Positions 1-64,000 of a stretch of 64,000 bases of DNA are shown one piece after another. Both the position numbers and the translations under genes were made by a program. Within the stretch, counting starts at the first letter, position 1. Each line of letters begins with the position of its first letter. Source of the DNA: a bacterium (GTDB lineage Bacteria > Patescibacteriota > Microgenomatia > Levybacterales > UBA12049); NCBI GenBank assembly GCA_021777565.1, contig JAJYDJ010000001.1, positions 88,431 through 152,430 of the forward strand, read 5' to 3'. The notes under the pieces were generated by a model. The model made no database searches. It saw only the letters and a program-made list of their open reading frames with translations, and was not told the DNA's origin.

Positions 1-1
1 A

Positions 2-568
2 GTGGCACAGGTATATGCAGAGCAACCAATGACCTTTGGAGCACTCGAAGAGAATGGTAGAGCGCTCGAAGCTCTTCAGGCACAGCGAGCTAAACTTAAT
101 TCAGGTAAAGATGCAGCTGCTATTGCACTGATCGATGCAAGAATTGCACGACGACAAGCACAGGCAGAGGCAATGCGTGGATTTGTTGTTGCTGGGATGA
201 ACGAGTCTGAGACAGCACCAGAACCAGTGCCGCTTCATCTGTCCTATCATCTCGCACCCACACCAGCAGAACAAACGTACTGGTGGCAAATAGCACAAAA
301 ACTTGGTGTTAGGCTAACCCCAGATACAATTGCCGAAGGGATGGCCTCTCTTCATATTACGCAACAATATGAGGCAATGACAGATGCTGTTGCCGCATTT
401 CAGGCAGATAGAACACGAGTACAACGAGGCGATATGAGTGATGAATCAATGTCTGCGTACGAAGCAAGCAGACAGAGACTTTTTGATGCGTTTGTTCAAC
501 TTCAGGGGACGGTTGTGGTACGATCTATGCACAGTGCTGATGCACGAAGATACCGAGCTTCGGCATAA
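2..568 (+). CDS. Hypothetical protein (5'-truncated by window edge)
   Basis: Open frame running from the window start; no recognisable motif. Confidence 0.4.
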   Translation: MAQVYAEQPMTFGALEENGRALEALQAQRAKLNSGKDAAAIALIDARIARRQAQAEAMRGFVVAGMNESETAPEPVPLHLSYHLAPTPAEQTYWWQIAQKLGVRLTPDTIAEGMASLHITQQYEAMTDAVAAFQADRTRVQRGDMSDESMSAYEASRQRLFDAFVQLQGTVVVRSMHSADARRYRASA

Positions 569-587
569 CATGTGATATAGTAGTCTT

Positions 588-1139
588 ATGCAGGACTATA
601 TTATTCTCTGCGATGAGTCAGGTAATCACTTAGGCACAGCGCCGAAACTAGACTCACATAACGATCACACGCCACTGCATCTTGCTTTCTCGATCTTTAT
701 CTTTCGTAAAAATGGTGATGTCCTGCTTCAGCAGAGGAGTCATCTGAAAAAAACATGGCCTCTGATGTGGTCAAATACCTGCTGTGGGCATCAGAAGTTG
801 GATGAAGATTTAAAAACTACGGCACTGAAACGGCTTGAGTTTGAAATAGGGATTACTCAGGCAGATATAACTCTCATGCTTCCAAAGTTTCGTTACACCT
901 GTGAAAAAGATGGCATTGTGGAAAATGAAATTTGCCCTGTCTTTGTTGGGACGACTGAGCAAGAACCAACAGCAAACCCTGATGAAGTAGAAGCATGTGC
1001 CTGGATGCCATGGAGTGAGTGGATGGAAATTGTGAACAGGGATGATCAGGATTATTCTTACTGGTCCAAAAAAGAAACAAAAGAGCTTCTTGAGACGCCA
1101 GCCTTCCAAGACTTTTTAAAACAATTTAAGGAATCATAA
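588..1139 (+). CDS. idi: Isopentenyl-diphosphate delta-isomerase, type 1 (Nudix fold)
   Basis: ATG start; 'WSNTCCGH' catalytic Cys motif and a Glu-rich Nudix-like region typical of IDI-1; about 183 aa. Confidence 0.8.
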   Translation: MQDYIILCDESGNHLGTAPKLDSHNDHTPLHLAFSIFIFRKNGDVLLQQRSHLKKTWPLMWSNTCCGHQKLDEDLKTTALKRLEFEIGITQADITLMLPKFRYTCEKDGIVENEICPVFVGTTEQEPTANPDEVEACAWMPWSEWMEIVNRDDQDYSYWSKKETKELLETPAFQDFLKQFKES

Positions 1140-1695
1140 TTCCAAACTTACCAAGAAGCCTCACAATAGTATTCACAGGGAGTCCAACGACATTGTTATA
1201 ATCGCCATCAATTTTTTCAATCAGTGCGGCGCCAAGCCCTTGGATTTTGTATGCCCCTGAAGCATCTAGGTCATCTTCCTTCTCAATGTACCTTTCAATT
1301 TCTTCCTGAGTAAACGGTCTCATGACGATATTGGTGACGGTTGCTTCAGTCATCTCTTGGTCTTTGGTCAGGACGGTTGTCCCTGAGACTGCTTGATGCG
1401 TCTTGCCACTGAGCATGGTCAGCATTTCTCGAGCTTTTTCTTTGGTATGGGGCTTTCCAAGAAGTGCTCCTTCATAAACCACAAAAATATCATTGGCAAT
1501 AATAAGGGCATCAGGATGAGTTTTGAGTACATCATGCGCTTTGCCTGATGAAAGCTTTTTCGCCAGTTCTTCAGGAGTGAGGGGAAGTGTCATGTCTTCT
1601 TCATAACTACTGGGGATGGTTTCAAAGACAAGACCAAGTTGTTCAAGAATTTGTTTTTTACGAGGGGATTGTGAGGCAAGAATAATCTGTTGCAT
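1126..1695 (-). CDS. maf: Maf-like nucleoside triphosphate pyrophosphatase (septum formation protein Maf)
   Basis: N-terminal 'IILASQSPRKKQIL' Maf signature; about 189 aa. Confidence 0.8.
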   Translation of the reverse strand: MQQIILASQSPRKKQILEQLGLVFETIPSSYEEDMTLPLTPEELAKKLSSGKAHDVLKTHPDALIIANDIFVVYEGALLGKPHTKEKAREMLTMLSGKTHQAVSGTTVLTKDQEMTEATVTNIVMRPFTQEEIERYIEKEDDLDASGAYKIQGLGAALIEKIDGDYNNVVGLPVNTIVRLLGKFGIMIP

Positions 1696-1772
1696 AGCAA
1701 AAGTGTAGCAAAATAGTCTCGTAGAGACAATGTGCTATAATCTGTGACAAATCTCACTTGTGAGTAAAAGAT

Positions 1773-2261
1773 ATGTCCTACGATGATCAGTATTCTTATG
1801 TCGGTAGTGAAGAGCCTTCTGGGGAAGAGGCGATGTTTCGGCTCGCGATGGAAATTGAGGCCAAACGTGAAGCCCTCGCCCAAGACCCTTTGGAAATGGC
1901 AGGAATTCGACTGGTAACCTTTGTCTCTACCTCTGCGGGGAAAGATGAGCATGGCGAACAAAGGACTCGTCAACCACGTGAAGTAGTGTTATTAGTTATG
2001 AAACACCCACTGTCTTCTCGAAGAGGCGTACTGGCCTATACGGTACAGGAGGATCATTTAGTACCACGTACTCAGGATAGAGGTGTTTTATCTGCTGGAG
2101 ATCAGCTGGCTTCAGAGCATTTGTGGGATATAGATGAGACTGATCGTACTGAAGATACACTCATTCAACGTGCATGGAGGAATTATGAAACACGAGAAAG
2201 TATTTTTCAGATGGAACTAGAACTACATCGAATGGAGCGTGAAGCGCGTACTGCAGAATAA
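1773..2261 (+). CDS. Hypothetical protein
   Basis: ATG start, 162-aa ORF, acidic, no motif recognised. Confidence 0.4.
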   Translation: MSYDDQYSYVGSEEPSGEEAMFRLAMEIEAKREALAQDPLEMAGIRLVTFVSTSAGKDEHGEQRTRQPREVVLLVMKHPLSSRRGVLAYTVQEDHLVPRTQDRGVLSAGDQLASEHLWDIDETDRTEDTLIQRAWRNYETRESIFQMELELHRMEREARTAE

Positions 2262-2263
2262 GC

Positions 2264-2989
2264 TTATTTTCTCTTGTAAGAAATATATCCAACGAATACT
2301 GCGATAAGAACTCCTAAGAAAAGACTTACTACTCCAGTCCCAATACCCATACCACCAACTGATTGTGGTTTACCTACCCAGTCAGCAAATGAGGCACCAA
2401 AGGGACGTGTCAAAATATAGGCGATCCAGAACATAGCTACTTCATTAAGCCTGAGCGAGAAATAACCAATGGCGGGGAGTGCAAAAAGAATGGCAAAAAG
2501 TACTCCTGAAGTAAAGTAGCCCAGGTGCAGTGTGGTGGCAGTCATATCACCAACGGCTGTACCCAGAGCAAAGGTAGTGATAATAGTTGCCCAGTAGAAA
2601 AGCTCACGACGAACTGTGTAAATACTATGAATAGAGAGTGTTTTCTCAACGCTATACCAGACCACAAAAATGACAGCAAGGGACAGGGCAAAAAAGATTG
2701 ATGAGATGAGGTAAGGGATACCAAACCCCACATGGAGTACATCTGCTGCCATAGTCCCAAAGATGGCAACCATGACGACTGCCAACCAATACACCCATGG
2801 AATATATTTCTTCACCACAAATTGCAGTACAAGTGCAATGAGGAGGCCAACTCCACCCAGTCCTACTGCGATAATAGGATCAATTTTCTGAACTAAATAA
2901 TCAGAGGTGACTTCACCCATGGCAGTGGTAAGAAGTTTTATAATCCAAAAGAAGATAGTGACTTCAGGAACTTTCTTAAGAATGTTCAT
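2264..2989 (-). CDS. Polytopic membrane protein (unknown function)
   Basis: Multiple hydrophobic helices. Start placed at the internal ATG (MNILKKV...) immediately after the stop of the upstream gene rather than at the overlapping ORF start 3148. Confidence 0.5.
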   Translation of the reverse strand: MNILKKVPEVTIFFWIIKLLTTAMGEVTSDYLVQKIDPIIAVGLGGVGLLIALVLQFVVKKYIPWVYWLAVVMVAIFGTMAADVLHVGFGIPYLISSIFFALSLAVIFVVWYSVEKTLSIHSIYTVRRELFYWATIITTFALGTAVGDMTATTLHLGYFTSGVLFAILFALPAIGYFSLRLNEVAMFWIAYILTRPFGASFADWVGKPQSVGGMGIGTGVVSLFLGVLIAVFVGYISYKRK

Positions 2990-2990
2990 A

Positions 2991-3494
2991 TTATTCTTCA
3001 GGGATAACATATCCCAAGACATCAAAGTCTGGATGCCAGATTTCAAGCATATCTGTAGAGTCCTTGGCGTCGCGAATGAAAGGTGAGGTAGTAATATATT
3101 TCTCTCTAAATGCCGCAAAGTCTGGAACTGCATAATCTCCACAGCCAACCTGTAGACGATACGGGTCTACAATACGAACTCCCAGTGACGTTATATGTTG
3201 GTCATGAATCATTTGATCAACATGAACATAAAGGTTTTTATCTGAAGTGAAAGGCTCCTGTGGACCTTTTTTCTCAATGAGATTATATAAAAAGTCATAT
3301 TCTTCAGGGTAATGGGCAAATACTTTTACAATACTTACAGGAAGGGTTTGGTCGAGTACTTTCTGGGAGAGTTTTTGTAGTTCATCAACAAGATAGAGTA
3401 GTGATTCTTGGAGTTTCTCTTCACTCGTGATGGGGCTAAATCGATAAAAAGCAGACATGTGACTATTGTAGTAGATTTTTATGTGATTTACCAC
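2991..3494 (-). CDS. Hypothetical protein
   Basis: 167-aa ORF, tightly spaced with the downstream membrane protein gene. Confidence 0.4.
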   Translation of the reverse strand: MVNHIKIYYNSHMSAFYRFSPITSEEKLQESLLYLVDELQKLSQKVLDQTLPVSIVKVFAHYPEEYDFLYNLIEKKGPQEPFTSDKNLYVHVDQMIHDQHITSLGVRIVDPYRLQVGCGDYAVPDFAAFREKYITTSPFIRDAKDSTDMLEIWHPDFDVLGYVIPEE

Positions 3495-3552
3495 ACAAAT
3501 AACGTCTTATATTAGTTGAAAATATGCCTCATTTATAGTATACTCAGCTTCC

Positions 3553-4416
3553 ATGTACGAAGTAGAACCACAGGTATTGCATGAACGAGCTGAAATGCTT
3601 GCTGCAGTACTTACTGAATTTGACCAAGAGCATCCAGGAGAACTGCATGATCTTAATTTTGTGGAACAAAGAGAATATGAAGATCTCTGCTTAGTCTTTT
3701 TGGGTCTCAAACCTGCTACTACTCCTATTGGATCAGGACAAGAGCTACATCCTGACCTGATCGATCTCATGGCCAAGGCACTTGGCGAAGGTGCTGATGC
3801 TCATTTGCGCGTGGAGTATCAGTGGAATATGCCTCAAGTCATCTGGAATCCAGAACTCGTGAGGAGAGTTTTAGGTGAACACCCTGATATGGAATCCGCA
3901 CAAGCAGTTTTAGAAGCGCTAGATGGCGGAGAAGCATTGACGCAGTATCTATTTTGGTTAGATAGCTCGGAAGAAGTTGCAGATAGAGCGCTTTCTGGTA
4001 TGCTCTTTGGATTTCCACCAGCAGCTGCTGAAGGGATGATGGATCTTACTGATCAAATGGTTGAGATTATCCACGGCCTAGCATATGGAGAAAGACGTCA
4101 ATATCGGCAGGAAATCCCCGTTGGATGGGTCCTTTTTGACACTGAAGATTCACCAAATCCTCCTGACCGTGATCGATTTGGGGGAAGGGGCCCACGAGAG
4201 ATTTTCCTTGAAGAATGTGATCGATTGGTAGCAGCAGGGCAACTAGATCAAGCATTTGTCGATCAAGTACGACAACTCCATCCTGCCAATGTCCCTGGAA
4301 ATCCATATATTACCTTGGGGGATGCAACAGTCTTGGACGAAGGGAAACTTCGTTCACAATGGGCGCTTGCAGGAATACAAGGACAACTAAATCATATGTT
4401 TGGCGTGGTGGAATAA
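3553..4416 (+). CDS. Hypothetical acidic protein
   Basis: ATG preceded by TATACT-N8 (leaderless-type promoter); 287 aa. Confidence 0.45.
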   Translation: MYEVEPQVLHERAEMLAAVLTEFDQEHPGELHDLNFVEQREYEDLCLVFLGLKPATTPIGSGQELHPDLIDLMAKALGEGADAHLRVEYQWNMPQVIWNPELVRRVLGEHPDMESAQAVLEALDGGEALTQYLFWLDSSEEVADRALSGMLFGFPPAAAEGMMDLTDQMVEIIHGLAYGERRQYRQEIPVGWVLFDTEDSPNPPDRDRFGGRGPREIFLEECDRLVAAGQLDQAFVDQVRQLHPANVPGNPYITLGDATVLDEGKLRSQWALAGIQGQLNHMFGVVE

Positions 4417-4417
4417 C

Positions 4418-4687
4418 TTAGAGATTTCTTCGGCCTTCGTATTCAGGGTCAACATCATTTAAATTTGGACAAGACATTGATCTGGCTTCTACGCGTGCAT
4501 CTGCAATTTGTCGTGCGGCGGTGAGTGCTTGCTCGGAGAGAATAGCTCCACTTGGCATCTGAAAGTTGATGGATTGGGGGCTTTCTAGTGGGGGGACACT
4601 GTGCGCAATCGTTTCAGCACGACGGCGAAAAAGACATTCTGTTGTCCCTGCAAGTTGGCAATCAAAACACATACGGTCAGGTTTCAT
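4418..4687 (-). CDS. Hypothetical small protein
   Basis: 89-aa ORF filling a gap between well-supported genes; Cys-x2-Cys near N-terminus. Confidence 0.25.
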   Translation of the reverse strand: MKPDRMCFDCQLAGTTECLFRRRAETIAHSVPPLESPQSINFQMPSGAILSEQALTAARQIADARVEARSMSCPNLNDVDPEYEGRRNL

Positions 4688-4768
4688 CTTGGTGCGAGTA
4701 TATCAAAGCCCTATATTACTTTCAATAACAAGAGGTACGGTTGTGAGTTGATATAGAAACGTAACTGA

Positions 4769-5470
4769 CTAGAGGGGATAGAGAGTTCCGTCATAGCGTA
4801 GAAATTTCCCATTAAACTCGTCCTTCCAATTCTGAGCAATAGCCAGTATCTTTTGTGCCTGGTCATAGGGCATATCGGTACCAACAGGATTCATGTCTGT
4901 TTTGACACTGCCAGGATGGACGGCATAGGTTTTTATGTTAGTTGGCAAATCAGTCAAACTGCAAAACGTCATCATGTTCAGTGCTGTCTTACTGGCGCGG
5001 TAGCCATAATTTGCTGACGTATTTGGAATCTCATCATGATAGGAAGCCCTACAACTGGAAACATTCACAACAAAACTTTTTTCAGCTTTCATAAGGAGTG
5101 GAAGATAGGTTTTGACCATTAAAAGTGGGGCTATGGTATTAATGCTAATCATGTTTAGTAACGATTCACGATCCAGATCCTGAAGCAGTGTTACTTTTTC
5201 TTTGTGATTGTTGGTTGCACTATCTTTGTTCACACCTGCGTTATTAACTAGGAAGTCCAGATGATCGGTCTGCACACTCACCAGTTCAAAACTTTGTGCG
5301 ATAGATGTATCAGATGAAAGGTCGAGGGGAATGACATGCAGGTTCTCTCGCTGTGGGGTGTTTTGAGGCTGTCTCTCTCCAGAAAAGACCACATATCCCC
5401 GGTCTAAAAGATAGTCAACAAATCCTTTTCCAAGGCCTTTCCCGCCACCGGTAACGAATGCTGTCATCAT
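4769..5470 (-). CDS. Short-chain dehydrogenase/reductase (SDR) family oxidoreductase
   Basis: N-terminal Rossmann 'TGGGKGLGKG' (TGxxxGxG); catalytic 'YRASK' (YxxxK) in the C-terminal half. Confidence 0.8.
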   Translation of the reverse strand: MMTAFVTGGGKGLGKGFVDYLLDRGYVVFSGERQPQNTPQRENLHVIPLDLSSDTSIAQSFELVSVQTDHLDFLVNNAGVNKDSATNNHKEKVTLLQDLDRESLLNMISINTIAPLLMVKTYLPLLMKAEKSFVVNVSSCRASYHDEIPNTSANYGYRASKTALNMMTFCSLTDLPTNIKTYAVHPGSVKTDMNPVGTDMPYDQAQKILAIAQNWKDEFNGKFLRYDGTLYPL

Positions 5471-5487
5471 GAGTTTAGTATAGCAAA

Positions 5488-5919
5488 TTAACTCACGGTA
5501 CGCCTGAGTGAGACACGCTCTGGATCACTCGTATCAGCCTCCAGCCTATCTTTCCACTCTCCCTGTCTGAGATAGGAGAGTCCATTATCTGTGCCTCGTG
5601 TACGCTCTGCTCTTCGTGAGCTGGTGTATTGGCCAATAATGCCTTGATCGAGCATCTGACCAAGCGCTTCAGCACCGAGATATTTGACGTGACCAGGCAA
5701 TACCTCAAGAACTGCACCAGTCTCACCATCACATCTGACTTTGTTTGAGAAAAAGGTTGTTCTGGTGAAAGTTCCGGTCTCCTCGTCCCATGAACCCTTC
5801 ATGGTTATGACCTCACCGCCTGCAGTAACTCGAAATTTTGCTTCATCACCTGCAATATCCTGCTCGATACGTGCGCGTTTGCCTGCGTGGGAAAATACTC
5901 CTGCCTCTTCAAATGCCAT
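5488..5919 (-). CDS. Hypothetical protein
   Basis: 143-aa ORF; ATG preceded by TATACT-N8. Confidence 0.4.
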   Translation of the reverse strand: MAFEEAGVFSHAGKRARIEQDIAGDEAKFRVTAGGEVITMKGSWDEETGTFTRTTFFSNKVRCDGETGAVLEVLPGHVKYLGAEALGQMLDQGIIGQYTSSRRAERTRGTDNGLSYLRQGEWKDRLEADTSDPERVSLRRTVS

Positions 5920-5987
5920 AGAGGGGTAGTATACCTATTTTTGAAGCAGAAATCAATCCTATAATAGTCGATGAAGAGGAAGAGAGA

Positions 5988-6746
5988 CTATCTGTACCTA
6001 CTGTCTTTTCTCAACTCTTCTTCTGAAGGAGCAGTATTCCAATCCTCAACAAATAGTTCTTCAGCGAACCCTTTGGGGTAAATCCCAGGTTTGACCGCCA
6101 AGAGGGTAGTGCTGATCCCATCGTCGTAGGTAACCACGTCGTAGTTAAATGGTTCGCCCTCCAATATCGCTTCCATCCTGTCTGCTGTCTGAAATCCTGT
6201 CCTTTGGTTAAATGCGAGTTCATCACCGGTTGCATTATGTCTAGCAAAGCATGCTTTGATAACCCCACCTGGAGCCAAGTACCTATCCATTTGGTACGCA
6301 ACTAGCTCTGGGGCTGCACTATAGGCGATTGAATTTGATCCCAAAAATGCTCCAACTGTTCCTGGCTCTATGCCTGGCAAAGATAGTCCTTCTGCTGAAG
6401 TCATGTGGGTACGGGCTCTCCCTAAGTATCGATCTACTTGTGTTGGCATGCTCAGCACGGTGGCATGAAAATTAAGTCCTCTTGCCTGCTCAGTCCGTGA
6501 AAGTTCAAAAATACCACGCGTAGTGCCTTCACCCAAACCAACAATCGTGGGTCTGCCAATACATTTGAGATGGGCTAGTGTAGCATTCAAACCGCCAAGC
6601 CCGCCTATATAATAGGCTGCTTCGCGGTCAGTAATGTATGCTGGCTCTGATTTGGTCCTTTCAATTTCTCTGATTCTTCGAATCTGTGCTGCTGCGGCAT
6701 TGCGCTCAACGGATCCTTTCTCGATAGCTGTCTCAACATGAGTCAT
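5988..6746 (-). CDS. Hypothetical protein, possibly a SAM-dependent methyltransferase-like fold
   Basis: 'VGLGEGTTRG' (GxGxG) and 'LAPGGVIK' resemble methyltransferase motifs I and post-II; weak. Confidence 0.35.
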   Translation of the reverse strand: MTHVETAIEKGSVERNAAAAQIRRIREIERTKSEPAYITDREAAYYIGGLGGLNATLAHLKCIGRPTIVGLGEGTTRGIFELSRTEQARGLNFHATVLSMPTQVDRYLGRARTHMTSAEGLSLPGIEPGTVGAFLGSNSIAYSAAPELVAYQMDRYLAPGGVIKACFARHNATGDELAFNQRTGFQTADRMEAILEGEPFNYDVVTYDDGISTTLLAVKPGIYPKGFAEELFVEDWNTAPSEEELRKDSRYR

Positions 6747-6845
6747 TTGCGAAAGATATCAGAGAAGCGAGGAGAAGTCAACCTATAATAAATTCTTTGA
6801 TTTTTAAAGATCCTGTGATCTTACTTTTTTTGTTATAATTTCTTA

Positions 6846-7826
6846 ATGTTTCCTGACGTGTTGGTCCCCACATTGCAGAATAAAGAGAAGGCGGCGTTGC
6901 TATTAAAAAGTTACGGGAAAGATACCCTTTCATACTTTCATCTCCAGGAAGAACGTCAACATTTTTTCTCTCCTTCTGGAAAGTCCTTTCTGTCATTTAA
7001 GGTGCTTAACCGTGTCGCTATCGTCGCCGCGGATCCCGTGGGCCTCTCATCTGAGCTCCCAATCCTTCTGAAAGCATTCCTTGATTATACTAAGACATGG
7101 AAGTTAGTGCCGTGTTTTGTCGGACTAAGTGCCACATACATCTCATGTATACAATCCTATGGACTTAAGACGAAAAAAATCGGGGAGGAGGCAATTTTGT
7201 GCACAGAGCATTTTCAAAGAGAAAATTTGAAGAAAAAAGTGAAACATACACTGCGACATTTGGAAAAAGAAAATAGTGAGGTGTTCTTTTTTACATCCAA
7301 AAATTTGCCAGATGCAATACGCCAACAATTGAAGATGATTTCTCAGAGTTGGATTCAGAAAAAAGGTGGAAAAGAGAAAGGATTTTCAATGACCCTGAAA
7401 AGACTGCCTAATGAATCAGATGAGGATTGTCTTTTTGCCGTTGCGATGCATAGGGATCTTGCCTTGGGATATCTTTGTTTTGTGCCAATTTATAAGTCAG
7501 CAACATTGTCTTTGGATCAAGCTCGTCAAAAGAGTGATGCACCCAACGGGCTCAATGAACTTTTGATCATAAAATCTGCAGAATACTTTAGAGAAAGAGG
7601 TATAAAGAAATTAAGTCTGAATTTTGCTGCATTCTCACAGGTCACAACGCCAAAAACAGGAATAAAAAAAACAGTGTATGAAATCTTGGGAAATCTATAT
7701 AAAAGTAATACGCTTAGAAAGTTTAATGAAAAATTTCTGCCTTCATGGGAAGATAGGTATATTGCCTATCAGAGCCTTGGTCACATGCCACTATGTTTAC
7801 TCGCCATTTTACGTGCAGAGAGATAG
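6846..7826 (+). CDS. DUF2156-type domain protein (C-terminal aminoacyl-phosphatidylglycerol synthase/LPG-synthase-like domain, stand-alone)
   Basis: Reads like the soluble C-terminal aminoacyl-transferase domain of MprF-family enzymes without the flippase TM domain. I recognise the fold family but cannot point to a named motif. TATAAT-N6-ATG start. Confidence 0.6.
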   Translation: MFPDVLVPTLQNKEKAALLLKSYGKDTLSYFHLQEERQHFFSPSGKSFLSFKVLNRVAIVAADPVGLSSELPILLKAFLDYTKTWKLVPCFVGLSATYISCIQSYGLKTKKIGEEAILCTEHFQRENLKKKVKHTLRHLEKENSEVFFFTSKNLPDAIRQQLKMISQSWIQKKGGKEKGFSMTLKRLPNESDEDCLFAVAMHRDLALGYLCFVPIYKSATLSLDQARQKSDAPNGLNELLIIKSAEYFRERGIKKLSLNFAAFSQVTTPKTGIKKTVYEILGNLYKSNTLRKFNEKFLPSWEDRYIAYQSLGHMPLCLLAILRAER

Positions 7827-8414
7827 TTACTTACTCATAAGCATGTATGCTGCTAATGCAGCCATACCGAAATCCTCGATAAGGGTAATCTTTGTCAAAG
7901 GCACTTTCAGAAGTGTACCAAGACAAGCGCATTGGAACTTTTCATGTCTGACAAGTTTTAGCGCGACTCCAATACCACTAAATACCATGACCATAATTTC
8001 CACCATGAGGATTATACGTACTTGGAAGTTGAGTATCATAGCTATGGCAAAAAATAATTCGATAAATGGATACACATATCCGTATCCGAACAGTCTTTTG
8101 GCAAGAAGGTCATAGGTTGCGTACCCTTCTGCAAACCCTGATAGGTCTATGAGTTTAAACCCAGAGAAAACAAGAAAGAACCCAATCATGAAATTGTAGA
8201 TCACTTTTGTCCCAGAAAATTCTGAGCTGCTGGAGATAATAAGTGATGTGAGAAGAATGAGCCCAATGATAATAAAAAGTGGCATGTAGCTTGCGGCTTT
8301 TTCTCCTTGCGTCTGTCGCTCGGATTTTAAGACGAGCTTCATCCCACACTTGGGGCATGCGCCCGGGGACTTTTGAGTAACTTCAGGGTGCATGGGGCAG
8401 ACGTATGTGTCCAT
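7827..8414 (-). CDS. Heavy-metal-binding domain (YxCPMHPE...CPKCGM) fused to a MauE/DoxX-like membrane domain
   Basis: N-terminal 'YVCPMHPEV...CPKCGM' motif; four or more TM helices with 'CACLGT' (CxCxG) as in MauE. Confidence 0.55.
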   Translation of the reverse strand: MDTYVCPMHPEVTQKSPGACPKCGMKLVLKSERQTQGEKAASYMPLFIIIGLILLTSLIISSSSEFSGTKVIYNFMIGFFLVFSGFKLIDLSGFAEGYATYDLLAKRLFGYGYVYPFIELFFAIAMILNFQVRIILMVEIMVMVFSGIGVALKLVRHEKFQCACLGTLLKVPLTKITLIEDFGMAALAAYMLMSK

Positions 8415-8519
8415 ACCTCTATGATAGCAGACCCGTCAAGCAAAAATGGATATCCGTAGGCAGCCTATTGGGGATTGAGGATCCTTGCGCTCAGGTGGAA
8501 TATATCCTATAATACTAAA

Positions 8520-9008
8520 ATGACTACTGAATGTTCATTCCAAATTTATCATAATGATGGATTACAGACTATTGACGGGTCTATCATCCGAGAGGTTGCT
8601 CAGCTTTCCAGGGATTGGGAAATCGAGCACCAAGGTGGTGATACTACACGTGTCCCTGCAGTTAGTGAGTATGAGCAGACCCTACAGGCAGACTGTGAAC
8701 TGAGTGATCGTACGATAATCGTTTTAGCTACCTTTGTAGGTACGGTTGTAGGGTATATTGTTGCTAATTCTCATCGTACAGATTCTGCTACAATGGCCCT
8801 TCAAGATATGTATGTAGGTGCAGAACATAGGCAGATGGGAATTGGAAGGAAACTGTTAAACTCATTGGAGGATGAAGCAAAGCAGGCCGGTGTTACGACG
8901 GTCGTTGCAGAAATACAAACCAGTGAAGGGAGACAACTTCTTTTGGGCAGTGGGTATGTATCAGATTCTGATGATGCTATCGCATCCCATATCCTCACGC
9001 AAGAGTAA
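8520..9008 (+). CDS. GNAT family N-acetyltransferase
   Basis: 'RQMGIGRKLL' acetyl-CoA binding motif (R/QxxGxG/A); TATAAT-N6-ATG start. The ORF-track start 8475 is a TTG. Confidence 0.7.
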   Translation: MTTECSFQIYHNDGLQTIDGSIIREVAQLSRDWEIEHQGGDTTRVPAVSEYEQTLQADCELSDRTIIVLATFVGTVVGYIVANSHRTDSATMALQDMYVGAEHRQMGIGRKLLNSLEDEAKQAGVTTVVAEIQTSEGRQLLLGSGYVSDSDDAIASHILTQE

Positions 9009-9020
9009 GGCGGGATAGAT

Positions 9021-9599
9021 TCAGCCTTTTCTAAATATCTGGAGTCCTTCTTTAAAACCGTAATAGACAATGATGAAACCGGCTAGAGGGTCTGCCCACC
9101 AAAGCCCAAATACAGCATTTAATAAAAGACCAACCAGAACAGAGGTTGCAAGAAGGCCATCAACTATGGTTACTTTTGCTTCCTTCTTCAAGACAGGGTT
9201 ATCGAGTGCTTGTCCCACTTTTGATTTACCAAAAGCAAGTAGGTACATAGCAATGGCAGTAGCGAAAATCCAAAAAATGCCTAAAACTGAGGTGTGGGCA
9301 TGAAACCTGGTGAGAATGACAACTGCTGATTGAATAAATATATAGAGTGCAAGGAGCAAAAAGGCAACACAGATAAGATTTTCAGCGAGTTTTTCTTTAT
9401 CTTTATTGATCGATTTTAGCTGCCATACAACAACAATGGAGGCAAATATCTCAATGACACTGTCTATGCCAAACCCTGCCAATGCCACGGACTTGGCAGA
9501 AAATGCCGTTGTGAGGACAATCCAACATCCAACAACATTCCAAAAAAGAGTTATATACTCTAGCCAAAGACCGTGAGTGATAGAGCCTCCTTTAGTCAT
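9021..9599 (-). CDS. Cation diffusion facilitator-like transmembrane domain protein
   Basis: 'SVALAGFGIDSVIE' (TM2-like) and 'LWWADPLAGFII' (TM5 'wxaDP' CDF signature); no cytoplasmic C-terminal domain. Confidence 0.55.
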   Translation of the reverse strand: MTKGGSITHGLWLEYITLFWNVVGCWIVLTTAFSAKSVALAGFGIDSVIEIFASIVVVWQLKSINKDKEKLAENLICVAFLLLALYIFIQSAVVILTRFHAHTSVLGIFWIFATAIAMYLLAFGKSKVGQALDNPVLKKEAKVTIVDGLLATSVLVGLLLNAVFGLWWADPLAGFIIVYYGFKEGLQIFRKG

Positions 9600-9800
9600 G
9601 TGTTTAGTATACCAAAAACCGAAGCAAGAAAGTCTAGATAATGCCTTGTTTTTTCTCTTGCAGGGGTGGAGGGAATATGAGCTTGCTCGCTTTGCTGCGC
9701 TTCCTCATGTAATTGAGGATAGTGATCCTCGCTTTGCTCGTTTTCACTATCTACTCAATTATCTGAACCCATGGGCTTGATTCTACACCCACTCAAAAAT

Positions 9801-9832
9801 AAAAAGACCAGACTAAAGTCTGGCATTTTATT
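9801..9832. terminator. Bidirectional rho-independent terminator hairpin
   Basis: AAAAA-GACCAGAC-TAAA-GTCTGG-C-ATTTTATT: 6-7 bp stem flanked by an A-run and a T-run. It lies downstream of the minus-strand Nudix gene. Confidence 0.5.
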
Positions 9833-9834
9833 CT

Positions 9835-9870
9835 GCAGGGGCTAGTGGACTTTGTTAGAACTCATTTTAT
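9835..9870. repeat. Imperfect direct repeat, copy A (gcaggggctagtgGactTTgttAgaac...)
   Basis: About 80% identical over about 35 nt to 13885-13920. Sits in an intergenic 3'UTR region. Confidence 0.6.
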
Positions 9871-9899
9871 GAGTGGAATAGCATTTTACTCAGGACTCA

Positions 9900-10358
9900 C
9901 TAGCTGAGTCCGACTGCATGGGCCAGAGGGACTTCGTGTCGTGCAAATAGAGCATTTAGGTATTCTTTTAAAGCCAGTATATAAGTCTTTGTAGATTCAG
10001 TAAGATGATGGGTGAGTGATTCATCAAGTGATAAAAATGCAATGGCTTGACCTTCCTCAGCTCCTAACTTAAAGAAATCCTGCTCGTCTTCTGTGATATA
10101 ACTCCAATATACATAAGTTTCTGACTGTTCATTCTTTTTTGCACCAATGTACTGTAGATTCTCTGGCGCATAGTTCACTTCTTCTTGTAGCTCCCGGCGG
10201 ATTGCCTGATCTGGAGATTCACCTTCTTCAATATAACCCCCAGGTAACTGCCATTGATTTGGATCGGCAATAGAAGGGATATTGTCTCTATGAAAGAATA
10301 GAACCTTATTTTGGAATATTATAATGGCTGTGACTACCTTTTTCATAGGGCATGACAT
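9900..10358 (-). CDS. Nudix hydrolase
   Basis: Nudix box 'GGYIEEGESPDQAIRRELQEEV' (GX5EX7REUXEEXGU); ATG at 10358. The ORF-track start 10367 is GTG. Confidence 0.75.
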   Translation of the reverse strand: MSCPMKKVVTAIIIFQNKVLFFHRDNIPSIADPNQWQLPGGYIEEGESPDQAIRRELQEEVNYAPENLQYIGAKKNEQSETYVYWSYITEDEQDFFKLGAEEGQAIAFLSLDESLTHHLTESTKTYILALKEYLNALFARHEVPLAHAVGLS

Positions 10359-10373
10359 ATAATGCACGTGACT

Positions 10374-11360
10374 ATGTGCAATAATCTACGATCTAAAGTT
10401 GAGTTTCTCGCAAGTCTCACACGCTGTCAAGAGTGGAAAGATACAAAGCTCAATTGGTATGTTTTTGCAGCGATCATGTATTTTCTCTCAAGAGGGGTAA
10501 GCCCACTACAACAAAATATAGCCTTTACATATCTAATCGTTCTTTTTTTTATTTATGCTTCCGCAGGAGCAATATCTAATGATTATGGTGATCTAGAACA
10601 GGATAGACTTTTGAAGAAGAAGAAAGCAATTTTGAGCTTAAAAGAGTCCAAAGTAGTTTTGCTCTTACTGATATTATCTGTTGTTTTTGAGATCGTAGTA
10701 CTAAATCTCACTCAAGCATTTGACTTCCGTTTTATACTAATTACCGTTGGCTACGGGATATGCCTTGAATACTCTTTGCCACCGTTGAGGTTTAAAGAGA
10801 GAGGTGTCTGGGGACTTTTGTTTGGTTCTATGGTGCAAAGAGCAATCCCGGTAGCGATACTCTTTACTATCTTCTCATTTTGGACTTTGTCAGGTGTTTT
10901 GTATGTGATATTCCTTATCATGGTTGGATTTCGGGCAATGATAGTCCACCAAATGAAGGATTATGAGAATGACATAAAATCTAGGACAAAAACAATGGCA
11001 ACCAACTCTGGAGTAGAGAGAATGGTAAAGTTGGAAAATGCCTCTTGGATTGTAGAATTATTAACTTTTTTTGTTTTTCTTATTTCTCTTACTCTTCAGA
11101 TGGAGAAATTATTCTTGTTATTCGGGTTTGTTACCTATTTACTAACATGGGGAGGTATTAAGCTGTGGAAGTATTCAATAATTCAGAAACTTAATAAGTT
11201 TAGCATGTCAAATGCTTTTCTAGCAGATTGGTATTACTGGTGGCTCCCAGCGATAGCAGCAGTTGCATTAGGTACGTATACTGGCAATTGGCTAGTACTA
11301 TTTTTTGTTGCTATTATGCAGCGTTTTCACTTTTTTAACCTGATTAAGAAATTTGTATGA
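10374..11360 (+). CDS. UbiA-family aromatic/polyprenyl prenyltransferase (integral membrane)
   Basis: Asp-rich motif 1 'NDYGDLEQD' (NDxxDxxxD) and motif 2 'KDYENDIKS'; 8-9 TM helices. Start at 10362 or 10374 is uncertain. TATAAT overlaps 10358-10363. Confidence 0.65.
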   Translation: MCNNLRSKVEFLASLTRCQEWKDTKLNWYVFAAIMYFLSRGVSPLQQNIAFTYLIVLFFIYASAGAISNDYGDLEQDRLLKKKKAILSLKESKVVLLLLILSVVFEIVVLNLTQAFDFRFILITVGYGICLEYSLPPLRFKERGVWGLLFGSMVQRAIPVAILFTIFSFWTLSGVLYVIFLIMVGFRAMIVHQMKDYENDIKSRTKTMATNSGVERMVKLENASWIVELLTFFVFLISLTLQMEKLFLLFGFVTYLLTWGGIKLWKYSIIQKLNKFSMSNAFLADWYYWWLPAIAAVALGTYTGNWLVLFFVAIMQRFHFFNLIKKFV

Positions 11361-12472
11361 AGATTCTCTATCATGCCATTAATAGTATTGGGGTTGGTCA
11401 TCTAAGTAGGCTTATTGGCGTGGCTGGTGGTATTCGTGAGATTAATCCTGGAGTATCGCAGCTGTTTTTAACTGAAGTCAAAGAGACAAAGTTTCTTAAA
11501 CTGCATAATTTCCCTTACTTCCCGTTGCCTTCCTTTCATGCGGTTCAAAAAGACCAAGAATGGTTAGGGATATTGAAGAGTAAAGAAATGTGGGTGAACA
11601 ATGTTAGCTCTCTCATTCATGCATATAATCCAGATATCATGATCTATGACACGGCAACATGGGCAGAAGTTTCTAATGCAGTGCGCACATGTCAGGTGAA
11701 GCCAAAGGAAGTCTTTATCCTTAGGGCCAGAAGGGATATGAAAAGATATTTTGAAGAGAATCAAGAAATTTTTTCACATTTAGACTTGCTTGTTTTCCCT
11801 CATTCAGAAGATGAATTAAACCCCGCGGAGATACCGCCTTACTTGCGTAAAAAGTACTTTGTGTCTGGAAGCATACTGCGGAGAGATGTCTCAGAAATAA
11901 ATAAAGAGGTGATTGAAGAGAAATATGCAGTAGAGGATGACTCTCAATTTATTATAACTGTGACAAACGGAGGAGGTAATTCATTACAGGAAGATAAAGA
12001 GCATTTCCTTCAGGATGTGCTACAGGCGATTTTTAATTGTGACGACAAGCTTCCTCCAAATTACAAAGTAATTGTTGTCGCTGGACCGCTTCTATTGAAT
12101 ATTACACTTCCTTCAATTCACTTACCACATGGTGAACTCATTATTCGTGAATATGAACCCTTAATGATCGATCTAATGGCGTTATCTAACTTAGTGATTT
12201 GTCGTGGAGGTTACAATACGATTAATGAAGTAATATCAATAAATACGCCAACTATAGCTATCCCTGCAGAGAGACTTTCAGATGACCAATTTAGTAGGGT
12301 AGAAAAAGTTGCTTCAAAGTCTGATAGTATTTTGCCAATAAGAATAGAAATGTTAGAAGATGCCTTGATAAATATTATACCAAAAGCTGTTTCATGGAAG
12401 TTCTGTGTTCCTGAAGTAGATGTGAGAAAGAAAAATAAGCTGAAGCTAGCTGAAAGGATCTTGAGTCTATGA
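11357..12472 (+). CDS. GT-B glycosyltransferase, GT28 C-terminal/PseG-SpsG-like
   Basis: N-terminal 'GVGHLSRL' (GxGHxxR) and C-terminal 'GGYNTINEVISINTPTIAIP' nucleotide-sugar binding region. The start ATG overlaps the UbiA stop. Confidence 0.6.
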   Translation: MKILYHAINSIGVGHLSRLIGVAGGIREINPGVSQLFLTEVKETKFLKLHNFPYFPLPSFHAVQKDQEWLGILKSKEMWVNNVSSLIHAYNPDIMIYDTATWAEVSNAVRTCQVKPKEVFILRARRDMKRYFEENQEIFSHLDLLVFPHSEDELNPAEIPPYLRKKYFVSGSILRRDVSEINKEVIEEKYAVEDDSQFIITVTNGGGNSLQEDKEHFLQDVLQAIFNCDDKLPPNYKVIVVAGPLLLNITLPSIHLPHGELIIREYEPLMIDLMALSNLVICRGGYNTINEVISINTPTIAIPAERLSDDQFSRVEKVASKSDSILPIRIEMLEDALINIIPKAVSWKFCVPEVDVRKKNKLKLAERILSL

Positions 12473-13155
12473 CAGAGCAAGAGCCAGTAGCAATTATTAC
12501 ATGTGGTGGTTTTGCGACACGTATGGGTGGAGAGCCTAAGTATCTTTTGCCTGTAACAGAGTCGGATAGAGTCATTGACCTAGCATTGGACCCAATCACG
12601 CGTCAACCAGAATTAGTAACTAGGCATGTTATTCTCGCTAGTGGGGCTCATAGAGAAGCCGTAGAGGATTATGCAGAAGTGTTGCGAGGCAGACACCCAA
12701 GTATAACTTTTGATATTAGTCATAGTAACCCTGAAGGTCAGTTTCACGCAATTGCACATGCTGCTGAAAAGTATGGAGTAGAAGGCAATGTAATTATCAT
12801 GAATGCAGACGAGATCGTGCCAGGGCTTGATTTAGTGTCAGCGCTGAGGGTGCATACAGACGCTCACCATAGTATTACACGCGTTGTCACAAGGGCAAGC
12901 AATGAAGGGACATCGTCTCTTAATGTTGATGAAGAAGATCGAGCTACGTTTTCTCAAACAAACTTTAGTGTATATGCAACTGGAGTCATTATTATTAGTC
13001 CATATGCAATGCAAATCGCAAAACAGTGTAGGAGTTCCCAGGAGTTTTGGGATATAATGACTACTACGCACCAAATACATGTTATTATCTGTGAAGCATC
13101 CTTGAATGTTAATACACCTGACGATTTAGAGGAAGCACGAAGGCGATTTAGTTGA
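12469..13155 (+). CDS. Nucleotidyltransferase (MobA/IspD-like NTP-transferase domain)
   Basis: 'IITCGGFATRMGGEPKYLLPV' matches GGxxxRMG...K of NTP_transf_3-type enzymes. The start overlaps the upstream stop. Confidence 0.55.
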   Translation: MTEQEPVAIITCGGFATRMGGEPKYLLPVTESDRVIDLALDPITRQPELVTRHVILASGAHREAVEDYAEVLRGRHPSITFDISHSNPEGQFHAIAHAAEKYGVEGNVIIMNADEIVPGLDLVSALRVHTDAHHSITRVVTRASNEGTSSLNVDEEDRATFSQTNFSVYATGVIIISPYAMQIAKQCRSSQEFWDIMTTTHQIHVIICEASLNVNTPDDLEEARRRFS

Positions 13156-13156
13156 T

Positions 13157-13855
13157 ATGAGCGATCTTATAATACCAAAACATCTGGGACTTATTGTTGA
13201 CGGTAATAGACGTTGGGCTAAAGCTCGTAATTTAAGTCCTCTCTATGGTCATGAAGTGGGAATTAGGGATGTGCTCCCTGGTATTATCAATCAGGCACAC
13301 AGGGTTGGAGTAGAGGAGGTTTCAGCTTGGATATTTTCAACAGAGAACTGGGACAGAAGTGATGAAGAGGTAGATCACCTGATGCAGCTTTTTATAAAAT
13401 TCACAGAGAGACTTTTGGATAGAGCAAAAGAGGATAGTATAGAAGTAAAACATGTGGGAAGAAAAGATCGAATTCCATCTCTATTAGTAGAGAGCTTAAT
13501 CAGGCTTGAAAAAGCCACGTTGGGACTTCCTAAAAGGCTCAATCTTTGTATTGATTTTGGTGGCAGGGATGAAATAGCGACAGCTGTTAGAGGCATAGTG
13601 AAAAATTGTGTCTCAGAAGAGAATATAGATGAAGGATTGATAGGTGATTATGTAAATAAATACAACGGTTTTAGGTTTAGTCCGGACCTTATTATTCGCA
13701 CAGGTGGGGCACAGCGTACTAGTGGCTTTATGGTTTGGGAAGCAGCGTATGCAGAGCTTGCTTTTGAAGAAAGTTATTTTCCTGACTTTACGCAGGATCT
13801 TCTAATGAAATGGCTTTCCGAGTACTCTTCGCGTGAAAGAAGATTTGGCAAATAG
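13157..13855 (+). CDS. uppS: Isoprenyl transferase (undecaprenyl-diphosphate synthase family, cis-prenyltransferase)
   Basis: 'HLGLIVDGNRRWA' and 'FSTENWDRSDEEV' UppS signatures. Confidence 0.85.
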   Translation: MSDLIIPKHLGLIVDGNRRWAKARNLSPLYGHEVGIRDVLPGIINQAHRVGVEEVSAWIFSTENWDRSDEEVDHLMQLFIKFTERLLDRAKEDSIEVKHVGRKDRIPSLLVESLIRLEKATLGLPKRLNLCIDFGGRDEIATAVRGIVKNCVSEENIDEGLIGDYVNKYNGFRFSPDLIIRTGGAQRTSGFMVWEAAYAELAFEESYFPDFTQDLLMKWLSEYSSRERRFGK

Positions 13856-13884
13856 ACTATTATCCTGTCTCGACGAGATCATCA

Positions 13885-13920
13885 GCAGGGGCTAGTGAAC
13901 TACGTTGGAAACTTTTATAC
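13885..13920. repeat. Imperfect direct repeat, copy B (gcaggggctagtgAactACgttGgaaac...)
   Basis: Matches 9835-9870. Sits between the uppS operon and the defense/mobile segment. Confidence 0.6.
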
Positions 13921-13947
13921 ACAATATCTCACACTAAATAGTGGACA

Positions 13948-14694
13948 CTAAGGAGTGCTGGTGTTTAGTTCGTTGAATAGTTTGTCCATTTCTGTAACCA
14001 TTTCATTATTTCCTATCTCTTGTGCGTACTTCGATGCTATGCGGATATAGGAAACTATAGCAATGACCAAACCTATTCTTAGTGAGTGCTCAAAATTATC
14101 TTTCCATCGTTTTTTGCTAGAGAATATCTGTGCATCTTCTGATGAGAGGTGGTTCTTCCTGTTTCCTTGTATATATCCTTGAATCAAATCTGCCATCTGT
14201 GTTGTACTAACAATTTTTTCTTTTACCAACTCATCAATCATTCCTTCAACTCCAGTCATAGACCAAGAATTAGCTAGTCGGTCGCTTCTTGTAAAATCTT
14301 TTTTTACGTTCTCAAAGTCATCGATAATTTCTTTCTCAAGGCTGCTATCCATTGCTATACCCAGTTTTTTGAGATATTCAAAGTTGATCCACCTCTCAAC
14401 GTAATAAAATTTGAGAAACTTCATCGCCATATGATCTTTATCCTTGATAACCATGAATTCAATGGAAATCATATCCTCAAATATCCTTCTTGATAAATCG
14501 AGTATTGCATCGCATGAAAGCAAATCATCTTGAAGAAGAGCAATTGAGTGTAGAATAGGATAATTTCTCCTTGCAATTACCATGAGTGTTGCAATGAAGG
14601 GTGGTGTTTTCTCATCAATATCCTCGACTTCCCCAAATTCGTCGGATAAAGAAAGTAATTTGGACAATACTTTTTTTATTTCGTCTGTTCTCAT
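13948..14694 (-). CDS. Hypothetical protein with DUF4145-like 'GNxxxH' motif (possible HEPN-related/Abi-like)
   Basis: 248 aa; 'IQGYIQGNRKNHLS'; located in the AT-rich island. Confidence 0.4.
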   Translation of the reverse strand: MRTDEIKKVLSKLLSLSDEFGEVEDIDEKTPPFIATLMVIARRNYPILHSIALLQDDLLSCDAILDLSRRIFEDMISIEFMVIKDKDHMAMKFLKFYYVERWINFEYLKKLGIAMDSSLEKEIIDDFENVKKDFTRSDRLANSWSMTGVEGMIDELVKEKIVSTTQMADLIQGYIQGNRKNHLSSEDAQIFSSKKRWKDNFEHSLRIGLVIAIVSYIRIASKYAQEIGNNEMVTEMDKLFNELNTSTP

Positions 14695-14757
14695 GAGAAT
14701 AAAATAGCACTTTAATTAAACTCTGTATAGAAAGATGCCCTACGTAGTGTATCTCTA

Positions 14758-15468
14758 TTACCCTATGTTGTCAGGCATCTCATCTTCATATTGCTTTGCA
14801 AGTTCAACATTGTCAATCCAATTAACGGTGAGGTGAATTAGGTCTTTAAGATTATCTAGGTCTTTATCATCCCACTTCCTTACATAGTGCGTCTCATCAT
14901 TTCCTAACCAAGCTGCTCGTCTTGCACATTTCTGAACTTGAGGATCAGCAATGGTGCCAATAACTGTACCAAGAAGGGTACTTTTTATTATTCCAATCTT
15001 TTTTTCTTTTTCAGCTCCATCTATATCAGGGATGAGATAGATCATATAGTCCTTTATGAGAAACTCTAGCGCCTTTCGATATCCTGGACCACATATAAAA
15101 TCGAGATTATTTCCCTCCGCAATTTGCGCTTGATGATATATTTCTTCAAAATCGCTCGAAATTCTATTGATTATTTTACTGAACTTCTCGCGATCTACGA
15201 TTGATAAGATCTCACGGGCATCTAATTCCCATATGTCACCATCGTATACATGATGCCTCGAATAAAATCCAAAGAAATTAAATCCGCACTCATTTCTTGG
15301 ACATTGAAAAACGAGTTGCAACATATTGCTAGTAGCTCTTATAGGAAGACATGCTTTAAAGATTGGTTCAATGCCTTTCTCACACGTAGGACACATATCT
15401 GGAAAACGCTCTATATGTCCTGTTACATGAGATCCATCACTGTCGGTATATTGAACTTTCCTATCCAT
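14758..15468 (-). CDS. Zn-ribbon plus DUF4145-like domain protein
   Basis: N-terminal 'CPTCEKG...CPRNEC'; C-terminal 'YRKALEFLIKDY...AWLGNDETHYVRKW...LIHLTVNWI' resembling DUF4145 (R..lGN..H). Confidence 0.5.
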   Translation of the reverse strand: MDRKVQYTDSDGSHVTGHIERFPDMCPTCEKGIEPIFKACLPIRATSNMLQLVFQCPRNECGFNFFGFYSRHHVYDGDIWELDAREILSIVDREKFSKIINRISSDFEEIYHQAQIAEGNNLDFICGPGYRKALEFLIKDYMIYLIPDIDGAEKEKKIGIIKSTLLGTVIGTIADPQVQKCARRAAWLGNDETHYVRKWDDKDLDNLKDLIHLTVNWIDNVELAKQYEDEMPDNIG

Positions 15469-15564
15469 ATTTCGGCTTCATTGTAGCATAATTCTTCACA
15501 GAACAGTCCAAGTGTGTAAATAAAATATAGTCTTTCATAAATCGTAGTGCTACAATCACCTCAA

Positions 15565-16449
15565 ATGGCAACCACGATAACCCAATCATTCTTAGAATTC
15601 AAAAATAACTTAGAGATAACTGGACTACAAGCAACTACAGTCTCTACAAGGCAAAAAAATGTACAAGATGCGATGCAAGCAAATATGAAAGTAGTAAAGA
15701 CGTTCCTGACGGGATCATATAAACGTCAAACAATGATTGCCCCATTAAATGAGGCAGATATTGATGTATTTGTGGTGCTAGATAATGAGTATTACTATCA
15801 CTACAATAATGGACAGAATGGTGGGCAGGCTGGGTTATTGGATTTAGTTAAAAGGACTTTGCTTCGTACATATACAAGAACTCCAGATATTGCGAGGGAT
15901 GGACAAGCAGTCACTATTCATTTCAGTGATTTTCTGGTTGATGTTGTACCAGGATTTAACAGACATGGAGGTGGATATTTCATTCCTAACTCCATTAAAC
16001 AAGAATGGCTTCGTACAGACCCAACGAAACACATCGAGTTGATCTCTTCTTCAAATATCGCACATGAAAACAAGTTAGTTCCTCTTATAAAGATGATTAA
16101 AGCATGGAATAGGAATACTGGCAGTTTTTTTCGTTCCTTTCATTTGGAAGCATTGGTATTAGAAATTATGCAATTTGTTACTATCACAGACTATCCATCA
16201 GGAGCACGGTACTTCTTTGATAAAGGCAGAACCCTCATTGCTAAGAAAAATCTTGATCCAGCAGGCTATGGTGATGACATTGGTTCATATATAAATAATG
16301 CTGATAAAATCAAAACAGCTGTCACCAAATTTGAAATGGCCTACAATAGGGCTCTAAAAGCTGAGGATTACGCAAGGAGAGGTTATATTTCTGATGCGAT
16401 TGGTCAGTGGAGACTTATCTTTGGAGGTTATTTCCCAACTTATGGCTAA
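15565..16449 (+). CDS. SMODS/CD-NTase-like nucleotidyltransferase (second-messenger synthase candidate)
   Basis: 'GSYKRQTMIAPLNEADIDVFVVL' (GS-x12-DxD), third acidic 'VDVVPGF', Mab21-like 'KAWNRNTGSFFRSFHLEALVLEIM'; TACAAT-N8-ATG start. Confidence 0.65.
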   Translation: MATTITQSFLEFKNNLEITGLQATTVSTRQKNVQDAMQANMKVVKTFLTGSYKRQTMIAPLNEADIDVFVVLDNEYYYHYNNGQNGGQAGLLDLVKRTLLRTYTRTPDIARDGQAVTIHFSDFLVDVVPGFNRHGGGYFIPNSIKQEWLRTDPTKHIELISSSNIAHENKLVPLIKMIKAWNRNTGSFFRSFHLEALVLEIMQFVTITDYPSGARYFFDKGRTLIAKKNLDPAGYGDDIGSYINNADKIKTAVTKFEMAYNRALKAEDYARRGYISDAIGQWRLIFGGYFPTYG

Positions 16450-16993
16450 GAATAAAAAAACAACCGCCACCGAAGTTATCGTTTCAAAGACAAAAGCTGA
16501 AATTATTAAAGAGGCTTTAAGGATTGAAGAGTCAACACGATATGCAGCAAAGAGTCACTATAATGATGGTGCCATGTGGGGATTTTGCCATTTATTGTTG
16601 GGTGTCCCTACAACGGTTCTATCAGCTCTTGTAGCCGTCAAATCTTTTGCACAATTTGATAGTAATCACAATACAGCTGGGATTATTGCATTAGTTGTTG
16701 CAGGGTTAAGTGGACTAATGACTTTTCTTAATCCTAATCAAAAAGCAGCTGTTCACCATAAAGCTGGAAGTGATTATGACTCTTTGAACAATAAAGTTAG
16801 AATCTTTAGAACAATTGATTGCTGGGGCAAAGATGCAGATATTGTTTTAACTGCGAGGTTGAAGGAATTCTCAGAAGAAAAAAGTAAACTACACGCAGAT
16901 AACCCTCAAACATCCTTCATTGGTTATACATTTGCAAAATGGGGCATCAAAAAAGGAGAAGCTGAATTTGTTGTTGATGCTAAAGAGGAATAA
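16442..16993 (+). CDS. Two-transmembrane SLATT-like effector protein
   Basis: The ATG overlaps the SMODS stop by 8 nt; two hydrophobic helices 'WGFCHLLLGVPTTVLSALVAVKSF' and 'AGIIALVVAGLSGLMTFLNP'; about 183 aa. Confidence 0.6.
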   Translation: MAKNKKTTATEVIVSKTKAEIIKEALRIEESTRYAAKSHYNDGAMWGFCHLLLGVPTTVLSALVAVKSFAQFDSNHNTAGIIALVVAGLSGLMTFLNPNQKAAVHHKAGSDYDSLNNKVRIFRTIDCWGKDADIVLTARLKEFSEEKSKLHADNPQTSFIGYTFAKWGIKKGEAEFVVDAKEE

Positions 16994-17160
16994 AATCTCA
17001 CACTTGAGTATAATGGGTATATGCAATCATTAGTTCAAAATGGTATTTGGAACGAAAGGACTTGGAGGAATTCTCTTTGAGACCACAAATGAGCTTTGGC
17101 AGGCATTGAATAACTTTTTGGGAACGTACTTTTATAAAGCTCAGTGGTAGACTAAAACTA

Positions 17161-17589
17161 GTGAATATACATTTGTCACCACAAATCAAAAGTTGGGAAG
17201 AAGTATCAGTTTGCACAGATTTCGTGGCTAAAACACCTAACTATGTGCCAAAACTGCTTCATGCCCTAGAATATTCTTGTACGATCCAAGAGGCATGTCT
17301 GTATGCAGGGGTGCCTCGAAGAACCTTGTATAACCATCTCAAAACAAATCCTGAACTTGTAGAATTAGTCCAAAAAGCAAAGCGCTATCCAATCATACGA
17401 GCAAAATGGCGTATGATGGATATTATTGACCATGGAAATGATCGAGATGCAGGGATGATGATTCGCTGGTTCTTAGAAAGACAACAGCCTGAAGTCTATG
17501 GTAAAAAGGGGAGGATGACAGCATCATACCTAGATGCTTCCGTATCAATTTCAGAAATTCATGAGAATCAATTACCCCTTTTCTCCTGA
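17161..17589 (+). CDS. HTH-domain protein (phage terminase small-subunit-like N-terminus?), non-ATG start or 5'-degraded
   Basis: 'IQEACLYAGVPRRTLYNHLKTNPEL' HTH. The first in-frame ATG is about 85 codons in; the ORF track uses GTG. Confidence 0.35.
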   Translation: MNIHLSPQIKSWEEVSVCTDFVAKTPNYVPKLLHALEYSCTIQEACLYAGVPRRTLYNHLKTNPELVELVQKAKRYPIIRAKWRMMDIIDHGNDRDAGMMIRWFLERQQPEVYGKKGRMTASYLDASVSISEIHENQLPLFS

Positions 17590-17616
17590 TTCAAGAACAC
17601 TTGTAAACTCTATGGA

Positions 17617-18213
17617 TTACTTCTTGGGCGTGGGTGACACAATACCATCATAGACATATCCTGTCGTATTATCCGTCAAATAGGTCTCTACAATGTCTGT
17701 TTCTTGTACTGTGACACCAAACGCGTTTGGTCCAGATTTAATGCCAAGAACCGTGCCCCAGATTGTTATCGAGTCGCCTTTGTTTATTTGCTTGAGTGAC
17801 ATATCTGGATCTAATTCTATATATGCAACAATTCCATTATCACTAACATTCATCCCAGTGGTATTTCCTTTTGAATCTTGAATAAACTCAGAGACTTTTG
17901 CCGTAAACGCAACTGGTTTTGTTTTGTAAAAATTGGGTTGTTTAGCTAAGTCTGCAAGTGTGACATTCTCCATACGTGCCTTGTCTTCATTTGCTTTTGT
18001 TACCCAGTCTGTCGTAGGCTCTGGTGTGGTACTTATTGCCACTGAAGGGGTATCTGTGACTTGTGTGTCTACTTGCTCGGCTTGTGATATATCGCTTGGC
18101 GTAGTAGAGGAATGGATTATACCTACAATCACTCCAGCAACGACAATAACAACACAGATAATCCCAACAAGAGAAAGTCCATCAAAGATAATCTTTGGTT
18201 TTTGATTTGCCAT
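17617..18213 (-). CDS. Membrane-anchored extracytoplasmic protein
   Basis: Strong SD (AAAGGAGGTGAACAT-ATG); N-terminal TM 'IIFDGLSLVGIICVVIVVAGVIVGII' then a Thr/Pro-rich linker. Confidence 0.55.
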   Translation of the reverse strand: MANQKPKIIFDGLSLVGIICVVIVVAGVIVGIIHSSTTPSDISQAEQVDTQVTDTPSVAISTTPEPTTDWVTKANEDKARMENVTLADLAKQPNFYKTKPVAFTAKVSEFIQDSKGNTTGMNVSDNGIVAYIELDPDMSLKQINKGDSITIWGTVLGIKSGPNAFGVTVQETDIVETYLTDNTTGYVYDGIVSPTPKK

Positions 18214-18638
18214 ATGTTCACCTCCTTTCATATGCGCTGTATTGGCTGCAAATAAGTTATTGAGGGAACACAAAAAGCTCCCCCCAGCGATGGATTGCTC
18301 CACCTGCCGTAGTTTCCCACGACAACCTCAACAGCGCTCTGGAGAGAGCTTACTGCTGTTGAGGTTTTGCAACCATGCCTGTCAGAGTGACAAGTTTAGG
18401 TCGATAACTTGTACATGAATTGTACCATAAAGTGGAGTATACAGAAATGGACTTAGCCATAAATTTGAGTATTTTGATCAGACGGCACTTGTGCCGTCTG
18501 CACGATTAGCCACGAAAAAAAAATCATGCAACTGCCCTATAGTAAGCATCTTTGAAGCTAAGGGTAAAAAAAGTTAGTAAAGAAACTAATCCTCATATAT
18601 CTTTGTACTAGATCCAATAAATTCTTATTGGTGTGAAG

Positions 18639-18836
18639 ATGTATATGAAATCTAAATTTGTTTCTCACGGTAACACTGCTTGGCTTAATCCTTATCATGC
18701 TCTTCGCGTTAAAGAAGTATTTGAAAAAAAATATAAAAAGAGGTTATCAGATGAAGAAGTTACTGAAATAGCAAAAAATCTTGTAGGCATGATGGAGATT
18801 ATTTTTAGGATAAATGTTTATGAAAAATGCATATAA
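18639..18836 (+). CDS. Small hypothetical protein
   Basis: About 65-aa ORF in the mobile segment. Confidence 0.3.
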   Translation: MYMKSKFVSHGNTAWLNPYHALRVKEVFEKKYKKRLSDEEVTEIAKNLVGMMEIIFRINVYEKCI

Positions 18837-19053
18837 AACAAAAGATCTTGCAGAGGCTAGCTTTCTGCTTGCAAATGGTAAAAAATTACTCCTCCTTGAA
18901 AGAGATGGTAGAGTTTGCTGGTTTGTCTACCCTGATCGAACAGAGTGTGAAACTTTAGTAAGTTCCTTCTGGTTCAATGATGCTGTTGTTAATGCTAAGA
19001 ATTTCTATGATGCTATCCAGATGCTAAAAGGGCGTATTTTTTCACAAATTTAA
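18814..19053 (+). CDS. Small phage-like hypothetical protein
   Basis: 79 aa; overlaps upstream ORF end; 'ASFLLANGKKLLLLERDGRVCWFVY' pattern seen in small phage/CPR proteins (recollection, unverified). Confidence 0.35.
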   Translation: MFMKNAYKTKDLAEASFLLANGKKLLLLERDGRVCWFVYPDRTECETLVSSFWFNDAVVNAKNFYDAIQMLKGRIFSQI

Positions 19054-19069
19054 TATTTTTGACTTGAAT

Positions 19070-19432
19070 ATGAAAGATGTAAATGAAATATTAAAAACAC
19101 TACCAGTTAACAGTAGTAAAGGCGATAAGCCTACAGTTAACAGTAATACAGTTAACTGTAGTGATAAAAATTTTACTCAAAAGCTTGAAGACTTACTTCA
19201 GGAAGAAAATTTAGACAGCGAAGGAAAAGCGCTCTTATTTGCTCAAGAATTAGACGACAAGAAGAGTCTTGCTTGGTATAAGTTACTTATTAGAGAACAT
19301 GATAATACAAAGCTATTTGAGGCTCTTTCGTATGTTAAACATGCATATCGTGAAGGGAAAATTAAAACCACAAGAGCACACTATTTTAGGGGTATTTTAA
19401 TTAGATGGAAATTTAAGGTAAAATTTTCCTAA
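19070..19432 (+). CDS. Hypothetical protein
   Basis: ATG at 19070 (ORF-track TTG at 19064); ends 2 nt before the recombinase start. Confidence 0.35.
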   Translation: MKDVNEILKTLPVNSSKGDKPTVNSNTVNCSDKNFTQKLEDLLQEENLDSEGKALLFAQELDDKKSLAWYKLLIREHDNTKLFEALSYVKHAYREGKIKTTRAHYFRGILIRWKFKVKFS

Positions 19433-19433
19433 T

Positions 19434-20960
19434 ATGCTTCGCTATTTTATTTATTGTCGTAAGTCTTCTGAAGCGAGGGATCGGCAGGCACTCTCTATTG
19501 AAGCACAGAGAAGAGAGTTATCAGAATACGCCGAACGAAATAATTTGAAGGTTGTACAGATATTTGAAGAATCACAGTCTGCATATAAGTTAGGTCGTCC
19601 GATCTTCGATAAAATGATGAAAATGTGTGGGGAAGGATTGGCGAACGGAATACTCACTTGGAAGCCCGACAGACTCGCTAGAAACGCCCTAGACGGTGGT
19701 AAAGTCATTCAAGCACTAGATGATAAGGTTCTGCAAGAAATACGCACTCCATACGAAATATTTAAGCAAGAAGATAATCGTATGATGCTCTACGTGTTAT
19801 TTGGTATGTCCAATGACTTCTCACGACAAATTAGTGCAAATGTGAAGCGCGGGAATAGACAGAAGTATGTGAGAGGAGAATTCCTCGGAAAAGCTCCGGT
19901 AGGATATGTAAATGCTCAAATTGGTAACTCTCGTAATATCGTTCCAGACCCCGCAAAAGCCCCACTGGTAAGAAAACTGTTTGAGGAGTACTCGACAGGG
20001 AAATATTCAGTGATGCAAATTCTTACCATGGCACATGATCTCAATCTCACGTCTGTTTTTGGGAATAAATTTGTCAAAAGTGAGATGTATAGAGTCCTTA
20101 AATGTCCTGTCTATTACGGGGTATTTCAACATGGAGGAGAATTTCATAAAGGAAGCTATGAACCACTCATTTCTAAAGAATTATATAATAAAGTGCAAGA
20201 TGTTCTGGCAAATAGAAGTAAGCCGAAAAAACAAGATTGGATACATCCTTACATCGGCCTTATCAAATGTAAAAACTGTGGATGTGCGATCACTTGTACA
20301 ACAAAAGTGAAGCGATATAAACGCACAAATCGCACCGCTTCTTATACCTATTACCATTGTACAAAAAGAAGAGGCCCTTGTGACCAGTCAGCTGTTACCG
20401 AGAGTGAACTAGAGCGAATGCTTTATGAGCAAGTCGCTCAAATACATATTGATAAAGAGATTTGGGATTTAGGAGTGGAGTTATTAAAAGCAAAACATTC
20501 AAATGAATTTCAAGAGCATGAAAAACTAAAATTTAGTTTGACATTCGAAATTGAGAAGTTAGATAAGTGTTTAGAAAAACTTCTGACCATGCGTTTGAAT
20601 GAAGAGATTACGGCAAGTGAGTATGCAGATCAGAAGAAAGTGTTTATCGATAAAAGATTAGAGCTTCAGGAAAAAATGAATGACAGAGATCATTCAACCT
20701 CAAATTGGTTGGAACTCGCTGAAAACTTCTTTGAGACGGCATATCACGCACGAGAGGTCATGGAAAGTGATGATATGGATGCAAAGAGGGAATTAGTGCA
20801 AACTGTCGGTTGGAACCTCTTTTTAGACAATCAAAAACTCGAATTTAGCTTCAAAAAACCGTATGATGTACTACTCGTACCTGAAATAAAGGATAACGTG
20901 CAGGGGTGGAGGGAATCGAACCCCCAGTCGCGGTTTTGGAGACCGCTGGTTTACCGTTAA
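19434..20960 (+). CDS. Large serine recombinase (resolvase/invertase N-domain, recombinase domain, Zn-ribbon)
   Basis: 'YCRKSSEARDRQALSIEAQ' catalytic Ser region, 'DRLARN', Cys-rich 'CKNCGC...YYHC' zinc ribbon. The 3' end overlaps tRNA-Trp. Confidence 0.85.
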   Translation: MLRYFIYCRKSSEARDRQALSIEAQRRELSEYAERNNLKVVQIFEESQSAYKLGRPIFDKMMKMCGEGLANGILTWKPDRLARNALDGGKVIQALDDKVLQEIRTPYEIFKQEDNRMMLYVLFGMSNDFSRQISANVKRGNRQKYVRGEFLGKAPVGYVNAQIGNSRNIVPDPAKAPLVRKLFEEYSTGKYSVMQILTMAHDLNLTSVFGNKFVKSEMYRVLKCPVYYGVFQHGGEFHKGSYEPLISKELYNKVQDVLANRSKPKKQDWIHPYIGLIKCKNCGCAITCTTKVKRYKRTNRTASYTYYHCTKRRGPCDQSAVTESELERMLYEQVAQIHIDKEIWDLGVELLKAKHSNEFQEHEKLKFSLTFEIEKLDKCLEKLLTMRLNEEITASEYADQKKVFIDKRLELQEKMNDRDHSTSNWLELAENFFETAYHAREVMESDDMDAKRELVQTVGWNLFLDNQKLEFSFKKPYDVLLVPEIKDNVQGWRESNPQSRFWRPLVYR

Positions 20961-20972
20961 CCGACACCCCCG
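20902..20972 (-). tRNA. tRNA-Trp (anticodon CCA)
   Basis: Minus-strand cloverleaf: acceptor GGGGGTG/CACCCCT, anticodon stem GCGGT/ACCGC, loop CTCCAAA, T-loop TTCGATT; no encoded CCA. Confidence 0.8.
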
Positions 20973-20993
20973 TATTGATCGTATTTTAGCATA

Positions 20994-21015
20994 AAAAAAC
21001 CTCGCTGTGCGAGGT
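20994..21015 (-). terminator. Rho-independent terminator downstream of rpmG
   Basis: Minus strand reads CCTCGC-ACA-GCGAGG followed by TTTTTTTAT. Confidence 0.6.
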
Positions 21016-21040
21016 CGTGCGTGAGATATGATCTCTCAAA

Positions 21041-21220
21041 TTACTTCAGTTTTTCAACTTCTTTGTGCTCAGTAACCTTACGGCACTTACTGCAGAACTT
21101 GCTTAGCTTCAATTTGTCAGGTGTATTGACACGGTTTCTTTCCGTGACGTAATTACGATGCTTACACACCGTGCACACGAGGCCAATTTGGAAACGATTC
21201 TCACCTTTTTTCTTTGCCAT
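21041..21220 (-). CDS. rpmG: 50S ribosomal protein L33
   Basis: 'MAKKKGENRFQIGLVCTVCKHRNYVTERNRVNTPDKLKLSKFCSKCRKVTEHKE' is the L33 zinc-ribbon signature; TATAAT-N6-ATG. Confidence 0.9.
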   Translation of the reverse strand: MAKKKGENRFQIGLVCTVCKHRNYVTERNRVNTPDKLKLSKFCSKCRKVTEHKEVEKLK

Positions 21221-21246
21221 GACGATATTATATCGCAAATTTTGTC

Positions 21247-21276
21247 TTGTGGCTAGATGGGGGTTTTTGGTACAAT
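21247..21276 (+). promoter_or_regulatory. Sigma70-like promoter for the tRNA operon (TTGTGG-N18-TACAAT)
   Basis: The -10 ends 8 nt before the tRNA-Thr 5' end. Confidence 0.4.
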
Positions 21277-21284
21277 ACGAAGGT

Positions 21285-21359
21285 GCCGACATAGCTCAGC
21301 GGTAGAGCAGCTGTTTTGTAAACAGCAGGTCATCAGTCCGAATCTGATTGTCGGCTCCA
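21285..21359 (+). tRNA. tRNA-Thr (anticodon TGT)
   Basis: Acceptor GCCGACA/TGTCGGC, anticodon stem GCTGT/ACAGC, loop TTTGTAA, T-loop TCCGAAT, encoded CCA. Confidence 0.85.
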
Positions 21360-21385
21360 ATCTGTTATAATGTTCCATACGTAAT

Positions 21386-21473
21386 GCTGAGTTGGCGGAG
21401 CAGTCAATCGCACCTGACTGTAGATCAGGCGACCGGAAGGTCTACGGGAGTGCAAATCTCTCACTCAGCACCA
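21386..21473 (+). tRNA. tRNA-Tyr (anticodon GTA), class II with long variable arm
   Basis: Acceptor GCTGAGT/ACTCAGC, anticodon stem CCTGA/TCAGG, loop CTGTAGA, 16-nt variable arm, encoded ACCA. Confidence 0.85.
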
Positions 21474-21475
21474 AT

Positions 21476-21547
21476 GCCGATGTGGCTCAGTGGTAGAGCA
21501 TCTTCTTGGTAAGAAGAAGGTCATGGGTCCGATTCCCATCATCGGCT
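21476..21547 (+). tRNA. tRNA-Thr (anticodon GGT)
   Basis: Acceptor GCCGATG/CATCGGC, anticodon stem TCTTC/GAAGA, loop TTGGTAA, T-loop TCCGATT; CCA not encoded. Confidence 0.85.
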
Positions 21548-21567
21548 CTGCGAGAATCACGAAAATA

Positions 21568-22128
21568 TTATTTCTGCACTATTTGGGCTCCAGCAGGAAG
21601 ATTGAAGAGATCATCAGAAAGATTTGTTTCATTCTGGCAATATTTGTCAAAACCGGCCGTTGGGTTGGACAGTGTCTGGGCAAGGTTCATCTGAATGGTA
21701 CTTGCCATGGAGGCATTATTATTGGTGATTTCGTTCATGATGATTTGCCCAAAGTCTGACTGCTGCTTGTTGGTATAGGCGGTGACACTGGTGGATCCAG
21801 GAATCCATGAGTAAAGGGCATTATCCTTAAATACCACAATTTTGTTGGTGGCACCTTGAGAGAGAATCTTTGCTTTCCCTTGCTTGAGATCTAAGTGCAG
21901 TGAGAGGGTTGGGGAAACTTGCATCTCACATGATGCTTGGACTGCCTGCAAGTCCTGCTGTTGATTGGATGGGGTGACGGTTGGAGCCTTGGCTCTGTTT
22001 TGTGTCGGCAGGCCACTTGCGCGAGATACATACCCAATACCTGCGGTAAGGATACAAATCCCGATAAGGAGCACAAGATAGCGCGCGATATACATAGATG
22101 ATTGCTTTTTGGCCAGTGATACTGGCAT
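21568..22128 (-). CDS. Membrane-anchored hypothetical protein
   Basis: N-terminal TM 'YLVLLIGICILTAGIGYV'; Gln/Thr/Asn-rich extracellular part. Confidence 0.5.
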   Translation of the reverse strand: MPVSLAKKQSSMYIARYLVLLIGICILTAGIGYVSRASGLPTQNRAKAPTVTPSNQQQDLQAVQASCEMQVSPTLSLHLDLKQGKAKILSQGATNKIVVFKDNALYSWIPGSTSVTAYTNKQQSDFGQIIMNEITNNNASMASTIQMNLAQTLSNPTAGFDKYCQNETNLSDDLFNLPAGAQIVQK

Positions 22129-22362
22129 AGGATAATTTCGCTCTTTTCAGTCGAGATTGTAACCTGCTTTTCCCCGAGTGGTTATTCTAGGAAGGAGGTC
22201 TGTATAGACACGTCCATACAAAACAATTCCTCATGTCCGTTTTTAGGCGGATTACCATCGCTGAAAAGGTATAGAGGAAAAAATCCTAGGTTACCTCCAA
22301 CATCAAAGAGCAACTTTATTCTGGCAAATACAAGAGGGGTATGTCAATGTGTCTTGGGGAGA

Positions 22363-22635
22363 CTACTTAATAATATTCACATTAGGGTCAGCTTGGACTG
22401 TGGTTGGAGTAGCTACGGGCGTATTGGCCATTTTGATCTTTGTCGCCACACCCAAAACAGCCCTCTGTGTCCCTTGTGCAACGGCAAGAAGAGGGACAAT
22501 GAGAATAAGGCTTAACCCAAGACTAATAAGAAGTTTTTTCCATAAAGAAATATCATTATTTCGATGATGAACAACCGTCTTTGAAACAGACTTCGCAGTG
22601 TGTTTTTTCACTCCTTTTATTTTCTTAGCAGGCAT
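22363..22635 (-). CDS. Small membrane protein
   Basis: Lys-rich N-terminus then one TM helix; 90 aa. Confidence 0.4.
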   Translation of the reverse strand: MPAKKIKGVKKHTAKSVSKTVVHHRNNDISLWKKLLISLGLSLILIVPLLAVAQGTQRAVLGVATKIKMANTPVATPTTVQADPNVNIIK

Positions 22636-22691
22636 TAATATCAGCTTAACAAGTGTAATTCACGCTTGTCAATGGGGAATTGTGGTCTGTG

Positions 22692-23333
22692 TTACATGCC
22701 CATAATGCTGCGGGCACTGATGAAGAGTTGATACAGAAATTGTTGCAGTGAAAATCCACCGATTGGAAAGGAAAGAAGGATTAAAAGAATAAAGATTCCA
22801 ATAGACCCGATGGAAAGATAGGCGTCAGCTTCTCTGCGTGGTAGCAGTAAGGAAAAGATTTTGGATCCATCAAGCGGTGGGATGGGGAGAAGATTAAAAA
22901 TCGCTAGAAATAGATTGTATGTAAAAATGATTGTCAGGAGAACATCAGCGATAGTAAAAAAGATACCGCCGATATGGATAAAGATAAGTGCCTTCAGGAT
23001 AAGAGCGGCACTGATAGCAATAAGTACGTTCGTTAAGGGTCCAGCAAGAGCAACGATAGCCACATCTTTACGCCCTTCTTTGAGATTAAATTCATCAATA
23101 GGCACCGGCTTGGCGCCGCCAAAAATAACGGGAGAACCGCTCAAAAGAAGGAGGGAAGGCAAAATAATACTCATGAACGGGTCAATGTGTTTTCTTGGGT
23201 CAAGCGTAAGCCTTCCTGAGAGCCTGGCAGTTGGGTCACCAAGGCGTTCTGCGACATATCCATGGGCAATTTCATGCAGAATTGCTGAGAAGAGAAGGAC
23301 AGGCAGACCGATGATAAGTTGTACTATGTCCAT
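22692..23333 (-). CDS. Site-2 protease family (peptidase M50) zinc metalloprotease
   Basis: 'HEIAHG' HExxH and 'NLLPIPPLDG' (LDG) motifs; polytopic. Confidence 0.75.
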   Translation of the reverse strand: MDIVQLIIGLPVLLFSAILHEIAHGYVAERLGDPTARLSGRLTLDPRKHIDPFMSIILPSLLLLSGSPVIFGGAKPVPIDEFNLKEGRKDVAIVALAGPLTNVLIAISAALILKALIFIHIGGIFFTIADVLLTIIFTYNLFLAIFNLLPIPPLDGSKIFSLLLPRREADAYLSIGSIGIFILLILLSFPIGGFSLQQFLYQLFISARSIMGM

Positions 23334-23426
23334 AGAATAATTCTTCTTAAGAAAATGAGATTCTTCGCTGCGCTCAGAATGACAAGGCGCATTGAGTTTT
23401 CCTTGTACCTATGATATCATACTCCC

Positions 23427-23621
23427 ATGGCAATGCGATGTATGAACTGCGACAAAGGCGTGCAATATGGGCACAAGGTAAGTCATGCCAAAAATCGTAC
23501 TAACCGTGTTTTTAAACCTAATTTGCACTCAGTACGTGTAAAAGTAGGAACTACTTTTCGTCGTATGAAACTCTGCACCAAGTGTCAGAGAATTGTAAAA
23601 TCTGCCACCGCTACGGTGTAA
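23427..23621 (+). CDS. rpmB: 50S ribosomal protein L28
   Basis: 'CMNCDKGVQYGHKVSHAKNRTNRVFKPNLH' L28 signature; TATCAT-N6-ATG. Confidence 0.85.
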   Translation: MAMRCMNCDKGVQYGHKVSHAKNRTNRVFKPNLHSVRVKVGTTFRRMKLCTKCQRIVKSATATV

Positions 23622-23622
23622 T

Positions 23623-24042
23623 ATGGCTTCTTCTGAAGGTACTTCTGGCTCAACGGATTTCGTCTCAATTTGTCCTGCTGGTCTTGATGCCCTCGTTGAC
23701 GCTCAACAGGTGGGTGTGCAGCGCTCGTTTCAGCTTCCAAGTGGTGACCACATGCTTGTGGTAGCCGAAAGTTGGGAAGTAGCAGGACCGTGTGCACTCA
23801 TTCCAATGGCTTTAAATGGGGAGGAACGTGCAGATGTCAGTGATCTTGGGGGGTATGCACAGGTGTTACCAAATGCCATGCACGAGTATCCTGATGCTGG
23901 GGAAGATGAGGATACCAGAACCCTGGATGAGGCAGTGAACGCAACTGCAAGTGGACAAACATTATGTTCCCGCCGATGTGGTAGGTGTGGACTGGTGGTA
24001 TCAGCGATGTCACTAGGCCCTGAGACCAAGGATGATGAGTAA
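23623..24042 (+). CDS. Hypothetical acidic protein with C-terminal CxxCGRCG motif
   Basis: ATG 1 nt after the rpmB stop. Locally GC-rich; an overlapping antisense ORF exists, so coding strand is uncertain. Confidence 0.35.
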   Translation: MASSEGTSGSTDFVSICPAGLDALVDAQQVGVQRSFQLPSGDHMLVVAESWEVAGPCALIPMALNGEERADVSDLGGYAQVLPNAMHEYPDAGEDEDTRTLDEAVNATASGQTLCSRRCGRCGLVVSAMSLGPETKDDE

Positions 24043-24855
24043 CTCTCCGCCTTTGCTGTAGCCATTGAGGAAGTCCTTGAACCCTACGGCCTTTTTCCCT
24101 TCTACTTGAATTTTTTCTCCCGGAAGAAGCTTGATAACTTTTTCTCCATTCCCATCAAGATCGTACGTAAACCACACCCCAGGCCATGGATAGTATGCTC
24201 TGATCATCCGATCAAGCGTTTCGGGGGCTGGAGGAGTTTCTAGATCAATATGACCAGATGCGCGGTCTAGCATTGGAGTAAAAGTTGCCTTATCATGCTC
24301 CTGTTCTGTTGGCATCACATCTTTGCCTTCCTGGATCATATCGAGTGTCTCCTGAAGGACAGGGATGCTTGCCTTGAAAAGGATGTCATAGAGTTCTGGA
24401 GTCGTAATGTTTTGTGGGATTGTTGCCTGTGCTTGTCCAAACAAGGGGCCATGATCCATCTTCGCATCTAGGCGCATCACGCTCACACCGGTTTCTTTTT
24501 GTCCGTCAAGAAGAGCCTGCTGAACGGGTGTAGAGCCCCGATAGTGAGGAAGAAGGGACGGGTGAATGTTAATAATGCCATAAGGAAAGATATCCAGAAG
24601 CGACTGTGGAACAATGAGTCCAAAGCTTGCCAGCACGGCAACAGGCGCATCAATGGTTTTTATCTGCTTCTGTACGTCAGGAGACTTCACTGAGTCAACT
24701 GAAAGAAATGGAATAGCCTGTTCTGTACAGTATCCAACAACTGGATGATGGGACTGCCTCTCGGTCGTTACAACAAGTGCTAACTCATAGTTTTTTTGTA
24801 AAAACTCAATAACTGGGAGAACATAGGCAGAACTACCAAAAAAAACTACTTTCAT
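24013..24855 (-). CDS. fmt: Methionyl-tRNA formyltransferase
   Basis: 'IINIHPSLLPHYRGSTPVQQALLDG' Fmt catalytic signature. Confidence 0.9.
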   Translation of the reverse strand: MKVVFFGSSAYVLPVIEFLQKNYELALVVTTERQSHHPVVGYCTEQAIPFLSVDSVKSPDVQKQIKTIDAPVAVLASFGLIVPQSLLDIFPYGIINIHPSLLPHYRGSTPVQQALLDGQKETGVSVMRLDAKMDHGPLFGQAQATIPQNITTPELYDILFKASIPVLQETLDMIQEGKDVMPTEQEHDKATFTPMLDRASGHIDLETPPAPETLDRMIRAYYPWPGVWFTYDLDGNGEKVIKLLPGEKIQVEGKKAVGFKDFLNGYSKGGELLIILGLRA

Positions 24856-25394
24856 ATCTTCATCTCATCAAACACTTCTTCACCACTACTGTCTTTGTGA
24901 GACTTATACAGTGTATTCCCTTGCTCTATGACATGTCGAGGGAAGAGAATGCCTTGTAAATGGTCATATTCATGCTGGAGAATGACTGCAAAGAAGCCGG
25001 TAAACGTTTTTTCATGATGCTCACCATTCTCATCTGTCCAGGATGCTTTTACTTTTGGTGCACGACGGACTTTCCCCCAGATATTTTTCAGTGACAGACA
25101 GCCTTCCATATAGCGGGGGATTTTATTGGGTTTTTTGTCTGCGTCTTTGGGATAGATAGGGGTAATAATAGGATTAATAAAAACAAAAAATGGCGCTTCA
25201 GGGTCTTCTTTCACTAGAAAGAGCTGGATGCTGTGCCCAACTTGTGGTGCGGCCAGACCAATACCTTCAGGATCATACTGATCAAGAAGTGTTTTTTTCA
25301 TTTCTTTAACAAGTTTTTTGATAGAGGCGTCGACATGTTCAACCGGTTTGGCAGTTGTTGCAAGAACTGGATCTGGGGATTGGATTATTTTCAT
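24852..25394 (-). CDS. def: Peptide deformylase
   Basis: 'GIGLAAPQVG', 'EGCLS', 'HEYDHLQG' motifs; overlaps the fmt start (def-fmt operon). Confidence 0.9.
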   Translation of the reverse strand: MKIIQSPDPVLATTAKPVEHVDASIKKLVKEMKKTLLDQYDPEGIGLAAPQVGHSIQLFLVKEDPEAPFFVFINPIITPIYPKDADKKPNKIPRYMEGCLSLKNIWGKVRRAPKVKASWTDENGEHHEKTFTGFFAVILQHEYDHLQGILFPRHVIEQGNTLYKSHKDSSGEEVFDEMKI

Positions 25395-25414
25395 GGTGCT
25401 ATTATAACATAGCG

Positions 25415-27586
25415 CTATGGCTGTTCACCCCAACTGGTGAGTGTATCCTTCACTTTTTGATTATCGCCAAAGGTAGTGAGGAGATACCGGAGCTCACTTA
25501 CTGCTTCTGCTTCTTTTTGTTGATCAACAACTTTGCCTGCAGGATCGGTTGCCTGTTCGTGAAGGATTACACCAAGGGCAAAATACGCATCCTGATAAAT
25601 TGGACGAAGTTGGATAGTCTTTCTCAACATCGCAACAGCTTCGTCATTTTTGCCATTCTGGGAAAGAATAAGTCCATAATTGTAGGCAATCTTGGCATCA
25701 GTTGGAGCGAGCATGTGAGCGGTCTGGATGGCTTTAAGGGCTTGCGGCATAAATTGAGCAAAAGCAGTATCGTTAAGCTGTGCGAGGGTATACATAATAC
25801 GTACTCTGGTTTTCCAATAAGTCACGATATTTGGGTGTTGAGTGATGGTTTGGTCACTGAGCTCTACGGCTTGCTTGGCCAGTTGTGCTGCCTGAGAAGC
25901 ATCTTTGTTGGCTGCGTAGGCGCTGGCGAGGATAGCGGTATTGACGGAAAGTTCATCGCTAAATGTTGGTTCGTCGGGTCTGGCAGTGTAGGCATCCATG
26001 AGTGGCTGATAGGCACGATCGTATGCATTGGCGTGGTCAAGATTAAATCCATAGGCATAGGCTCGATCTGCGGCCCAATAGTTCATGAGGATCAGAATAA
26101 GGTAAACCCCAACAACTGCGCTGAGAAGGAAGCCACCATATTGCAGGGTAGTAAAACGGACTTGTTTGAAAGAAATCTCTTTTTGTGGCTCTGAAGTAAG
26201 AAGTATGGCAAGAGCTGGGAATACAAAGAGAAAAAGGTTAATCACGACAACCGAGAATCCAAAAAAGTTAGAGACAATCATCGTGACATATCCACCAAGC
26301 AGTGAGAGCACAAGAATCTTTGTGTGATCAGAATTTTTTGTTTTGAGAATGATTTTACTCATGAGAAAAACTGCCATACCAATCACAGCCAAGTAGGTGA
26401 GAAGTCCTATTGCACCAGTAGTTGCAAGATAGTTCAGGTATTCATTGTGAGCTTTGTTATAAAGATAATCCCACTCGGATGTCATGTTATGCCCTGCTGG
26501 TCTATATAAATAGTAGACAAAGGCAAATGTCTCAACACCTGATCCAAAAAGTGGATAATGCCTCCATGCATCCAGTGCGCCCCTCCAGACATAGAGACGG
26601 ATAGTACCACTGTCTGTCCCGCCCAGCTCACCAACAGGTTGGGCGGTCGTTGGCGCAGTAATCTTGGCAACTGGATGTGCTTTTTCTATCATTGCTTGGC
26701 GAATGCCAGGATAAGTAAATTTATCAAGCTGATTAAATGGGGTACCAGTGAAGAAAGTAATAACAACTATTACTGCAAAGATACTTCCGATAACATATCC
26801 TGCTTGCTTGATGTTTTTTGTATGCATCCAGAGATATCCGGCTGCCATGACTCCTAGTCCTGCAATAAGTCCCAAAAATCCTCCACGTGAGCTGGTGTAA
26901 AGAAAACAGAGATAAAACAACACACTTAGGAGCCCATATCCTGCAGTCACGTAGTATCTCTTCTCTTGCCAATAATTCAGTGCAAATCCCAGTGAGAGAG
27001 GGACAAGGGAGACAAGATAGGCGGCTAACCAATCTGGTTGGCCGAGCGTTGAGAAAATACGTACTTTTGGCTGAAATGCATCTGTCCAACACGATACATC
27101 CAATGTCCCACGGAATATATAGCAGGTTGGGTCATAGCCAAAATGACTGGGGAGTCCCCACAGACATACGGCAAGTCCTGAAAGCAGCGTCACTTGCAAA
27201 AGACGCGTCACTTTCATGCCATGCCAATTACTGATAAGTGCATAGTAGATGAATATATAGGAGAGAATGGAGAACATGCCGCCGTTGAATCGCGAATAGT
27301 ACCCCCACCAAGAGACATGGGTATCCAGAGACATAAACGTAGACAAAAGTTGTGAAATGATGAAAAGAACGAGTGGGATATCAAGAATGGTACGTTTAAA
27401 AATAACGCGTTTCTCAGCGATCATGCGCCATATCCAAAGTACACCGACAATGATGGCAAAGATGAACGTCAGCCACATTTTATTAAATTCAAATAATTCT
27501 GATGTGTCACCCCAGAAGGTAAGAGGAACGAGAAAAAAGTAGATATAAAATGACCAACGAATAAGTTTGGGGAGAAGACTCATCAT
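25415..27586 (-). CDS. O-antigen ligase/polymerase-like membrane domain fused to C-terminal TPR repeats
   Basis: About 10 or more TM helices plus a Wzy_C-like loop; C-terminal TPR-like repeats. Start placed at the MMSLLPK ATGs; the ORF track extends to 27658. Confidence 0.65.
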   Translation of the reverse strand: MMSLLPKLIRWSFYIYFFLVPLTFWGDTSELFEFNKMWLTFIFAIIVGVLWIWRMIAEKRVIFKRTILDIPLVLFIISQLLSTFMSLDTHVSWWGYYSRFNGGMFSILSYIFIYYALISNWHGMKVTRLLQVTLLSGLAVCLWGLPSHFGYDPTCYIFRGTLDVSCWTDAFQPKVRIFSTLGQPDWLAAYLVSLVPLSLGFALNYWQEKRYYVTAGYGLLSVLFYLCFLYTSSRGGFLGLIAGLGVMAAGYLWMHTKNIKQAGYVIGSIFAVIVVITFFTGTPFNQLDKFTYPGIRQAMIEKAHPVAKITAPTTAQPVGELGGTDSGTIRLYVWRGALDAWRHYPLFGSGVETFAFVYYLYRPAGHNMTSEWDYLYNKAHNEYLNYLATTGAIGLLTYLAVIGMAVFLMSKIILKTKNSDHTKILVLSLLGGYVTMIVSNFFGFSVVVINLFLFVFPALAILLTSEPQKEISFKQVRFTTLQYGGFLLSAVVGVYLILILMNYWAADRAYAYGFNLDHANAYDRAYQPLMDAYTARPDEPTFSDELSVNTAILASAYAANKDASQAAQLAKQAVELSDQTITQHPNIVTYWKTRVRIMYTLAQLNDTAFAQFMPQALKAIQTAHMLAPTDAKIAYNYGLILSQNGKNDEAVAMLRKTIQLRPIYQDAYFALGVILHEQATDPAGKVVDQQKEAEAVSELRYLLTTFGDNQKVKDTLTSWGEQP

Positions 27587-27672
27587 GATTTTTAGTATAT
27601 CAGAACTTTTATTTCTTTGTTGCAATAAGGAAATAATGTGCGATAATCCAGCTTCCATGCTATAATCAGCTC

Positions 27673-28818
27673 ATGCAATTTGTAAATAACTTCTTCGGCC
27701 TTTTCTCCCACGATATCGGTATAGATTTGGGCACTGCGAATACGCTCGTTTGGGTCAGAGGGAAGGGCATTGTTATCCGTGAACCGTCCGTTGTTGCTAG
27801 GCACAGAAAAACAAAAGAAGTGATCGCCATTGGGACTGAGGCAAAATTAATGGTCGGGAAGACACCAGCAACGATAGAAACTGTGCGCCCACTTCGTGAA
27901 GGAGTCATCGCTGATTTTGATGCTGCCCGTGTGATGGTAGAACACTATGTAAAAGAAGTAAAATCCCGTCGTAATGATATGACAGCCGCCCTAGCAAGAC
28001 CTCGAGTTGCTATTGGCATCCCTTCATCCAGTACTGAAGTGCAGCGTCGTGCGGTCTGGGAGGCTGCCTTATCAGCAGGTGCTCGAGAAGCATTTTTAGT
28101 TGAAGAACCAATGGCTGCGGCAATTGGCGCTGGAGTCTCTGTTTTTGCCCCAACTGGTGTGATGGTAGTTGATATGGGGGGAGGCACCACAGAAATTGCG
28201 ATTATTTCTCTGGGTGGTATTGTGGTAAGCAGGTCACTTCCTATCGCTGGCGATAATTTTGACGAAGCGATTGTTCACTATATCCGCCTCAGGCACGGAT
28301 TGTTGATTGGCGAGAGAACAGCAGAAGAATTAAAAATAAGTATTGGCAGTGCCTATGAGCTAACCCCAAAACAAGAAAAAGCGAAAAAGAAGAAGAAAGA
28401 AGATGAAGAAGAGGCAGAAGAAACTGAAGAAGAAGAAAGTGAAGAAAAGAAAACTGGTGAAAAGGTTGCTGTTATTCGCGGGCGTGATTTAGAAACAGGA
28501 CTACCAAAAAGTATTCGTATTCACACCCATGAAGTCAGGGAAGCACTTATGCCGGTTTTGATGGAAATTATTAGTGCGATTATGGACATTGTCCATGATG
28601 CACCACCAGAGTTGACCAGTGATATTTTGGAGCATGGCATATTGGTAACTGGTGGTGGATCACTACTTCCTGGAGTTGATCGACTGATTGTTGAACATAC
28701 CAAAATCCCAGTACTGCTTGCAGAAGATCCACTTACGACAGTGGTGAGAGGTTGTGGGAAGGTTTTGGAAGATATGCCAATGCTTGATCGCGTCAAAGTA
28801 ACGGGTGGATTGAAGTAA
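27673..28818 (+). CDS. mreB: Rod shape-determining protein MreB (with acidic low-complexity insertion)
   Basis: 'GIDLGTANTLVWV', 'VVDMGGGTTEIAII' actin-fold motifs; insertion 'KEKAKKKKKEDEEEAEETEEEESEEKK'; TATAAT-N6-ATG. Confidence 0.9.
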   Translation: MQFVNNFFGLFSHDIGIDLGTANTLVWVRGKGIVIREPSVVARHRKTKEVIAIGTEAKLMVGKTPATIETVRPLREGVIADFDAARVMVEHYVKEVKSRRNDMTAALARPRVAIGIPSSSTEVQRRAVWEAALSAGAREAFLVEEPMAAAIGAGVSVFAPTGVMVVDMGGGTTEIAIISLGGIVVSRSLPIAGDNFDEAIVHYIRLRHGLLIGERTAEELKISIGSAYELTPKQEKAKKKKKEDEEEAEETEEEESEEKKTGEKVAVIRGRDLETGLPKSIRIHTHEVREALMPVLMEIISAIMDIVHDAPPELTSDILEHGILVTGGGSLLPGVDRLIVEHTKIPVLLAEDPLTTVVRGCGKVLEDMPMLDRVKVTGGLK

Positions 28819-28849
28819 CAAGCTTCTTCTGTTGTGCTATTATAGCTGC

Positions 28850-30568
28850 ATGAAAGTGGGACCATCATTCTCCAATAATATTTATAGTCCAAAAACAAAA
28901 AGTCGCAGCATTGAGTCAGAACCAACACAAAAACCGTGGTTATTGTTTGCTCTTTTAATAGGATTTCTTCTTTTCCTTAGTGGACGTTTATTCTTACTTC
29001 AAATTATCAATGGATTTTCCTATCGTCAGCTCTCAGATGTGAATAGAACCAAAACAATAACGATTCCTGCCCCACGAGGTATTTTTACTGACCGTAATGG
29101 GGTCCCTCTTGTTGAAAACATTGCTTCCAGCGCCAGTCTTTTGAAAAACCAAATTGATCCATCAGCATTTTTAGCACAACGAGCATACCCCTATGGGTCA
29201 ACCTTTGCTCATGTGTTAGGGTATGTAGGGAAAATTAGCGCTGATGATCTGAACGATCCTACCTATGCGGGATATACTGCGAATAATTATGTCGGCCGTG
29301 CAGGTCTGGAGGAATATTATGAATCTGATCTTCGAGGTGTTGATGGGAGAAGACTGATTGAAGTAAATGCTCAAGGGAATTTCATTCGTGTCCTTGGCGA
29401 TGCAGACCCAATCCCAGGAGCAACGCTCCAGACTACCCTTGATTTGAAAATGCAGCAAGCCGCGGTGGCAGCCATGAGAGATGTTAAGAAAGGGGCTGCG
29501 GTTGTCTCAACCCCACAAGGAGAAATTTTGGCAATTGTTAGTAAGCCTGATTATGACCCTAATCTTTTCTCCCTTGGTCATCAGTTGCCGGGAGCGACCG
29601 TGAGTGCTTACCCGAGCGTTGCGTCAATTGTAAGAGACAATGAGAACCAACCACTTCTGGATCGAGCGATCGCAGGACTATACCCTCCAGGATCAACGTT
29701 CAAACTTATTGTCGCAACTGGGGCTTTGGAAGAACACCTGATTGATGCAAATTTTGTGGTCGAAGATACCGGCATTTTGACACTTGGCGGATTCTCTTTC
29801 GCCAACTGGTACTACACCCAATATGGTAAAGTTGATGGACTCGTAAATGTAGTAAAAGCAATTCAAAGATCAAATGATATTTTCTTTTATAAGGTCGGAA
29901 GTATGCTTGGTGCTGACAGAATTGCTGCCTGGGCAACTAAATTTCATTTGGGACAAAAAACGGGTATCGATCTTTTTGGAGAGGCAAAAGGGCTCGTCCC
30001 AACGAAGGAGTGGAAACAACAGGTACTCCATGAAGATTGGTACACGGGGGATGATTACCATTATGGTATTGGACAAGGATTTCTTCTGGTAACGCCACTG
30101 CAAGTGAATTTGTATACTCAAGCAATTGCCAACAATGGCACTATTTACCAGCCTCATCTGCTGTTACACACCAGTCCAAAAGTATTGGCAACACATATCA
30201 TGCAACAAAGTACGATTGATCTGCTGCGACAAGGGATGATTGCGGTGTGTAGTCCAGGCGGGGTCGCTTGGCCACTCTTTAACTACAGTACGAACCAGCA
30301 AATCACTGGAGGGCTTGGTGATGACTATTATGAACTGCCCTCTTCTGCTTCAGCAAAACCAAATAGTGTGGGTGTACGAATTGCCTGTAAGACAGGTACT
30401 GCAGAACATGGTGATACTACGCAGGAGCCCCATGCCTGGATTACTGTCATGGCACCCGCGTACCACCCACAAATTATTATTACCGTGCTTTCAGAAAGTA
30501 GTGGAGAAGGGTCCAATGTGGCAGGCCCTATCGCCAAGCAAATCCTTGATGCCTGGTTTAATAAGTAA
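28850..30568 (+). CDS. mrdA: Penicillin-binding protein 2 (peptidoglycan D,D-transpeptidase)
   Basis: SxxK 'STFK', SxN 'SND', KTG 'KTGTAE'; N-terminal TM. ATG at 28850 (ORF-track TTG at 28832). Confidence 0.85.
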   Translation: MKVGPSFSNNIYSPKTKSRSIESEPTQKPWLLFALLIGFLLFLSGRLFLLQIINGFSYRQLSDVNRTKTITIPAPRGIFTDRNGVPLVENIASSASLLKNQIDPSAFLAQRAYPYGSTFAHVLGYVGKISADDLNDPTYAGYTANNYVGRAGLEEYYESDLRGVDGRRLIEVNAQGNFIRVLGDADPIPGATLQTTLDLKMQQAAVAAMRDVKKGAAVVSTPQGEILAIVSKPDYDPNLFSLGHQLPGATVSAYPSVASIVRDNENQPLLDRAIAGLYPPGSTFKLIVATGALEEHLIDANFVVEDTGILTLGGFSFANWYYTQYGKVDGLVNVVKAIQRSNDIFFYKVGSMLGADRIAAWATKFHLGQKTGIDLFGEAKGLVPTKEWKQQVLHEDWYTGDDYHYGIGQGFLLVTPLQVNLYTQAIANNGTIYQPHLLLHTSPKVLATHIMQQSTIDLLRQGMIAVCSPGGVAWPLFNYSTNQQITGGLGDDYYELPSSASAKPNSVGVRIACKTGTAEHGDTTQEPHAWITVMAPAYHPQIIITVLSESSGEGSNVAGPIAKQILDAWFNK

Positions 30569-30624
30569 GGCCCCTGTGATAAATCGCACCAGTTTCTCAA
30601 CATAGCTTCTTTATACTCATCTGT

Positions 30625-31701
30625 ATGGATGAGCGATTTTTTTATCTTCCTTTTGTCCTGTGTCCTCAGATTGGACCAAGCCGATTTACAAAGTTATTGA
30701 AATATTTTGGCACTGCTAAAGAAGCATTTGGCGCTGATGAAAAGTCACTACTGGCAAGTGGAATAGGGCAATCCTCAGTAGGATCATTGATAGATTTTCG
30801 AAAGACCTTTTCTTTAGAAAAGTGCATCCAAGATTTAGAAAAAAAACATATTTCGTTTGTGACGACACAAGAGAGAGACTATCCAGAGTTATTGAAAGAA
30901 GCCGCCGCCCCACCTCTCGTGTTGTTTTATAAAGGATATGCGGATGCGCTGAAAAAGAGGCCAACGATTGGGGTCGTGGGGACGCGCAAAATCAGTTCCT
31001 ATGGCATCAGCGTAACACAGAGTTTTGTAAAAGAATTAGTAGCGGCAGGGTGTGTCATTGTTTCAGGGCTTGCATTTGGTGTCGACAGCGTCGCACACGA
31101 AGCAACTCTTGCAGCACAAGGAGTTACCATTGCAGTTCTTGGAAGCGGGGTAGATATCTGTAGCCCCGTAGAACATCAACGATTATATGATCGCATCATC
31201 GCCAATAATGGCATCGTTGTCAGTGCATTCCCGCCAGGGACTGTCCCCAGTCGCTTTACATTTCCTGCACGCAATAGTATTATTGCCGGGCTGTCTGAAG
31301 CACTTTTGGTCACTGAAGCAGCCGCAGATAGTGGGTCACTTATTACTGCCACTGCGGAACGGAGACTTAGCCGTCCGGTCTGTGCGGTTCCGGGGCCAGT
31401 TACTCATAGTCTTTCAGTGGGAACTAATATGCTCCTGAGAGAAGGAAGTCAGGTGGCAACGGGTGCTGATGATATCTTGCATGCAATCAAAAGGAAGGTG
31501 CATTTTGAAACTGTTCGTGTGAAAAACGCTTTATCGCTGGGACAACAAGAAATTCTTGAGGCACTCAAATGTGAAGACTTGCATTTTGATCAGATAGTCC
31601 GGACAATAGGTAAACCAGCATCATATATTGGGAGTCAATTATCCATGTTGGAGTTACTAGGATACATAAAAAATAATGGGGGAATATATAGTATCGTCTG
31701 A
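30625..31701 (+). CDS. dprA: DNA processing protein DprA (Smf)
   Basis: 'IGVVGTRKISSYG...VIVSGLAFGVDSVAHEATL' Rossmann-like DprA core. Confidence 0.85.
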   Translation: MDERFFYLPFVLCPQIGPSRFTKLLKYFGTAKEAFGADEKSLLASGIGQSSVGSLIDFRKTFSLEKCIQDLEKKHISFVTTQERDYPELLKEAAAPPLVLFYKGYADALKKRPTIGVVGTRKISSYGISVTQSFVKELVAAGCVIVSGLAFGVDSVAHEATLAAQGVTIAVLGSGVDICSPVEHQRLYDRIIANNGIVVSAFPPGTVPSRFTFPARNSIIAGLSEALLVTEAAADSGSLITATAERRLSRPVCAVPGPVTHSLSVGTNMLLREGSQVATGADDILHAIKRKVHFETVRVKNALSLGQQEILEALKCEDLHFDQIVRTIGKPASYIGSQLSMLELLGYIKNNGGIYSIV

Positions 31702-31742
31702 ATTGTGAAAAATTTTTCTGATATACTATGTTCTAGTTAAAT

Positions 31743-33857
31743 ATGAAATTAGTTATTGTAGAATCACCAACCAAAGCAAAAACTATCGGGAAATTCCTGG
31801 GGAGTGAATTTGTCGTAAAAGCTTCTATGGGACATGTGATGGATCTGCCCAAGTCAAAACTAGGTGTTGATACGCTGAACAATTTTAATCCTCAATTTGA
31901 GATAAGCGAGGGCAAAAAGAGTACAATTTCCGAGCTTCAAAAGCTGGCTTCTGAGTCAGACGGCGTTATCCTAGCATCTGATCCTGATCGTGAAGGAGAA
32001 GCCATCGCGTATCACATAAGCCAACTCCTCCGAGAGAAACTATCGGCTAAGAAGTCTAAGGCAAAATCAGCAAAAAACGAGACCTCATCTTCGGGAATAC
32101 CATTCCAGCGTATTGTTTTCCACGAAATCACGAAAGATGCCATCCGTAATGCATTGGAGCACCCAGGTGTGATAGACACCCATTTAGTAGATGCGCAGAC
32201 GGCACGTCGAGTGCTAGATCGACTTGTGGGATACAAACTCTCACCAATTTTATGGCAGAAAGTTCGTCGTGGTCTTTCAGCAGGACGTGTCCAAAGTGTT
32301 GCCCTGCGCCTTATTGTAGAAAGAGAAAAAGAAATTGAAAAATTTGGTAAGGAACCATACTGGACTATCACCGCGACCCTTTCCAAAGACAAAAAAGAAG
32401 TTGAGTTTGAACTGGTTTCTATTAATGATGAAAAAATTGAGCAGCAGAATTCATTTCAATTATATGATGGTGATTACACTGTCACCAAAACAACCATTAC
32501 TACTCAGGAAAAAGCAGATACGATTCTTGAAGCATTGAAGAAAAAAGAATTTGTTGTCAGTGATGTGGCAAAGAAGGAAACAAAGCGTAGCCCTCAGCCG
32601 CCATTTACAACCTCAACACTGCAACAGCAGGCTTCTCAGCGGTTTGGGTTCTCAGGGAAACGAACCATGAGTCTCGCACAAAAACTTTATGAAGAAGGAT
32701 TTATTACCTATCATCGTACTGACAGCGTTCATCTGGCCGAGACCTCAGTTACGCAGATGAGAGATTTTGTGGTGAAGAAATTTGGTGAATCCTATGTGCC
32801 TGAAAAAGTACGTCTTTTTTCAACCAAACAGAAATTAGCACAAGAAGCACATGAAGCAATTCGCCCAACTGATGTAAATAAAACTGAAGAGTATGTACGT
32901 GATAGTCTCGGTGCTGCGTATGCCAAAATCTATCAGCTTATTTGGTCACGAGCCCTTGCTTCACAAATGGCAGATGCACGAGTAGAGTCGACGACTGTCC
33001 TGGTCGAGACTAAACCGGTACCTGAAAAATATGTTTTTAAAACAACAGGGTCGATTTTACTTTTTGAAGGATTTCTTAAAGTGAATCCGTTTGGACTCAG
33101 TGATCGACAACTTCCTGATTTTGTTTCAGGTGAAACCATCCCGACAGTACAGACGATTGCTATAGCTCATGAGACACCTGCGCCACCGCGCTATAACGAC
33201 GCATCACTGATTAAGTCACTAGAAGAAGAAGGCATTGGTCGTCCAAGTACCTATGCGACGATTATTTCAGTGTTGGAAGAGCGCACCTATGTAGAAAGAA
33301 AAGATGGTAGATTTTACCCAACGGCGGTAGGTAATGCAGTAAATGATTTCCTCGTGAAATATTTCTCAACGATTGATGACGTGCCATTTACCGCGAGTAT
33401 GGAAGACCAGTTAGATGAAGTTGCTGAAGGTAAAAAAGATTGGGTACCAGTCATCAGGGAATTCTACACACCATTTGAAAAACAATTAACTGAAGTATCA
33501 AAAACGGCAGAAAGAGTTCAAATTGCTACTGAAGATACAGGTGAAATCTGCCCACTTGATGGAGCTCCCTTGGTCATACGTACTGGTCGATTTGGTAAAT
33601 TTATTTCCTGTAAAAATTTCCCGACCTGTGAATATAAGAAAGCATATGTTGAAGAAACGAACTTCCTGTGTCCAAAAGATGGAGGGAAAATTATCGCACG
33701 CAAAACCAAAAAAGGACGTACGTTTTATGGATGCAATAACTATCCCAACTGTGATTTTGCTGTCTGGAAGCTCTCTGATATTAAAAAAGGGGTAGGGAAT
33801 GAAACAGATTCTGCGAAAAAAACGACACGAAAGAGGACGGCAAAAAAGACGAAATAA
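31743..33857 (+). CDS. topA: DNA topoisomerase I
   Basis: Toprim 'LVIVESPTKAKTI', C-terminal C4 zinc fingers and a Lys-rich tail. Confidence 0.9.
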   Translation: MKLVIVESPTKAKTIGKFLGSEFVVKASMGHVMDLPKSKLGVDTLNNFNPQFEISEGKKSTISELQKLASESDGVILASDPDREGEAIAYHISQLLREKLSAKKSKAKSAKNETSSSGIPFQRIVFHEITKDAIRNALEHPGVIDTHLVDAQTARRVLDRLVGYKLSPILWQKVRRGLSAGRVQSVALRLIVEREKEIEKFGKEPYWTITATLSKDKKEVEFELVSINDEKIEQQNSFQLYDGDYTVTKTTITTQEKADTILEALKKKEFVVSDVAKKETKRSPQPPFTTSTLQQQASQRFGFSGKRTMSLAQKLYEEGFITYHRTDSVHLAETSVTQMRDFVVKKFGESYVPEKVRLFSTKQKLAQEAHEAIRPTDVNKTEEYVRDSLGAAYAKIYQLIWSRALASQMADARVESTTVLVETKPVPEKYVFKTTGSILLFEGFLKVNPFGLSDRQLPDFVSGETIPTVQTIAIAHETPAPPRYNDASLIKSLEEEGIGRPSTYATIISVLEERTYVERKDGRFYPTAVGNAVNDFLVKYFSTIDDVPFTASMEDQLDEVAEGKKDWVPVIREFYTPFEKQLTEVSKTAERVQIATEDTGEICPLDGAPLVIRTGRFGKFISCKNFPTCEYKKAYVEETNFLCPKDGGKIIARKTKKGRTFYGCNNYPNCDFAVWKLSDIKKGVGNETDSAKKTTRKRTAKKTK

Positions 33858-33860
33858 TCC

Positions 33861-34901
33861 TTACTGCAATTGATTCTTCTGGATCCAACTCCATGCTTCC
33901 TGGACAAGTGAGAGCATCGCTGGATCATTCCCAGCTGTTTGGTGTACATCACATGCTGGTCCCATACTAAATGCGGCAACACCAGTTACATGAATTTGCT
34001 GATATGCCTGCAGTACTGCATCGATATCACTGGGTTGGAGTTGTTCAACAACATCTGCAATTGGTGTATGACAATCACTAAAACTGTATCGTTGTCCTTC
34101 AAATGCTTGATAGACGCCAACTATTGGGGGAGGGGTTTTGCCGGTCGGAAGTTGATCTTGTTGGACGAGCTGTGCCATTTGAGGGATGAGCGTATTGGCA
34201 ACATTGGCAGTGCCGCCATCATAGTGTGGATAGGGATAGAAAAAGATGACATCAGCAATGCCATAGGTATAGTTGTGTTGCAATCCGACTGGCTCTCCAT
34301 ATCCCGCAAGAATCAAATGTGATGGATCAGGATCAATTGAGCGAATAAGATCATGCAGTTGCTGCAAGGCTGGTTTCATATCACAGTAATTGCCTGCACT
34401 ATCTCGTACATCATCGTCCTTGATCCAGTATCCGCCAAAAATAGGACTCTGGTAGTTATTGGTAATAAGATTTTTGGCATTTTGCAAATCTCCTGACGTT
34501 ATGACACAGGTCCCTGGTTGATAGGAGATGGCGCTAAAAAGCGTCATGTATGCTTTCATATTATGTGCAAGAAGTGCCTGTCCGACAGAAGAACCGGCAG
34601 CGAAAACACTGGGGTCATAACTGATGATATAGCTCATGCCATTTTGGGCAGCCAGGTCGACATCACTTACTGAGGAGGCAATAAAAGCGCCATGGATACC
34701 AGGACCTTTGAGGGCAGTGAGAGAAAAAATCTGTAATCCGTTGGTATTGGGATTGGGGGTTGGGGCTACCATGGCAAGGGCGGCACCGCTGAGATCTTGG
34801 GGATTTACCCGGCTAAAATTGATTCCTCCGGTGAGATATACCGCGAAGGTAAGAATGATGACAATGATATAAATTTCACTATTATCGAGAAGGTGGCGCA
34901 T
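33861..34901 (-). CDS. Membrane-anchored/secreted hypothetical protein
   Basis: N-terminal TM; 346 aa; no clear motif. Confidence 0.5.
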   Translation of the reverse strand: MRHLLDNSEIYIIVIILTFAVYLTGGINFSRVNPQDLSGAALAMVAPTPNPNTNGLQIFSLTALKGPGIHGAFIASSVSDVDLAAQNGMSYIISYDPSVFAAGSSVGQALLAHNMKAYMTLFSAISYQPGTCVITSGDLQNAKNLITNNYQSPIFGGYWIKDDDVRDSAGNYCDMKPALQQLHDLIRSIDPDPSHLILAGYGEPVGLQHNYTYGIADVIFFYPYPHYDGGTANVANTLIPQMAQLVQQDQLPTGKTPPPIVGVYQAFEGQRYSFSDCHTPIADVVEQLQPSDIDAVLQAYQQIHVTGVAAFSMGPACDVHQTAGNDPAMLSLVQEAWSWIQKNQLQ

Positions 34902-34940
34902 ATATACAGTGTCGCAGATACTTACCTTTGGGGCAAGCTA

Positions 34941-35822
34941 TTATTGGCTGATTTGTGGCCATGCATTCAGAACCGCATTGAGATAGTCAGAATACACTTG
35001 CCATGTTGCATCGGAATAGCTGCCTAGGCCAAATGGTTTGCCTTTTGGATCAGCGGGGACGGTAGCGGGGCTGAGTGCATCGGCATCTATGTAGGCACTA
35101 ATTTTGGGATCACGGGAAATAATAGAAATACCTTGTGTATTAAGCGCCCCCACGGTAGCAGGCGGGATGTAGCTGCTGCCAATTTTTTGTGTAACCGGGG
35201 ATGCGATACTTTGTAGGTTATACCCAGCACCATAAATATTTTGTACTGCCTCATCAATGAGTGTCTGTGCGCCAGCAAATTGATGTCCCATCCCCAGCTG
35301 CCAGGCACCAGAACTGGTATCGGGACAAACACCAGTTGGACTATACTGGCTGCCACCAAGAGAAGGGCAGTAGCTAAATGTCCAGAAATCAAATCCAGCT
35401 CTCCCAACTTCTACACCATACCACCACAACACCAGTGGCAAGTCCACGTGGTTACTTGGGTGAGCAGTATTATATGCCTGCACACCAGCAAGGGCATAGG
35501 GATAAGCTGCCTGCAGTCTTTGAAGTGTTGCTGGATCAATAGTCAGCTGTTGATCTGGAGTAACAAAATGATAGGTCGTGATGTAGTACTGCATGTCTAC
35601 ACTGGCGGGTGGTGCATAGGTTGTCTGCACGGCAAATGTGTTCATCTGCAAGGCTGATGGATTGGTAGACGTTGTCGCTGGCTGAAGTGTTTGGCTCACT
35701 ATTGTCGTCGGGTCGACAGGGGATTTGTAGTTCGTGTCCACAAGCCCTCCAGCAAGAATAAATCCAATGACTACACAGGCAAGAAGGATGATTACTTCGA
35801 TCACTCCGGATTGTTGCTTCAT
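34941..35822 (-). CDS. Membrane-anchored/secreted hypothetical protein
   Basis: N-terminal TM; 293 aa. Confidence 0.5.
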   Translation of the reverse strand: MKQQSGVIEVIILLACVVIGFILAGGLVDTNYKSPVDPTTIVSQTLQPATTSTNPSALQMNTFAVQTTYAPPASVDMQYYITTYHFVTPDQQLTIDPATLQRLQAAYPYALAGVQAYNTAHPSNHVDLPLVLWWYGVEVGRAGFDFWTFSYCPSLGGSQYSPTGVCPDTSSGAWQLGMGHQFAGAQTLIDEAVQNIYGAGYNLQSIASPVTQKIGSSYIPPATVGALNTQGISIISRDPKISAYIDADALSPATVPADPKGKPFGLGSYSDATWQVYSDYLNAVLNAWPQISQ

Positions 35823-36053
35823 ACAATTATTGTAGCAAAGTTAGGCGCCAATAATTTCTCTAAAGGCATCACGAAGCGCGTTTTTGATAATTTGAAGCAC
35901 TGAAACAATGAATCCGATGATGGCTCTGAGAACCCATGGGCCATAATTAACCGTGTATTTACGAATTGTCCCAAAAAATTCTGCACTCGTCATTAGGTAC
36001 AGTATGCGCTCCTTTTGCTTCATATGCAACGGCACTCATGGTATACTAGCCTC

Positions 36054-36590
36054 ATGTATAAAAGAAACGCAGGCCAGCTTCGCCACGAACCGGTGAACGA
36101 AGAAGAAAAAAGTAAATTAAAGAAAAATCCTATCTATATTATCTGTGATAACATCTTGGACACATATAATACTGGTTCAATTTTTCGCTTAGCAGATGCA
36201 GTTGCCGCGACAAAAGTATATTTGTGTGGGGTGACTGAAACACCACCAAATACGAGGATAAAAAAAGCATCAATAAATACAACCGAATGGGTAGACTGGG
36301 AATACTGTACAACAACCAAAGAAGCAATTGAAAAAGTGCGCCAGGAAGTCCTAGGGGTGCAAGTGGTAGTCATCGAGCAGGACGAGAAGAGTGTCCCATT
36401 TGATAAGGCAATGTATCAAACACCAGTGGCCTTTGTCGCGTGTAATGAAAGTACGGGTGCGACACCAGATGTTTTGGAAGCAGCAGATCTGATCGTTGAG
36501 ATGCCGATGTTTGGAGTTAATGTGTCGCTTAACGTAATGGTAAGTCTGGGGATAGTGCTCTATATGGCCGTGAGTAAATTGGAATTCTAA
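36054..36590 (+). CDS. SpoU/TrmH-family RNA 2'-O-methyltransferase (SPOUT)
   Basis: 'NTGSIFRLADAVAA', 'VIEQDEKSVP', 'NESTGATPDVL...VNVSLNVMVSLGIVLY'; TATACT-N6-ATG (ORF-track TTG at 36015). Confidence 0.75.
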   Translation: MYKRNAGQLRHEPVNEEEKSKLKKNPIYIICDNILDTYNTGSIFRLADAVAATKVYLCGVTETPPNTRIKKASINTTEWVDWEYCTTTKEAIEKVRQEVLGVQVVVIEQDEKSVPFDKAMYQTPVAFVACNESTGATPDVLEAADLIVEMPMFGVNVSLNVMVSLGIVLYMAVSKLEF

Positions 36591-37882
36591 TTCCCGAGTA
36601 GTGCAACAGTTCTTCTAGCTATAGCTGGTGCCGCATACATCTGCATGGTTCTTTCTCGAAGTGCCTGAGTATCAAGGGCAGGCTTGCCACTTGATAGGTA
36701 GTTGTGAATTCTTTGAGCTATATCAGCGTGGAGCACTATACTCGGGAGCACGAGTGCATTATAGTCGGTTGTTTCCATCATCGCGGGGTCTGTAGATATG
36801 GCCGCAGGGCATCCACAAAGGGCTGCTTCCAGTGGGGTCAGACTAAACCCTTCATTGGTAAACAACGCCAAAAGAAGATCAGAATGTTGAAAAAGCCATG
36901 GCATATAACTCCATTCAACCCCCCCTAAAAATAAGAGTGAACAGGTCTGAGGGTCAGTCTGATGGATAAGCTCTTGAATACGTTGCCAATAGAGTACATT
37001 CTCAGGTTTTCTCTCATCCGGCGTCCCAGTGACAATGAGTGCCACATGTCGTCCATACCGTTTCTGATATTCCTGGCAGACCGCTATGGCATGCTCGATC
37101 CCTTTTTGACCTACGATACGTGCGGGTACCACAATACGCAGCGCATCATGATCACCAAAAAGAATTTGTTCTGCCATCTGTTCAGTCTGTGGGAGCTGGT
37201 AGTGCGCGGTAAATTCGTGAAATGCTGGGGCTAACTCGGTAATAGTGTGTGGTGCCGGATGTACGGCTGCCAAGAATTGATCATCTATCGGATTACCAAT
37301 AACCTCAATGTGATAGTCAGGGACATGCGCCCCCTGGTCTCTCATCTTCTCTAGTTGGTCCACAAATTGTGCCCTTCGTGTTTCACTAATAAGTGCAATA
37401 CGGGTGCCATCAACGGTAGGGAGAAGGCGTTGGAGTTGCTCGGTACTGGCTCGTCTGGCATCATGGACCCAGAGCACCACTGGTTCGCCACCATCTCGTT
37501 CCCTTTGATCTGCCATTTCTGCCATGGCAACGCCAAAGGGAGGATTATGCCCGGCAGCATTGGTCGTATTATGGGCAATAACAGCTCCACCCCCAGAGAT
37601 ATCTTCAACTTGATCAACAATTCTGGCCACTGTTGCTGGGTCTACATCAGTTTGTCCAGCTGCCCAGGTTGGGTGGGCAGCACTACGAATATCGGGAACG
37701 ACGACGATGTCGTGGCTCTCTGGATCAGAATGGTCTGTTGCGCCAACAATTAATGTGGTGTGAATTCCTTCTGCTTGCAGCAGTTCCCGTTGGGTTGCAA
37801 TGACGCGCTCGACACCAGGAAGGGCACTGCCTGCTTGGTGGCCGTTGGATGAAAAGTGTGCGATAGATACTTCTTCTGTCAT
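36587..37882 (-). CDS. Glycosyltransferase family 4-like
   Basis: EX7E motif 'EGFSLTPLEAALCGCP'. Confidence 0.7.
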   Translation of the reverse strand: MTEEVSIAHFSSNGHQAGSALPGVERVIATQRELLQAEGIHTTLIVGATDHSDPESHDIVVVPDIRSAAHPTWAAGQTDVDPATVARIVDQVEDISGGGAVIAHNTTNAAGHNPPFGVAMAEMADQRERDGGEPVVLWVHDARRASTEQLQRLLPTVDGTRIALISETRRAQFVDQLEKMRDQGAHVPDYHIEVIGNPIDDQFLAAVHPAPHTITELAPAFHEFTAHYQLPQTEQMAEQILFGDHDALRIVVPARIVGQKGIEHAIAVCQEYQKRYGRHVALIVTGTPDERKPENVLYWQRIQELIHQTDPQTCSLLFLGGVEWSYMPWLFQHSDLLLALFTNEGFSLTPLEAALCGCPAAISTDPAMMETTDYNALVLPSIVLHADIAQRIHNYLSSGKPALDTQALRERTMQMYAAPAIARRTVALLGN

Positions 37883-37908
37883 ATATGAAAAATGTTTCTG
37901 ACGACTTG

Positions 37909-39258
37909 TCAGCGGATATACGAGGTTAGGTTGTGGGCAAGGAGTGTATCATCATGGTATTTCTTTGCCAGGGCATAATTGCGGGTGGCAAGGGCTTCTA
38001 AACTCACAGGGTCCTGTAAATGAGCAAGTGTGGCACGTGCTGCAAAAGTAAGCACCCGTTTTGGGACAAGGAAAAATTGATCTTTCTTTTCTACGGTGTG
38101 CCCGAGGGACACGTATTCATACCCTTCTGGCTGAATGTCACTTAAGAATACCGGATACTCAAAAAGTACGGTTAGTTTTTTGAAATAAAATGCTTCAAGG
38201 AGTTGGTTCCCAAACCCTTCCCAGATAGACGTATAGGTAACGATATCTGCAATCGGGTAACTATCCCAGAAGGAATACTCATTTTCTTTTGGTTTTCGAT
38301 CAACTGAAGTGAGGACATCGCTAGCCCACAGGATATTGACGTGAAGTCGTTTGGCAAGCATATCTAGTTGTGCTTGATAATCAGATTCGGCTGCTTCTAC
38401 AAAATTTGGGAGCACAAGCCATACCTTGTTTTTTGTGGTAAATGGACGAGCGAGGATATGTACTGGCATCTCTTCTCTGAGAACTTTCTCGAACTCACTG
38501 GTAAAATAGATCGCATTCTCAATTGCCTTGCGCCTGGCGATTCGAGTTGCATGTAAAATAACGACGTCATTAGGTCCGATACCGAGTTTTTTTCTTACTG
38601 CGGCCTCTCGTGTTGGATTTGGTTTATATGGTGTTTTGTAGTCAAAGTAGTCTGCGATACAGTGGGCACTGATAGAACGTCTTTTCAAAAGTTCTTTTTC
38701 TGCCAGTGAGTTTATGACTTCATGGGCTTTGATATACGGTCGTTTTGGAGGAAGTTCAGTCAGAATATTTTGTATAAATGGATATGGGGAGTGTGAGAAC
38801 CGCTCTCTCTCAAACCAAAAATCATGATGAAGGGCAACGACTGGGGTTTTGAGCTCATCTAAGGCCTTAATGACTGCCGTTGTGCCAGGGAGGTTATAGG
38901 CATGTGAGAAAAGATTATGGATAAAAATCAGGTCTGGTTTTTCTTTTTTGACTAACGCCAAAAACTTCTTATATATTTTTTCTTCAAGTTCACGATACCT
39001 CTGTACGAGGTCTTGTTCAGAGACTTTGCCATCGCCAAACATAATTTCACGAATATTGGTGATCTCCGGATTTTTCAAGTCCAGCTCAGGAATAATGCAG
39101 GTACTTTTTCTCTTTAATCCATCAACTCCGGCGCAGAGAACGACTTTGGTATTCAGCTTTTTGAACGTACGAGCTCGCTTCTCAATCTCGAGGCTAACTC
39201 CGTCCCGTTCACCGATGCGGTAGTGCACAATAAGGACCCTCTGAGAAGGTTTTTTCAT
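37909..39258 (-). CDS. Glycosyltransferase family 4-like
   Basis: 'EGFGNQLLEAF' EX7E-type motif; start at the ATG (MKKPSQ) at 39258. The ORF track extends to 39495. Confidence 0.7.
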   Translation of the reverse strand: MKKPSQRVLIVHYRIGERDGVSLEIEKRARTFKKLNTKVVLCAGVDGLKRKSTCIIPELDLKNPEITNIREIMFGDGKVSEQDLVQRYRELEEKIYKKFLALVKKEKPDLIFIHNLFSHAYNLPGTTAVIKALDELKTPVVALHHDFWFERERFSHSPYPFIQNILTELPPKRPYIKAHEVINSLAEKELLKRRSISAHCIADYFDYKTPYKPNPTREAAVRKKLGIGPNDVVILHATRIARRKAIENAIYFTSEFEKVLREEMPVHILARPFTTKNKVWLVLPNFVEAAESDYQAQLDMLAKRLHVNILWASDVLTSVDRKPKENEYSFWDSYPIADIVTYTSIWEGFGNQLLEAFYFKKLTVLFEYPVFLSDIQPEGYEYVSLGHTVEKKDQFFLVPKRVLTFAARATLAHLQDPVSLEALATRNYALAKKYHDDTLLAHNLTSYIR

Positions 39259-39370
39259 AGATACATTATACAAGAAATAAAACCCGTCGCATGACACTCG
39301 ACAGCGACAAATTCCTGACAATCTGACAAAATTGAAAAAGAAGCATGAAAAATCGTATAATATGGCTACC

Positions 39371-40663
39371 ATGGAAGACTTCATGCCTGAATTGAGATAT
39401 CCTCTCTCATTCCGAGAAGAAGACGCGGCAAAACTCGGGGAACTTCTCCAGCAGAATAAATCAGTAGAACTAATTGGTATGAAGCGAGTGGGCATCAGTA
39501 ACTTTCTTCAATTTTTTGTATTTCACAAAGGGATACAGGCAAAATATTTGGCTGAGCATACGCACCCATTATGTGTCTTGGTTGACCTGAACGATTTAGT
39601 CGAGCGTGAACTTTTTGCATTTTGGAGACTTCTGCTAAAACGTATTGTTGACGCCGCGGAGGATGAACCACACTTAGATAAAGAAGTTGTGAAGAGAATG
39701 CATACTATTTTCCTCGAGTGTATACAGACGGGGGATTCATTCATGACCTATGATGGGGTGAAAGAATGTATTACCCTTTTGGCTCAACAAAAAAGGTACA
39801 TAGTCCTTTTCTTTAATCGCTTTCACCGCCTACATGACTCAATGTCACTTGAATTTTTCCACAACTTATTAAGCTTGCAGAATGCATCACAAAAAAGACT
39901 TTCATTTGTTTTTACCAACTATAGACCACTCTCTTACATGCTTGGGGATATGTTTGTAAAAAACAACATTACCTTCCCGACGATCCTGACAGTAAAGCCT
40001 GCAAAGACAAAGGATATGCATGTTGTTCTCAAAAGTCTCGAAACGCAGTATCGTCTGGAGTTGGAACCACATATTCGTGAAGCTATTCTGACTCAGTCAG
40101 GTGGGCATATTTATTACCTCACGATTGCCTGTATTCTCTTGAAAGAACTCGAGGGCAAATCAGGTATTACTGCTGATCAAATCATAGAGCTTCTTCGACA
40201 GGACGAACGCGTGAAATCTCTCTCTGAAGAACTGTGGGAAAGCCTCTCTTCTAAAGAACAACAGGTATTTATGAAAATGCTTAAAAAAGAGTCGATCACA
40301 GCAAGCGACAAGCAAGCTGCAGCGTACTTGTGGGATATGGGATTTATTGTTGGTACCACCACCGTCTTTAGTCCATTATTCTCACATTTTGTCCTTTCGC
40401 AAAGAACTGTTGCGGAGGAAAATGATATGACCTTTACCAAAAAAGAAGCACTTCTTTTTGAGGCACTCAGAAAAAGAGTTTTTGAAGTATGTACCAGAGA
40501 GGAAATTATTGATGAAGTTTGGCCTGAATACAAGGCCTATGGTATTTCAGATTGGTCAATTGATAGGCTTATCTCGAGGGTCAGAGTAAAGCTAAAAAAA
40601 CAAAATAATCCGTATGAAATTTTGACTATTAGAACGCGTGGATATAGATTGGTAACCGTTTAA
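39371..40663 (+). CDS. ATPase-domain protein with C-terminal OmpR/PhoB-type winged-helix DNA-binding domain
   Basis: C-terminal 'LFEALRKRVFEVCTREEIIDEVWP...DRLISRVRVKLKK...RGYRLV' is a trans_reg_C signature; N-terminal P-loop-like 'GMKRVGIS'. Start uncertain (39332 TTG, 39362 or 39371 ATG). Confidence 0.55.
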   Translation: MEDFMPELRYPLSFREEDAAKLGELLQQNKSVELIGMKRVGISNFLQFFVFHKGIQAKYLAEHTHPLCVLVDLNDLVERELFAFWRLLLKRIVDAAEDEPHLDKEVVKRMHTIFLECIQTGDSFMTYDGVKECITLLAQQKRYIVLFFNRFHRLHDSMSLEFFHNLLSLQNASQKRLSFVFTNYRPLSYMLGDMFVKNNITFPTILTVKPAKTKDMHVVLKSLETQYRLELEPHIREAILTQSGGHIYYLTIACILLKELEGKSGITADQIIELLRQDERVKSLSEELWESLSSKEQQVFMKMLKKESITASDKQAAAYLWDMGFIVGTTTVFSPLFSHFVLSQRTVAEENDMTFTKKEALLFEALRKRVFEVCTREEIIDEVWPEYKAYGISDWSIDRLISRVRVKLKKQNNPYEILTIRTRGYRLVTV

Positions 40664-42324
40664 TTCCTCTGAGTAACTACGTAGTAAGGGTCTGATTTCA
40701 CATCATCCAACCAGTAAAAAATCTTCACCACGTGTGCATCCTTGAGATTAAGATCGCCAAGGTGAATACCACAATACACTGACAGTGATCCAGTCGGCAT
40801 CGTTTTGGTATCGATATATCCCGGGAACAAGGTAATCCCAGAAACAGTTCCTGTTGGGGGAACCATCTCGTCATACGCATCAAAGGGACTAATGCGATAA
40901 TTACTAAATCGTTCTGTTTTGAATGCATTATTCCAGGTGATCATATCTTTGCTTGGAAGGTTGGCAAAATACCACAGGTGCAGCGCGTCATTACCCCAAT
41001 TCTGGCAGGTGTGATCGTTGAGGAAATAAATTTTTTGTGATGGATTTTTTTGTAATTGTAAACGAATAAACTGTCCGAGTCGTGTCTGTGCAGGGGTAAA
41101 CTCTGCCACAGAAGTTGTTCTGAAATGTACAAAATAAATGTGAGCAAAAAGTCCCGCTTGATAGACAAAAAGCAGTGTCACACATCCCCAGAAGAAAGTT
41201 TGGAAAAGTAATTTCTGTTTGGCCATTCTCTCCATAATCCAAAGCACACCAAAACTAATAACAATCGGCAGTGAGATAGTCATGAGTGGCACGATGCGGG
41301 TTGCGTAAGGGGTTTGAGACGTCAGTGCTGAAGGGAAACCGGCAATCAGTGTAAACGTTACAAGAAACATCCAAGACCACTGTTTGATTGAAAAGTTTTT
41401 GATGACATACCAAAGTCCAACGAGATATGGCACAAAAAGAAATTGTAAAAATATGCCATTCTCTTTTGTCCCATGGCGATAGGCAAAGACAACGCCTTTA
41501 TCAAAAAGAAGTTCCAGATTCCAATTGCGAAGAAGTGAGGTTGAGATACTATTGATACGATCTGTAAGATACGCCCATCCTTTCAGGTCAGTATTCCCCA
41601 TAAGGTAACTTAACGGCCGGCTGTCAAGTTTGGCAAAAATCAGGGATGGAAGAAAGCTGATGACATTGGCAAGCATAAATCCGGCGAGTAACAACCAGAC
41701 CTGTTTTTTCTTTCTTTCACGGATAAACCAAATAGCCAGTAACAGAACAGTAAAAACTGGCAAGATGAAACGTGGCGCAGGATAGGTCCAGTTGGCGACA
41801 AAAAGTGCGGCAAGCCCGAGTGGGATCCAGAGTCTGAGTTTCACCTTGTTTAAAATTTGCCAGAGAGCGACGAGGTAGAGAAGAATAAAAAATGTTGCAA
41901 AGGTGGTCTCGTAGGCAATACGCGCAAAATGAATCGCGAAAAGACTCAGTGAGAGCATGCTCATGCTGATCCATGACAAGTCTTTCTTCTCAGGGAACAA
42001 CAAGCGCACAAAGTAACCAAGTAAAAAGATGGTGGCAATAGAAGCCAGAAGGGAGGGGAGGCGGATAGCCAAAAGGGTTGGACCCAGAAAACGATAGCTT
42101 AGCGCTGCTGCATAAATATATCCTGGAAGTTTATAATCTGTCGCGTCTTCAAAGACAAACGGGAAGGCTCTTCCATATTGGTCAGTCCCATTCTCAATGA
42201 GTGATTTGGCATCAACTGCCATGTTGATTTCATCAATAAAAAATCCACCAGGGAGAGAGTTGACCTGATAGAGCCTGAATGCAATACCGATACCAATAAG
42301 AATAATAAAAATTAACTTCTTCAT
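40660..42324 (-). CDS. GT-C fold membrane glycosyltransferase (GT39/GT83, PMT/ArnT-like)
   Basis: N-terminal 'YQVNSLPGGFFIDEINMAVDAKSL' DE motif in loop 1; 10 or more TM helices. Confidence 0.7.
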   Translation of the reverse strand: MKKLIFIILIGIGIAFRLYQVNSLPGGFFIDEINMAVDAKSLIENGTDQYGRAFPFVFEDATDYKLPGYIYAAALSYRFLGPTLLAIRLPSLLASIATIFLLGYFVRLLFPEKKDLSWISMSMLSLSLFAIHFARIAYETTFATFFILLYLVALWQILNKVKLRLWIPLGLAALFVANWTYPAPRFILPVFTVLLLAIWFIRERKKKQVWLLLAGFMLANVISFLPSLIFAKLDSRPLSYLMGNTDLKGWAYLTDRINSISTSLLRNWNLELLFDKGVVFAYRHGTKENGIFLQFLFVPYLVGLWYVIKNFSIKQWSWMFLVTFTLIAGFPSALTSQTPYATRIVPLMTISLPIVISFGVLWIMERMAKQKLLFQTFFWGCVTLLFVYQAGLFAHIYFVHFRTTSVAEFTPAQTRLGQFIRLQLQKNPSQKIYFLNDHTCQNWGNDALHLWYFANLPSKDMITWNNAFKTERFSNYRISPFDAYDEMVPPTGTVSGITLFPGYIDTKTMPTGSLSVYCGIHLGDLNLKDAHVVKIFYWLDDVKSDPYYVVTQRN

Positions 42325-42881
42325 TGTTTTCTTTGTAAACGCTTCAACACGTCTGCAATACCAAAAAATTCAAATGCACGAAGCATAATAACGAGCGGAA
42401 TAAGTTTGACTGGATTTTGATAGGGCAAAAAAAGTGCTGCTGCCAGGACAGAAAGAAGCAGGAGAAGTGGGACAATTTTTGGAAGACGTTTGAAGTCTCG
42501 AATCCATGCCACCAGCGCGATCAAGAAAAAAGGAAGTTCAATTGCCGGTAGTATGGGGGTTGATGATTCATTATCACGTGCATAAAAACTCAGTGGCGTC
42601 AGAGAGTAGAGATAGGAAAGATCAGTCACCTGAGAAATGTTCACAAAATAATCTTCAAGAAACAGGGTTGCCTTGTTATGAAACACTCTCGTGAGGAGTA
42701 CCTGGGAAGAGTCGTGGTCAAAATTGGTCATGATGCCGATACGTGCAGTGACAGAACTATCTTTCAAGAAAAATGTTAGATGATCATGCCAGGCGGTTTT
42801 CGGGATAGCAACAACATACCACGCAGTCGTTATCAAAAGAAATACAGTCAAAAGTATGCCTTTCATAGTGGGGTATGTCAC
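42321..42881 (-). CDS. Membrane protein, co-transcribed with the GT-C enzyme
   Basis: Stop/start overlap with 40660-42324; multiple TM helices. Confidence 0.5.
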   Translation of the reverse strand: MTYPTMKGILLTVFLLITTAWYVVAIPKTAWHDHLTFFLKDSSVTARIGIMTNFDHDSSQVLLTRVFHNKATLFLEDYFVNISQVTDLSYLYSLTPLSFYARDNESSTPILPAIELPFFLIALVAWIRDFKRLPKIVPLLLLLSVLAAALFLPYQNPVKLIPLVIMLRAFEFFGIADVLKRLQRKQ

Positions 42882-42981
42882 TAGTGTCCCATATTTCTGG
42901 CATGAAGAAAAGAGGAGTAACTTGTGATCTACTTCACATTTGTTGACAAATACGTTACTGTTGAGAGAGACCCGAGAGGTG

Positions 42982-43200
42982 GTGATACGTCTGAAAAATT
43001 TTAAATTTACTTGTACTTGTGGGCAAATCGTTATCGTTCAAGCTGACAGTAAGGAAGAGGCACTCTTAAAGCTCATGGAAGTGGTCGATACTGATCTGGT
43101 AAAGCATATGAGCGAAAAACATCCTGGTGAACCAATCCCACCGGTGAGAAATGCAAAGGAATATGTGGATGAACATACGGTTGAAGTGATCGAGGAATAA
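42982..43200 (+). CDS. DUF1059-like small metal-binding protein
   Basis: 'FKFTCTCGQIV...HMSEKH' Cys/His pattern; GTG start with GAGAGG SD-like sequence (ORF-track 42940 non-ATG). Confidence 0.5.
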   Translation: MIRLKNFKFTCTCGQIVIVQADSKEEALLKLMEVVDTDLVKHMSEKHPGEPIPPVRNAKEYVDEHTVEVIEE

Positions 43201-43204
43201 CAAC

Positions 43205-46200
43205 TTATCCTAGATATGATGGACTTTTAATATCACGTAAATACGTGAGCAATTTGGAGAATGAAATAGTAGCAACTCCCACACGGGTATCTGCGGCGCC
43301 ATAGTAAATATACAGGGTATCGTCTTTCACGACTGCACCACACGGGAAGACAACGTTATTCACGATCCCTGAAATCTCATACTGCTGATCTGGTTCCATA
43401 ATAGGCCATGGCGTGCGAGAAAGGACAATTGATGGGTCTTTCAAATCCAGAAGCATCGCCCCAACACGGTAAATATGGCTTAATTTACTCACGCCATGAT
43501 AGAGAAGCAGCCACCCATCTGGTGTTTTGATAGGCGGAGCACTGACACCAATTTTTTCACTATCCCAAGAATCTCCACGTGGGGGGATATAGGCATGGGT
43601 ATGCATCCAGTGGGTGTCATCAATTTGAGTGAAATCCTCGACAAAGCTCAATGCGATAGAGTTTTGCAGTCTATGAATCACACAGAATCTTTCACCAAAT
43701 TTTTCTGGAAAAAGTGCGGCATCTTTGTCATCAATTCCTGGCGGAGATAACAGAATTGGATCAGCCCAGTTATATTCGCGAGCGTGAAAATTGTCGATAC
43801 TTATCGATGTGAGCGCGACGCGGGGAGGTTCAACACCATTGTAGGCAGTGTAGGTAAGGTATAAGGTCTTATCAACGATCGTTGCTCGTGGGTCTTCACA
43901 CCCTGAATTATTGCCAGGATTTTTCTTGCGCTCAAATTCGGCACGAGGTACATAAATTGGGATTTCGCCACGTTTACTAATAGTAAGTCCATCTTTGGTA
44001 TCAGCATGACCAAGCACAGAGGTATTGTCTGTCGACATTGCCCGATACAAAATATGCAGTTCCTTATCTCTCGCAGCAGTACAATCTTCTGGGCTGATAC
44101 AGATGACAGCTGGATTAAAGACTGCTTTCTCTTCCCATTGATGCTCAGGTATTGGTGATAACAGTGGAGTGTCATATTTTTTTACACGGATTGGGACAAC
44201 GGCATTGGTACGCATATGGGCATACACATCATCAATATCAAAAGTGGCTAGCGCGCAGTACTGATCCGCAGCACCATAGTAAACATATAGAAGTCCACTG
44301 ACTATTGCAGCACCTGTTGGGAAGACAACTCGTGGTGCAATACCATTAATCTCATACGTCGCCTCAGGAGTAAGAATAGGACTTTCTGTCCAGGCAATAA
44401 TATTGTATGGGTTGTTTAGATCAAGAAGGACTGCCTCCACACCTAGGATACGTTTATCGGGCCTATCATAATGTTGCATGTGGCTGTAAATAAAAAGCCA
44501 TCCTTTTTCTGTCTTGATCGGGACTGCGCCAACTTCTACCTGGTCTGAGGTCATACGTCTCACAGGAAGGATGTGTTTATCAAGCTCGCGATACCACTGA
44601 TTCCAGTACATCTCGTCCCACATGTCTTCTTTTTTGTCGAAAGTGGCAATACAAATTTGATCGGGCTTTGGTGGCACATCCGTGTCAACGGTCAAAAGAG
44701 CAACATACTTCCCATTAATTTTCTCTGATAAAAGTACCATGGCTTTGGCATTAAATGGCGTAATAAGATGTTTCTCAGGTTTTCCAGAAAGGTCAGTGAA
44801 GAGAGCAAGGCCAACTTTAATGTTATCCGGGCCATAGGGGAATCCACCCAGAGCCGTGTAGAAGACAAAATACTCATTATCCACTTTACAGATACGAGGG
44901 TCTTCACACCCATATCTGTCCCAATCCTCAGACGGGACAACAAGCTGTCGTCGACGAGTGAAGTGAATACCATCTTTGGTGTCAGCAATGCCAACGGTGC
45001 GCAGATTCAGTTTATGACCTTCATAGTCCTGCTCAGCACTGTCTGCACGGTAGACAAAGCGCACTGCATGAGGCTCAATGAGTATTGATCCATTCATTGT
45101 CCCTTGGGCTTCCCATGGATGCTCTGGATCAGGAGAAAGAATAGGATTTTGGGTACTTCGTGCTGCCTTTTTGGTATCAAAGAGTGACTGAATAATCGGG
45201 TGGCTCAATTTTGCTACTTCAGAATATTTCAGCTCAGAGAGGAACTGTTCGAGATTGGCTGTCGCGACACAGACATGCCAATCAGCGCCACCATAGTATA
45301 CGTATAACGTGTCGCCGATCACGACTGCTCCACAGGGATAGACGACGCCACCTTTAAAGCCTTCCCATTCATACCAGGCTTCTGGTTCAAGAATAGGTGC
45401 CTTACTTCTGGCAATCACTTTTGTAGGATCATCAAGGTCCAGAAGCATTGCCCCGACCAGATATCGTCCGGCTCCTTCTTGATCACACGTGCCATGATAA
45501 ATCAGAAGCCATCCATCTTTTGTTTTGATAGGAGGTGCACCAGCGGCAATTTTACGACTGTCCCACATATCAGGACGGGGAGAGATTTTAAATTCACCTT
45601 TAAGGAAATTATCCTTCCCATCAAATTCCAGACTGTCGACAAAGTCAATCAAAATGTCAGGGAAGATGCGGTGCATGACGACATATTTACCGTTTACTTT
45701 CTCTGGGAAAATAACGGCATTTTTATCAATGACCCCAGGAGGGGAGATGAGGACTGGCTTTTCCCAGAGCCAGCGTTTGTTAAGAAAATCTGCTGCTGCG
45801 ATAGAGGTGAGAGCGATACGAGGTTGGTCATAGCCGTTAAAGGCCACATAGGTCATGTAGAATCTATCACCAATGCGCGTAATGCGAGCGTCTTCGACAC
45901 CACCACAGCCACCGGCTGACATGTACTCTGTTACGACTTCTTCAGGCTTTATATATGGTGTGTACTCAAATGGCTCACTCGGACGATAGATTGGTTCTTC
46001 AAGTCTTTCATCAATATGGATACCGTCACTACTGGACGCATATCCCACTACTGATACCCAGTCATCTCCTTGTGCACGGTAGAGAATGTGAACTTTGCCA
46101 CTGTCATAGATTGCGGCGGGGTTAAAGGTGCCATGAGATTCCCAGGCGGTGGGCTGTGGCGCGATGAGCGGATTGGTTTCAGGACGTGCAAGATGCAAGG

Positions 46201-47050
46201 ACACGGAACTATCCTGCATGCCCGTCCCAACATGGTACACAGCATAGGCTACACTGAAGATCCCAAGTTGTGGCACATGCCAGTATGAGAGGATTGTATT
46301 TTCTACAAGGATAGTCCCCAGTGGATAGGCTTCCTGTTGCATCCAGTCCTCAGGGACTACCCAAATGGGCTCAGCACATCGCCAGAGGACATGCTGGGGA
46401 TTTTTAGGATCAAGAAGCGCAACGCCAACTCGATATTCTGATCCATTGTCTGTGTGGTAGAGAACCAGGATACCTTTTGGTGTGAGGAATGTGTTGGCGA
46501 TATGAATTTCTCGAGTGTCAAAATACCCCTCTCGAGGCTCAAGAACAGTTCCTTGATTGGCCCAGGTGATGAGATCTGAGGAAGTATAGATATCTATCGT
46601 TTTTTCTCCACCAAGTAGAATAGATTGCCTTTTGTAGGTATAGTCAGTAACGATGACTCCACTCGTCTCTGCCTGTATCATCGGTCCTTCCAGTGTCCAG
46701 TGATACAGATCTTTGGACCATGCTTTGCATAATTTCGTCTTTCCTTTTTCATCGACCCTAGTGTAGAGAAGAAGAAAGTGTTGTCCGTACTCAGAAATAG
46801 TAAAGTTGTAGATGTGTGAAAGATTCTCATACGTATGTGGCGCTGTCTCAATAGAAAATGTTCTTGGATCGGCTTGGAAAGAATACCCATCGTCACTGGT
46901 CGCGATATGAAACGTCTCATTGGTGTCTTGTGAGGATTGGAAGTAGAGATAGGCAGTACCAGGAGTTGCGAAGATACCAAGACCCCTCAGATGTGGGTCT
47001 CTTTTGAGTGTCCCAATTAGTACTTTATTCACCACCGTTGAATCGCCCAT
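43205..47050 (-). CDS. Multidomain beta-propeller protein with three tandem GH130-like (glycoside phosphorylase) modules and an N-terminal propeller domain
   Basis: Repeated 'EDARITRIGDRFYMTY', 'EDPRICKVDNEYFVFY', 'EDPRATIVDKTLYLTY' and 'PIKT(K/E/P)DGWLLIYHG' motifs; 1281 aa; no signal peptide. Confidence 0.65.
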   Translation of the reverse strand: MGDSTVVNKVLIGTLKRDPHLRGLGIFATPGTAYLYFQSSQDTNETFHIATSDDGYSFQADPRTFSIETAPHTYENLSHIYNFTISEYGQHFLLLYTRVDEKGKTKLCKAWSKDLYHWTLEGPMIQAETSGVIVTDYTYKRQSILLGGEKTIDIYTSSDLITWANQGTVLEPREGYFDTREIHIANTFLTPKGILVLYHTDNGSEYRVGVALLDPKNPQHVLWRCAEPIWVVPEDWMQQEAYPLGTILVENTILSYWHVPQLGIFSVAYAVYHVGTGMQDSSVSLHLARPETNPLIAPQPTAWESHGTFNPAAIYDSGKVHILYRAQGDDWVSVVGYASSSDGIHIDERLEEPIYRPSEPFEYTPYIKPEEVVTEYMSAGGCGGVEDARITRIGDRFYMTYVAFNGYDQPRIALTSIAAADFLNKRWLWEKPVLISPPGVIDKNAVIFPEKVNGKYVVMHRIFPDILIDFVDSLEFDGKDNFLKGEFKISPRPDMWDSRKIAAGAPPIKTKDGWLLIYHGTCDQEGAGRYLVGAMLLDLDDPTKVIARSKAPILEPEAWYEWEGFKGGVVYPCGAVVIGDTLYVYYGGADWHVCVATANLEQFLSELKYSEVAKLSHPIIQSLFDTKKAARSTQNPILSPDPEHPWEAQGTMNGSILIEPHAVRFVYRADSAEQDYEGHKLNLRTVGIADTKDGIHFTRRRQLVVPSEDWDRYGCEDPRICKVDNEYFVFYTALGGFPYGPDNIKVGLALFTDLSGKPEKHLITPFNAKAMVLLSEKINGKYVALLTVDTDVPPKPDQICIATFDKKEDMWDEMYWNQWYRELDKHILPVRRMTSDQVEVGAVPIKTEKGWLFIYSHMQHYDRPDKRILGVEAVLLDLNNPYNIIAWTESPILTPEATYEINGIAPRVVFPTGAAIVSGLLYVYYGAADQYCALATFDIDDVYAHMRTNAVVPIRVKKYDTPLLSPIPEHQWEEKAVFNPAVICISPEDCTAARDKELHILYRAMSTDNTSVLGHADTKDGLTISKRGEIPIYVPRAEFERKKNPGNNSGCEDPRATIVDKTLYLTYTAYNGVEPPRVALTSISIDNFHAREYNWADPILLSPPGIDDKDAALFPEKFGERFCVIHRLQNSIALSFVEDFTQIDDTHWMHTHAYIPPRGDSWDSEKIGVSAPPIKTPDGWLLLYHGVSKLSHIYRVGAMLLDLKDPSIVLSRTPWPIMEPDQQYEISGIVNNVVFPCGAVVKDDTLYIYYGAADTRVGVATISFSKLLTYLRDIKSPSYLG

Positions 47051-47219
47051 ATATGCTCGCTTTCAGGAAGTAGTAACTTTATAGTAACATATTTCACCCC
47101 CCTTATTTAGTTCTGGTATCGAAAACTGACATATCCCTGAAATTCTTGATTTTATGATACGTAATTTTATATTGAATTGACGTGACACACCTCACTCATC
47201 TTTGGTACAATGGGATACC

Positions 47220-48404
47220 ATGCTGAAGGGAAATAAAACTCTATTTATTGTCGCACTTATCGCTATCGTCAATGCGTTAGGCTACGGGATTATCATCCCG
47301 ATTTTGTATACGTATTCTCAGCGTTTTGGGTTAACCGTGTTTCAAAATGGTCTTTTGTTTACAACCTTTTCTTTGTGTCAATTTGTCTCAGCGCCATTTA
47401 TCGGTAGATTGTCAGATAAATATGGACGACGCCCGACATTGACTGTTTCTATTGCTGGTACGGCTTTGTCGTTCTTTACCATGGCATTTGCGCCAAGTAT
47501 TTTTTATCTTTTTCTCGCCCGTATTATTGATGGTGTGACAGCAGGGAATTTCCCAGTACTTTCTGCAGTCATCTCAGATACGCTGGAGCCTAAAGACCGG
47601 GCGAAGGGATTTGGGGTGGTCGGAGCAGCTTTCGGATTTGGATTCGTTTTTGGCCCTGCTATCTCTGCATTAACTTTTGGCATTAACCCCGCGCTGCCAT
47701 TTCTGATCTCAGGCATTATTACTGTGATTGCCACCATCATGACCTGGATGCTATTACCAGAAACGAACAAACACATGGGACAGGTAGAGCATAAACACAT
47801 GTTTGATTTTTCAGGTCTGTATCATGCACTCTTTGACCACAATGTAAATTTGCTTTTGATTATTGGTCTGGTGTACTCACTGGTATTCTCAGCCTACATT
47901 ACAATCTTTCAGCCATATGCCAATAACGTATTGCATTACACAGGTACCCAGCTGTCTCTTTTCTTCACGGGTATCGGTGTAATTGGTATTATCACGCAGG
48001 TTGCACTGATTGGACGATTTACCAAATGGTTTGGTCCACGACTTTTGTACTCGCTCTCACTTTTCTCAAGCATTTTAGTTTTTCTTGGGATGTATGCCTC
48101 TGGTCGTGGGGTGATCTTTGTACTCTTCGGACTTTTGTTTGCTCTAGTAAATTCATTTATCAGTCCATTAACCCAGACTCTTTTGTCCAATGAAACAGAT
48201 GATAAGTCCCAGGGGTCAATGCAGGGGATTAGTGCATCGTATGCAAGTATTGGCCAAATCATTGGGCCAATTATCGGCGGATTTATGGCATCACTTTCTC
48301 TGTCAGTGCCGTTCTTGGGCATTGCAGGGTTAGCACTTCTTTGTTTTCTCATATCACTTGGCATTCACAAGCCAAAAGTACGCGTCCATGCATTTGAAAA
48401 ATAA
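47220..48404 (+). CDS. MFS transporter
   Basis: 'GRLSDKYGRRP' MFS loop 2-3 motif; 12 TM helices; TACAAT-N9-ATG (ORF-track TTG at 47202). Confidence 0.8.
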   Translation: MLKGNKTLFIVALIAIVNALGYGIIIPILYTYSQRFGLTVFQNGLLFTTFSLCQFVSAPFIGRLSDKYGRRPTLTVSIAGTALSFFTMAFAPSIFYLFLARIIDGVTAGNFPVLSAVISDTLEPKDRAKGFGVVGAAFGFGFVFGPAISALTFGINPALPFLISGIITVIATIMTWMLLPETNKHMGQVEHKHMFDFSGLYHALFDHNVNLLLIIGLVYSLVFSAYITIFQPYANNVLHYTGTQLSLFFTGIGVIGIITQVALIGRFTKWFGPRLLYSLSLFSSILVFLGMYASGRGVIFVLFGLLFALVNSFISPLTQTLLSNETDDKSQGSMQGISASYASIGQIIGPIIGGFMASLSLSVPFLGIAGLALLCFLISLGIHKPKVRVHAFEK

Positions 48405-48407
48405 CCT

Positions 48408-48869
48408 ATGAGTGTCTTTGAAGAAATTCAGCAACTTCTGACAGAAAAACATATTGAGTATCATCTTTCAGAACATGAGAAAGTTCGTACTAGTGAAGAA
48501 GCCGCAAAAGCTCGTGGTCTTGATCCCAAAACAGGTGCCAAGGCAATGGTTGTGAAGTTACCGGAGGAGTATATCTTATGCGTCTTGCCGGGTAATTGTG
48601 TGATCGATTGGAAAAAATTGAAGCTCCATCTTGGGGTAAAAAGAATTCGGCTGGCAACAGAAGAAGAAGCCGAAAGCATAACCCATGTCGAAATGGGATG
48701 TGTACCACCACTTGGGAATGTACTGCACTTAAAAACCTATCTTGATCCAAAAGTTCTGGAAAATGAATGGATTAATTTTAACCCGGGGAGTCGAACTCGC
48801 ACGATTCAGATGCGAAGTAGTGATTTGGTTACTTTGGCAGAACCAGAAATCCTTCCGTTTACCCTCTAG
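48408..48869 (+). CDS. YbaK/ProX-type aminoacyl-tRNA deacylase domain protein
   Basis: About 153 aa; 'KAMVVKL...GCVPPLG' pattern of the YbaK editing domain. Confidence 0.6.
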   Translation: MSVFEEIQQLLTEKHIEYHLSEHEKVRTSEEAAKARGLDPKTGAKAMVVKLPEEYILCVLPGNCVIDWKKLKLHLGVKRIRLATEEEAESITHVEMGCVPPLGNVLHLKTYLDPKVLENEWINFNPGSRTRTIQMRSSDLVTLAEPEILPFTL

Positions 48870-48889
48870 ATTTTGATACGATTGCACAT

Positions 48890-49396
48890 ATGGGGCGAAA
48901 AGTGATAGTGAATGATCTCATGCAAAAAAACTACGTGTATGAGTGCACCGAGCCGATGGGCAAAAACTTTGCTCCCGATTTTCATCCCGAACTTACTCCA
49001 CAGGAAATGCTCGCACTTGGGGTGTTTGGTGGAAAATACATGACCGATTGCAGAGAGGAGTTCCCAGAAGAATGGTATGTGCATGCAAAGTTGTGTCACC
49101 AGTTTCATGACCCTCATCTTAATTTTTTTGGTGTGAATGCTTCACAACCACTTTCTGTTTGGCGACAAAAGGGATGGATTTATCCAGATGATCCACGCGG
49201 GTGGTTTCAGTGGTATTGTCGCTATTTTATGGGAAGACGAATACCGGATGAAGATGCTCGGCAGATAAAAAGGTGGAGGGCGATCAGAAGACATGTGTCT
49301 CAAGTTAAAAAAAATTGTAGCAAGGGGGATTTCTCTTGCCATAGAAAACAAAGACAGGCACTACTGCACTGGGCATACGACAGCAGGTTGCTTTAA
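48890..49396 (+). CDS. Hypothetical protein
   Basis: 168 aa, Trp/Cys-rich. Confidence 0.45.
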   Translation: MGRKVIVNDLMQKNYVYECTEPMGKNFAPDFHPELTPQEMLALGVFGGKYMTDCREEFPEEWYVHAKLCHQFHDPHLNFFGVNASQPLSVWRQKGWIYPDDPRGWFQWYCRYFMGRRIPDEDARQIKRWRAIRRHVSQVKKNCSKGDFSCHRKQRQALLHWAYDSRLL

Positions 49397-49405
49397 ATAG
49401 CAAAA

Positions 49406-49443
49406 CTCGTGATGAAAACCCCAAATGACATTTTCATCACGAG
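49406..49443. terminator. Bidirectional terminator, 13-bp perfect stem
   Basis: CTCGTGATGAAAA-(12 nt)-TTTTCATCACGAG between convergent genes. Confidence 0.6.
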
Positions 49444-49450
49444 TTGATTC

Positions 49451-49729
49451 TTATACCGCAGGTGTTTCTTCTGCTGGCATTGCTTCACTTTCACCCTCTT
49501 CTGGGAGAGAGTTGTAGGTCTGCATGAACTGGTTACGCCATGCTTCCATCTTTGCTGGGTCTTGCTGAGCTTCATCCATCATTTGCTTTGCTTCCTGATG
49601 GGTAGTATCTCCCTGGGCAAGCATGTCCGTAATATGTTGGCCACCTTTACTCATCATCTCTTCAGGGGTTGCTGCTTCGATGACGGCATCGCATGGACCA
49701 CCCATTTGTCGACAAGTCATTTTCTTCAT
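49451..49729 (-). CDS. DUF1059-like small metal-binding protein
   Basis: 'MKKMTCRQMGGPCDAVIEA...GGQH' pattern. ATG at 49729; the ORF track extends to 49750. Confidence 0.5.
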   Translation of the reverse strand: MKKMTCRQMGGPCDAVIEAATPEEMMSKGGQHITDMLAQGDTTHQEAKQMMDEAQQDPAKMEAWRNQFMQTYNSLPEEGESEAMPAEETPAV

Positions 49730-49859
49730 AGTATTCACCTCCTTTCTCACTGTTTACTATAAAGAACAAAATGAGATATGACAAGTAAAAGTGTGATAAA
49801 AATCATTTTACCTATTTACAACACTGCTATAAGTCTTCTACGCTAGATATGGATTTTAT

Positions 49860-50453
49860 ATGTTGGTCAGAAAAGTGTTGTTGTTAATTTTTTTTATTCT
49901 CGTAGGTTTAACCGTAGGACTTGTCTGGTACGCTACCCACTTTAAAGCATATGCCCCTCTCGCACCAGTTCTGTATCCATTAACTACGTACACGAATGCA
50001 AAGTATGGATTTTCTATCTCCTATCCTGTCTCTCTTGCTCTTCGAGAATTCCCGGATAGCCCAACTGGTGGGGGATTTCGTCCCTCAGATAAGCCCAATG
50101 ACCCACAATATGAGGTTATCACTGTCAATGTGATTCCCAAGGTCTCGGATATCCCCTTTGATGAGTATGTGAAAACTGCAGCGGCACAAGAGATACAAAA
50201 TTACACCCATCTGGATTCGCTCGGGGAGATACATACAACGAGTGGGCTCCTTGGGTATACCACTACCTGGCAGGTTACATCACCCGCAGTATTTGGCCTC
50301 CAGCCAAAACCAAAAACATTTATCTCTCTGCCTATTACTTATTTTGATCTTCCCAAAAGTAATCCTCCTGCGACTGTACAAGTCTGGATCTCAGACCCAT
50401 CTTACATGAGGCAATACGAGGTCATGATTAAAAGCTTCACCTTAACTGAGTAG
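49860..50453 (+). CDS. Membrane-anchored hypothetical protein ('TNAKYGFSISYP' family)
   Basis: N-terminal TM; shares the 'NAK(Y/F)G(F/Y)(S/T)I.YP' motif with 57477-58244. Confidence 0.5.
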   Translation: MLVRKVLLLIFFILVGLTVGLVWYATHFKAYAPLAPVLYPLTTYTNAKYGFSISYPVSLALREFPDSPTGGGFRPSDKPNDPQYEVITVNVIPKVSDIPFDEYVKTAAAQEIQNYTHLDSLGEIHTTSGLLGYTTTWQVTSPAVFGLQPKPKTFISLPITYFDLPKSNPPATVQVWISDPSYMRQYEVMIKSFTLTE

Positions 50454-50493
50454 GTGTCTTGCAAATCACAGATAGTCGTTTCATACTGAAATT

Positions 50494-51756
50494 GTGTTTA
50501 AGTTTTTTACTACACTCTTAATGGGGCTGAGCACATTTCTAAGTCCTATTACCCATACACTCACGGGTACATCTGCGATTACCAGTACTCCCCAACAGAC
50601 CATAACCCAGGATGCACTGGTACAAATGGCAGGGAATCCCTATGCAGATGGCAACCTGCCTCTTGGAGATAAAAAATATGTGACTGATGCTCCAAAGCAA
50701 GGATATATTTATTTGTGTAATGTGCAAACGAGCACTGGTGGTGGCGCACAGAAGGCTGGTCCTTGGATTCATGGGAATACATGGAATTATATAGAGAAAA
50801 TCGCGGTGAATGGTCATGTGTCCTGGCCCACCGCAACATTTTCTAATTCTGTGAATGGTGATACGAGGACACTCAGTGGAAATGATTTGCCAAACCATAA
50901 TACCGGTATTTTCCCAATTGCTTCGACCGATCCTGCCTCGGCCTATGATAAGAACCCAAATTCTATCAAGCCGCAGAACTTCACATTGTCTCTTCCTGTG
51001 ACACCAACGTATTCGGATATACCCCATTGTATGGGTGGGGAAGTAGGAGTAATGCTCACTGGCGTTGCGTTATTTAATGGTTTTGATGCAGAGTATCGTG
51101 ATGCTGCTGCCAATGAAGTCCAGGATAGTTGTGATGGTCATCCCCAAGAAAGTGGCGAGTATCATTATCACAGTCTAAGCAGTTGTATTACGGATACGAG
51201 TGAGACAACGATCATTGGGTATGCGCTTGATGGATTTCCAATTACTGGGCCAAAAGTCGCAGAAGGCAAATACCTGACAACCGCCAATCTGGACGAGTGC
51301 CATGGAATTACCAGTGAAATTATGGTTGATGGTAATAAAGTCGTAATGTATCACTACGTGATGACTCAGGACTTCCCATACTCGGTGAGTTGCTTTAGAG
51401 GACAGCCTGTTAGTATGCAAGTCATGCAGCAATCTATGCAGCAGGGACAGGGTCAGCAAGGCCAACAAGGGAGGCCAGGCATGACTATCTCTGGTCAACC
51501 GGCCCAGATCACTGGCCAACCACCACAAGCGGCGATCACTGCCTGTACGGGAGTAGCTACAGGGACAACATGTAGTTTTGCAGGACCAAGAGGCACGATT
51601 ACCGGCACGTGCCAAACGCCTCCCAATCAGAAAAATATGATTTGTGTACCAAGTAACACGGCTCGTCCTCAAGGGACCTGCACGCCACGACCTGCGTGTT
51701 TGAATGCCAAACCACCCTGCATGATCGCGGTAACTTCTAACATGTGTCCTCAATAA
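50494..51756 (+). CDS. YHYH-motif secreted protein with Gln/Gly-rich linker and Cys-rich C-terminus
   Basis: 'SGEYHYHSLSSC'; low-complexity 'QQGQGQQGQQGRPG'; GTG start as in the ORF track. Confidence 0.5.
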   Translation: MFKFFTTLLMGLSTFLSPITHTLTGTSAITSTPQQTITQDALVQMAGNPYADGNLPLGDKKYVTDAPKQGYIYLCNVQTSTGGGAQKAGPWIHGNTWNYIEKIAVNGHVSWPTATFSNSVNGDTRTLSGNDLPNHNTGIFPIASTDPASAYDKNPNSIKPQNFTLSLPVTPTYSDIPHCMGGEVGVMLTGVALFNGFDAEYRDAAANEVQDSCDGHPQESGEYHYHSLSSCITDTSETTIIGYALDGFPITGPKVAEGKYLTTANLDECHGITSEIMVDGNKVVMYHYVMTQDFPYSVSCFRGQPVSMQVMQQSMQQGQGQQGQQGRPGMTISGQPAQITGQPPQAAITACTGVATGTTCSFAGPRGTITGTCQTPPNQKNMICVPSNTARPQGTCTPRPACLNAKPPCMIAVTSNMCPQ

Positions 51757-51804
51757 GGACATTCAGAAGAATAGGGTGGTGACAGTGTTATACTTGGATT
51801 TGCT

Positions 51805-54150
51805 ATGGATCATGGATTAACCTCTCAAGAAGCTACAAAATTAGTCAAAACATCTGGATATAATGAAATTCCAGAGAAACACACATATCTTTTTACAAAA
51901 ATACTGAAAAATATTTTCTCTCCCATTGGTGGCATGTTACTGCTGGCGTCAGCTTTGTCATTTATATTAGGAAAAACGTTTGATGGATATTTCATTCTGA
52001 TACTTCTTGGGATAAACATCATCATTACCCTCTGGCAGGAGAATAAAGCAGATACGGCGATTAGAAAGCTCAATGAGCACCTTGCGCAGCAGGTCAAAAC
52101 ACTTCGCGATGGGAAGTGGCAATCTATCCCATCACGACTTTTGGTCCCAGGGGACGTCATTCAACTTGCTTCAGGAGAAGTCATCCCGGCTGATGGAGAA
52201 GTGGGTGAAGCACACCACGTGTCAGTGAATGAATCAGCGCTGACTGGAGAGTCACTGCCAAAAGACAAAAAGGCAAAAGATGCCGTGTTCTCGGGATCAT
52301 TCCTGACAACAGGAATTGCAACCATTACGATTACTGCAACTGGTGTGCATACCAAGTTTGGCAAGACGGTTTTTTCAGTAGAAAGGCTACGTAAAAAAAG
52401 CCTTTTGGAACAGGATATTCTTAGTATTTCCAGATTCCTTACGGTTCTGAGTCTAATCGCTGTTGCACTTCTTAGTATTGTTTTCTACCTGCGCCATGCG
52501 CCGCTTCTTGAGTTATTGACGTTGGACTTAAGTCTTATTATCGCGGGTATTCCTATCAGTCTGCCAACCGTTATGACACTCATTATAGAGTTTGGGGTTC
52601 TTGCGCTCGCTGCCAAGGATGTTATTGTCAGACGACTCTCGGCTCTGGAAGACTTGGCGAATGTAAATTTCCTGCTTACTGATAAGACGGGGACACTGAC
52701 AAAAAATAAAATTACCGTGCAGGATGTGTATGCATATGACGGGTTTACTCACGAAGATGTACTACTTTATAGTGCGCTTCCGGCGACACTGGAAAGTGAC
52801 AATCCGATCGATCAAGCACTCCTTGAGAAAATAAAGGAGTCTCGTATACACCTGCCTCACTTTGAAAAAACTGATTTGACCCCTGCTGACTCTGAGCGTA
52901 AGCGAACGACACTTGTAGCCACGCTTAATAAGCAAATACAAACGATTTCGGTAGGTGCCCCGCAAATTATCGCGCAGTATTGTTCTTTGGACAAAAAAAC
53001 AAAAGAAAAGTTCAGTCGGGAAGTCGAGAATCTTGCTCAAGGCGGCTATCGTACGCTCGCAGTTGCGCTGGGGAAGGGAAAAGTGGAAAAAAACATGCAG
53101 ATTGTTGGGCTTATTGCCCTCTCTGACACGCTCAGAAGCGATGCAAAATCTGTTATCGAATTTCTTGAAGAAAATGGCATTGAGGTGTCGATGGTCACTG
53201 GCGACAATCGCGCTATTGCTGCAAATATAGCCAAACAGCTTTCTCTAGACGAAGGGACAGTTGTCACCAAGGATGTCTTAGACAAAGAAGGGATAGCGAA
53301 CATCCCTGCATCATTGTATGAAAAGACTGGTGCTTTTGCTGAAGTATTACCAGAGGACAAACTTCATTTGGTAGAAAGAGCAAAACAGTTCTTTGTCATC
53401 GCAGCAAATGGGGATGGCGTGAATGATTTGCCAGCGATTAAGGCTGCCAATGTCGGCATTGCGGTACAAAATGCAGTCACCGCACTGAAAGCAACGGCAG
53501 ATATTGTTTTGTTATCAGCAGGCATCAAGGTTATTCGTGATGCCATTATTGAAAGCCGTAAAATCTTTGAACGATTGTATACCTACTCCTTGTATCGTAT
53601 CTCCGAAAGTCTGCGTCTCATTCTGACGATTGGCATTCTAGGCGTGTTCTATGGTGTATACCCAATGACGGCGCTGCAGATTATTCTCCTAGCGCTTCTG
53701 AATGACTTACCAATTATTGCGCTGGCATCAGATCATGTGAAGACAACCAATCGTCCAGCAAAAATTGATGCAAAGAAACGATTTATCCTGAGTTCATCTT
53801 TTGGGTTGGTAGGGGTAGCAAATAGTTTATTGTTATTCTTTCTGGTGCGAAGTGTCTGGATGTTGCCTTGGGAAGTGGTACAGACCATGTATTTTCTTAA
53901 ATTGACTGTATCAGGGCATATGCTCATTTATGTGGCTCATACAAAAGAGCGCTGGTGGAAATTCTTCCCGAGTCATCAGGTGATCTTGGCGACGACACTG
54001 ACCCAAATTGTGGCTACGGGGCTAGCATACACAGGATTTCTCATGTCAGGCAGACTCTCTCTCTGGCAGATTGGCTTTGTCTGGGTGTGGTCATTTTTCT
54101 GGATGCAGGTGAGTGAAGTCATGAAAGTAGTACAAGAGAAAATTACGTAG
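51805..54150 (+). CDS. P-type cation-transporting ATPase (P3A/P2-like)
   Basis: 'DKTGTLT' phosphorylation site, 'TGDN', 'GDGVNDLPA'. Confidence 0.85.
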   Translation: MDHGLTSQEATKLVKTSGYNEIPEKHTYLFTKILKNIFSPIGGMLLLASALSFILGKTFDGYFILILLGINIIITLWQENKADTAIRKLNEHLAQQVKTLRDGKWQSIPSRLLVPGDVIQLASGEVIPADGEVGEAHHVSVNESALTGESLPKDKKAKDAVFSGSFLTTGIATITITATGVHTKFGKTVFSVERLRKKSLLEQDILSISRFLTVLSLIAVALLSIVFYLRHAPLLELLTLDLSLIIAGIPISLPTVMTLIIEFGVLALAAKDVIVRRLSALEDLANVNFLLTDKTGTLTKNKITVQDVYAYDGFTHEDVLLYSALPATLESDNPIDQALLEKIKESRIHLPHFEKTDLTPADSERKRTTLVATLNKQIQTISVGAPQIIAQYCSLDKKTKEKFSREVENLAQGGYRTLAVALGKGKVEKNMQIVGLIALSDTLRSDAKSVIEFLEENGIEVSMVTGDNRAIAANIAKQLSLDEGTVVTKDVLDKEGIANIPASLYEKTGAFAEVLPEDKLHLVERAKQFFVIAANGDGVNDLPAIKAANVGIAVQNAVTALKATADIVLLSAGIKVIRDAIIESRKIFERLYTYSLYRISESLRLILTIGILGVFYGVYPMTALQIILLALLNDLPIIALASDHVKTTNRPAKIDAKKRFILSSSFGLVGVANSLLLFFLVRSVWMLPWEVVQTMYFLKLTVSGHMLIYVAHTKERWWKFFPSHQVILATTLTQIVATGLAYTGFLMSGRLSLWQIGFVWVWSFFWMQVSEVMKVVQEKIT

Positions 54151-54157
54151 TACTTAC

Positions 54158-54979
54158 TTAGTGTTGGAAAAGCTCATTCATTCGTTGCTTCTCAGTAGAT
54201 GTATCACCTACGCGTACTCCTGTAAACACGTGTTCCTGGACGAATTGATCTTGTCCGTCTGAGAAGTATGGTCCATCGCCTTGGAATTGACAGGTGTTAG
54301 AGAGTCTCATCTCTTTGGAGATAATCATATCTTGTCTATTGGTAAGCCCGGGGAATGCTTTCTGATATTCTGCAAAAACAGCATCGCTCATGTAGTTAAA
54401 GATGGAATCCATCTTTTTATATGGCTCACAGTTATGATCTTTGCACTCTGGTGGAAGCGCAAGTACGCCAACGCGTACATCCATACTTTCAAATTGTTGA
54501 TTTGGATCTTCTTTGGTTGCATACCCAAGCAGGGTGCCAGCAGTAACTTTATGTGGCCATCCCTCAAACTGAGGTAAAACTTTTGAATGCAAAACACTGA
54601 GTCTCCATTGATTCATCCACCACCATGGAAATTGAGTAGAAAGTGGGTAGATACTGATGCCCTCTGGTCCACCATCAAATACATATCCATCAAATGGCGC
54701 ATAAATTGCAAGTTGTCCATCGCCAATGCCTGGCTTGCCATAAAAATAATGTTGAGTATTACTATGTGGTTCATCTGACCAGGCTGGCACTGTCTCATGA
54801 CCATCACAACTTCTGAATTTAGAAACTGTGTAAATTTGTGACAAGTCCACAATATTGTGTGTAATGACAAAATCGCTTGGTGGGTGAGGGGGGATGAATT
54901 GGGAAACAACACAGACAAGAGCAAGAAGTCCTAGTGGAATGAGGATGATACACGCAATTATCTTTGTGATCTTCATCAT
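54158..54979 (-). CDS. Membrane-anchored/secreted hypothetical protein
   Basis: N-terminal TM 'IIACIILIPLGLLALVCVV'; Trp-rich. Confidence 0.5.
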   Translation of the reverse strand: MMKITKIIACIILIPLGLLALVCVVSQFIPPHPPSDFVITHNIVDLSQIYTVSKFRSCDGHETVPAWSDEPHSNTQHYFYGKPGIGDGQLAIYAPFDGYVFDGGPEGISIYPLSTQFPWWWMNQWRLSVLHSKVLPQFEGWPHKVTAGTLLGYATKEDPNQQFESMDVRVGVLALPPECKDHNCEPYKKMDSIFNYMSDAVFAEYQKAFPGLTNRQDMIISKEMRLSNTCQFQGDGPYFSDGQDQFVQEHVFTGVRVGDTSTEKQRMNELFQH

Positions 54980-55088
54980 ATTTTAAGTATGGACTCAAAC
55001 TCTGTCCAAGTGCAAGGACTGTTTTGACAAGCGAAATGATTCACTATTGTTTTGAATATGTGTTTGCTATACTTTTATTGTACCCATC

Positions 55089-56732
55089 ATGTCAAAAAAA
55101 TTTATTTATATTTCACTTTTCCTCATAGTTCTTTTTGGTGGATTTATCAGGTTTTATCATCTCGGGACGCTGCCCAGCGGATTTCATTTTGATGAGGCAT
55201 CACTGGGATACAATGCCTATAGTCTTTTACTGACTGGTAAAGATGAATACGGCGTGAAGTATCCATTGGTGTTGCAGTCTTTTGGAGATTATAAACCAGC
55301 TCTCTATGCCTATATGGATATTCCACTGGTCAAGATGTGGGGACTGACTATTTTTGCAACTCGTTTCCCATCAGCACTCTTTGGAACGTTAAGTATTCTC
55401 ATCATGTTCTTTCTGGCAAGACAGATTACTCAAAAGGATAAAGATGCACTGCTGGCAAGTTTGCTTCTGGCGATAACACCATGGCATATTTTTATCTCAC
55501 GCACTGCGACGGAAGCGACGGTCGCACTCTTTTTCTTAATGAGCATCTTTGCACTCGCTCTGTATATGCATGCGCAAAAAAACATAAAATACTGGGCGAT
55601 AGCACTGGTGGTTCTGTGTTCTGGCATTGCGATACTAACCTATGCAGGTGCACGCCTCTTTGTCCCGATGCTTCTTGTCCTGGCATTCTTTCTGCCAAGA
55701 GCAAAAAAAGCATTCTACATCTCACTGGTCTCTGCCTTTGTCATCGTCGTGCTGGGTATCCTTTGGTATAACAAAAGTGCTTCCATCACACGATTTGACC
55801 AGGTAAGTATTTTTACCAAAGAAGATACTCAGGCGGCCATGAGTCTGCAAATTCGAGAAGAGGGAAGTGTCTCTCCACTCATTACGCGTATCTTTCATAA
55901 CAAGTTAGTGAACTATACCCGTGTCTTCCTCTATGACTATGACCAGTATATGAGTTTGGATTTCCTTGCACTGCATGGGGGGTATCCACCACGTATTCAT
56001 ATCGCTGATCTGGGAGAATTTTATTTATGGGAGATACCGTTCCTGTTGATTGGTGTCTACATGGTCTTCAGACAGAAAAAAACAATCTGGTTTGTTATTC
56101 TGGCATGGTGGCTGATCCTTCTGGCACCCGCAGCCTCAACCTCTGACGCGATCCCGAATGTGTATCGTGCCAGTCCTGTCATCCCGGCAATCGTACTTCT
56201 GATTACCTATGGCATTTCGCAGTTTCGTCTAGGGAAATATAACAAACTTCTTTTTGCTGCGATCATTCTCGCAGGGATTTTTGAGTTCGGGTATGGTGTC
56301 AATCAATACAGTGTGCATGGAGAAGTACACCAGCCATGGTACCAGGGATATACCTATAAAGAGCTAGATAGTATCCTGCACACCTATGATGGCCAACCGT
56401 ATGCACACTATCTGATCACGAAATACAACTCGACACCCTACATCTATCTCTTGTTCTATGACAAATATAATCCTGCGCTCTATCAGAGTCAGGGATCACC
56501 TCGCGATCTGCTCAATTTCTCATCCTTTGGCAGATACATGTTCACTGAAGAGTCATGTCCATCAACACTCAGTACTGAGCAGCTCAAACATGGGGTGACG
56601 TCTACCAATACGGTTTTTGTGGATGCCGGAATTTGTGATGAGAGTGGGAACAACAGTGGCCTTACTAAGACAACAAGGCTGATTAGATGGCAGGATGGCT
56701 CCGAATCTTTCTACGTGGTAACCTACAAGTAA
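55089..56732 (+). CDS. GT-C fold membrane glycosyltransferase (GT39/GT83-like)
   Basis: 'YHLGTLPSGFHFDEASLGYNAYSLL' first-loop DE motif; paralog of 40660-42324. Confidence 0.7.
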   Translation: MSKKFIYISLFLIVLFGGFIRFYHLGTLPSGFHFDEASLGYNAYSLLLTGKDEYGVKYPLVLQSFGDYKPALYAYMDIPLVKMWGLTIFATRFPSALFGTLSILIMFFLARQITQKDKDALLASLLLAITPWHIFISRTATEATVALFFLMSIFALALYMHAQKNIKYWAIALVVLCSGIAILTYAGARLFVPMLLVLAFFLPRAKKAFYISLVSAFVIVVLGILWYNKSASITRFDQVSIFTKEDTQAAMSLQIREEGSVSPLITRIFHNKLVNYTRVFLYDYDQYMSLDFLALHGGYPPRIHIADLGEFYLWEIPFLLIGVYMVFRQKKTIWFVILAWWLILLAPAASTSDAIPNVYRASPVIPAIVLLITYGISQFRLGKYNKLLFAAIILAGIFEFGYGVNQYSVHGEVHQPWYQGYTYKELDSILHTYDGQPYAHYLITKYNSTPYIYLLFYDKYNPALYQSQGSPRDLLNFSSFGRYMFTEESCPSTLSTEQLKHGVTSTNTVFVDAGICDESGNNSGLTKTTRLIRWQDGSESFYVVTYK

Positions 56733-56801
56733 CGACAGTAAAATTTTGTACTTCTTTGATCTCTTGCATAGATTTATTCTGATCTGATAGTTTGGTTGGA
56801 G

Positions 56802-57434
56802 ATGGGGAAAGTGAAAACTCACATACCACGTTTTATTGTTTTTGAAGGACCTGATGGGGTGGGTAAAACCTCACTTGCAGAGAAGCTTGTTGCATATCTG
56901 TCAAAAGAAGTAGGGGAGAATAAGCTCCTCTTTGATTGCTCCCCTGGGAAGACTCCTGGGACGATAGGAAAAGTTGTGTATGATATTCGGCACAATAGGT
57001 TGGATGTTGCTCCCAAAAAAGAGCAGTTGGCCCCTGAATCACTTCAGCTGTTACACGTTGCAGCTCACGTTGATAAAATTCTTTCTACTCTAAAACCACA
57101 TTTCAAAAAAGGAGGTTATGTAGTCCTAGACAGATTCTGGTGGAGTGCCTATGCGTATGGTCGTCTGGATGGGCTCAAGCCAACCCAGATGTTTCGTCTA
57201 TTACAACCAGAACTGATGACATGGGAAGGCACCCCGAGCCCACTGGTTTTTTATATCCATCGTAAGAAAAGTCTCAGCCCGGGGGAATATGATCAAGAGC
57301 AGCACTTCCATTTGTTACAGAGATACTACAAAGAACTTATTCGGCATGAGAGAAAAAGAAAAATAAAAATTATTGAGATTGAGAATGAGGATTTTGACAC
57401 AGCCTTTGCACAGATACTGAGAGCGCTTGAGTAG
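56802..57434 (+). CDS. Thymidylate kinase family P-loop kinase
   Basis: 'IVFEGPDGVGKTS' P-loop and 'LDRFWWSAYAY' (DRY/F...S.AYQ) Tmk motif. Confidence 0.6.
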   Translation: MGKVKTHIPRFIVFEGPDGVGKTSLAEKLVAYLSKEVGENKLLFDCSPGKTPGTIGKVVYDIRHNRLDVAPKKEQLAPESLQLLHVAAHVDKILSTLKPHFKKGGYVVLDRFWWSAYAYGRLDGLKPTQMFRLLQPELMTWEGTPSPLVFYIHRKKSLSPGEYDQEQHFHLLQRYYKELIRHERKRKIKIIEIENEDFDTAFAQILRALE

Positions 57435-57476
57435 GGTATATTTGCGTTTCTTTTTGTAAGGTGTCATACTTTTTGT

Positions 57477-58244
57477 ATGGACCAATCAGCACCACAGCCA
57501 GCCACCCCAGAAGTCCCAGTCCCACCAACTCCCATGCCACAAGTGCCACAAATGCCACCAACGCCAGTAGTCATGCCATCTCCATCTGGTAGTAAAATGC
57601 CGTATATTCTTTTGGTAATTGTTCTTGTCCTCGTGTTTTCTGGAGTCTCGTACTATCTAGGGACAAAGACTGCCGGTTTACTGCCGATGGGGTATCAAAG
57701 ACCTACGGAACAGACCAAGATGGCGTATCCGACACAGCAAGTATTACCAAGTGCGACGCCTACTCCTGACCCAACTGCAAGCTGGCAAGTATTTACGAAT
57801 GCAAAATTTGGCTACACGATTAAATATCCAACTGGGTTGGTGCCAAATGAGCAAAATACCTATTACCACTATGTTGAATTCAAGGCACAAAATGCGACTG
57901 GGCAACTTCCTACGTATGTGGTGTCAGCAATCCCTGCTACCTTCACGGCGGCCAATCCTGCCGCATATAACTACATGTCCGCTGACTGGATCAGTAGTAT
58001 TAGTGCCGTTCCTGTGGGGCAAACAAAGACGATGGACCAGGCGGCGATGTTTACGCGTTTGCCAGATATGACGGTGGATGGCCAGAGCGCGGTCGCGATA
58101 GAAGTAGTAGCAACGGGATACAAGCAGCAGCGTGTGTACATAAAGGCAAATGGCAATATCTACATGATCTCAAATTACTTCCAGACTCCGGCAGAACTTA
58201 CTGACTTCCAGCTCTTCCTCTCAACCTTCAAGCTGACCCAATAA
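57477..58244 (+). CDS. Pro-rich membrane-anchored hypothetical protein ('TNAKFGYTIKYP' family)
   Basis: Pro-rich N-terminus, one TM, shared motif with 49860-50453; CATACT-N6-ATG. Confidence 0.5.
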   Translation: MDQSAPQPATPEVPVPPTPMPQVPQMPPTPVVMPSPSGSKMPYILLVIVLVLVFSGVSYYLGTKTAGLLPMGYQRPTEQTKMAYPTQQVLPSATPTPDPTASWQVFTNAKFGYTIKYPTGLVPNEQNTYYHYVEFKAQNATGQLPTYVVSAIPATFTAANPAAYNYMSADWISSISAVPVGQTKTMDQAAMFTRLPDMTVDGQSAVAIEVVATGYKQQRVYIKANGNIYMISNYFQTPAELTDFQLFLSTFKLTQ

Positions 58245-58273
58245 GCCACCCAGTCCCGTGGTATACTTCTTAT

Positions 58274-58747
58274 ATGGAAGAAAAAGCAAGACGCATCATC
58301 TCTAAGAATCTTTTTATGACCCTTGCCTCTGTCTCTATGGATGGAGAGCCATGGAGTACACCAGTTTTCTATGCCACGGATAGTACTATGAAAAAATTCT
58401 TCTGGTACTCGAGGAAAGACACCGTGCATTCACAAAACATTAAGTCTAATACGAAAGTCACTGCATCACTATTTTCACTAGATGGTGAGGATGCTATGAC
58501 TGGCGTATATCTCAAAGGCTATGCTCATGAAGTTGAAGAGACAGAATTAGATGAAGCGATCGCTGCCTACATCGCAAAAGCTGCACAAACTGATGAAGAA
58601 AAAGAGTTGCTATCTCGTAAAGAAGACTTTCTTGGTGATGCGCCACTTCGCATGTATGTCATGGAAGTGGAGGAATGTTCCATTTCCGGTGAGGCTTCCA
58701 AGTGGAATGGGAAATGGATGGACACGAGAGAGAACGTAAACCTGTAA
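58274..58747 (+). CDS. Pyridoxamine 5'-phosphate oxidase-like FMN-binding split-barrel protein
   Basis: 'LFMTLASVSMDGEPWSTPVFYA' family pattern; TATACT-N6-ATG. Confidence 0.6.
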   Translation: MEEKARRIISKNLFMTLASVSMDGEPWSTPVFYATDSTMKKFFWYSRKDTVHSQNIKSNTKVTASLFSLDGEDAMTGVYLKGYAHEVEETELDEAIAAYIAKAAQTDEEKELLSRKEDFLGDAPLRMYVMEVEECSISGEASKWNGKWMDTRENVNL

Positions 58748-58750
58748 TAT

Positions 58751-58774
58751 GCAATCTTAGTAGGATTGCTTTTC
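58751..58774 (+). terminator. Rho-independent terminator
   Basis: GCAATC-TTAGTAG-GATTGC followed by TTTT. Confidence 0.55.
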
Positions 58775-58869
58775 TGAGACATAAGATTTATCTTCTTCTG
58801 TAGGATCTACAAAGTCGTCATACAGACATATGGCAGCATTGAATCTATGTATAGATAGGAGGTGAAAGC

Positions 58870-59172
58870 ATGAAGAACAGAAATGAACTTGAGATTGCAG
58901 CGAGCGCGAACAATGCATTTGTAGCAATTGAGTCAGCAAAGGAAGAAACATCAAATGAAAGCGATGAGGATATACTATCTCGGCTTGAGAATCTAGTAAG
59001 GGGAATCATAAAAGGTGAGTACAAACTCGTTGAAGACCTTAGAAAGATAATCGAGTCAGAAGAAATGAATAGTATATTTTCTTTTGAGGTTACTGCAGGT
59101 GGATTGTCATTACCCTTAGAAAGATTTTTGCGAGACCTCATTGATGCAGTGAAGACCAAGGTGAGCGCATAA
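58870..59172 (+). CDS. Hypothetical protein
   Basis: AGGAGGTG SD 6 nt upstream of the ATG; 100 aa. Confidence 0.45.
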   Translation: MKNRNELEIAASANNAFVAIESAKEETSNESDEDILSRLENLVRGIIKGEYKLVEDLRKIIESEEMNSIFSFEVTAGGLSLPLERFLRDLIDAVKTKVSA

Positions 59173-59203
59173 TCTGCTATAACCACCTCATGAATTTGTC
59201 AGT
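59172..59203. repeat. Direct repeat copy 1: duplicate of the ychF promoter and start (ctgctataaCcacctcATGaatttgtcAgt)
   Basis: 29/31 identical to 59686-59716; would encode only MNLSVAEYRKKI*. Confidence 0.7.
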
Positions 59204-59224
59204 AGCTGAATACAGAAAGAAGAT

Positions 59225-59677
59225 TTAGTTCTGTGGGGTGGCGGGGGCTTCACTTAGATCCATGAAAAAGAGTTCCCATGCATGTCCATCAAGATCACTG
59301 AATGCCTTTCCATACATGAAGTCATCTTCTGGTCCTTTTTCATCTAGGTTAGTTCCGCCGGCTTCTAAGGCTTTTCTGTGAAGTTCATCAACTTTTTCTC
59401 TGGACTCACACGAAAGAGCAAACATCGCTTCCTTTTGTGCACGCGCATCAGCAATTTGTACTTCTGGGATAAAACTGTGAAAGAAATCTTCTGTTAGAAG
59501 CATGACAAAGATCCCATTTTTTTCATCCAGCATGAGAGCAGCGCCTTTATCGTTGGTAAATTGGGGATTAAACGCAAATCCTAATTTCTCCCAAAATATT
59601 TTTGAAGCTGGTAAATCTTTAACTGGAAGATTAATAAAAATTTGATGTCCCATCATACTCAGCATACCATACATCAA
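59225..59677 (-). CDS. Glyoxalase/bleomycin-resistance (VOC) family protein
   Basis: About 150 aa VOC-like fold; bracketed by the 31-bp direct repeats. Confidence 0.65.
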   Translation of the reverse strand: MMYGMLSMMGHQIFINLPVKDLPASKIFWEKLGFAFNPQFTNDKGAALMLDEKNGIFVMLLTEDFFHSFIPEVQIADARAQKEAMFALSCESREKVDELHRKALEAGGTNLDEKGPEDDFMYGKAFSDLDGHAWELFFMDLSEAPATPQN

Positions 59678-59683
59678 AAATAA

Positions 59684-59716
59684 TTTCCTGCTATAATCAC
59701 CTCATGAATTTGTCTG
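59684..59716. repeat. Direct repeat copy 2: native ychF promoter (TATAAT) and start codon
   Basis: Matches 59172-59203. Confidence 0.7.
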
Positions 59717-60801
59717 TTGGAATTGTCGGGTTACCAAATGTCGGGAAGTCGACGCTTTTTAATGCGCTTTTGAAAAAGCAGCAGGCGCTCGCTGCCAATT
59801 ATCCCTTTGCTACTATCGAGCCCAATGTGGGTATCGTCGCCGTGCCAGATGAGAGACTCGTGAAACTAGCTGAGATCACGAAAGATGAAGAAAAGATGGC
59901 AAGTCTACCACCACTTAAGCCTGCTACCGTGGAGTTTGTCGACATCGCAGGTCTGGTCAAGGGTGCATCAGAGGGAGCAGGGCTTGGTAATAAATTTCTC
60001 TCCCACATAAGAGAGGTGAGTGTGATCGCACATGTCGTCCGGGCATTTGAAGACGCCAATATCATAAAAGAAGGTGCAGTCGACCCCAAAAGTGATTATG
60101 AAACTATCGTCACTGAGCTCATCCTTGCAGACTTGCAGACGGTGAATAAAGTGCTTGAGAATCGCAAAATGGAGCCACAAAGAAAGTCTGGTGCAGAAAA
60201 ACTTTTAGCAGTTCTCAATGAAGGCAAACCAGCCCGTTACGCAGTACTCACTGATGAAGAGCGCGAGATGGTAAAAGATTTGTTTCTTCTCTCATCAAAA
60301 CCTGAAGTTATTGTCCTCAATGTCTCAGAAGAACAATACACACCAGAAGGTATCGAGAAAGCGATCGAGGAGTATGTCAAGAACACGGGGCATGATCGTG
60401 AGTCACTGGTCGTCATCTGTGCGAAGATAGAGTCGGATCTGGCGGGATTATCAGATACTGAGCAAAAAGAATATCTGGAGAGTATGGGACTTGAAAAATC
60501 GGGTCTTGAAAGGCTTATTCAGAAAGCATATGACAATCTTGGACTGATGAGTTTTCTCACCTGTGGAGAGAAAGAAGTACGTGCCTGGACTATCAAAAAA
60601 GGTCTGTCTGCACCTCTGGCGGCAGGGGAGATCCACACTGACTTTATCAAGAAGTTTATTAAGGCAGAAGTCGTGAGCTATAGTGACTTTGTAGAGAACA
60701 ATGGATGGAAAGGCAGTCGTGAAAAAGGGAAAGCACGGATTGAAGGAAAAGAATACATCATGCATGATGGTGATGTTGTCGAATTTAAGATAGGAAGTTA
60801 A
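59704..60801 (+). CDS. ychF: Redox-regulated ATPase YchF (Obg-like GTPase family)
   Basis: 'VGIVGLPNVGKSTLFNAL' G1 motif; C-terminal TGS domain; TATAAT-N6-ATG. Confidence 0.9.
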   Translation: MNLSVGIVGLPNVGKSTLFNALLKKQQALAANYPFATIEPNVGIVAVPDERLVKLAEITKDEEKMASLPPLKPATVEFVDIAGLVKGASEGAGLGNKFLSHIREVSVIAHVVRAFEDANIIKEGAVDPKSDYETIVTELILADLQTVNKVLENRKMEPQRKSGAEKLLAVLNEGKPARYAVLTDEEREMVKDLFLLSSKPEVIVLNVSEEQYTPEGIEKAIEEYVKNTGHDRESLVVICAKIESDLAGLSDTEQKEYLESMGLEKSGLERLIQKAYDNLGLMSFLTCGEKEVRAWTIKKGLSAPLAAGEIHTDFIKKFIKAEVVSYSDFVENNGWKGSREKGKARIEGKEYIMHDGDVVEFKIGS

Positions 60802-61457
60802 TGTACATTGCGGATGCCACTTGACCCCAAGATTCCTAGATCCCGGTAAAAAAAGTAGAGATAATTTCCTTGATGCACAGGGACATCACTAAAAGAGGAG
60901 ATGTCTGGGAATGCTTCTAGTGTCGGATATCGATATTTACGTTTTACTGTGGGGACTTGTGCGTACTCTTTGACTTCTCTCCAACTAACAGGAAGTGCAA
61001 CAAGTGAACATTCTTTCTTGATGTGTCTGATCTGTATCACTCCGATTGATTTTAGTCCTAGGAGCCGTGCTAGCCAAATACGATGTAAGCCATCCAGCAC
61101 AATTGATACCTCTTTTTTTTGCTCGACATCATAGTAGGTCTCAACAATTGGGGGAGTCATCGTAAAGGATTGACCTGCAAAGTCATATCTAATGCTACTT
61201 CGCAAGTCAAAAATGTTAAGTGAGAAATCTTGAAAAAGTGGAGAGAGTTTTTTTTGTACAGTTAGTTGCTCGGCGAGTACATAGAGGGCAATCGGTTGCA
61301 GAGTAGTAATGGCGGCATGTTTTGGTTCAATAATTGCATCTTCATACGGCTTGATGTGTGTGTCACCCATGAGCCGCACATTGCGCAGCATATGTTCTAC
61401 TTCATGAAAGCTGTGTAAGGACGTAATACGTAATGCTGAATTATTGTCATTCTCCAT
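60798..61457 (-). CDS. Hypothetical protein with ParB/sulfiredoxin-like motif
   Basis: 'IVLDGLHRIWLARLLGL...IQI' resembles the ParB/Srx 'DGHHR' fold. Confidence 0.4.
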   Translation of the reverse strand: MENDNNSALRITSLHSFHEVEHMLRNVRLMGDTHIKPYEDAIIEPKHAAITTLQPIALYVLAEQLTVQKKLSPLFQDFSLNIFDLRSSIRYDFAGQSFTMTPPIVETYYDVEQKKEVSIVLDGLHRIWLARLLGLKSIGVIQIRHIKKECSLVALPVSWREVKEYAQVPTVKRKYRYPTLEAFPDISSFSDVPVHQGNYLYFFYRDLGILGSSGIRNVH

Positions 61458-61549
61458 ATCCCAGAGAGCACAGAAGGCTCTGTGGGTCTTTATAGAGGTT
61501 TTTTAGTTGAAGAGCTTGATCGTTCCTGACTGTTCTTAACAAACACGCA

Positions 61550-62614
61550 CTATGCCTGGAGAAGATATCCTTTGCCTTTGGCAACTTTAATAGTTGCACT
61601 TGGTTCTAGCTTAACTAACTTTTTCTTCATACGATACATCAATTGGCTGATGGCCCATTCTGAATACTTAATCTCCCAATCATCTTCTCCCCAAATTGCT
61701 TTTGCGATATCGTTTTTGGAGACAATTTTACCTGTCTGTTGGCACAGTAAATCGTAGACTCTCTCTTCAAGGAACGAAAAGTCTCTCTTATTTGCATGGA
61801 TCATACGATACATGTCACTTAGAAGAGGATTAAAAAATTTGTCTCCTTGGAGGAGGCCGATCTGGCGCAGCTGTGTCTTCTCAGTGTTGGTAAGTTGTCC
61901 GTGTACAACCTTATCAATAATCTCTGCGGGGAAATCTTTTAAAATGGAAGAAAGCTTATATACCATTGAAGGTTGTGCCAGGAGGAATGTTGAGGTGAAA
62001 CGGGCATCTGGATTCTCCAAACGCAGGAGCGTAAGTGCTTTGACCAACCCTGCATGACCACAACTAAGTTCAAAAATTTCTTTCTTCTCGTCTTCACTCA
62101 AGTTGCTTTTAATCTTATTTGTATGTTCCGCAATGATTTGTTTTGCGTCGTTGTAATTTACTAAATGAAGCATTGTAAGATATTGCATAAGGGCTTTGGA
62201 TGTTACATTGAAGGCACTGTATACTTCTTTTGTTCCAGAGAAAAGGTAAAATATGAATCCTTCCTGATGCTTATAACGTAAGTTATCTAGTGCATCCACA
62301 AGCCAGGATGCATCTTCTGTCAGAAAAATGTTGATACAAGCAATCACAGGCGTATCTTGCTTCTGGAGGATAGCGATGAACTCTCTCAGTTCTTCTACAG
62401 AGATGGTGTTACAGACGAAGAGTTCGTATTCCTTAGGACGATTGCTCTCAAGATACTGCACGACCGCAGTAAACAAATGATCTTTCCCAACGCCAGCCAT
62501 ACCTATAAACGTGGCTGGTTCATGGAGAAGTACCTTTTGCTTAACATTCTTAAGCAGCTTTTTGTCGCGATCCACAATGGCTCCTGGAAGGCGTGGGATT
62601 GCATATGGTGGCAT
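61550..62614 (-). CDS. P-loop ATPase with C-terminal OmpR/PhoB-type winged-helix domain (paralog of 39371-40663)
   Basis: Walker A 'GMAGVGKD'; C-terminal 'DIAKAIWGEDDWEIKYSEWAISQLMYRMKKKL...KGKGYLL'. Confidence 0.55.
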   Translation of the reverse strand: MPPYAIPRLPGAIVDRDKKLLKNVKQKVLLHEPATFIGMAGVGKDHLFTAVVQYLESNRPKEYELFVCNTISVEELREFIAILQKQDTPVIACINIFLTEDASWLVDALDNLRYKHQEGFIFYLFSGTKEVYSAFNVTSKALMQYLTMLHLVNYNDAKQIIAEHTNKIKSNLSEDEKKEIFELSCGHAGLVKALTLLRLENPDARFTSTFLLAQPSMVYKLSSILKDFPAEIIDKVVHGQLTNTEKTQLRQIGLLQGDKFFNPLLSDMYRMIHANKRDFSFLEERVYDLLCQQTGKIVSKNDIAKAIWGEDDWEIKYSEWAISQLMYRMKKKLVKLEPSATIKVAKGKGYLLQA

Positions 62615-62724
62615 GGGGGTATTCTACCAGATTATAAGTCTATTTTCATGTGTGCCAGAGAAAGAATAAAAACTGCTGTAGTTTGATGTCTTTTCTGTTG
62701 GAAGAATCTTGGTATACTTTTTTT

Positions 62725-63312
62725 ATGGTTCTTTCAGATCGTGATATTAAAAAATCTATTGAAGCAAAAGAACTCATCATCAGATCAGAATCTCCTCTCG
62801 CATTCCAACCTTCCTCTCTGGATGTTCATCTGTCTCCACATATCCTTACTTTTGTCAGAAGGCGATTTAAAGACGCAGTTCTTGATCTAAAAAAGCCAGT
62901 AGAAGATTATATGGAAGAGGAAGTAATTGAAGAGCATAAAGGAACCATTATTTATCCTCATGAGTTTATTCTTGGTGTGACAGAGGAATGGTTCCACCTA
63001 CCAAATTCTTTGCTTGCCAATGTGGAGGGGAAGAGCAGTTTGGGACGTTTGGGCTTGGTCATTCATGCGACGGCAGGATTTGTTGATCCAGGATTTTCCG
63101 GACATATTACGTTGGAGATTACCAATCTTACCAATTTACCGATGATTATTTATGCCCATATGCCTATCGGACAAGTACGGTTCTCTCCACTCAGTTCACC
63201 TGCAGAGCACGTGTATGGAGAGAAAATGTTGGGGAGTAAAACATACAAAAATGAATACAGTCCTAAGCCAAAACCGATCGCGAGCCAATACTGGAAAAAT
63301 TTAGCAAAGTAA
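62725..63312 (+). CDS. dcd: dCTP deaminase
   Basis: 'MVLSDRDIKKSI', 'GKSSLGRLGL', 'DPGFSGHITLEI' Dcd motifs; TATACT-N6-ATG (ORF-track GTG at 62650). Confidence 0.85.
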   Translation: MVLSDRDIKKSIEAKELIIRSESPLAFQPSSLDVHLSPHILTFVRRRFKDAVLDLKKPVEDYMEEEVIEEHKGTIIYPHEFILGVTEEWFHLPNSLLANVEGKSSLGRLGLVIHATAGFVDPGFSGHITLEITNLTNLPMIIYAHMPIGQVRFSPLSSPAEHVYGEKMLGSKTYKNEYSPKPKPIASQYWKNLAK

Positions 63313-63313
63313 T

Positions 63314-63745
63314 ATGAAGATAAAACGTATTGATACTACTCTTCCTCTCCCGGGGTATCAGACGCCTGGGGCAGTAGGGTTTGATCTGTATGTCAGAGAA
63401 ACTATTATTGTGCCGCCTCACGAGTTAAAACTTATTCCAGTAAACAATATCATTGAAGTTCCCAAAGGGTGCGTACTGCTTCTTTTTTCACGTAGTTCAA
63501 CACCCATCAAGAAGGGTCTTATGATGGCCAATGGTGTAGGAGTGATTGATCAAGATTTTTGTGGAGACGCTGATGAGCTCCAAATTGAGGCATTTAATTT
63601 TACAGACAAGGAAGTCATGGTTGAAAGAGGGGAACGCATTGCTCAAGGCATGATTGTAAGAGTAGTACAAGAGGTCTTTGAAGAAGTTGATCATATGTCA
63701 GAGCCATCCCGCGGTGGCTTTGGCACAACGGGAGGAGAATCATGA
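63314..63745 (+). CDS. dut: dUTP diphosphatase
   Basis: dUTPase motifs 'AVGFDLY', 'GVIDQDFCGD', 'RGGFGTTGG'. Confidence 0.85.
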   Translation: MKIKRIDTTLPLPGYQTPGAVGFDLYVRETIIVPPHELKLIPVNNIIEVPKGCVLLLFSRSSTPIKKGLMMANGVGVIDQDFCGDADELQIEAFNFTDKEVMVERGERIAQGMIVRVVQEVFEEVDHMSEPSRGGFGTTGGES

Positions 63746-64000
63746 GCGACTCACTCATCTCAGAACAAGTGAAGCAGTATTACGACAACGCGTATCTCCC
63801 TGAGCATTTTACCCAGGAGGAGGAACGTTTTCTTAGGCCGTTCTTTACTAACCTTGACAAGCCTGTTTTCGTCATTAAAAATCTCCCATCAGAAGTAAAG
63901 GGGGCAGTGGCATCCCGTTATAGCCGAGCAACAGCAAGCCTGAGAAGATTATTCCTGAATGAGTATCTCAATCCTATTATTTATCCAGATATGCAGAAAG
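63742..64000 (+). CDS. Hypothetical protein, 3'-truncated by window edge (pyrimidine-metabolism context)
   Basis: ATGA overlap with the dut stop; open to the end of the window; 'ASRYSRA' is weakly reminiscent of the ThyX SxRY motif but no RHR is seen. Confidence 0.35.
   Translation, partial: MSDSLISEQVKQYYDNAYLPEHFTQEEERFLRPFFTNLDKPVFVIKNLPSEVKGAVASRYSRATASLRRLFLNEYLNPIIYPDMQK

Follow-up and report, generated by a model that had tools for sequence, protein, structure and literature searches.

To our knowledge, what is known of GH130 comes almost wholly from single-module enzymes of gut organisms and thermophiles. The nearest solved relatives of the protein described here are Teth514_1788 and Teth514_1789 of Thermoanaerobacter sp. 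X-514 (GH130_6; PDB 9FJ8, 7FIP), a 1,2-beta-oligomannan phosphorylase and a beta-1,2-mannobiose phosphorylase; each is a cytoplasmic single module of about 300 residues, and the two paralogues, products of separate genes, work side by side. BT3780 and BACOVA_03624 (PDB 5A7V, 3QC2) are beta-1,2-mannosidases of GH130_3; the BT3780-type enzymes of gut Bacteroides belong to loci for degrading yeast mannan, and a signal peptide occurs in some of the group (PMC7660257, PMC4599007). In 2018 only 6 of the 1592 GH130 sequences in CAZy were multi-modular, and four sequences were GH130-GH130 proteins whose two modules clustered together by similarity (Li et al. 2020, PMC7660257). The Leishmania proteins MTP1-7 (GT108) have the same five-bladed propeller fold and mechanism and act on beta-1,2-mannan in the cytosol, as separate single-module proteins whose paralogue family is divided into phosphate-using and non-phosphate-using members (PMC10913872, PMC12814180). 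Our literature search for GH130 in the CPR/Patescibacteria found one genome paper, in which two cytoplasmic GH130 genes of a Microgenomates genome are merely counted (PMC7143001).

The gene studied here lies in a 64-kb window, by which we mean the whole stretch of DNA that was analysed. The original prediction described a 1281-residue protein of three tandem GH130 modules preceded by a divergent propeller, and the ORF is present as described, with an ATG start codon. Its features are as follows.

43205..47050, minus strand: N-A-B-C four-module GH130 protein, a single ORF of 1281 aa (stop codon included in the coordinates)
46196..47050, minus strand: module N (aa 1-285), an apparently degenerate GH130-like propeller (NF052550 E 5.6e-20; phmmer against PDB)
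45176..46195, minus strand: module A (aa 286-625), canonical GH130 phosphorylase-type (Pfam E 2.1e-52)
45173..45178, minus strand: fusion junction, Asp625 (GAT)-Thr626 (ACC) (codon comparison with locus L009; C-termini in loci L007 and L008)
44195..45175, minus strand: module B (aa 626-952), GH130 variant lacking the phosphate ligands (Pfam E 1.9e-37)
43208..44194, minus strand: module C (aa 953-1281), canonical GH130 phosphorylase-type (Pfam E 4.2e-52; NF052550 E 3.2e-70)

Pfam family PF04041 (Glyco_hydro_130) matches modules A, B and C separately, at 178.5, 129.4 and 177.5 bits against a gathering score of 26 bits (509.7 bits for the whole protein), well outside what chance would produce, and the acidic motifs by which the three had been recognised are in place at residues 386 (EDARI), 716 (EDPRI) and 1052 (EDPRA). 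PIKT occurs at residues 507, 844 and 1173. The strand PIKT.DGWLLIYHG, which had been called conserved, is exact in module A and near-exact in C (PIKTPDGWLLLYHG), but has diverged in B (PIKTEKGWLFIYSH). The picture of three equivalent repeats did not survive. The modules are just 26-43% identical to one another at the protein level and fall into four separate clades (N, A, B and C) in our tree; low identity and clade structure together rule out a recent internal triplication. Judged by their sequences the modules are old paralogues in one chain, with A, B and C members of three distinct clades and a phosphorylase site in A and C only. By nearest characterised relatives, A and C are closest to GH130_6, and B and N form separate clades. 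Modules A, B and C match Teth514_1788 and Teth514_1789 best, in sequence as in fold, yet at only ∼38-40% identity, and unlike the 1281-residue protein the Teth514 enzymes have neither a partner devoid of the phosphate site nor a degenerate module. The two-module CAZy proteins also carry tandem modules in one chain, whereas the four modules here represent four clades with different active sites.

The NCBIfam model NF052550 (beta-1,2-mannobiose phosphorylase, equivalog) scores modules N, A, B and C at 71.9, 239.5, 173.4 and 236.8 bits. Its cut-off is a single-domain score of at least 450 bits, which no single module reaches; the whole-protein score of 700.8 bits arises only through summing the four modules. 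The automatic name "beta-1,2-mannobiose phosphorylase" is therefore unjustified, and annotation pipelines may mislabel such proteins, given that the summed score passes the equivalog threshold. Since the module scores lie well below the cut-off, we infer substrate identity from a few specificity residues.

The AF2 models of the N-A and B-C halves (pLDDT 91.5 and 89.5) are all-beta with blade-like groups of strands, and all four modules are confidently folded in them. Foldseek, in which only the best-matching module was aligned, gave TM scores of 0.86-0.87 against 7fip and 9fj8; models and matches together point to the five-bladed beta-propeller of GH130. No GT108 structure was among the 50 Foldseek matches listed, and the sequence comparisons made here showed no match to the Leishmania proteins.

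Published rules for predicting GH130 activity take an Asp as proton donor, an Arg/His pair as phosphate ligands and a Glu/Lys pair as the mark of the beta-1,2 linkage (Li et al. 2020, PMC7660257). As the signature of a phosphorylase we took the equivalents of UhgbMP Arg168 and His231, with a Tyr contacting O1/phosphate and no catalytic base; for beta-1,2 specificity we took a Glu preceding the catalytic Asp and a Lys at the position of UhgbMP Arg150, a rule that is predictive and not an assay (PMC7660257). The residue alignment proposed with the original prediction, when run, placed the invariant Asp (UhgbMP Asp104, BT3780 Asp142) in A (Asp387), B (Asp717) and C (Asp1053), with Asn82 in its stead in module N. 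The phosphate ligands are found in A (Arg461/His519/Tyr530) and C (Arg1127/His1185/Tyr1194) only, and the beta-1,2 pair in A (Glu386/Lys443), B (Glu716/Lys769) and C (Glu1052/Lys1109). Modules A (which also has Arg325 and Asp590) and C (Arg1003 and Asp1254) carry R-E-D-K-H-R-H-Y-D and keep every residue used for predicting beta-1,2-mannoside phosphorylases, being identical to the Teth514 enzymes in catalytic, phosphate-binding and beta-1,2 specificity residues. Module A finds its best PDB matches in 9fj8 (3.4e-59) and 7fip (1.1e-56), and module C is placed in the C-type clade. Most N-A relatives have Gln or Tyr for the His of the module A phosphate pair, and A-only relatives frequently carry Ser or Asn in place of the Arg, so the A clade is not uniformly one of classical phosphorylases.

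Module B keeps Arg668, Glu716, Asp717, Lys769 and Asp929. At its phosphate positions stand Leu-Thr (Thr787 for Arg), Ser (Ser856 for His) and Leu (Leu869 for Tyr); it has gained the acidic residues Asp791, Glu839 and Glu872, and its AF2 model has a helical insert at about 807-826. The B signature recurs across 80 species (Gly to Glu in 100%, Tyr to Phe in 99%, a second Gly to Glu in 96%), and substitutions so specific and invariant indicate selection for a defined function, not decay. The hallmark of the BT3780-type (GH130_3) hydrolases is a Glu pair (Glu227, Glu268) replacing the phosphate ligands, of which Glu268 is one of two candidate catalytic bases in GH130 hydrolases (PMC4599007). Like BT3780 and BACOVA_03624, module B retains the Glu-Asp pair together with the Lys for beta-1,2 linkages, lacks the phosphate Arg and His, and in the alignment has a Glu (Glu839) in the Glu268 column; unlike them, it has Val in the Glu227 column, has conserved carboxylates of its own in Glu872 and Asp791, groups in a different clade, and sits inside the chain of a probably cytoplasmic protein. 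The non-phosphorolytic MTPs of Leishmania differ again, being GDP-Man transferases whose phosphate pocket has a His and no Glu substitution. The B-type module would offer a clean case in nature of a phosphorylase fold whose phosphate site has been remodelled. It differs from the known GH130 hydrolases and could help in explaining, or engineering, changes among phosphorylase, hydrolase and transferase activities.

The fourth, N-terminal module is present as predicted, but NF052550, phmmer and the tree all indicate that it is itself derived from GH130. Against GH130 crystal structures, phmmer gave E-values of 6e-15 (7fip) and 2.5e-13 (3taw). In Pfam, GH32N falls exactly at its 22.1-bit cut-off, GH43 lies below its cut-off and PF04041 is not reached. 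GH43 and GH32, named earlier as families to which the modules might turn out to belong, were looked for and appeared for module N as cut-off-level or sub-threshold clan-level matches; GH130 is stronger by many orders of magnitude, and we reject both. Module N has Tyr81-Asn82 in place of the Glu-Asp pair, has lost the Arg and Lys of the +1 subsite, lacks the phosphate-binding Arg/His/Tyr, and keeps Glu149 and His199; Glu149 stands in the Glu227 column and His183 in the Glu268 column (BT3780 numbering), and the N-type clade adjoins the BT3780-type hydrolases. The AF2 pLDDT is ∼95 over residues 21-270. On this evidence module N is a catalytically degenerate GH130 derivative and no different propeller family, and it is predicted to be inactive.

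Searching species-representative genome contigs with the whole protein revealed no close relative, and no other four-module protein was found among the relatives searched. By the names of the matches, the best N-A and B-C relatives belong to Levy-, Woese- and Daviesbacteria, of the Patescibacteria group. Of at least 582 species genomes, most of them from Patescibacteria, the best 80 were compared: all 80 loci have a B-C ORF, and an A or N-A ORF lies directly upstream of it in ∼75. The four modules are standard equipment of Patescibacteria, as two adjacent di-module genes, and the rarity lies in finding them joined within a single ORF; the earlier view of a tandem fusion as unusual holds for CAZy-listed enzymes, but not for the set of modules. 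At the junction, which is codon-for-codon collinear with locus L009 (Candidatus Levyibacteriota), Asp625 (GAT) occupies the place of the relatives' N-A stop codon and Thr626 (ACC) that of their B-C ATG, with two bases different in each (TAA to GAT, ATG to ACC). This codon comparison shows an in-frame fusion of adjacent N-A and B-C genes exactly at the former stop/start junction. Such a fusion is classic "Rosetta stone" evidence for N-A and B-C proteins working together, and the fused protein offers a single construct for expressing the whole module set. Promoter and terminator scans around the gene gave background level only.

Turning to gene context, family HMMs found a PF01050 cupin in 22 of 84 related loci, a PF03332-type phosphomannomutase (PMM) in 17, and either of the two in 27. 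Cupin mannose-6-phosphate isomerase (PMI) and PMM are the recurrent neighbours, and glycosyltransferases and transporters are not among them. In locus L005 the order is cupin PMI, N-A, B-C; a cupin PMI gene adjoins the relative P0002, and P0022 is flanked by cupin and PMM genes. Neither was found within the 64-kb window by tblastn and then family HMMs. The neighbours considered in the window are as follows.

36587-39495: GT4 genes
40660-42324 and 55089-56732: GT-C-like (PMT_2-like) genes
47202-48404: MFS transporter adjoining the 1281-aa gene

The MFS transporter was considered as a functional partner and is no recurrent neighbour in the 84 loci.

The reading we favour, with some confidence, is that the fusion of the N-A and B-C genes produced a multi-catalytic enzyme that acts in the cytoplasm on beta-1,2-linked mannosides and whose most likely function would be cytoplasmic beta-1,2-mannoside turnover. 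As had been predicted, inspection of the N-terminus revealed no hydrophobic signal-like stretch, and the protein is probably cytoplasmic, as are the paired Teth514 paralogues. Modules A and C would be inverting beta-1,2-mannoside phosphorylases, with Asp387 and Asp1053 as proton donors and with phosphate, held by Arg461/His519/Tyr530 and Arg1127/His1185/Tyr1194, attacking C1 in the reaction (Man)n + Pi <-> alpha-Man-1-P + (Man)n-1; like Teth514_1788 and Teth514_1789, A and C may prefer chains of different length. Module B is expected to bind the beta-1,2-mannosyl unit of the A/C substrate but not to hold phosphate. Its Glu839, Glu872 and Asp791 most likely activate water, which would make it a beta-1,2-mannosidase-like hydrolase; alternatively, these carboxylates may serve non-phosphorolytic transfer or binding, and B could be a binding module only. 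The inactive module N may pack against A as a built-in partner that takes the place of the other subunit in the usual GH130 dimer, and the pLDDT of the N-A model together with its pTM of 0.87 does indicate a defined packing between these modules. The released Man-1-P would enter glycolysis via phosphomannomutase and mannose-6-phosphate isomerase.

Several other explanations must be weighed against this one. Given that relatives have the halves as separate genes with a stop codon exactly at the junction, the ORF might be a mis-assembled concatenation, as the original prediction cautioned, or reflect a sequencing error deleting the stop codon. This is so improbable that we set it aside: an identical 1281-aa product occurs on five independently assembled contigs (ENA, Logan; the longest 953 kb), the stop and start codons each differ at two bases, and the low identity between modules is matched by an absence of long DNA repeats able to mislead an assembler, module-spaced repeats being short and ≤84% identical except for one 22-nt match at 91%. 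A scaffold with degenerate modules had also been suggested. Some modules are indeed degenerate or altered, N lacking the catalytic Asp and +1 subsite residues and B the phosphate site, but a pure scaffold fits module N only; that the protein is largely non-catalytic or a decaying fusion, with one working module among pseudo-enzymes, is very unlikely when every sugar-binding and acid residue is kept in A, B and C, the changes in B are specific and invariant, and AF2 folds all four modules with confidence. Trimming or recycling of mannosylated surface glycans made by the GT-C (PMT_2-like) and GT4 enzymes, the link drawn originally, gains from the presence of those genes in the same window. We nonetheless consider it quite unlikely. 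Neither a signal peptide nor a membrane segment is apparent in the protein, whereas the site of action of GT-C enzymes lies outside the membrane; PMT-type enzymes produce alpha-mannosyl linkages, not beta-1,2; and the conserved context comprises PMI and PMM, not GT-C or GT4 genes.

A further alternative, possible but doubtful in our view, is that the modules lay down and draw on a beta-1,2-mannan reserve in the cytosol, like Leishmania mannogen, instead of digesting an imported glycan. The phosphorylase-type modules would work in the synthetic direction, using Man-1-P or, weakly, GDP-Man, and the isomerase and phosphomannomutase would serve traffic both ways between Fru-6-P and the polymer. 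Consistent with this, the conserved neighbours are PMI and PMM with no recurring transporter, inspection shows no signal peptide in any module, and hundreds of species whose genomes are very small retain the system. Beta-1,2-specific GH130 phosphorylases, including Teth514_1788 and Teth514_1789, show GDP-Man transferase activity, but it is weak, orders of magnitude below phosphorolysis (PMC12814180). The Leishmania mannogen enzymes (GT108) have the same fold and mechanism and are of bacterial origin (PMC10913872). A-type modules often lack the phosphate Arg (having Ser, Asn, Ala or Gly), recalling an Arg/His difference once proposed to separate phosphorylase-active from transferase-only GT108; however, GT108 activity is not decided by that position alone (PMC10913872), and module A of the 1281-residue protein keeps both Arg and His. 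The literature searched also holds no report of beta-1,2-mannan in Patescibacteria.

Patescibacteria genomes are among the smallest of free-standing bacteria, and these organisms keep up to four distinct GH130 paralogues, often beside two enzymes joining mannose-1-phosphate to glycolysis. We tentatively raise, as a speculation that may well prove wrong, that the Patescibacteria (CPR) possess a conserved, undescribed cytosolic beta-1,2-mannan system of N, A, B and C with cupin mannose-6-phosphate isomerase and phosphomannomutase, serving as a mannogen-like reserve or rheostat, in which B-type modules would be a new non-phosphorolytic GH130 catalytic class with its own carboxylate set and the 1281-residue protein the whole machine in one chain. 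Were this so, the fusion would be a sign that N, A, B and C operate together in a single physical complex, and beta-1,2-mannoside metabolism would be a core and not an accessory trait of Patescibacteria. The paralogue set is a testable lead on what these bacteria store or take from hosts.

Two further architectures were seen among the relatives. The B-C-X proteins, of ∼1060 aa, bear a C-terminal domain of ∼420 aa for which we found no Pfam match, no similarity to module N and no copy in the window; X does not belong to the 1281-residue protein. In P0008, the B-C protein is fused to a cupin.

The protein described in the original prediction, with three GH130-like modules behind a more divergent N-terminal one, is encoded by the following feature:

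43205-47050, minus strand: four-module GH130 ORF, 1281 aa, no interruption

We refer to its modules as N (the first 285 residues), A (286-625), B (626-952) and C (953-1281). The quoted motifs are there (ED[AP]R: residues 386, 716 and 1052; PIKT: 507, 844 and 1173). In a Pfam scan of each module separately, A, B and C all match Glyco_hydro_130 over nearly the whole profile (E 2e-52, 2e-37 and 4e-52 respectively), bearing out the three GH130 modules. The divergent fourth module also exists, and more can now be said of it. Its sole Pfam match is to GH32N, at cut-off level; because it matches both the NCBIfam GH130 models (E 5.6e-20) and GH130 crystal structures (E 6e-15), we conclude from sequence similarity that N is GH130-derived too. 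Against NF052550, the NCBIfam equivalog for beta-1,2-mannobiose phosphorylase (cut-off 450), the whole protein scores 700.8 bits, for no other reason than that four modules, none of which attains the cut-off singly, are summed. Automatic annotation could therefore give this protein a specific name that none of its modules has earned.

Relatives were sought with three queries: the whole protein, module B and N-A. Proteins of ~620 aa with the order N-A are very common (>100 clusters, 45-57% identity; source names, where given, are Levy-, Woese- or Daviesbacteria or 'Patescibacteria group bacterium'), and ~640-aa B-C proteins are as common. The expectation that a triple tandem fusion is unusual holds among these relatives: of 178 collected proteins, three modules (A-B-C) occur in only four, and the window protein is the single one with four. 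A one-genome-per-species scan with the B-C alignment matched at least 582 genomes, of which we examined the best 80; most of them bear names of Patescibacteria lineages, and a few are Omnitrophota or Chloroflexi. Several MAGs with a Saccharibacteria label have the B-C gene. Each of these 80 best matches has a B-C ORF whose active-site signatures are the same, ~75 have an A-type module gene directly upstream (~40% of these with an N-type module in front of A), and none has the N-A and B-C genes fused. In a neighbour-joining tree the four modules fall into four separate clades, N adjoining BT3780-type hydrolases, and A and C adjoining the phosphorylases Teth514_1788 and Teth514_1789.

How the two genes were joined can be read from locus L009 of a Levyibacteriota relative, where the N-A gene ends ...AKLTEPVFKQIF-TAA and the B-C gene starts in the codon right after, ATG-ITITRSEKNPILKP. 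The window protein reads ...AKLSHPIIQSLF-GAT(Asp625)-ACC(Thr626)-KKAARSTQNPILSP at its junction, and since GAT-ACC aligns with TAA-ATG, the 1281-aa protein is, on this alignment, a codon-exact, in-frame fusion of two adjacent genes. The fusion differs from L009 by two base changes in the stop codon and two in the start codon, and the need for two changes in each of two codons argues against a sequencing error. Mis-assembly, raised in the original prediction as a way in which such a concatenation might arise, is ruled out: five contigs of different assembly origin carry the identical protein (the longest, ENA ERZ27236897 k141_2336031, is 953 kb), the modules share only 26-43% identity, and stretches shared between their DNA are short, at most 84% identical and located at conserved motifs, except for one 22-nt match at 91%. 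The same module identities and the lack of long similar DNA also rule out a recent duplication.

In order to compare the active sites, we used an alignment of the modules to GH130 proteins of known structure and read the residues at the positions used for predicting GH130 mechanism and linkage (Li et al. 2020, PMC7660257; Cuskin et al. 2015, PMC4599007). Modules A and C have the complete phosphorylase set, with proton donor Asp387 and phosphate ligands Arg461/His519/Tyr530 in A, and Asp1053 and Arg1127/His1185/Tyr1194 in C; both have the Glu/Lys pair by which beta-1,2 specificity is recognised, and among solved proteins they are closest to two beta-1,2-mannoside phosphorylases, Teth514_1788 and Teth514_1789. 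Module B retains Asp717 as the acid, together with every residue that contacts the sugar, while each phosphate ligand is substituted (Thr787, Ser856, Leu869) and a Gly is replaced by Glu839, which aligns with Glu268 of BT3780, itself one of two candidate bases in GH130 hydrolases (PMC4599007). Module N has Tyr81-Asn82 where Glu-Asp stands elsewhere, and its +1 subsite lacks the Arg and Lys. The proposed check of catalytic Asp and phosphate residues thus leaves A and C intact, B with the Asp only and N without it, and by these residue patterns the four modules are different enzymes.

Across the best 80 species of the at least 582 matched, B has Glu in the Glu839 column without exception (100%); 99% have Phe in place of the phosphate Tyr, 96% have Glu in the Glu872 column, and 99-100% carry the Thr-Asp insertion that contains Asp791. 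Such strong conservation of the phosphate-site substitutions indicates a changed function of B rather than decay. Unlike this signature, the columns of N-type modules drift: the former catalytic column is Asp in 29 and Asn in 11 of the 55 compared, and the +1 subsite residues are absent from all 55. The A-type phosphate site also differs between lineages (modules upstream of B-C genes, loci L007-L086, alignment A2): many A-only genes have Ser, Asn, Ala or Gly in place of the Arg, and in place of the His, 33/55 N-A genes have Gln and 9/55 have Tyr. These replacements may reflect a shift in donor or nucleophile inside the A clade. The window protein's module A retains both residues, unlike many of these relatives.

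AlphaFold2 with family alignments supplied the structural model that had been suggested, giving confident, all-beta models of N-A (pLDDT 91.5, pTM 0.87) and B-C (pLDDT 89.5, pTM 0.62), the latter with a B-specific helical insert at ~807-826. The high pTM of the N-A model suggests that the packing of N against A is fixed. Given that GH130 enzymes are usually dimers or larger (PMC12814180), N may be a built-in partner subunit.

Near the relatives' GH130 genes, two neighbours recur: a cupin of 115 aa that matches PF01050, the mannose-6-phosphate isomerase (PMI) domain, and a HAD-type phosphomannomutase (PMM; PF03332), replaced at locus L006 by a PGM/PMM-family protein. One or both are found in 27 of 84 loci. 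The cupin gene is also next to the gene for P0002, both genes are next to that for P0022, and in one relative (P0008) B-C is fused to the cupin. PMI and PMM connect Man-1-P, the phosphorylase product, to fructose-6-phosphate. Neither gene was found in the 64-kb window; the genes around the ORF there encode a divergent MFS transporter, GT-C-like and GT4 enzymes, and unrelated housekeeping functions. Among the 84 loci, neither transporters nor glycosyltransferases are recurrent neighbours.

Judged from sequence, the window protein most likely works in the cytoplasm on the turnover of beta-1,2-mannosides; sites A and C would be phosphorolytic, site B would be phosphate-independent and probably hydrolytic, and N would have a structural role. 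Its physiological substrate could be imported, or the cell could make it as a reserve polymer comparable to Leishmania mannogen. The conserved PMI/PMM neighbours, the lack of a conserved transporter among the 84 loci and the weak GDP-Man transferase activity known for beta-1,2 GH130 enzymes (PMC12814180) make the reserve polymer worth considering, though we regard it as rather unlikely.

The family of the window protein and its general chemistry are already known, and CAZy lists tandem GH130-GH130 proteins (PMC7660257). The searchable literature describes neither the four-clade N/A/B/C system, conserved across Patescibacteria, nor the B-type active site, nor this complete four-module GH130 fusion; its one mention is a brief tally of 'two GH130' for a Microgenomates genome (PMC7143001).

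Two further observations concern the B-C relatives. Many B-C-bearing, Patescibacteria-looking contigs (loci L007, L010, L014, L019 and others), from MAGs of binchicken/SRP co-assemblies, are titled 'uncultured Gammaproteobacteria' or 'Pseudomonadales', names that are probably unreliable. In addition, a family of ~1060-aa B-C proteins (P0005-P0021; locus L004, 8001-11180), whose single source-named member is from Chloroflexota MAGs, has a conserved ~420-aa C-terminal domain (e.g. P0006 residues ~640-1060) that matches nothing in Pfam, does not resemble GH130 modules and is not in the window protein.

Other features in the window are:

15547-16449, plus strand: SMODS nucleotidyltransferase-domain ORF (PF18144, E 1e-26)
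18289-18402, minus strand: LOOT RNA motif (Rfam RF03000), 82.6 bits, gathering score 46.4
19434-20960, plus strand: large serine recombinase ORF (Resolvase, Recombinase, Zn ribbon)
20901-21547: cluster of four tRNA genes
39332-40663, plus strand: Trans_reg_C-only protein, C-terminal OmpR-type winged helix
61550-62614, minus strand: Trans_reg_C-only protein, C-terminal OmpR-type winged helix

Both Trans_reg_C proteins have a long N-terminal region without a Pfam match, and no receiver domain. SMODS nucleotidyltransferase domains are found in CBASS-type defence systems; the ORFs adjoining this one (13948-15468) have a weak DUF5677 match or no Pfam match. The recombinase ORF ends inside or beside the tRNA cluster, and this region (19434-21547) may mark the edge of an integrated element.

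Follow-up and report, generated by a model that had tools for sequence, protein, structure and literature searches.

A displaced copy of the ychF promoter and start codon beside a small accessory gene in Candidatus Levyibacteriota, and its counterparts at ychF in related lineages

Homology-facilitated illegitimate recombination (HFIR) imports non-homologous DNA through one homologous anchor junction and one illegitimate junction (PMC3240628), and is rare in laboratory systems (PMC5361080). Displacement arrays are known in T6SS effector-immunity and Rhs loci (PMC5361080, PMC2935791), where the proposed mechanism is HFIR or a circular intermediate, the latter for the Rhs tips (PMC2935791), and SXT/R391 elements insert at the 5' end of prfC, the gene being kept functional (PMC2791158). 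How genes are gained and swapped in CPR/Patescibacteria, which have tiny genomes and few classical mobile elements, is poorly understood. Where HFIR is seen in the laboratory, its usual by-product is the deletion of recipient DNA. Here we describe a locus at which the promoter and start codon of the housekeeping gene ychF occur twice in direct orientation, on either side of a single minus-strand gene of the Glyoxalase/VOC family (Table 1), in the window, i.e., the whole 64-kb stretch of bacterial DNA that was analysed. The best YchF matches among species genomes belong to Candidatus Levyibacteriota (CPR/Patescibacteria), the lineage being uncultivated, and the local gene order is PNPOx-family (+), ORF100 (+), upstream copy, VOC (-), downstream copy with ychF (+), and ParB-CE (-).

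Table 1 Features of the ychF locus, in coordinates of the window.
Feature	Position	Strand	Details
PNPOx-family gene	58274-58747	+	Terminator-like hairpin directly after
Terminator-like hairpin, then T-run	58751-58769	+	Parts the PNPOx-family gene from the ORF100/stub unit
ORF100, 100-aa ORFan	58870-59172	+	Strong Shine-Dalgarno AGGAGGTGA 5 nt before ATG; stop 1 nt before the upstream repeat copy
Upstream copy, displaced ychF 5' stub	59174-59203	+	TG 59175-59176; -10 TATAAC 59178-59183; spacer CACCTC; ATG 59190; first 14 nt of ychF coding sequence
12-codon remnant ORF (MNLSVAEYRKKI, then stop)	59190-59228	+	Starts at the stub ATG; stop codon overlaps the opposite-strand VOC stop codon
VOC/glyoxalase-family gene, 142 aa, cargo between the copies	59225-59653	-	PF00903 E=1.8e-8; likely start ATG 59653-59651
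Downstream copy, working ychF start	59688-59717	+	Extended -10 TGCTATAAT 59689-59697; 6-nt spacer CACCTC; ATG 59704; codons 1-5
ychF (redox-regulated ATPase YchF), 365 aa	59704-60801	+	TIGR00092 E=6e-124, 414 bits; PF06071, PF01926

The two copies of the repeat (CTGCTATAACCACCTCATGAATTTGTCAGT upstream and CTGCTATAATCACCTCATGAATTTGTCTGT downstream), as delimited by a repeat search, are 30 nt long, lie 514 nt apart from start to start and are identical at 28 of 30 positions. A first-pass annotation of this DNA had described such a duplication of the ychF promoter and start, with two mismatches between the copies and exactly one gene, the opposite-strand VOC/glyoxalase, between them; all of this holds, while its coordinates were 2 nt off and the length and spacing that it gave were 31 and 513 nt. 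One mismatch (59183/59697, C/T) falls on the final base of the -10 hexamer and the other (59201/59715, A/T) on the third base of Ser codon 4 (TCA/TCT), where it is synonymous, and the similarity may reach ~59169-59211 when one 3-nt gap is permitted. Only these two copies of the 30-mer occur in the 64-kb window with up to three mismatches permitted; none of 100 dinucleotide shuffles yielded two matches to it, and in a repeat search across the window no other gene end carried a comparable repeat. Eight contigs encoding an identical YchF are on record (ENA, Logan; the longest 953 kb), and the repeat structure is real, since the four that we compared, each an independent contig from the Levyibacteriota species of the window, show no base difference from it across the overlap and all carry both copies (4/4). 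This agreement rules out an assembly artefact, and a chance repeat or a common genomic repeat is ruled out by the shuffles, the two-copy count, the window-wide search and the contig comparison. Elsewhere in the window, an intergenic 29-nt direct repeat (9832-9860 and 13882-13910, 83% identical, 4050 nt apart) brackets five genes.

The downstream copy is the genuine -10 and start of ychF, as the first-pass annotation had it, with most of the 120 homologues listed beginning MNLSVGIVGLPNVGKS like the protein that opens at its ATG; the highly conserved P-loop codons begin at about +13. Because the -10 ends 6 nt before the ATG and there is no Shine-Dalgarno sequence, ychF is probably leaderless, its layout agreeing with a leaderless definition of a -10 that ends 5-8 nt before the start codon and no Shine-Dalgarno, and the "ychF leader" into which an insertion had been proposed probably does not exist. 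The layout TGnTAnAAT-N6-7-ATG is found upstream of ychF in most CPR relatives, whereas non-CPR bacteria have GGAGG instead. Within the window, an extended -10 (TGnTAnnWT) stands 5-8 nt before the ATG of 14 of 63 ORFs (for example, 5988-6746(-), 6846-7826(+), 27673-28818(+), 48890-49396(+) and 61550-62614(-)), compared with 2 of 328 internal ATGs, and Shine-Dalgarno-like motifs before the window ORFs show no enrichment over background, so this genome seems to rely heavily on leaderless transcripts. A scan for classical -35/-10 promoters returned zero matches, and is uninformative for extended -10 promoters, which are without a -35. YchF has been reported to regulate the translation of leaderless mRNA (Landwehr et al. 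2021, cited in PMC12641178), and one could speculate that ychF, its mRNA itself looking leaderless, is autoregulated.

The upstream copy has the layout TGCTATAAC-N6-ATG followed by 11 nt, with unrelated sequence beyond, and opens a 12-codon ORF only, as had been noted before. In its -10, the conserved final T is replaced by C. Loss of this base is expected to cripple a sigma-70 promoter. No Rfam family was matched at the stub, and the RNA of 59165-59235 folds no better than its shuffles on both strands (z = 0.48 and -0.51). Since the -10 lacks its conserved final T and the reading frame stops after 12 codons, we read the upstream copy, from its sequence, as an inert leftover of a ychF promoter and start, and neither a promoter nor a gene should be annotated there. 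Immediately before it, ORF100 has no Pfam/NCBIfam match and, among 5.8 billion proteins, no homologue other than itself; we presume it to be the resident gene to the left of the displaced ychF start. A stub beyond the VOC 3' end is so far unique to the window's species. No empty-site allele, in which ORF100 would be followed directly by ychF, was found, ORF100 being an ORFan and the sole sister contig (L090) ending inside VOC, with the stub region outside the visible sequence.

The VOC gene has a comparable start of its own. On its own strand, TGGTATGCT and a further 7 nt (59669-59654) precede the ATG, and VOC also looks leaderless; the start is placed at 59653 because the close VOC homologues are all 142 aa long. 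With this extended -10 on the other strand, the 50-nt spacer between VOC and ychF would be a compact back-to-back promoter pair. The VOC-50 nt-ychF arrangement is common to the window and the sister lineage L090, in which YchF is 88% identical and nucleotide identity is ~90%, except in the 120-nt block 59640-59760, which comprises the divergent promoter pair and the first ~57 nt of ychF and is 100% identical, also at synonymous sites. Either the leaderless 5' end is under strong constraint at the nucleotide level, or the block is a tract that was recently exchanged. The VOC homologues in L085, L086 and L089 likewise have TGnTAnAAT and 6-7 nt before the ATG, and their proteins are 81%, 80% and 77% identical to that of the window, respectively, the next-best matches (at most 56%) being in other phyla. 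YchF is 70% identical to the window's in L085 and 58% in L086. That VOC is 77-81% identical where YchF is only 58-70% identical points to horizontal movement of VOC between lineages, and VOC, though apparently mobile in this way, would be a gene that repeatedly lands beside ychF.

In L085 and L086, VOC lies near ychF with one further gene between them (209 aa and 202 aa, mutually unrelated), and decayed ychF starts stand directly beside the VOC start in L085 (TGATATAAT...ATTAATCTAACTGTAGGGATAGTTAATTTGCCA, reading INLTVGIVNLP), L089 (CCTGCTATAAT...ATGTCTTTAAAGGTAGGG, reading MSLKVG) and L086 (AAATTTGTCTGT), so that the 209-aa and 202-aa genes are wedged between the decayed start and the real ychF. 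The adjacency of VOC and ychF is older than the window's species, and VOC is therefore not a fresh insertion into a naive ychF leader. At the 3' flank of VOC, no stub is present in L085, L086 or L214-L216, which leaves a self-contained cassette of VOC plus repeat unsupported. Other relatives have different upstream neighbours of ychF (PNPOx in L007, HAD and NYN in L091/L092, NosD and others in L093), and the comparison of related ychF upstream regions that the first-pass annotation had proposed thus finds them polymorphic for what precedes ychF. We do not claim synteny from PNPOx to ychF between the window and L085, the two PNPOx-family genes not being detectably orthologous.

The recurrence of stubs at ychF was assessed in JGI metagenomes, in which a scan for the coding pattern of MNLSVGIVGLPNVG retrieved 120 ychF loci. 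For each locus with at least 150 nt upstream (n=111), its own ychF segment from -30 to +120 was aligned against the upstream 6 kb with a cut-off score of 36. Direct upstream matches scoring at least 36 were found at 11 of the 111 loci; in 10 of these the ychF 5' end is duplicated, and in L193 the match is a 55-nt copy of the 3' end of the upstream gene. The controls gave no matches, neither in inverted orientation (0/111), nor with two mid-gene queries in either orientation (0/74), nor with the 5' query against downstream sequence (0/66). Two loci (L132 and L197) where the search pattern had matched the stub itself were added, for a total of 113, and direct copies upstream of ychF then stand at 12/113, compared with 5/448 for the 5' ends of other genes at the same loci (Fisher p=6.7e-6). 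The loci with copies come from distinct lineages (102 clusters at 97% identity). Among 80 species-representative genomes, no duplication upstream of ychF reached the score cut-off.

The stubs begin at or slightly upstream of the promoter and end at widely scattered positions (+11, +14, +17, +27, +31, +31, +38, +40, +54, +68, +74, +86 and +106), with no shared motif after them and no fixed crossover core. They lie 150-3600 nt upstream of the working start, and the duplicated length in relatives runs from ~25 to >100 nt; long stubs are present at L190 (94 nt), L197 (86 nt) and L132 (62 nt). The cargo is unrelated from case to case (SpoIIAA-like, NYN in two cases, RhuM/Fic, AbiEii with a partner, DUF4234, a secreted repeat protein, and unknowns), no integrase, transposase or recombinase was found in the 10 cargo proteins scanned, and every case has an intact ychF preceded by a complete start. 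In cases with cargo on the same strand as ychF, TATAAT is intact in the stub and often missing from the working copy, so the stub promoter probably drives both the cargo and ychF. In the window, by contrast, the cargo is antisense and the -10 of the stub is broken.

Several further arrangements were observed at or near ychF. L155 (oriented, 13176-13370) has 40 nt of the ychF start in duplicate, and the extra copy, 154 nt ahead of the working start, includes a perfect TGCTATAAT promoter; the insert, at 114 nt, holds no gene, and the working copy has GGAGG, not a -10. In L007 (2690-2790; nzgw402, Levyibacteriota), a 48-nt mini-duplication of the ychF start without cargo was spotted by eye, despite there being no match at the cut-off in the species-representative set; there, TGGTATAAT-N7-ATGAATCTTTCC opens a 15-codon ORF (MNLSFDKLRIDLIKL, then stop) whose TGA overlaps the real ATGAATTTATCT start, and the structure may be what an insert left behind when it was lost, or else a coupled leaderless uORF. 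About eight lineages (including L091, L094, L112, L133, L145, L161 and L190) have a gene with an NYN domain (PIN-like nuclease) 110-220 nt upstream of ychF and on its strand, and in two of them stubs lie beyond NYN. Other gene ends bear similar direct repeats: the 55-nt 3'-end copies of L193 (oriented, 3577-3631 and 4240-4295) bracket a 163-aa minus-strand ORF, and L145 (oriented, near 11737-12483(-)) has a promoter-region duplication of at least 32 identical nt before an unrelated gene, with near-identity continuing ~40 nt further upstream. Downstream of ychF in L085 (1701-1914), the last 26 nt of the gene (…VEFKIGR, then stop) are present in four tandem copies (period 57-74 nt) with a small hairpin-like spacer after each one, as a 3'-end counterpart of the 5' stubs.

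Across 13 cases, 173 codons of stub and working copy were aligned; 64 of them differ, and 57 of these 64 are synonymous. By codon position, the differences number 15/4/55, Ser TCN/AGY swaps included, so that positions 1 and 2 hold 26% of them, versus at least ~55% predicted under neutral decay of one copy (binomial p=3e-7, computed against the most generous model of in-place duplication). Such near-synonymous-only divergence implies that both copies evolved as working genes, under purifying selection, before they were juxtaposed, and on this evidence stub and working copy would be orthologous ychF starts from different lineages, joined by recombination. It also implies that the DNA spliced in came from clearly diverged relatives. 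In the window alone, where the copies differ at 2/30 positions and at a single coding (and synonymous) one, the inference of separate lineages rests on class membership, the synonymous-site argument being taken from the relatives.

We propose with moderate confidence that these structures arose when foreign DNA was captured through homology at the conserved 5' end of ychF, displacing the resident start; the anatomy, the recurrence and the synonymous-only divergence are observed, and the mechanism of recombination and the identity of the resident copy are inferred. Two ychF neighbourhoods, one with ORF100 directly before ychF and one with VOC diverging from ychF, would have been joined by recombination. 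One junction would be homologous, within the very conserved 5' coding part of ychF, and the other illegitimate, ~14 nt into ychF; if the illegitimate junction falls within the first ~100 nt of a resident ychF, the promoter and start of that gene would be left as a stub. The route may have been HFIR with linear DNA, or a small circle bearing a 5' fragment of ychF may have entered by a single crossover, and the outcome would be an intact ychF behind the downstream copy, with the start of the other lineage stranded across the cargo gene. In the window, the donor could have brought either VOC with the working start or ORF100 with the stub. The same process would have acted repeatedly at ychF in Microgenomates/Levyibacteriota, importing small accessory genes. 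As in an HFIR-type product, the insert appears foreign, the VOC identities exceeding those of YchF and the cargo differing between lineages, and one junction lies in conserved sequence, the right-hand one being inside ychF, where the 5' coding region, with its P-loop codons at the very edge of the gene, is most conserved; the 120-nt block shared without change with L090 and the synonymous-only divergence fit this. Microhomology at the illegitimate junction amounts to a weak GAAT match just past the breakpoint.

A different source of the recombination, which we judge unlikely, would be site-specific integration, by a tyrosine or serine recombinase that acted in trans or has since been lost, of small elements that carry a surrogate ychF 5' end, the 30-mers then being attL and attR. 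The first-pass annotation had offered site-specific recombination as one option, and the strongly gene-specific hotspot, the complete replacement 5' end in front of every ychF and the precedent of SXT/R391 at the prfC 5' end all accord with it, as do repeats of unequal length, which are normal for different element families. The element described by Hochhut and Waldor in 1999 reportedly also restores promoter and start. The parts that define such a system are nevertheless missing at ychF: no integrase lies within ~4 kb on either side in the window (precomputed Pfam), no recombinase was found among the 10 cargo proteins or among five scanned proteins flanking VOC in L085/L086, inserts go down to the 114 nt of L155, the junctions have no common core, inverted repeat or hairpin, and the stub ends are scattered from +11 to +106. 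Taken together, the synonymous-only divergence, the scattered ends and the lack of a recombinase, terminal repeat or junction motif speak against transposition and weaken the att-site model. An integron cassette does not fit either, with no attC-type hairpin at 59165-59235 and no integrase recorded nearby.

The other option of the first-pass annotation was a cassette insertion with a long target duplication; in a transposition-like form, a mobile VOC cassette would have entered through a staggered cut and duplicated 30 nt of target. That the repeat marks an insertion or rearrangement stands, and copies that are 93% identical with exactly one gene between them speak for it, but we hold a long target duplication to be decidedly improbable. 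Usual target duplications are 2-15 nt, and 30 nt is far above this range; the duplicated length at ychF also varies among the relatives. None of the eight inverted-repeat pairs in 58000-61000 is at the insert ends (59204-59215 and 59675-59687), VOC is the sole gene in the insert, with no transposase or integrase within ~4 kb on either side (precomputed Pfam), and the adjacency of VOC and ychF predates the species. The copies should also have started out identical, yet the differing codons are overwhelmingly synonymous across the 13 ychF cases. The codon positions bear equally on a model, which we consider very unlikely, in which the ychF 5' region was tandemly duplicated in situ, a deletion or replacement followed and the upstream copy decayed neutrally: tandem duplication is the commonest spontaneous rearrangement, and the L007 mini-duplication has nothing between its copies, but the share of differences at positions 1 and 2 is far below that predicted for neutral decay, and in no case is there a further copy of the cargo beyond the stub. 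That the upstream copy is functional, as a decoy promoter, a uORF or an antisense promoter regulating VOC, is scarcely credible. It does retain TG-N-TATAA, the correct spacing and the ATG, and transcription from it would run antisense into VOC, but C replaces the final T of its -10, no other lineage has the element and there is no structure or RNA-family signal, making activity of the decoy promoter or uORF suggested earlier unlikely.

Homology-anchored capture with displacement of the resident start thus remains our preferred reading. A broader and rather doubtful extension of it is that the ychF 5' edge, where a leaderless promoter abuts an ultra-conserved P-loop coding stretch, serves as a general docking site for small accessory and defence genes in integrase-poor CPR, each capture displacing the resident start and promoter and the direct repeats (30-125 nt) looping the cargo out as a circle with one ychF 5' copy that would re-enter other lineages by a single crossover, i.e., integron-like exchange on homology alone. 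For the window by itself, the practical message, on how to annotate the upstream copy, is modest. For the CPR more broadly, the stubs would be physical scars of inter-lineage recombination beside a conserved housekeeping gene, repeated and at one preferred place, and, if this is confirmed, ychF-proximal stubs would offer a simple sequence signature with which to date and count such events in metagenomes.

As far as the literature searched shows, 5'-end displacement at ychF in CPR is recurrent and previously undescribed, and each of the closest described systems shares a part of it. Like HFIR in Acinetobacter, S. pneumoniae, P. stutzeri and E. coli conjugation, the proposed event combines one homologous and one illegitimate junction, whereas at ychF the illegitimate joint lies inside the anchor gene and the recipient promoter and start survive; the ychF cases are known here from sequence alone, and their hotspot and natural recurrence are new. 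SXT/R391 at prfC resembles ychF in that insertion takes place in the 5' end of a conserved translation-associated NTPase gene that is kept functional, but SXT is ~100 kb long, with its own tyrosine recombinase and near-identical attP and attB, while the inserts at ychF span 0.1-3.6 kb, with neither a recombinase nor a fixed core found. Integron cassettes, too, are small single-gene units that pile up at one promoter-side site, older ones being pushed away; at ychF, in contrast, no IntI, attI or attC-like hairpin was found and the orientation of the cargo is mixed. In the C-terminal displacement of Rhs, CDI and T6SS loci, an incoming segment likewise recombines through the conserved part and pushes the incumbent end aside, leaving direct partial copies of the conserved part and orphaned cargo. 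The ychF cases are the mirror image of this, with the 5' end of a housekeeping NTPase (promoter and start) displaced upstream, not a toxin 3' tip downstream, and with cargo that is unrelated to the function of the anchor gene; if confirmed, they would show that terminal displacement, so far known from toxin 3' tips, also takes place at the promoter and 5' end of a core gene.
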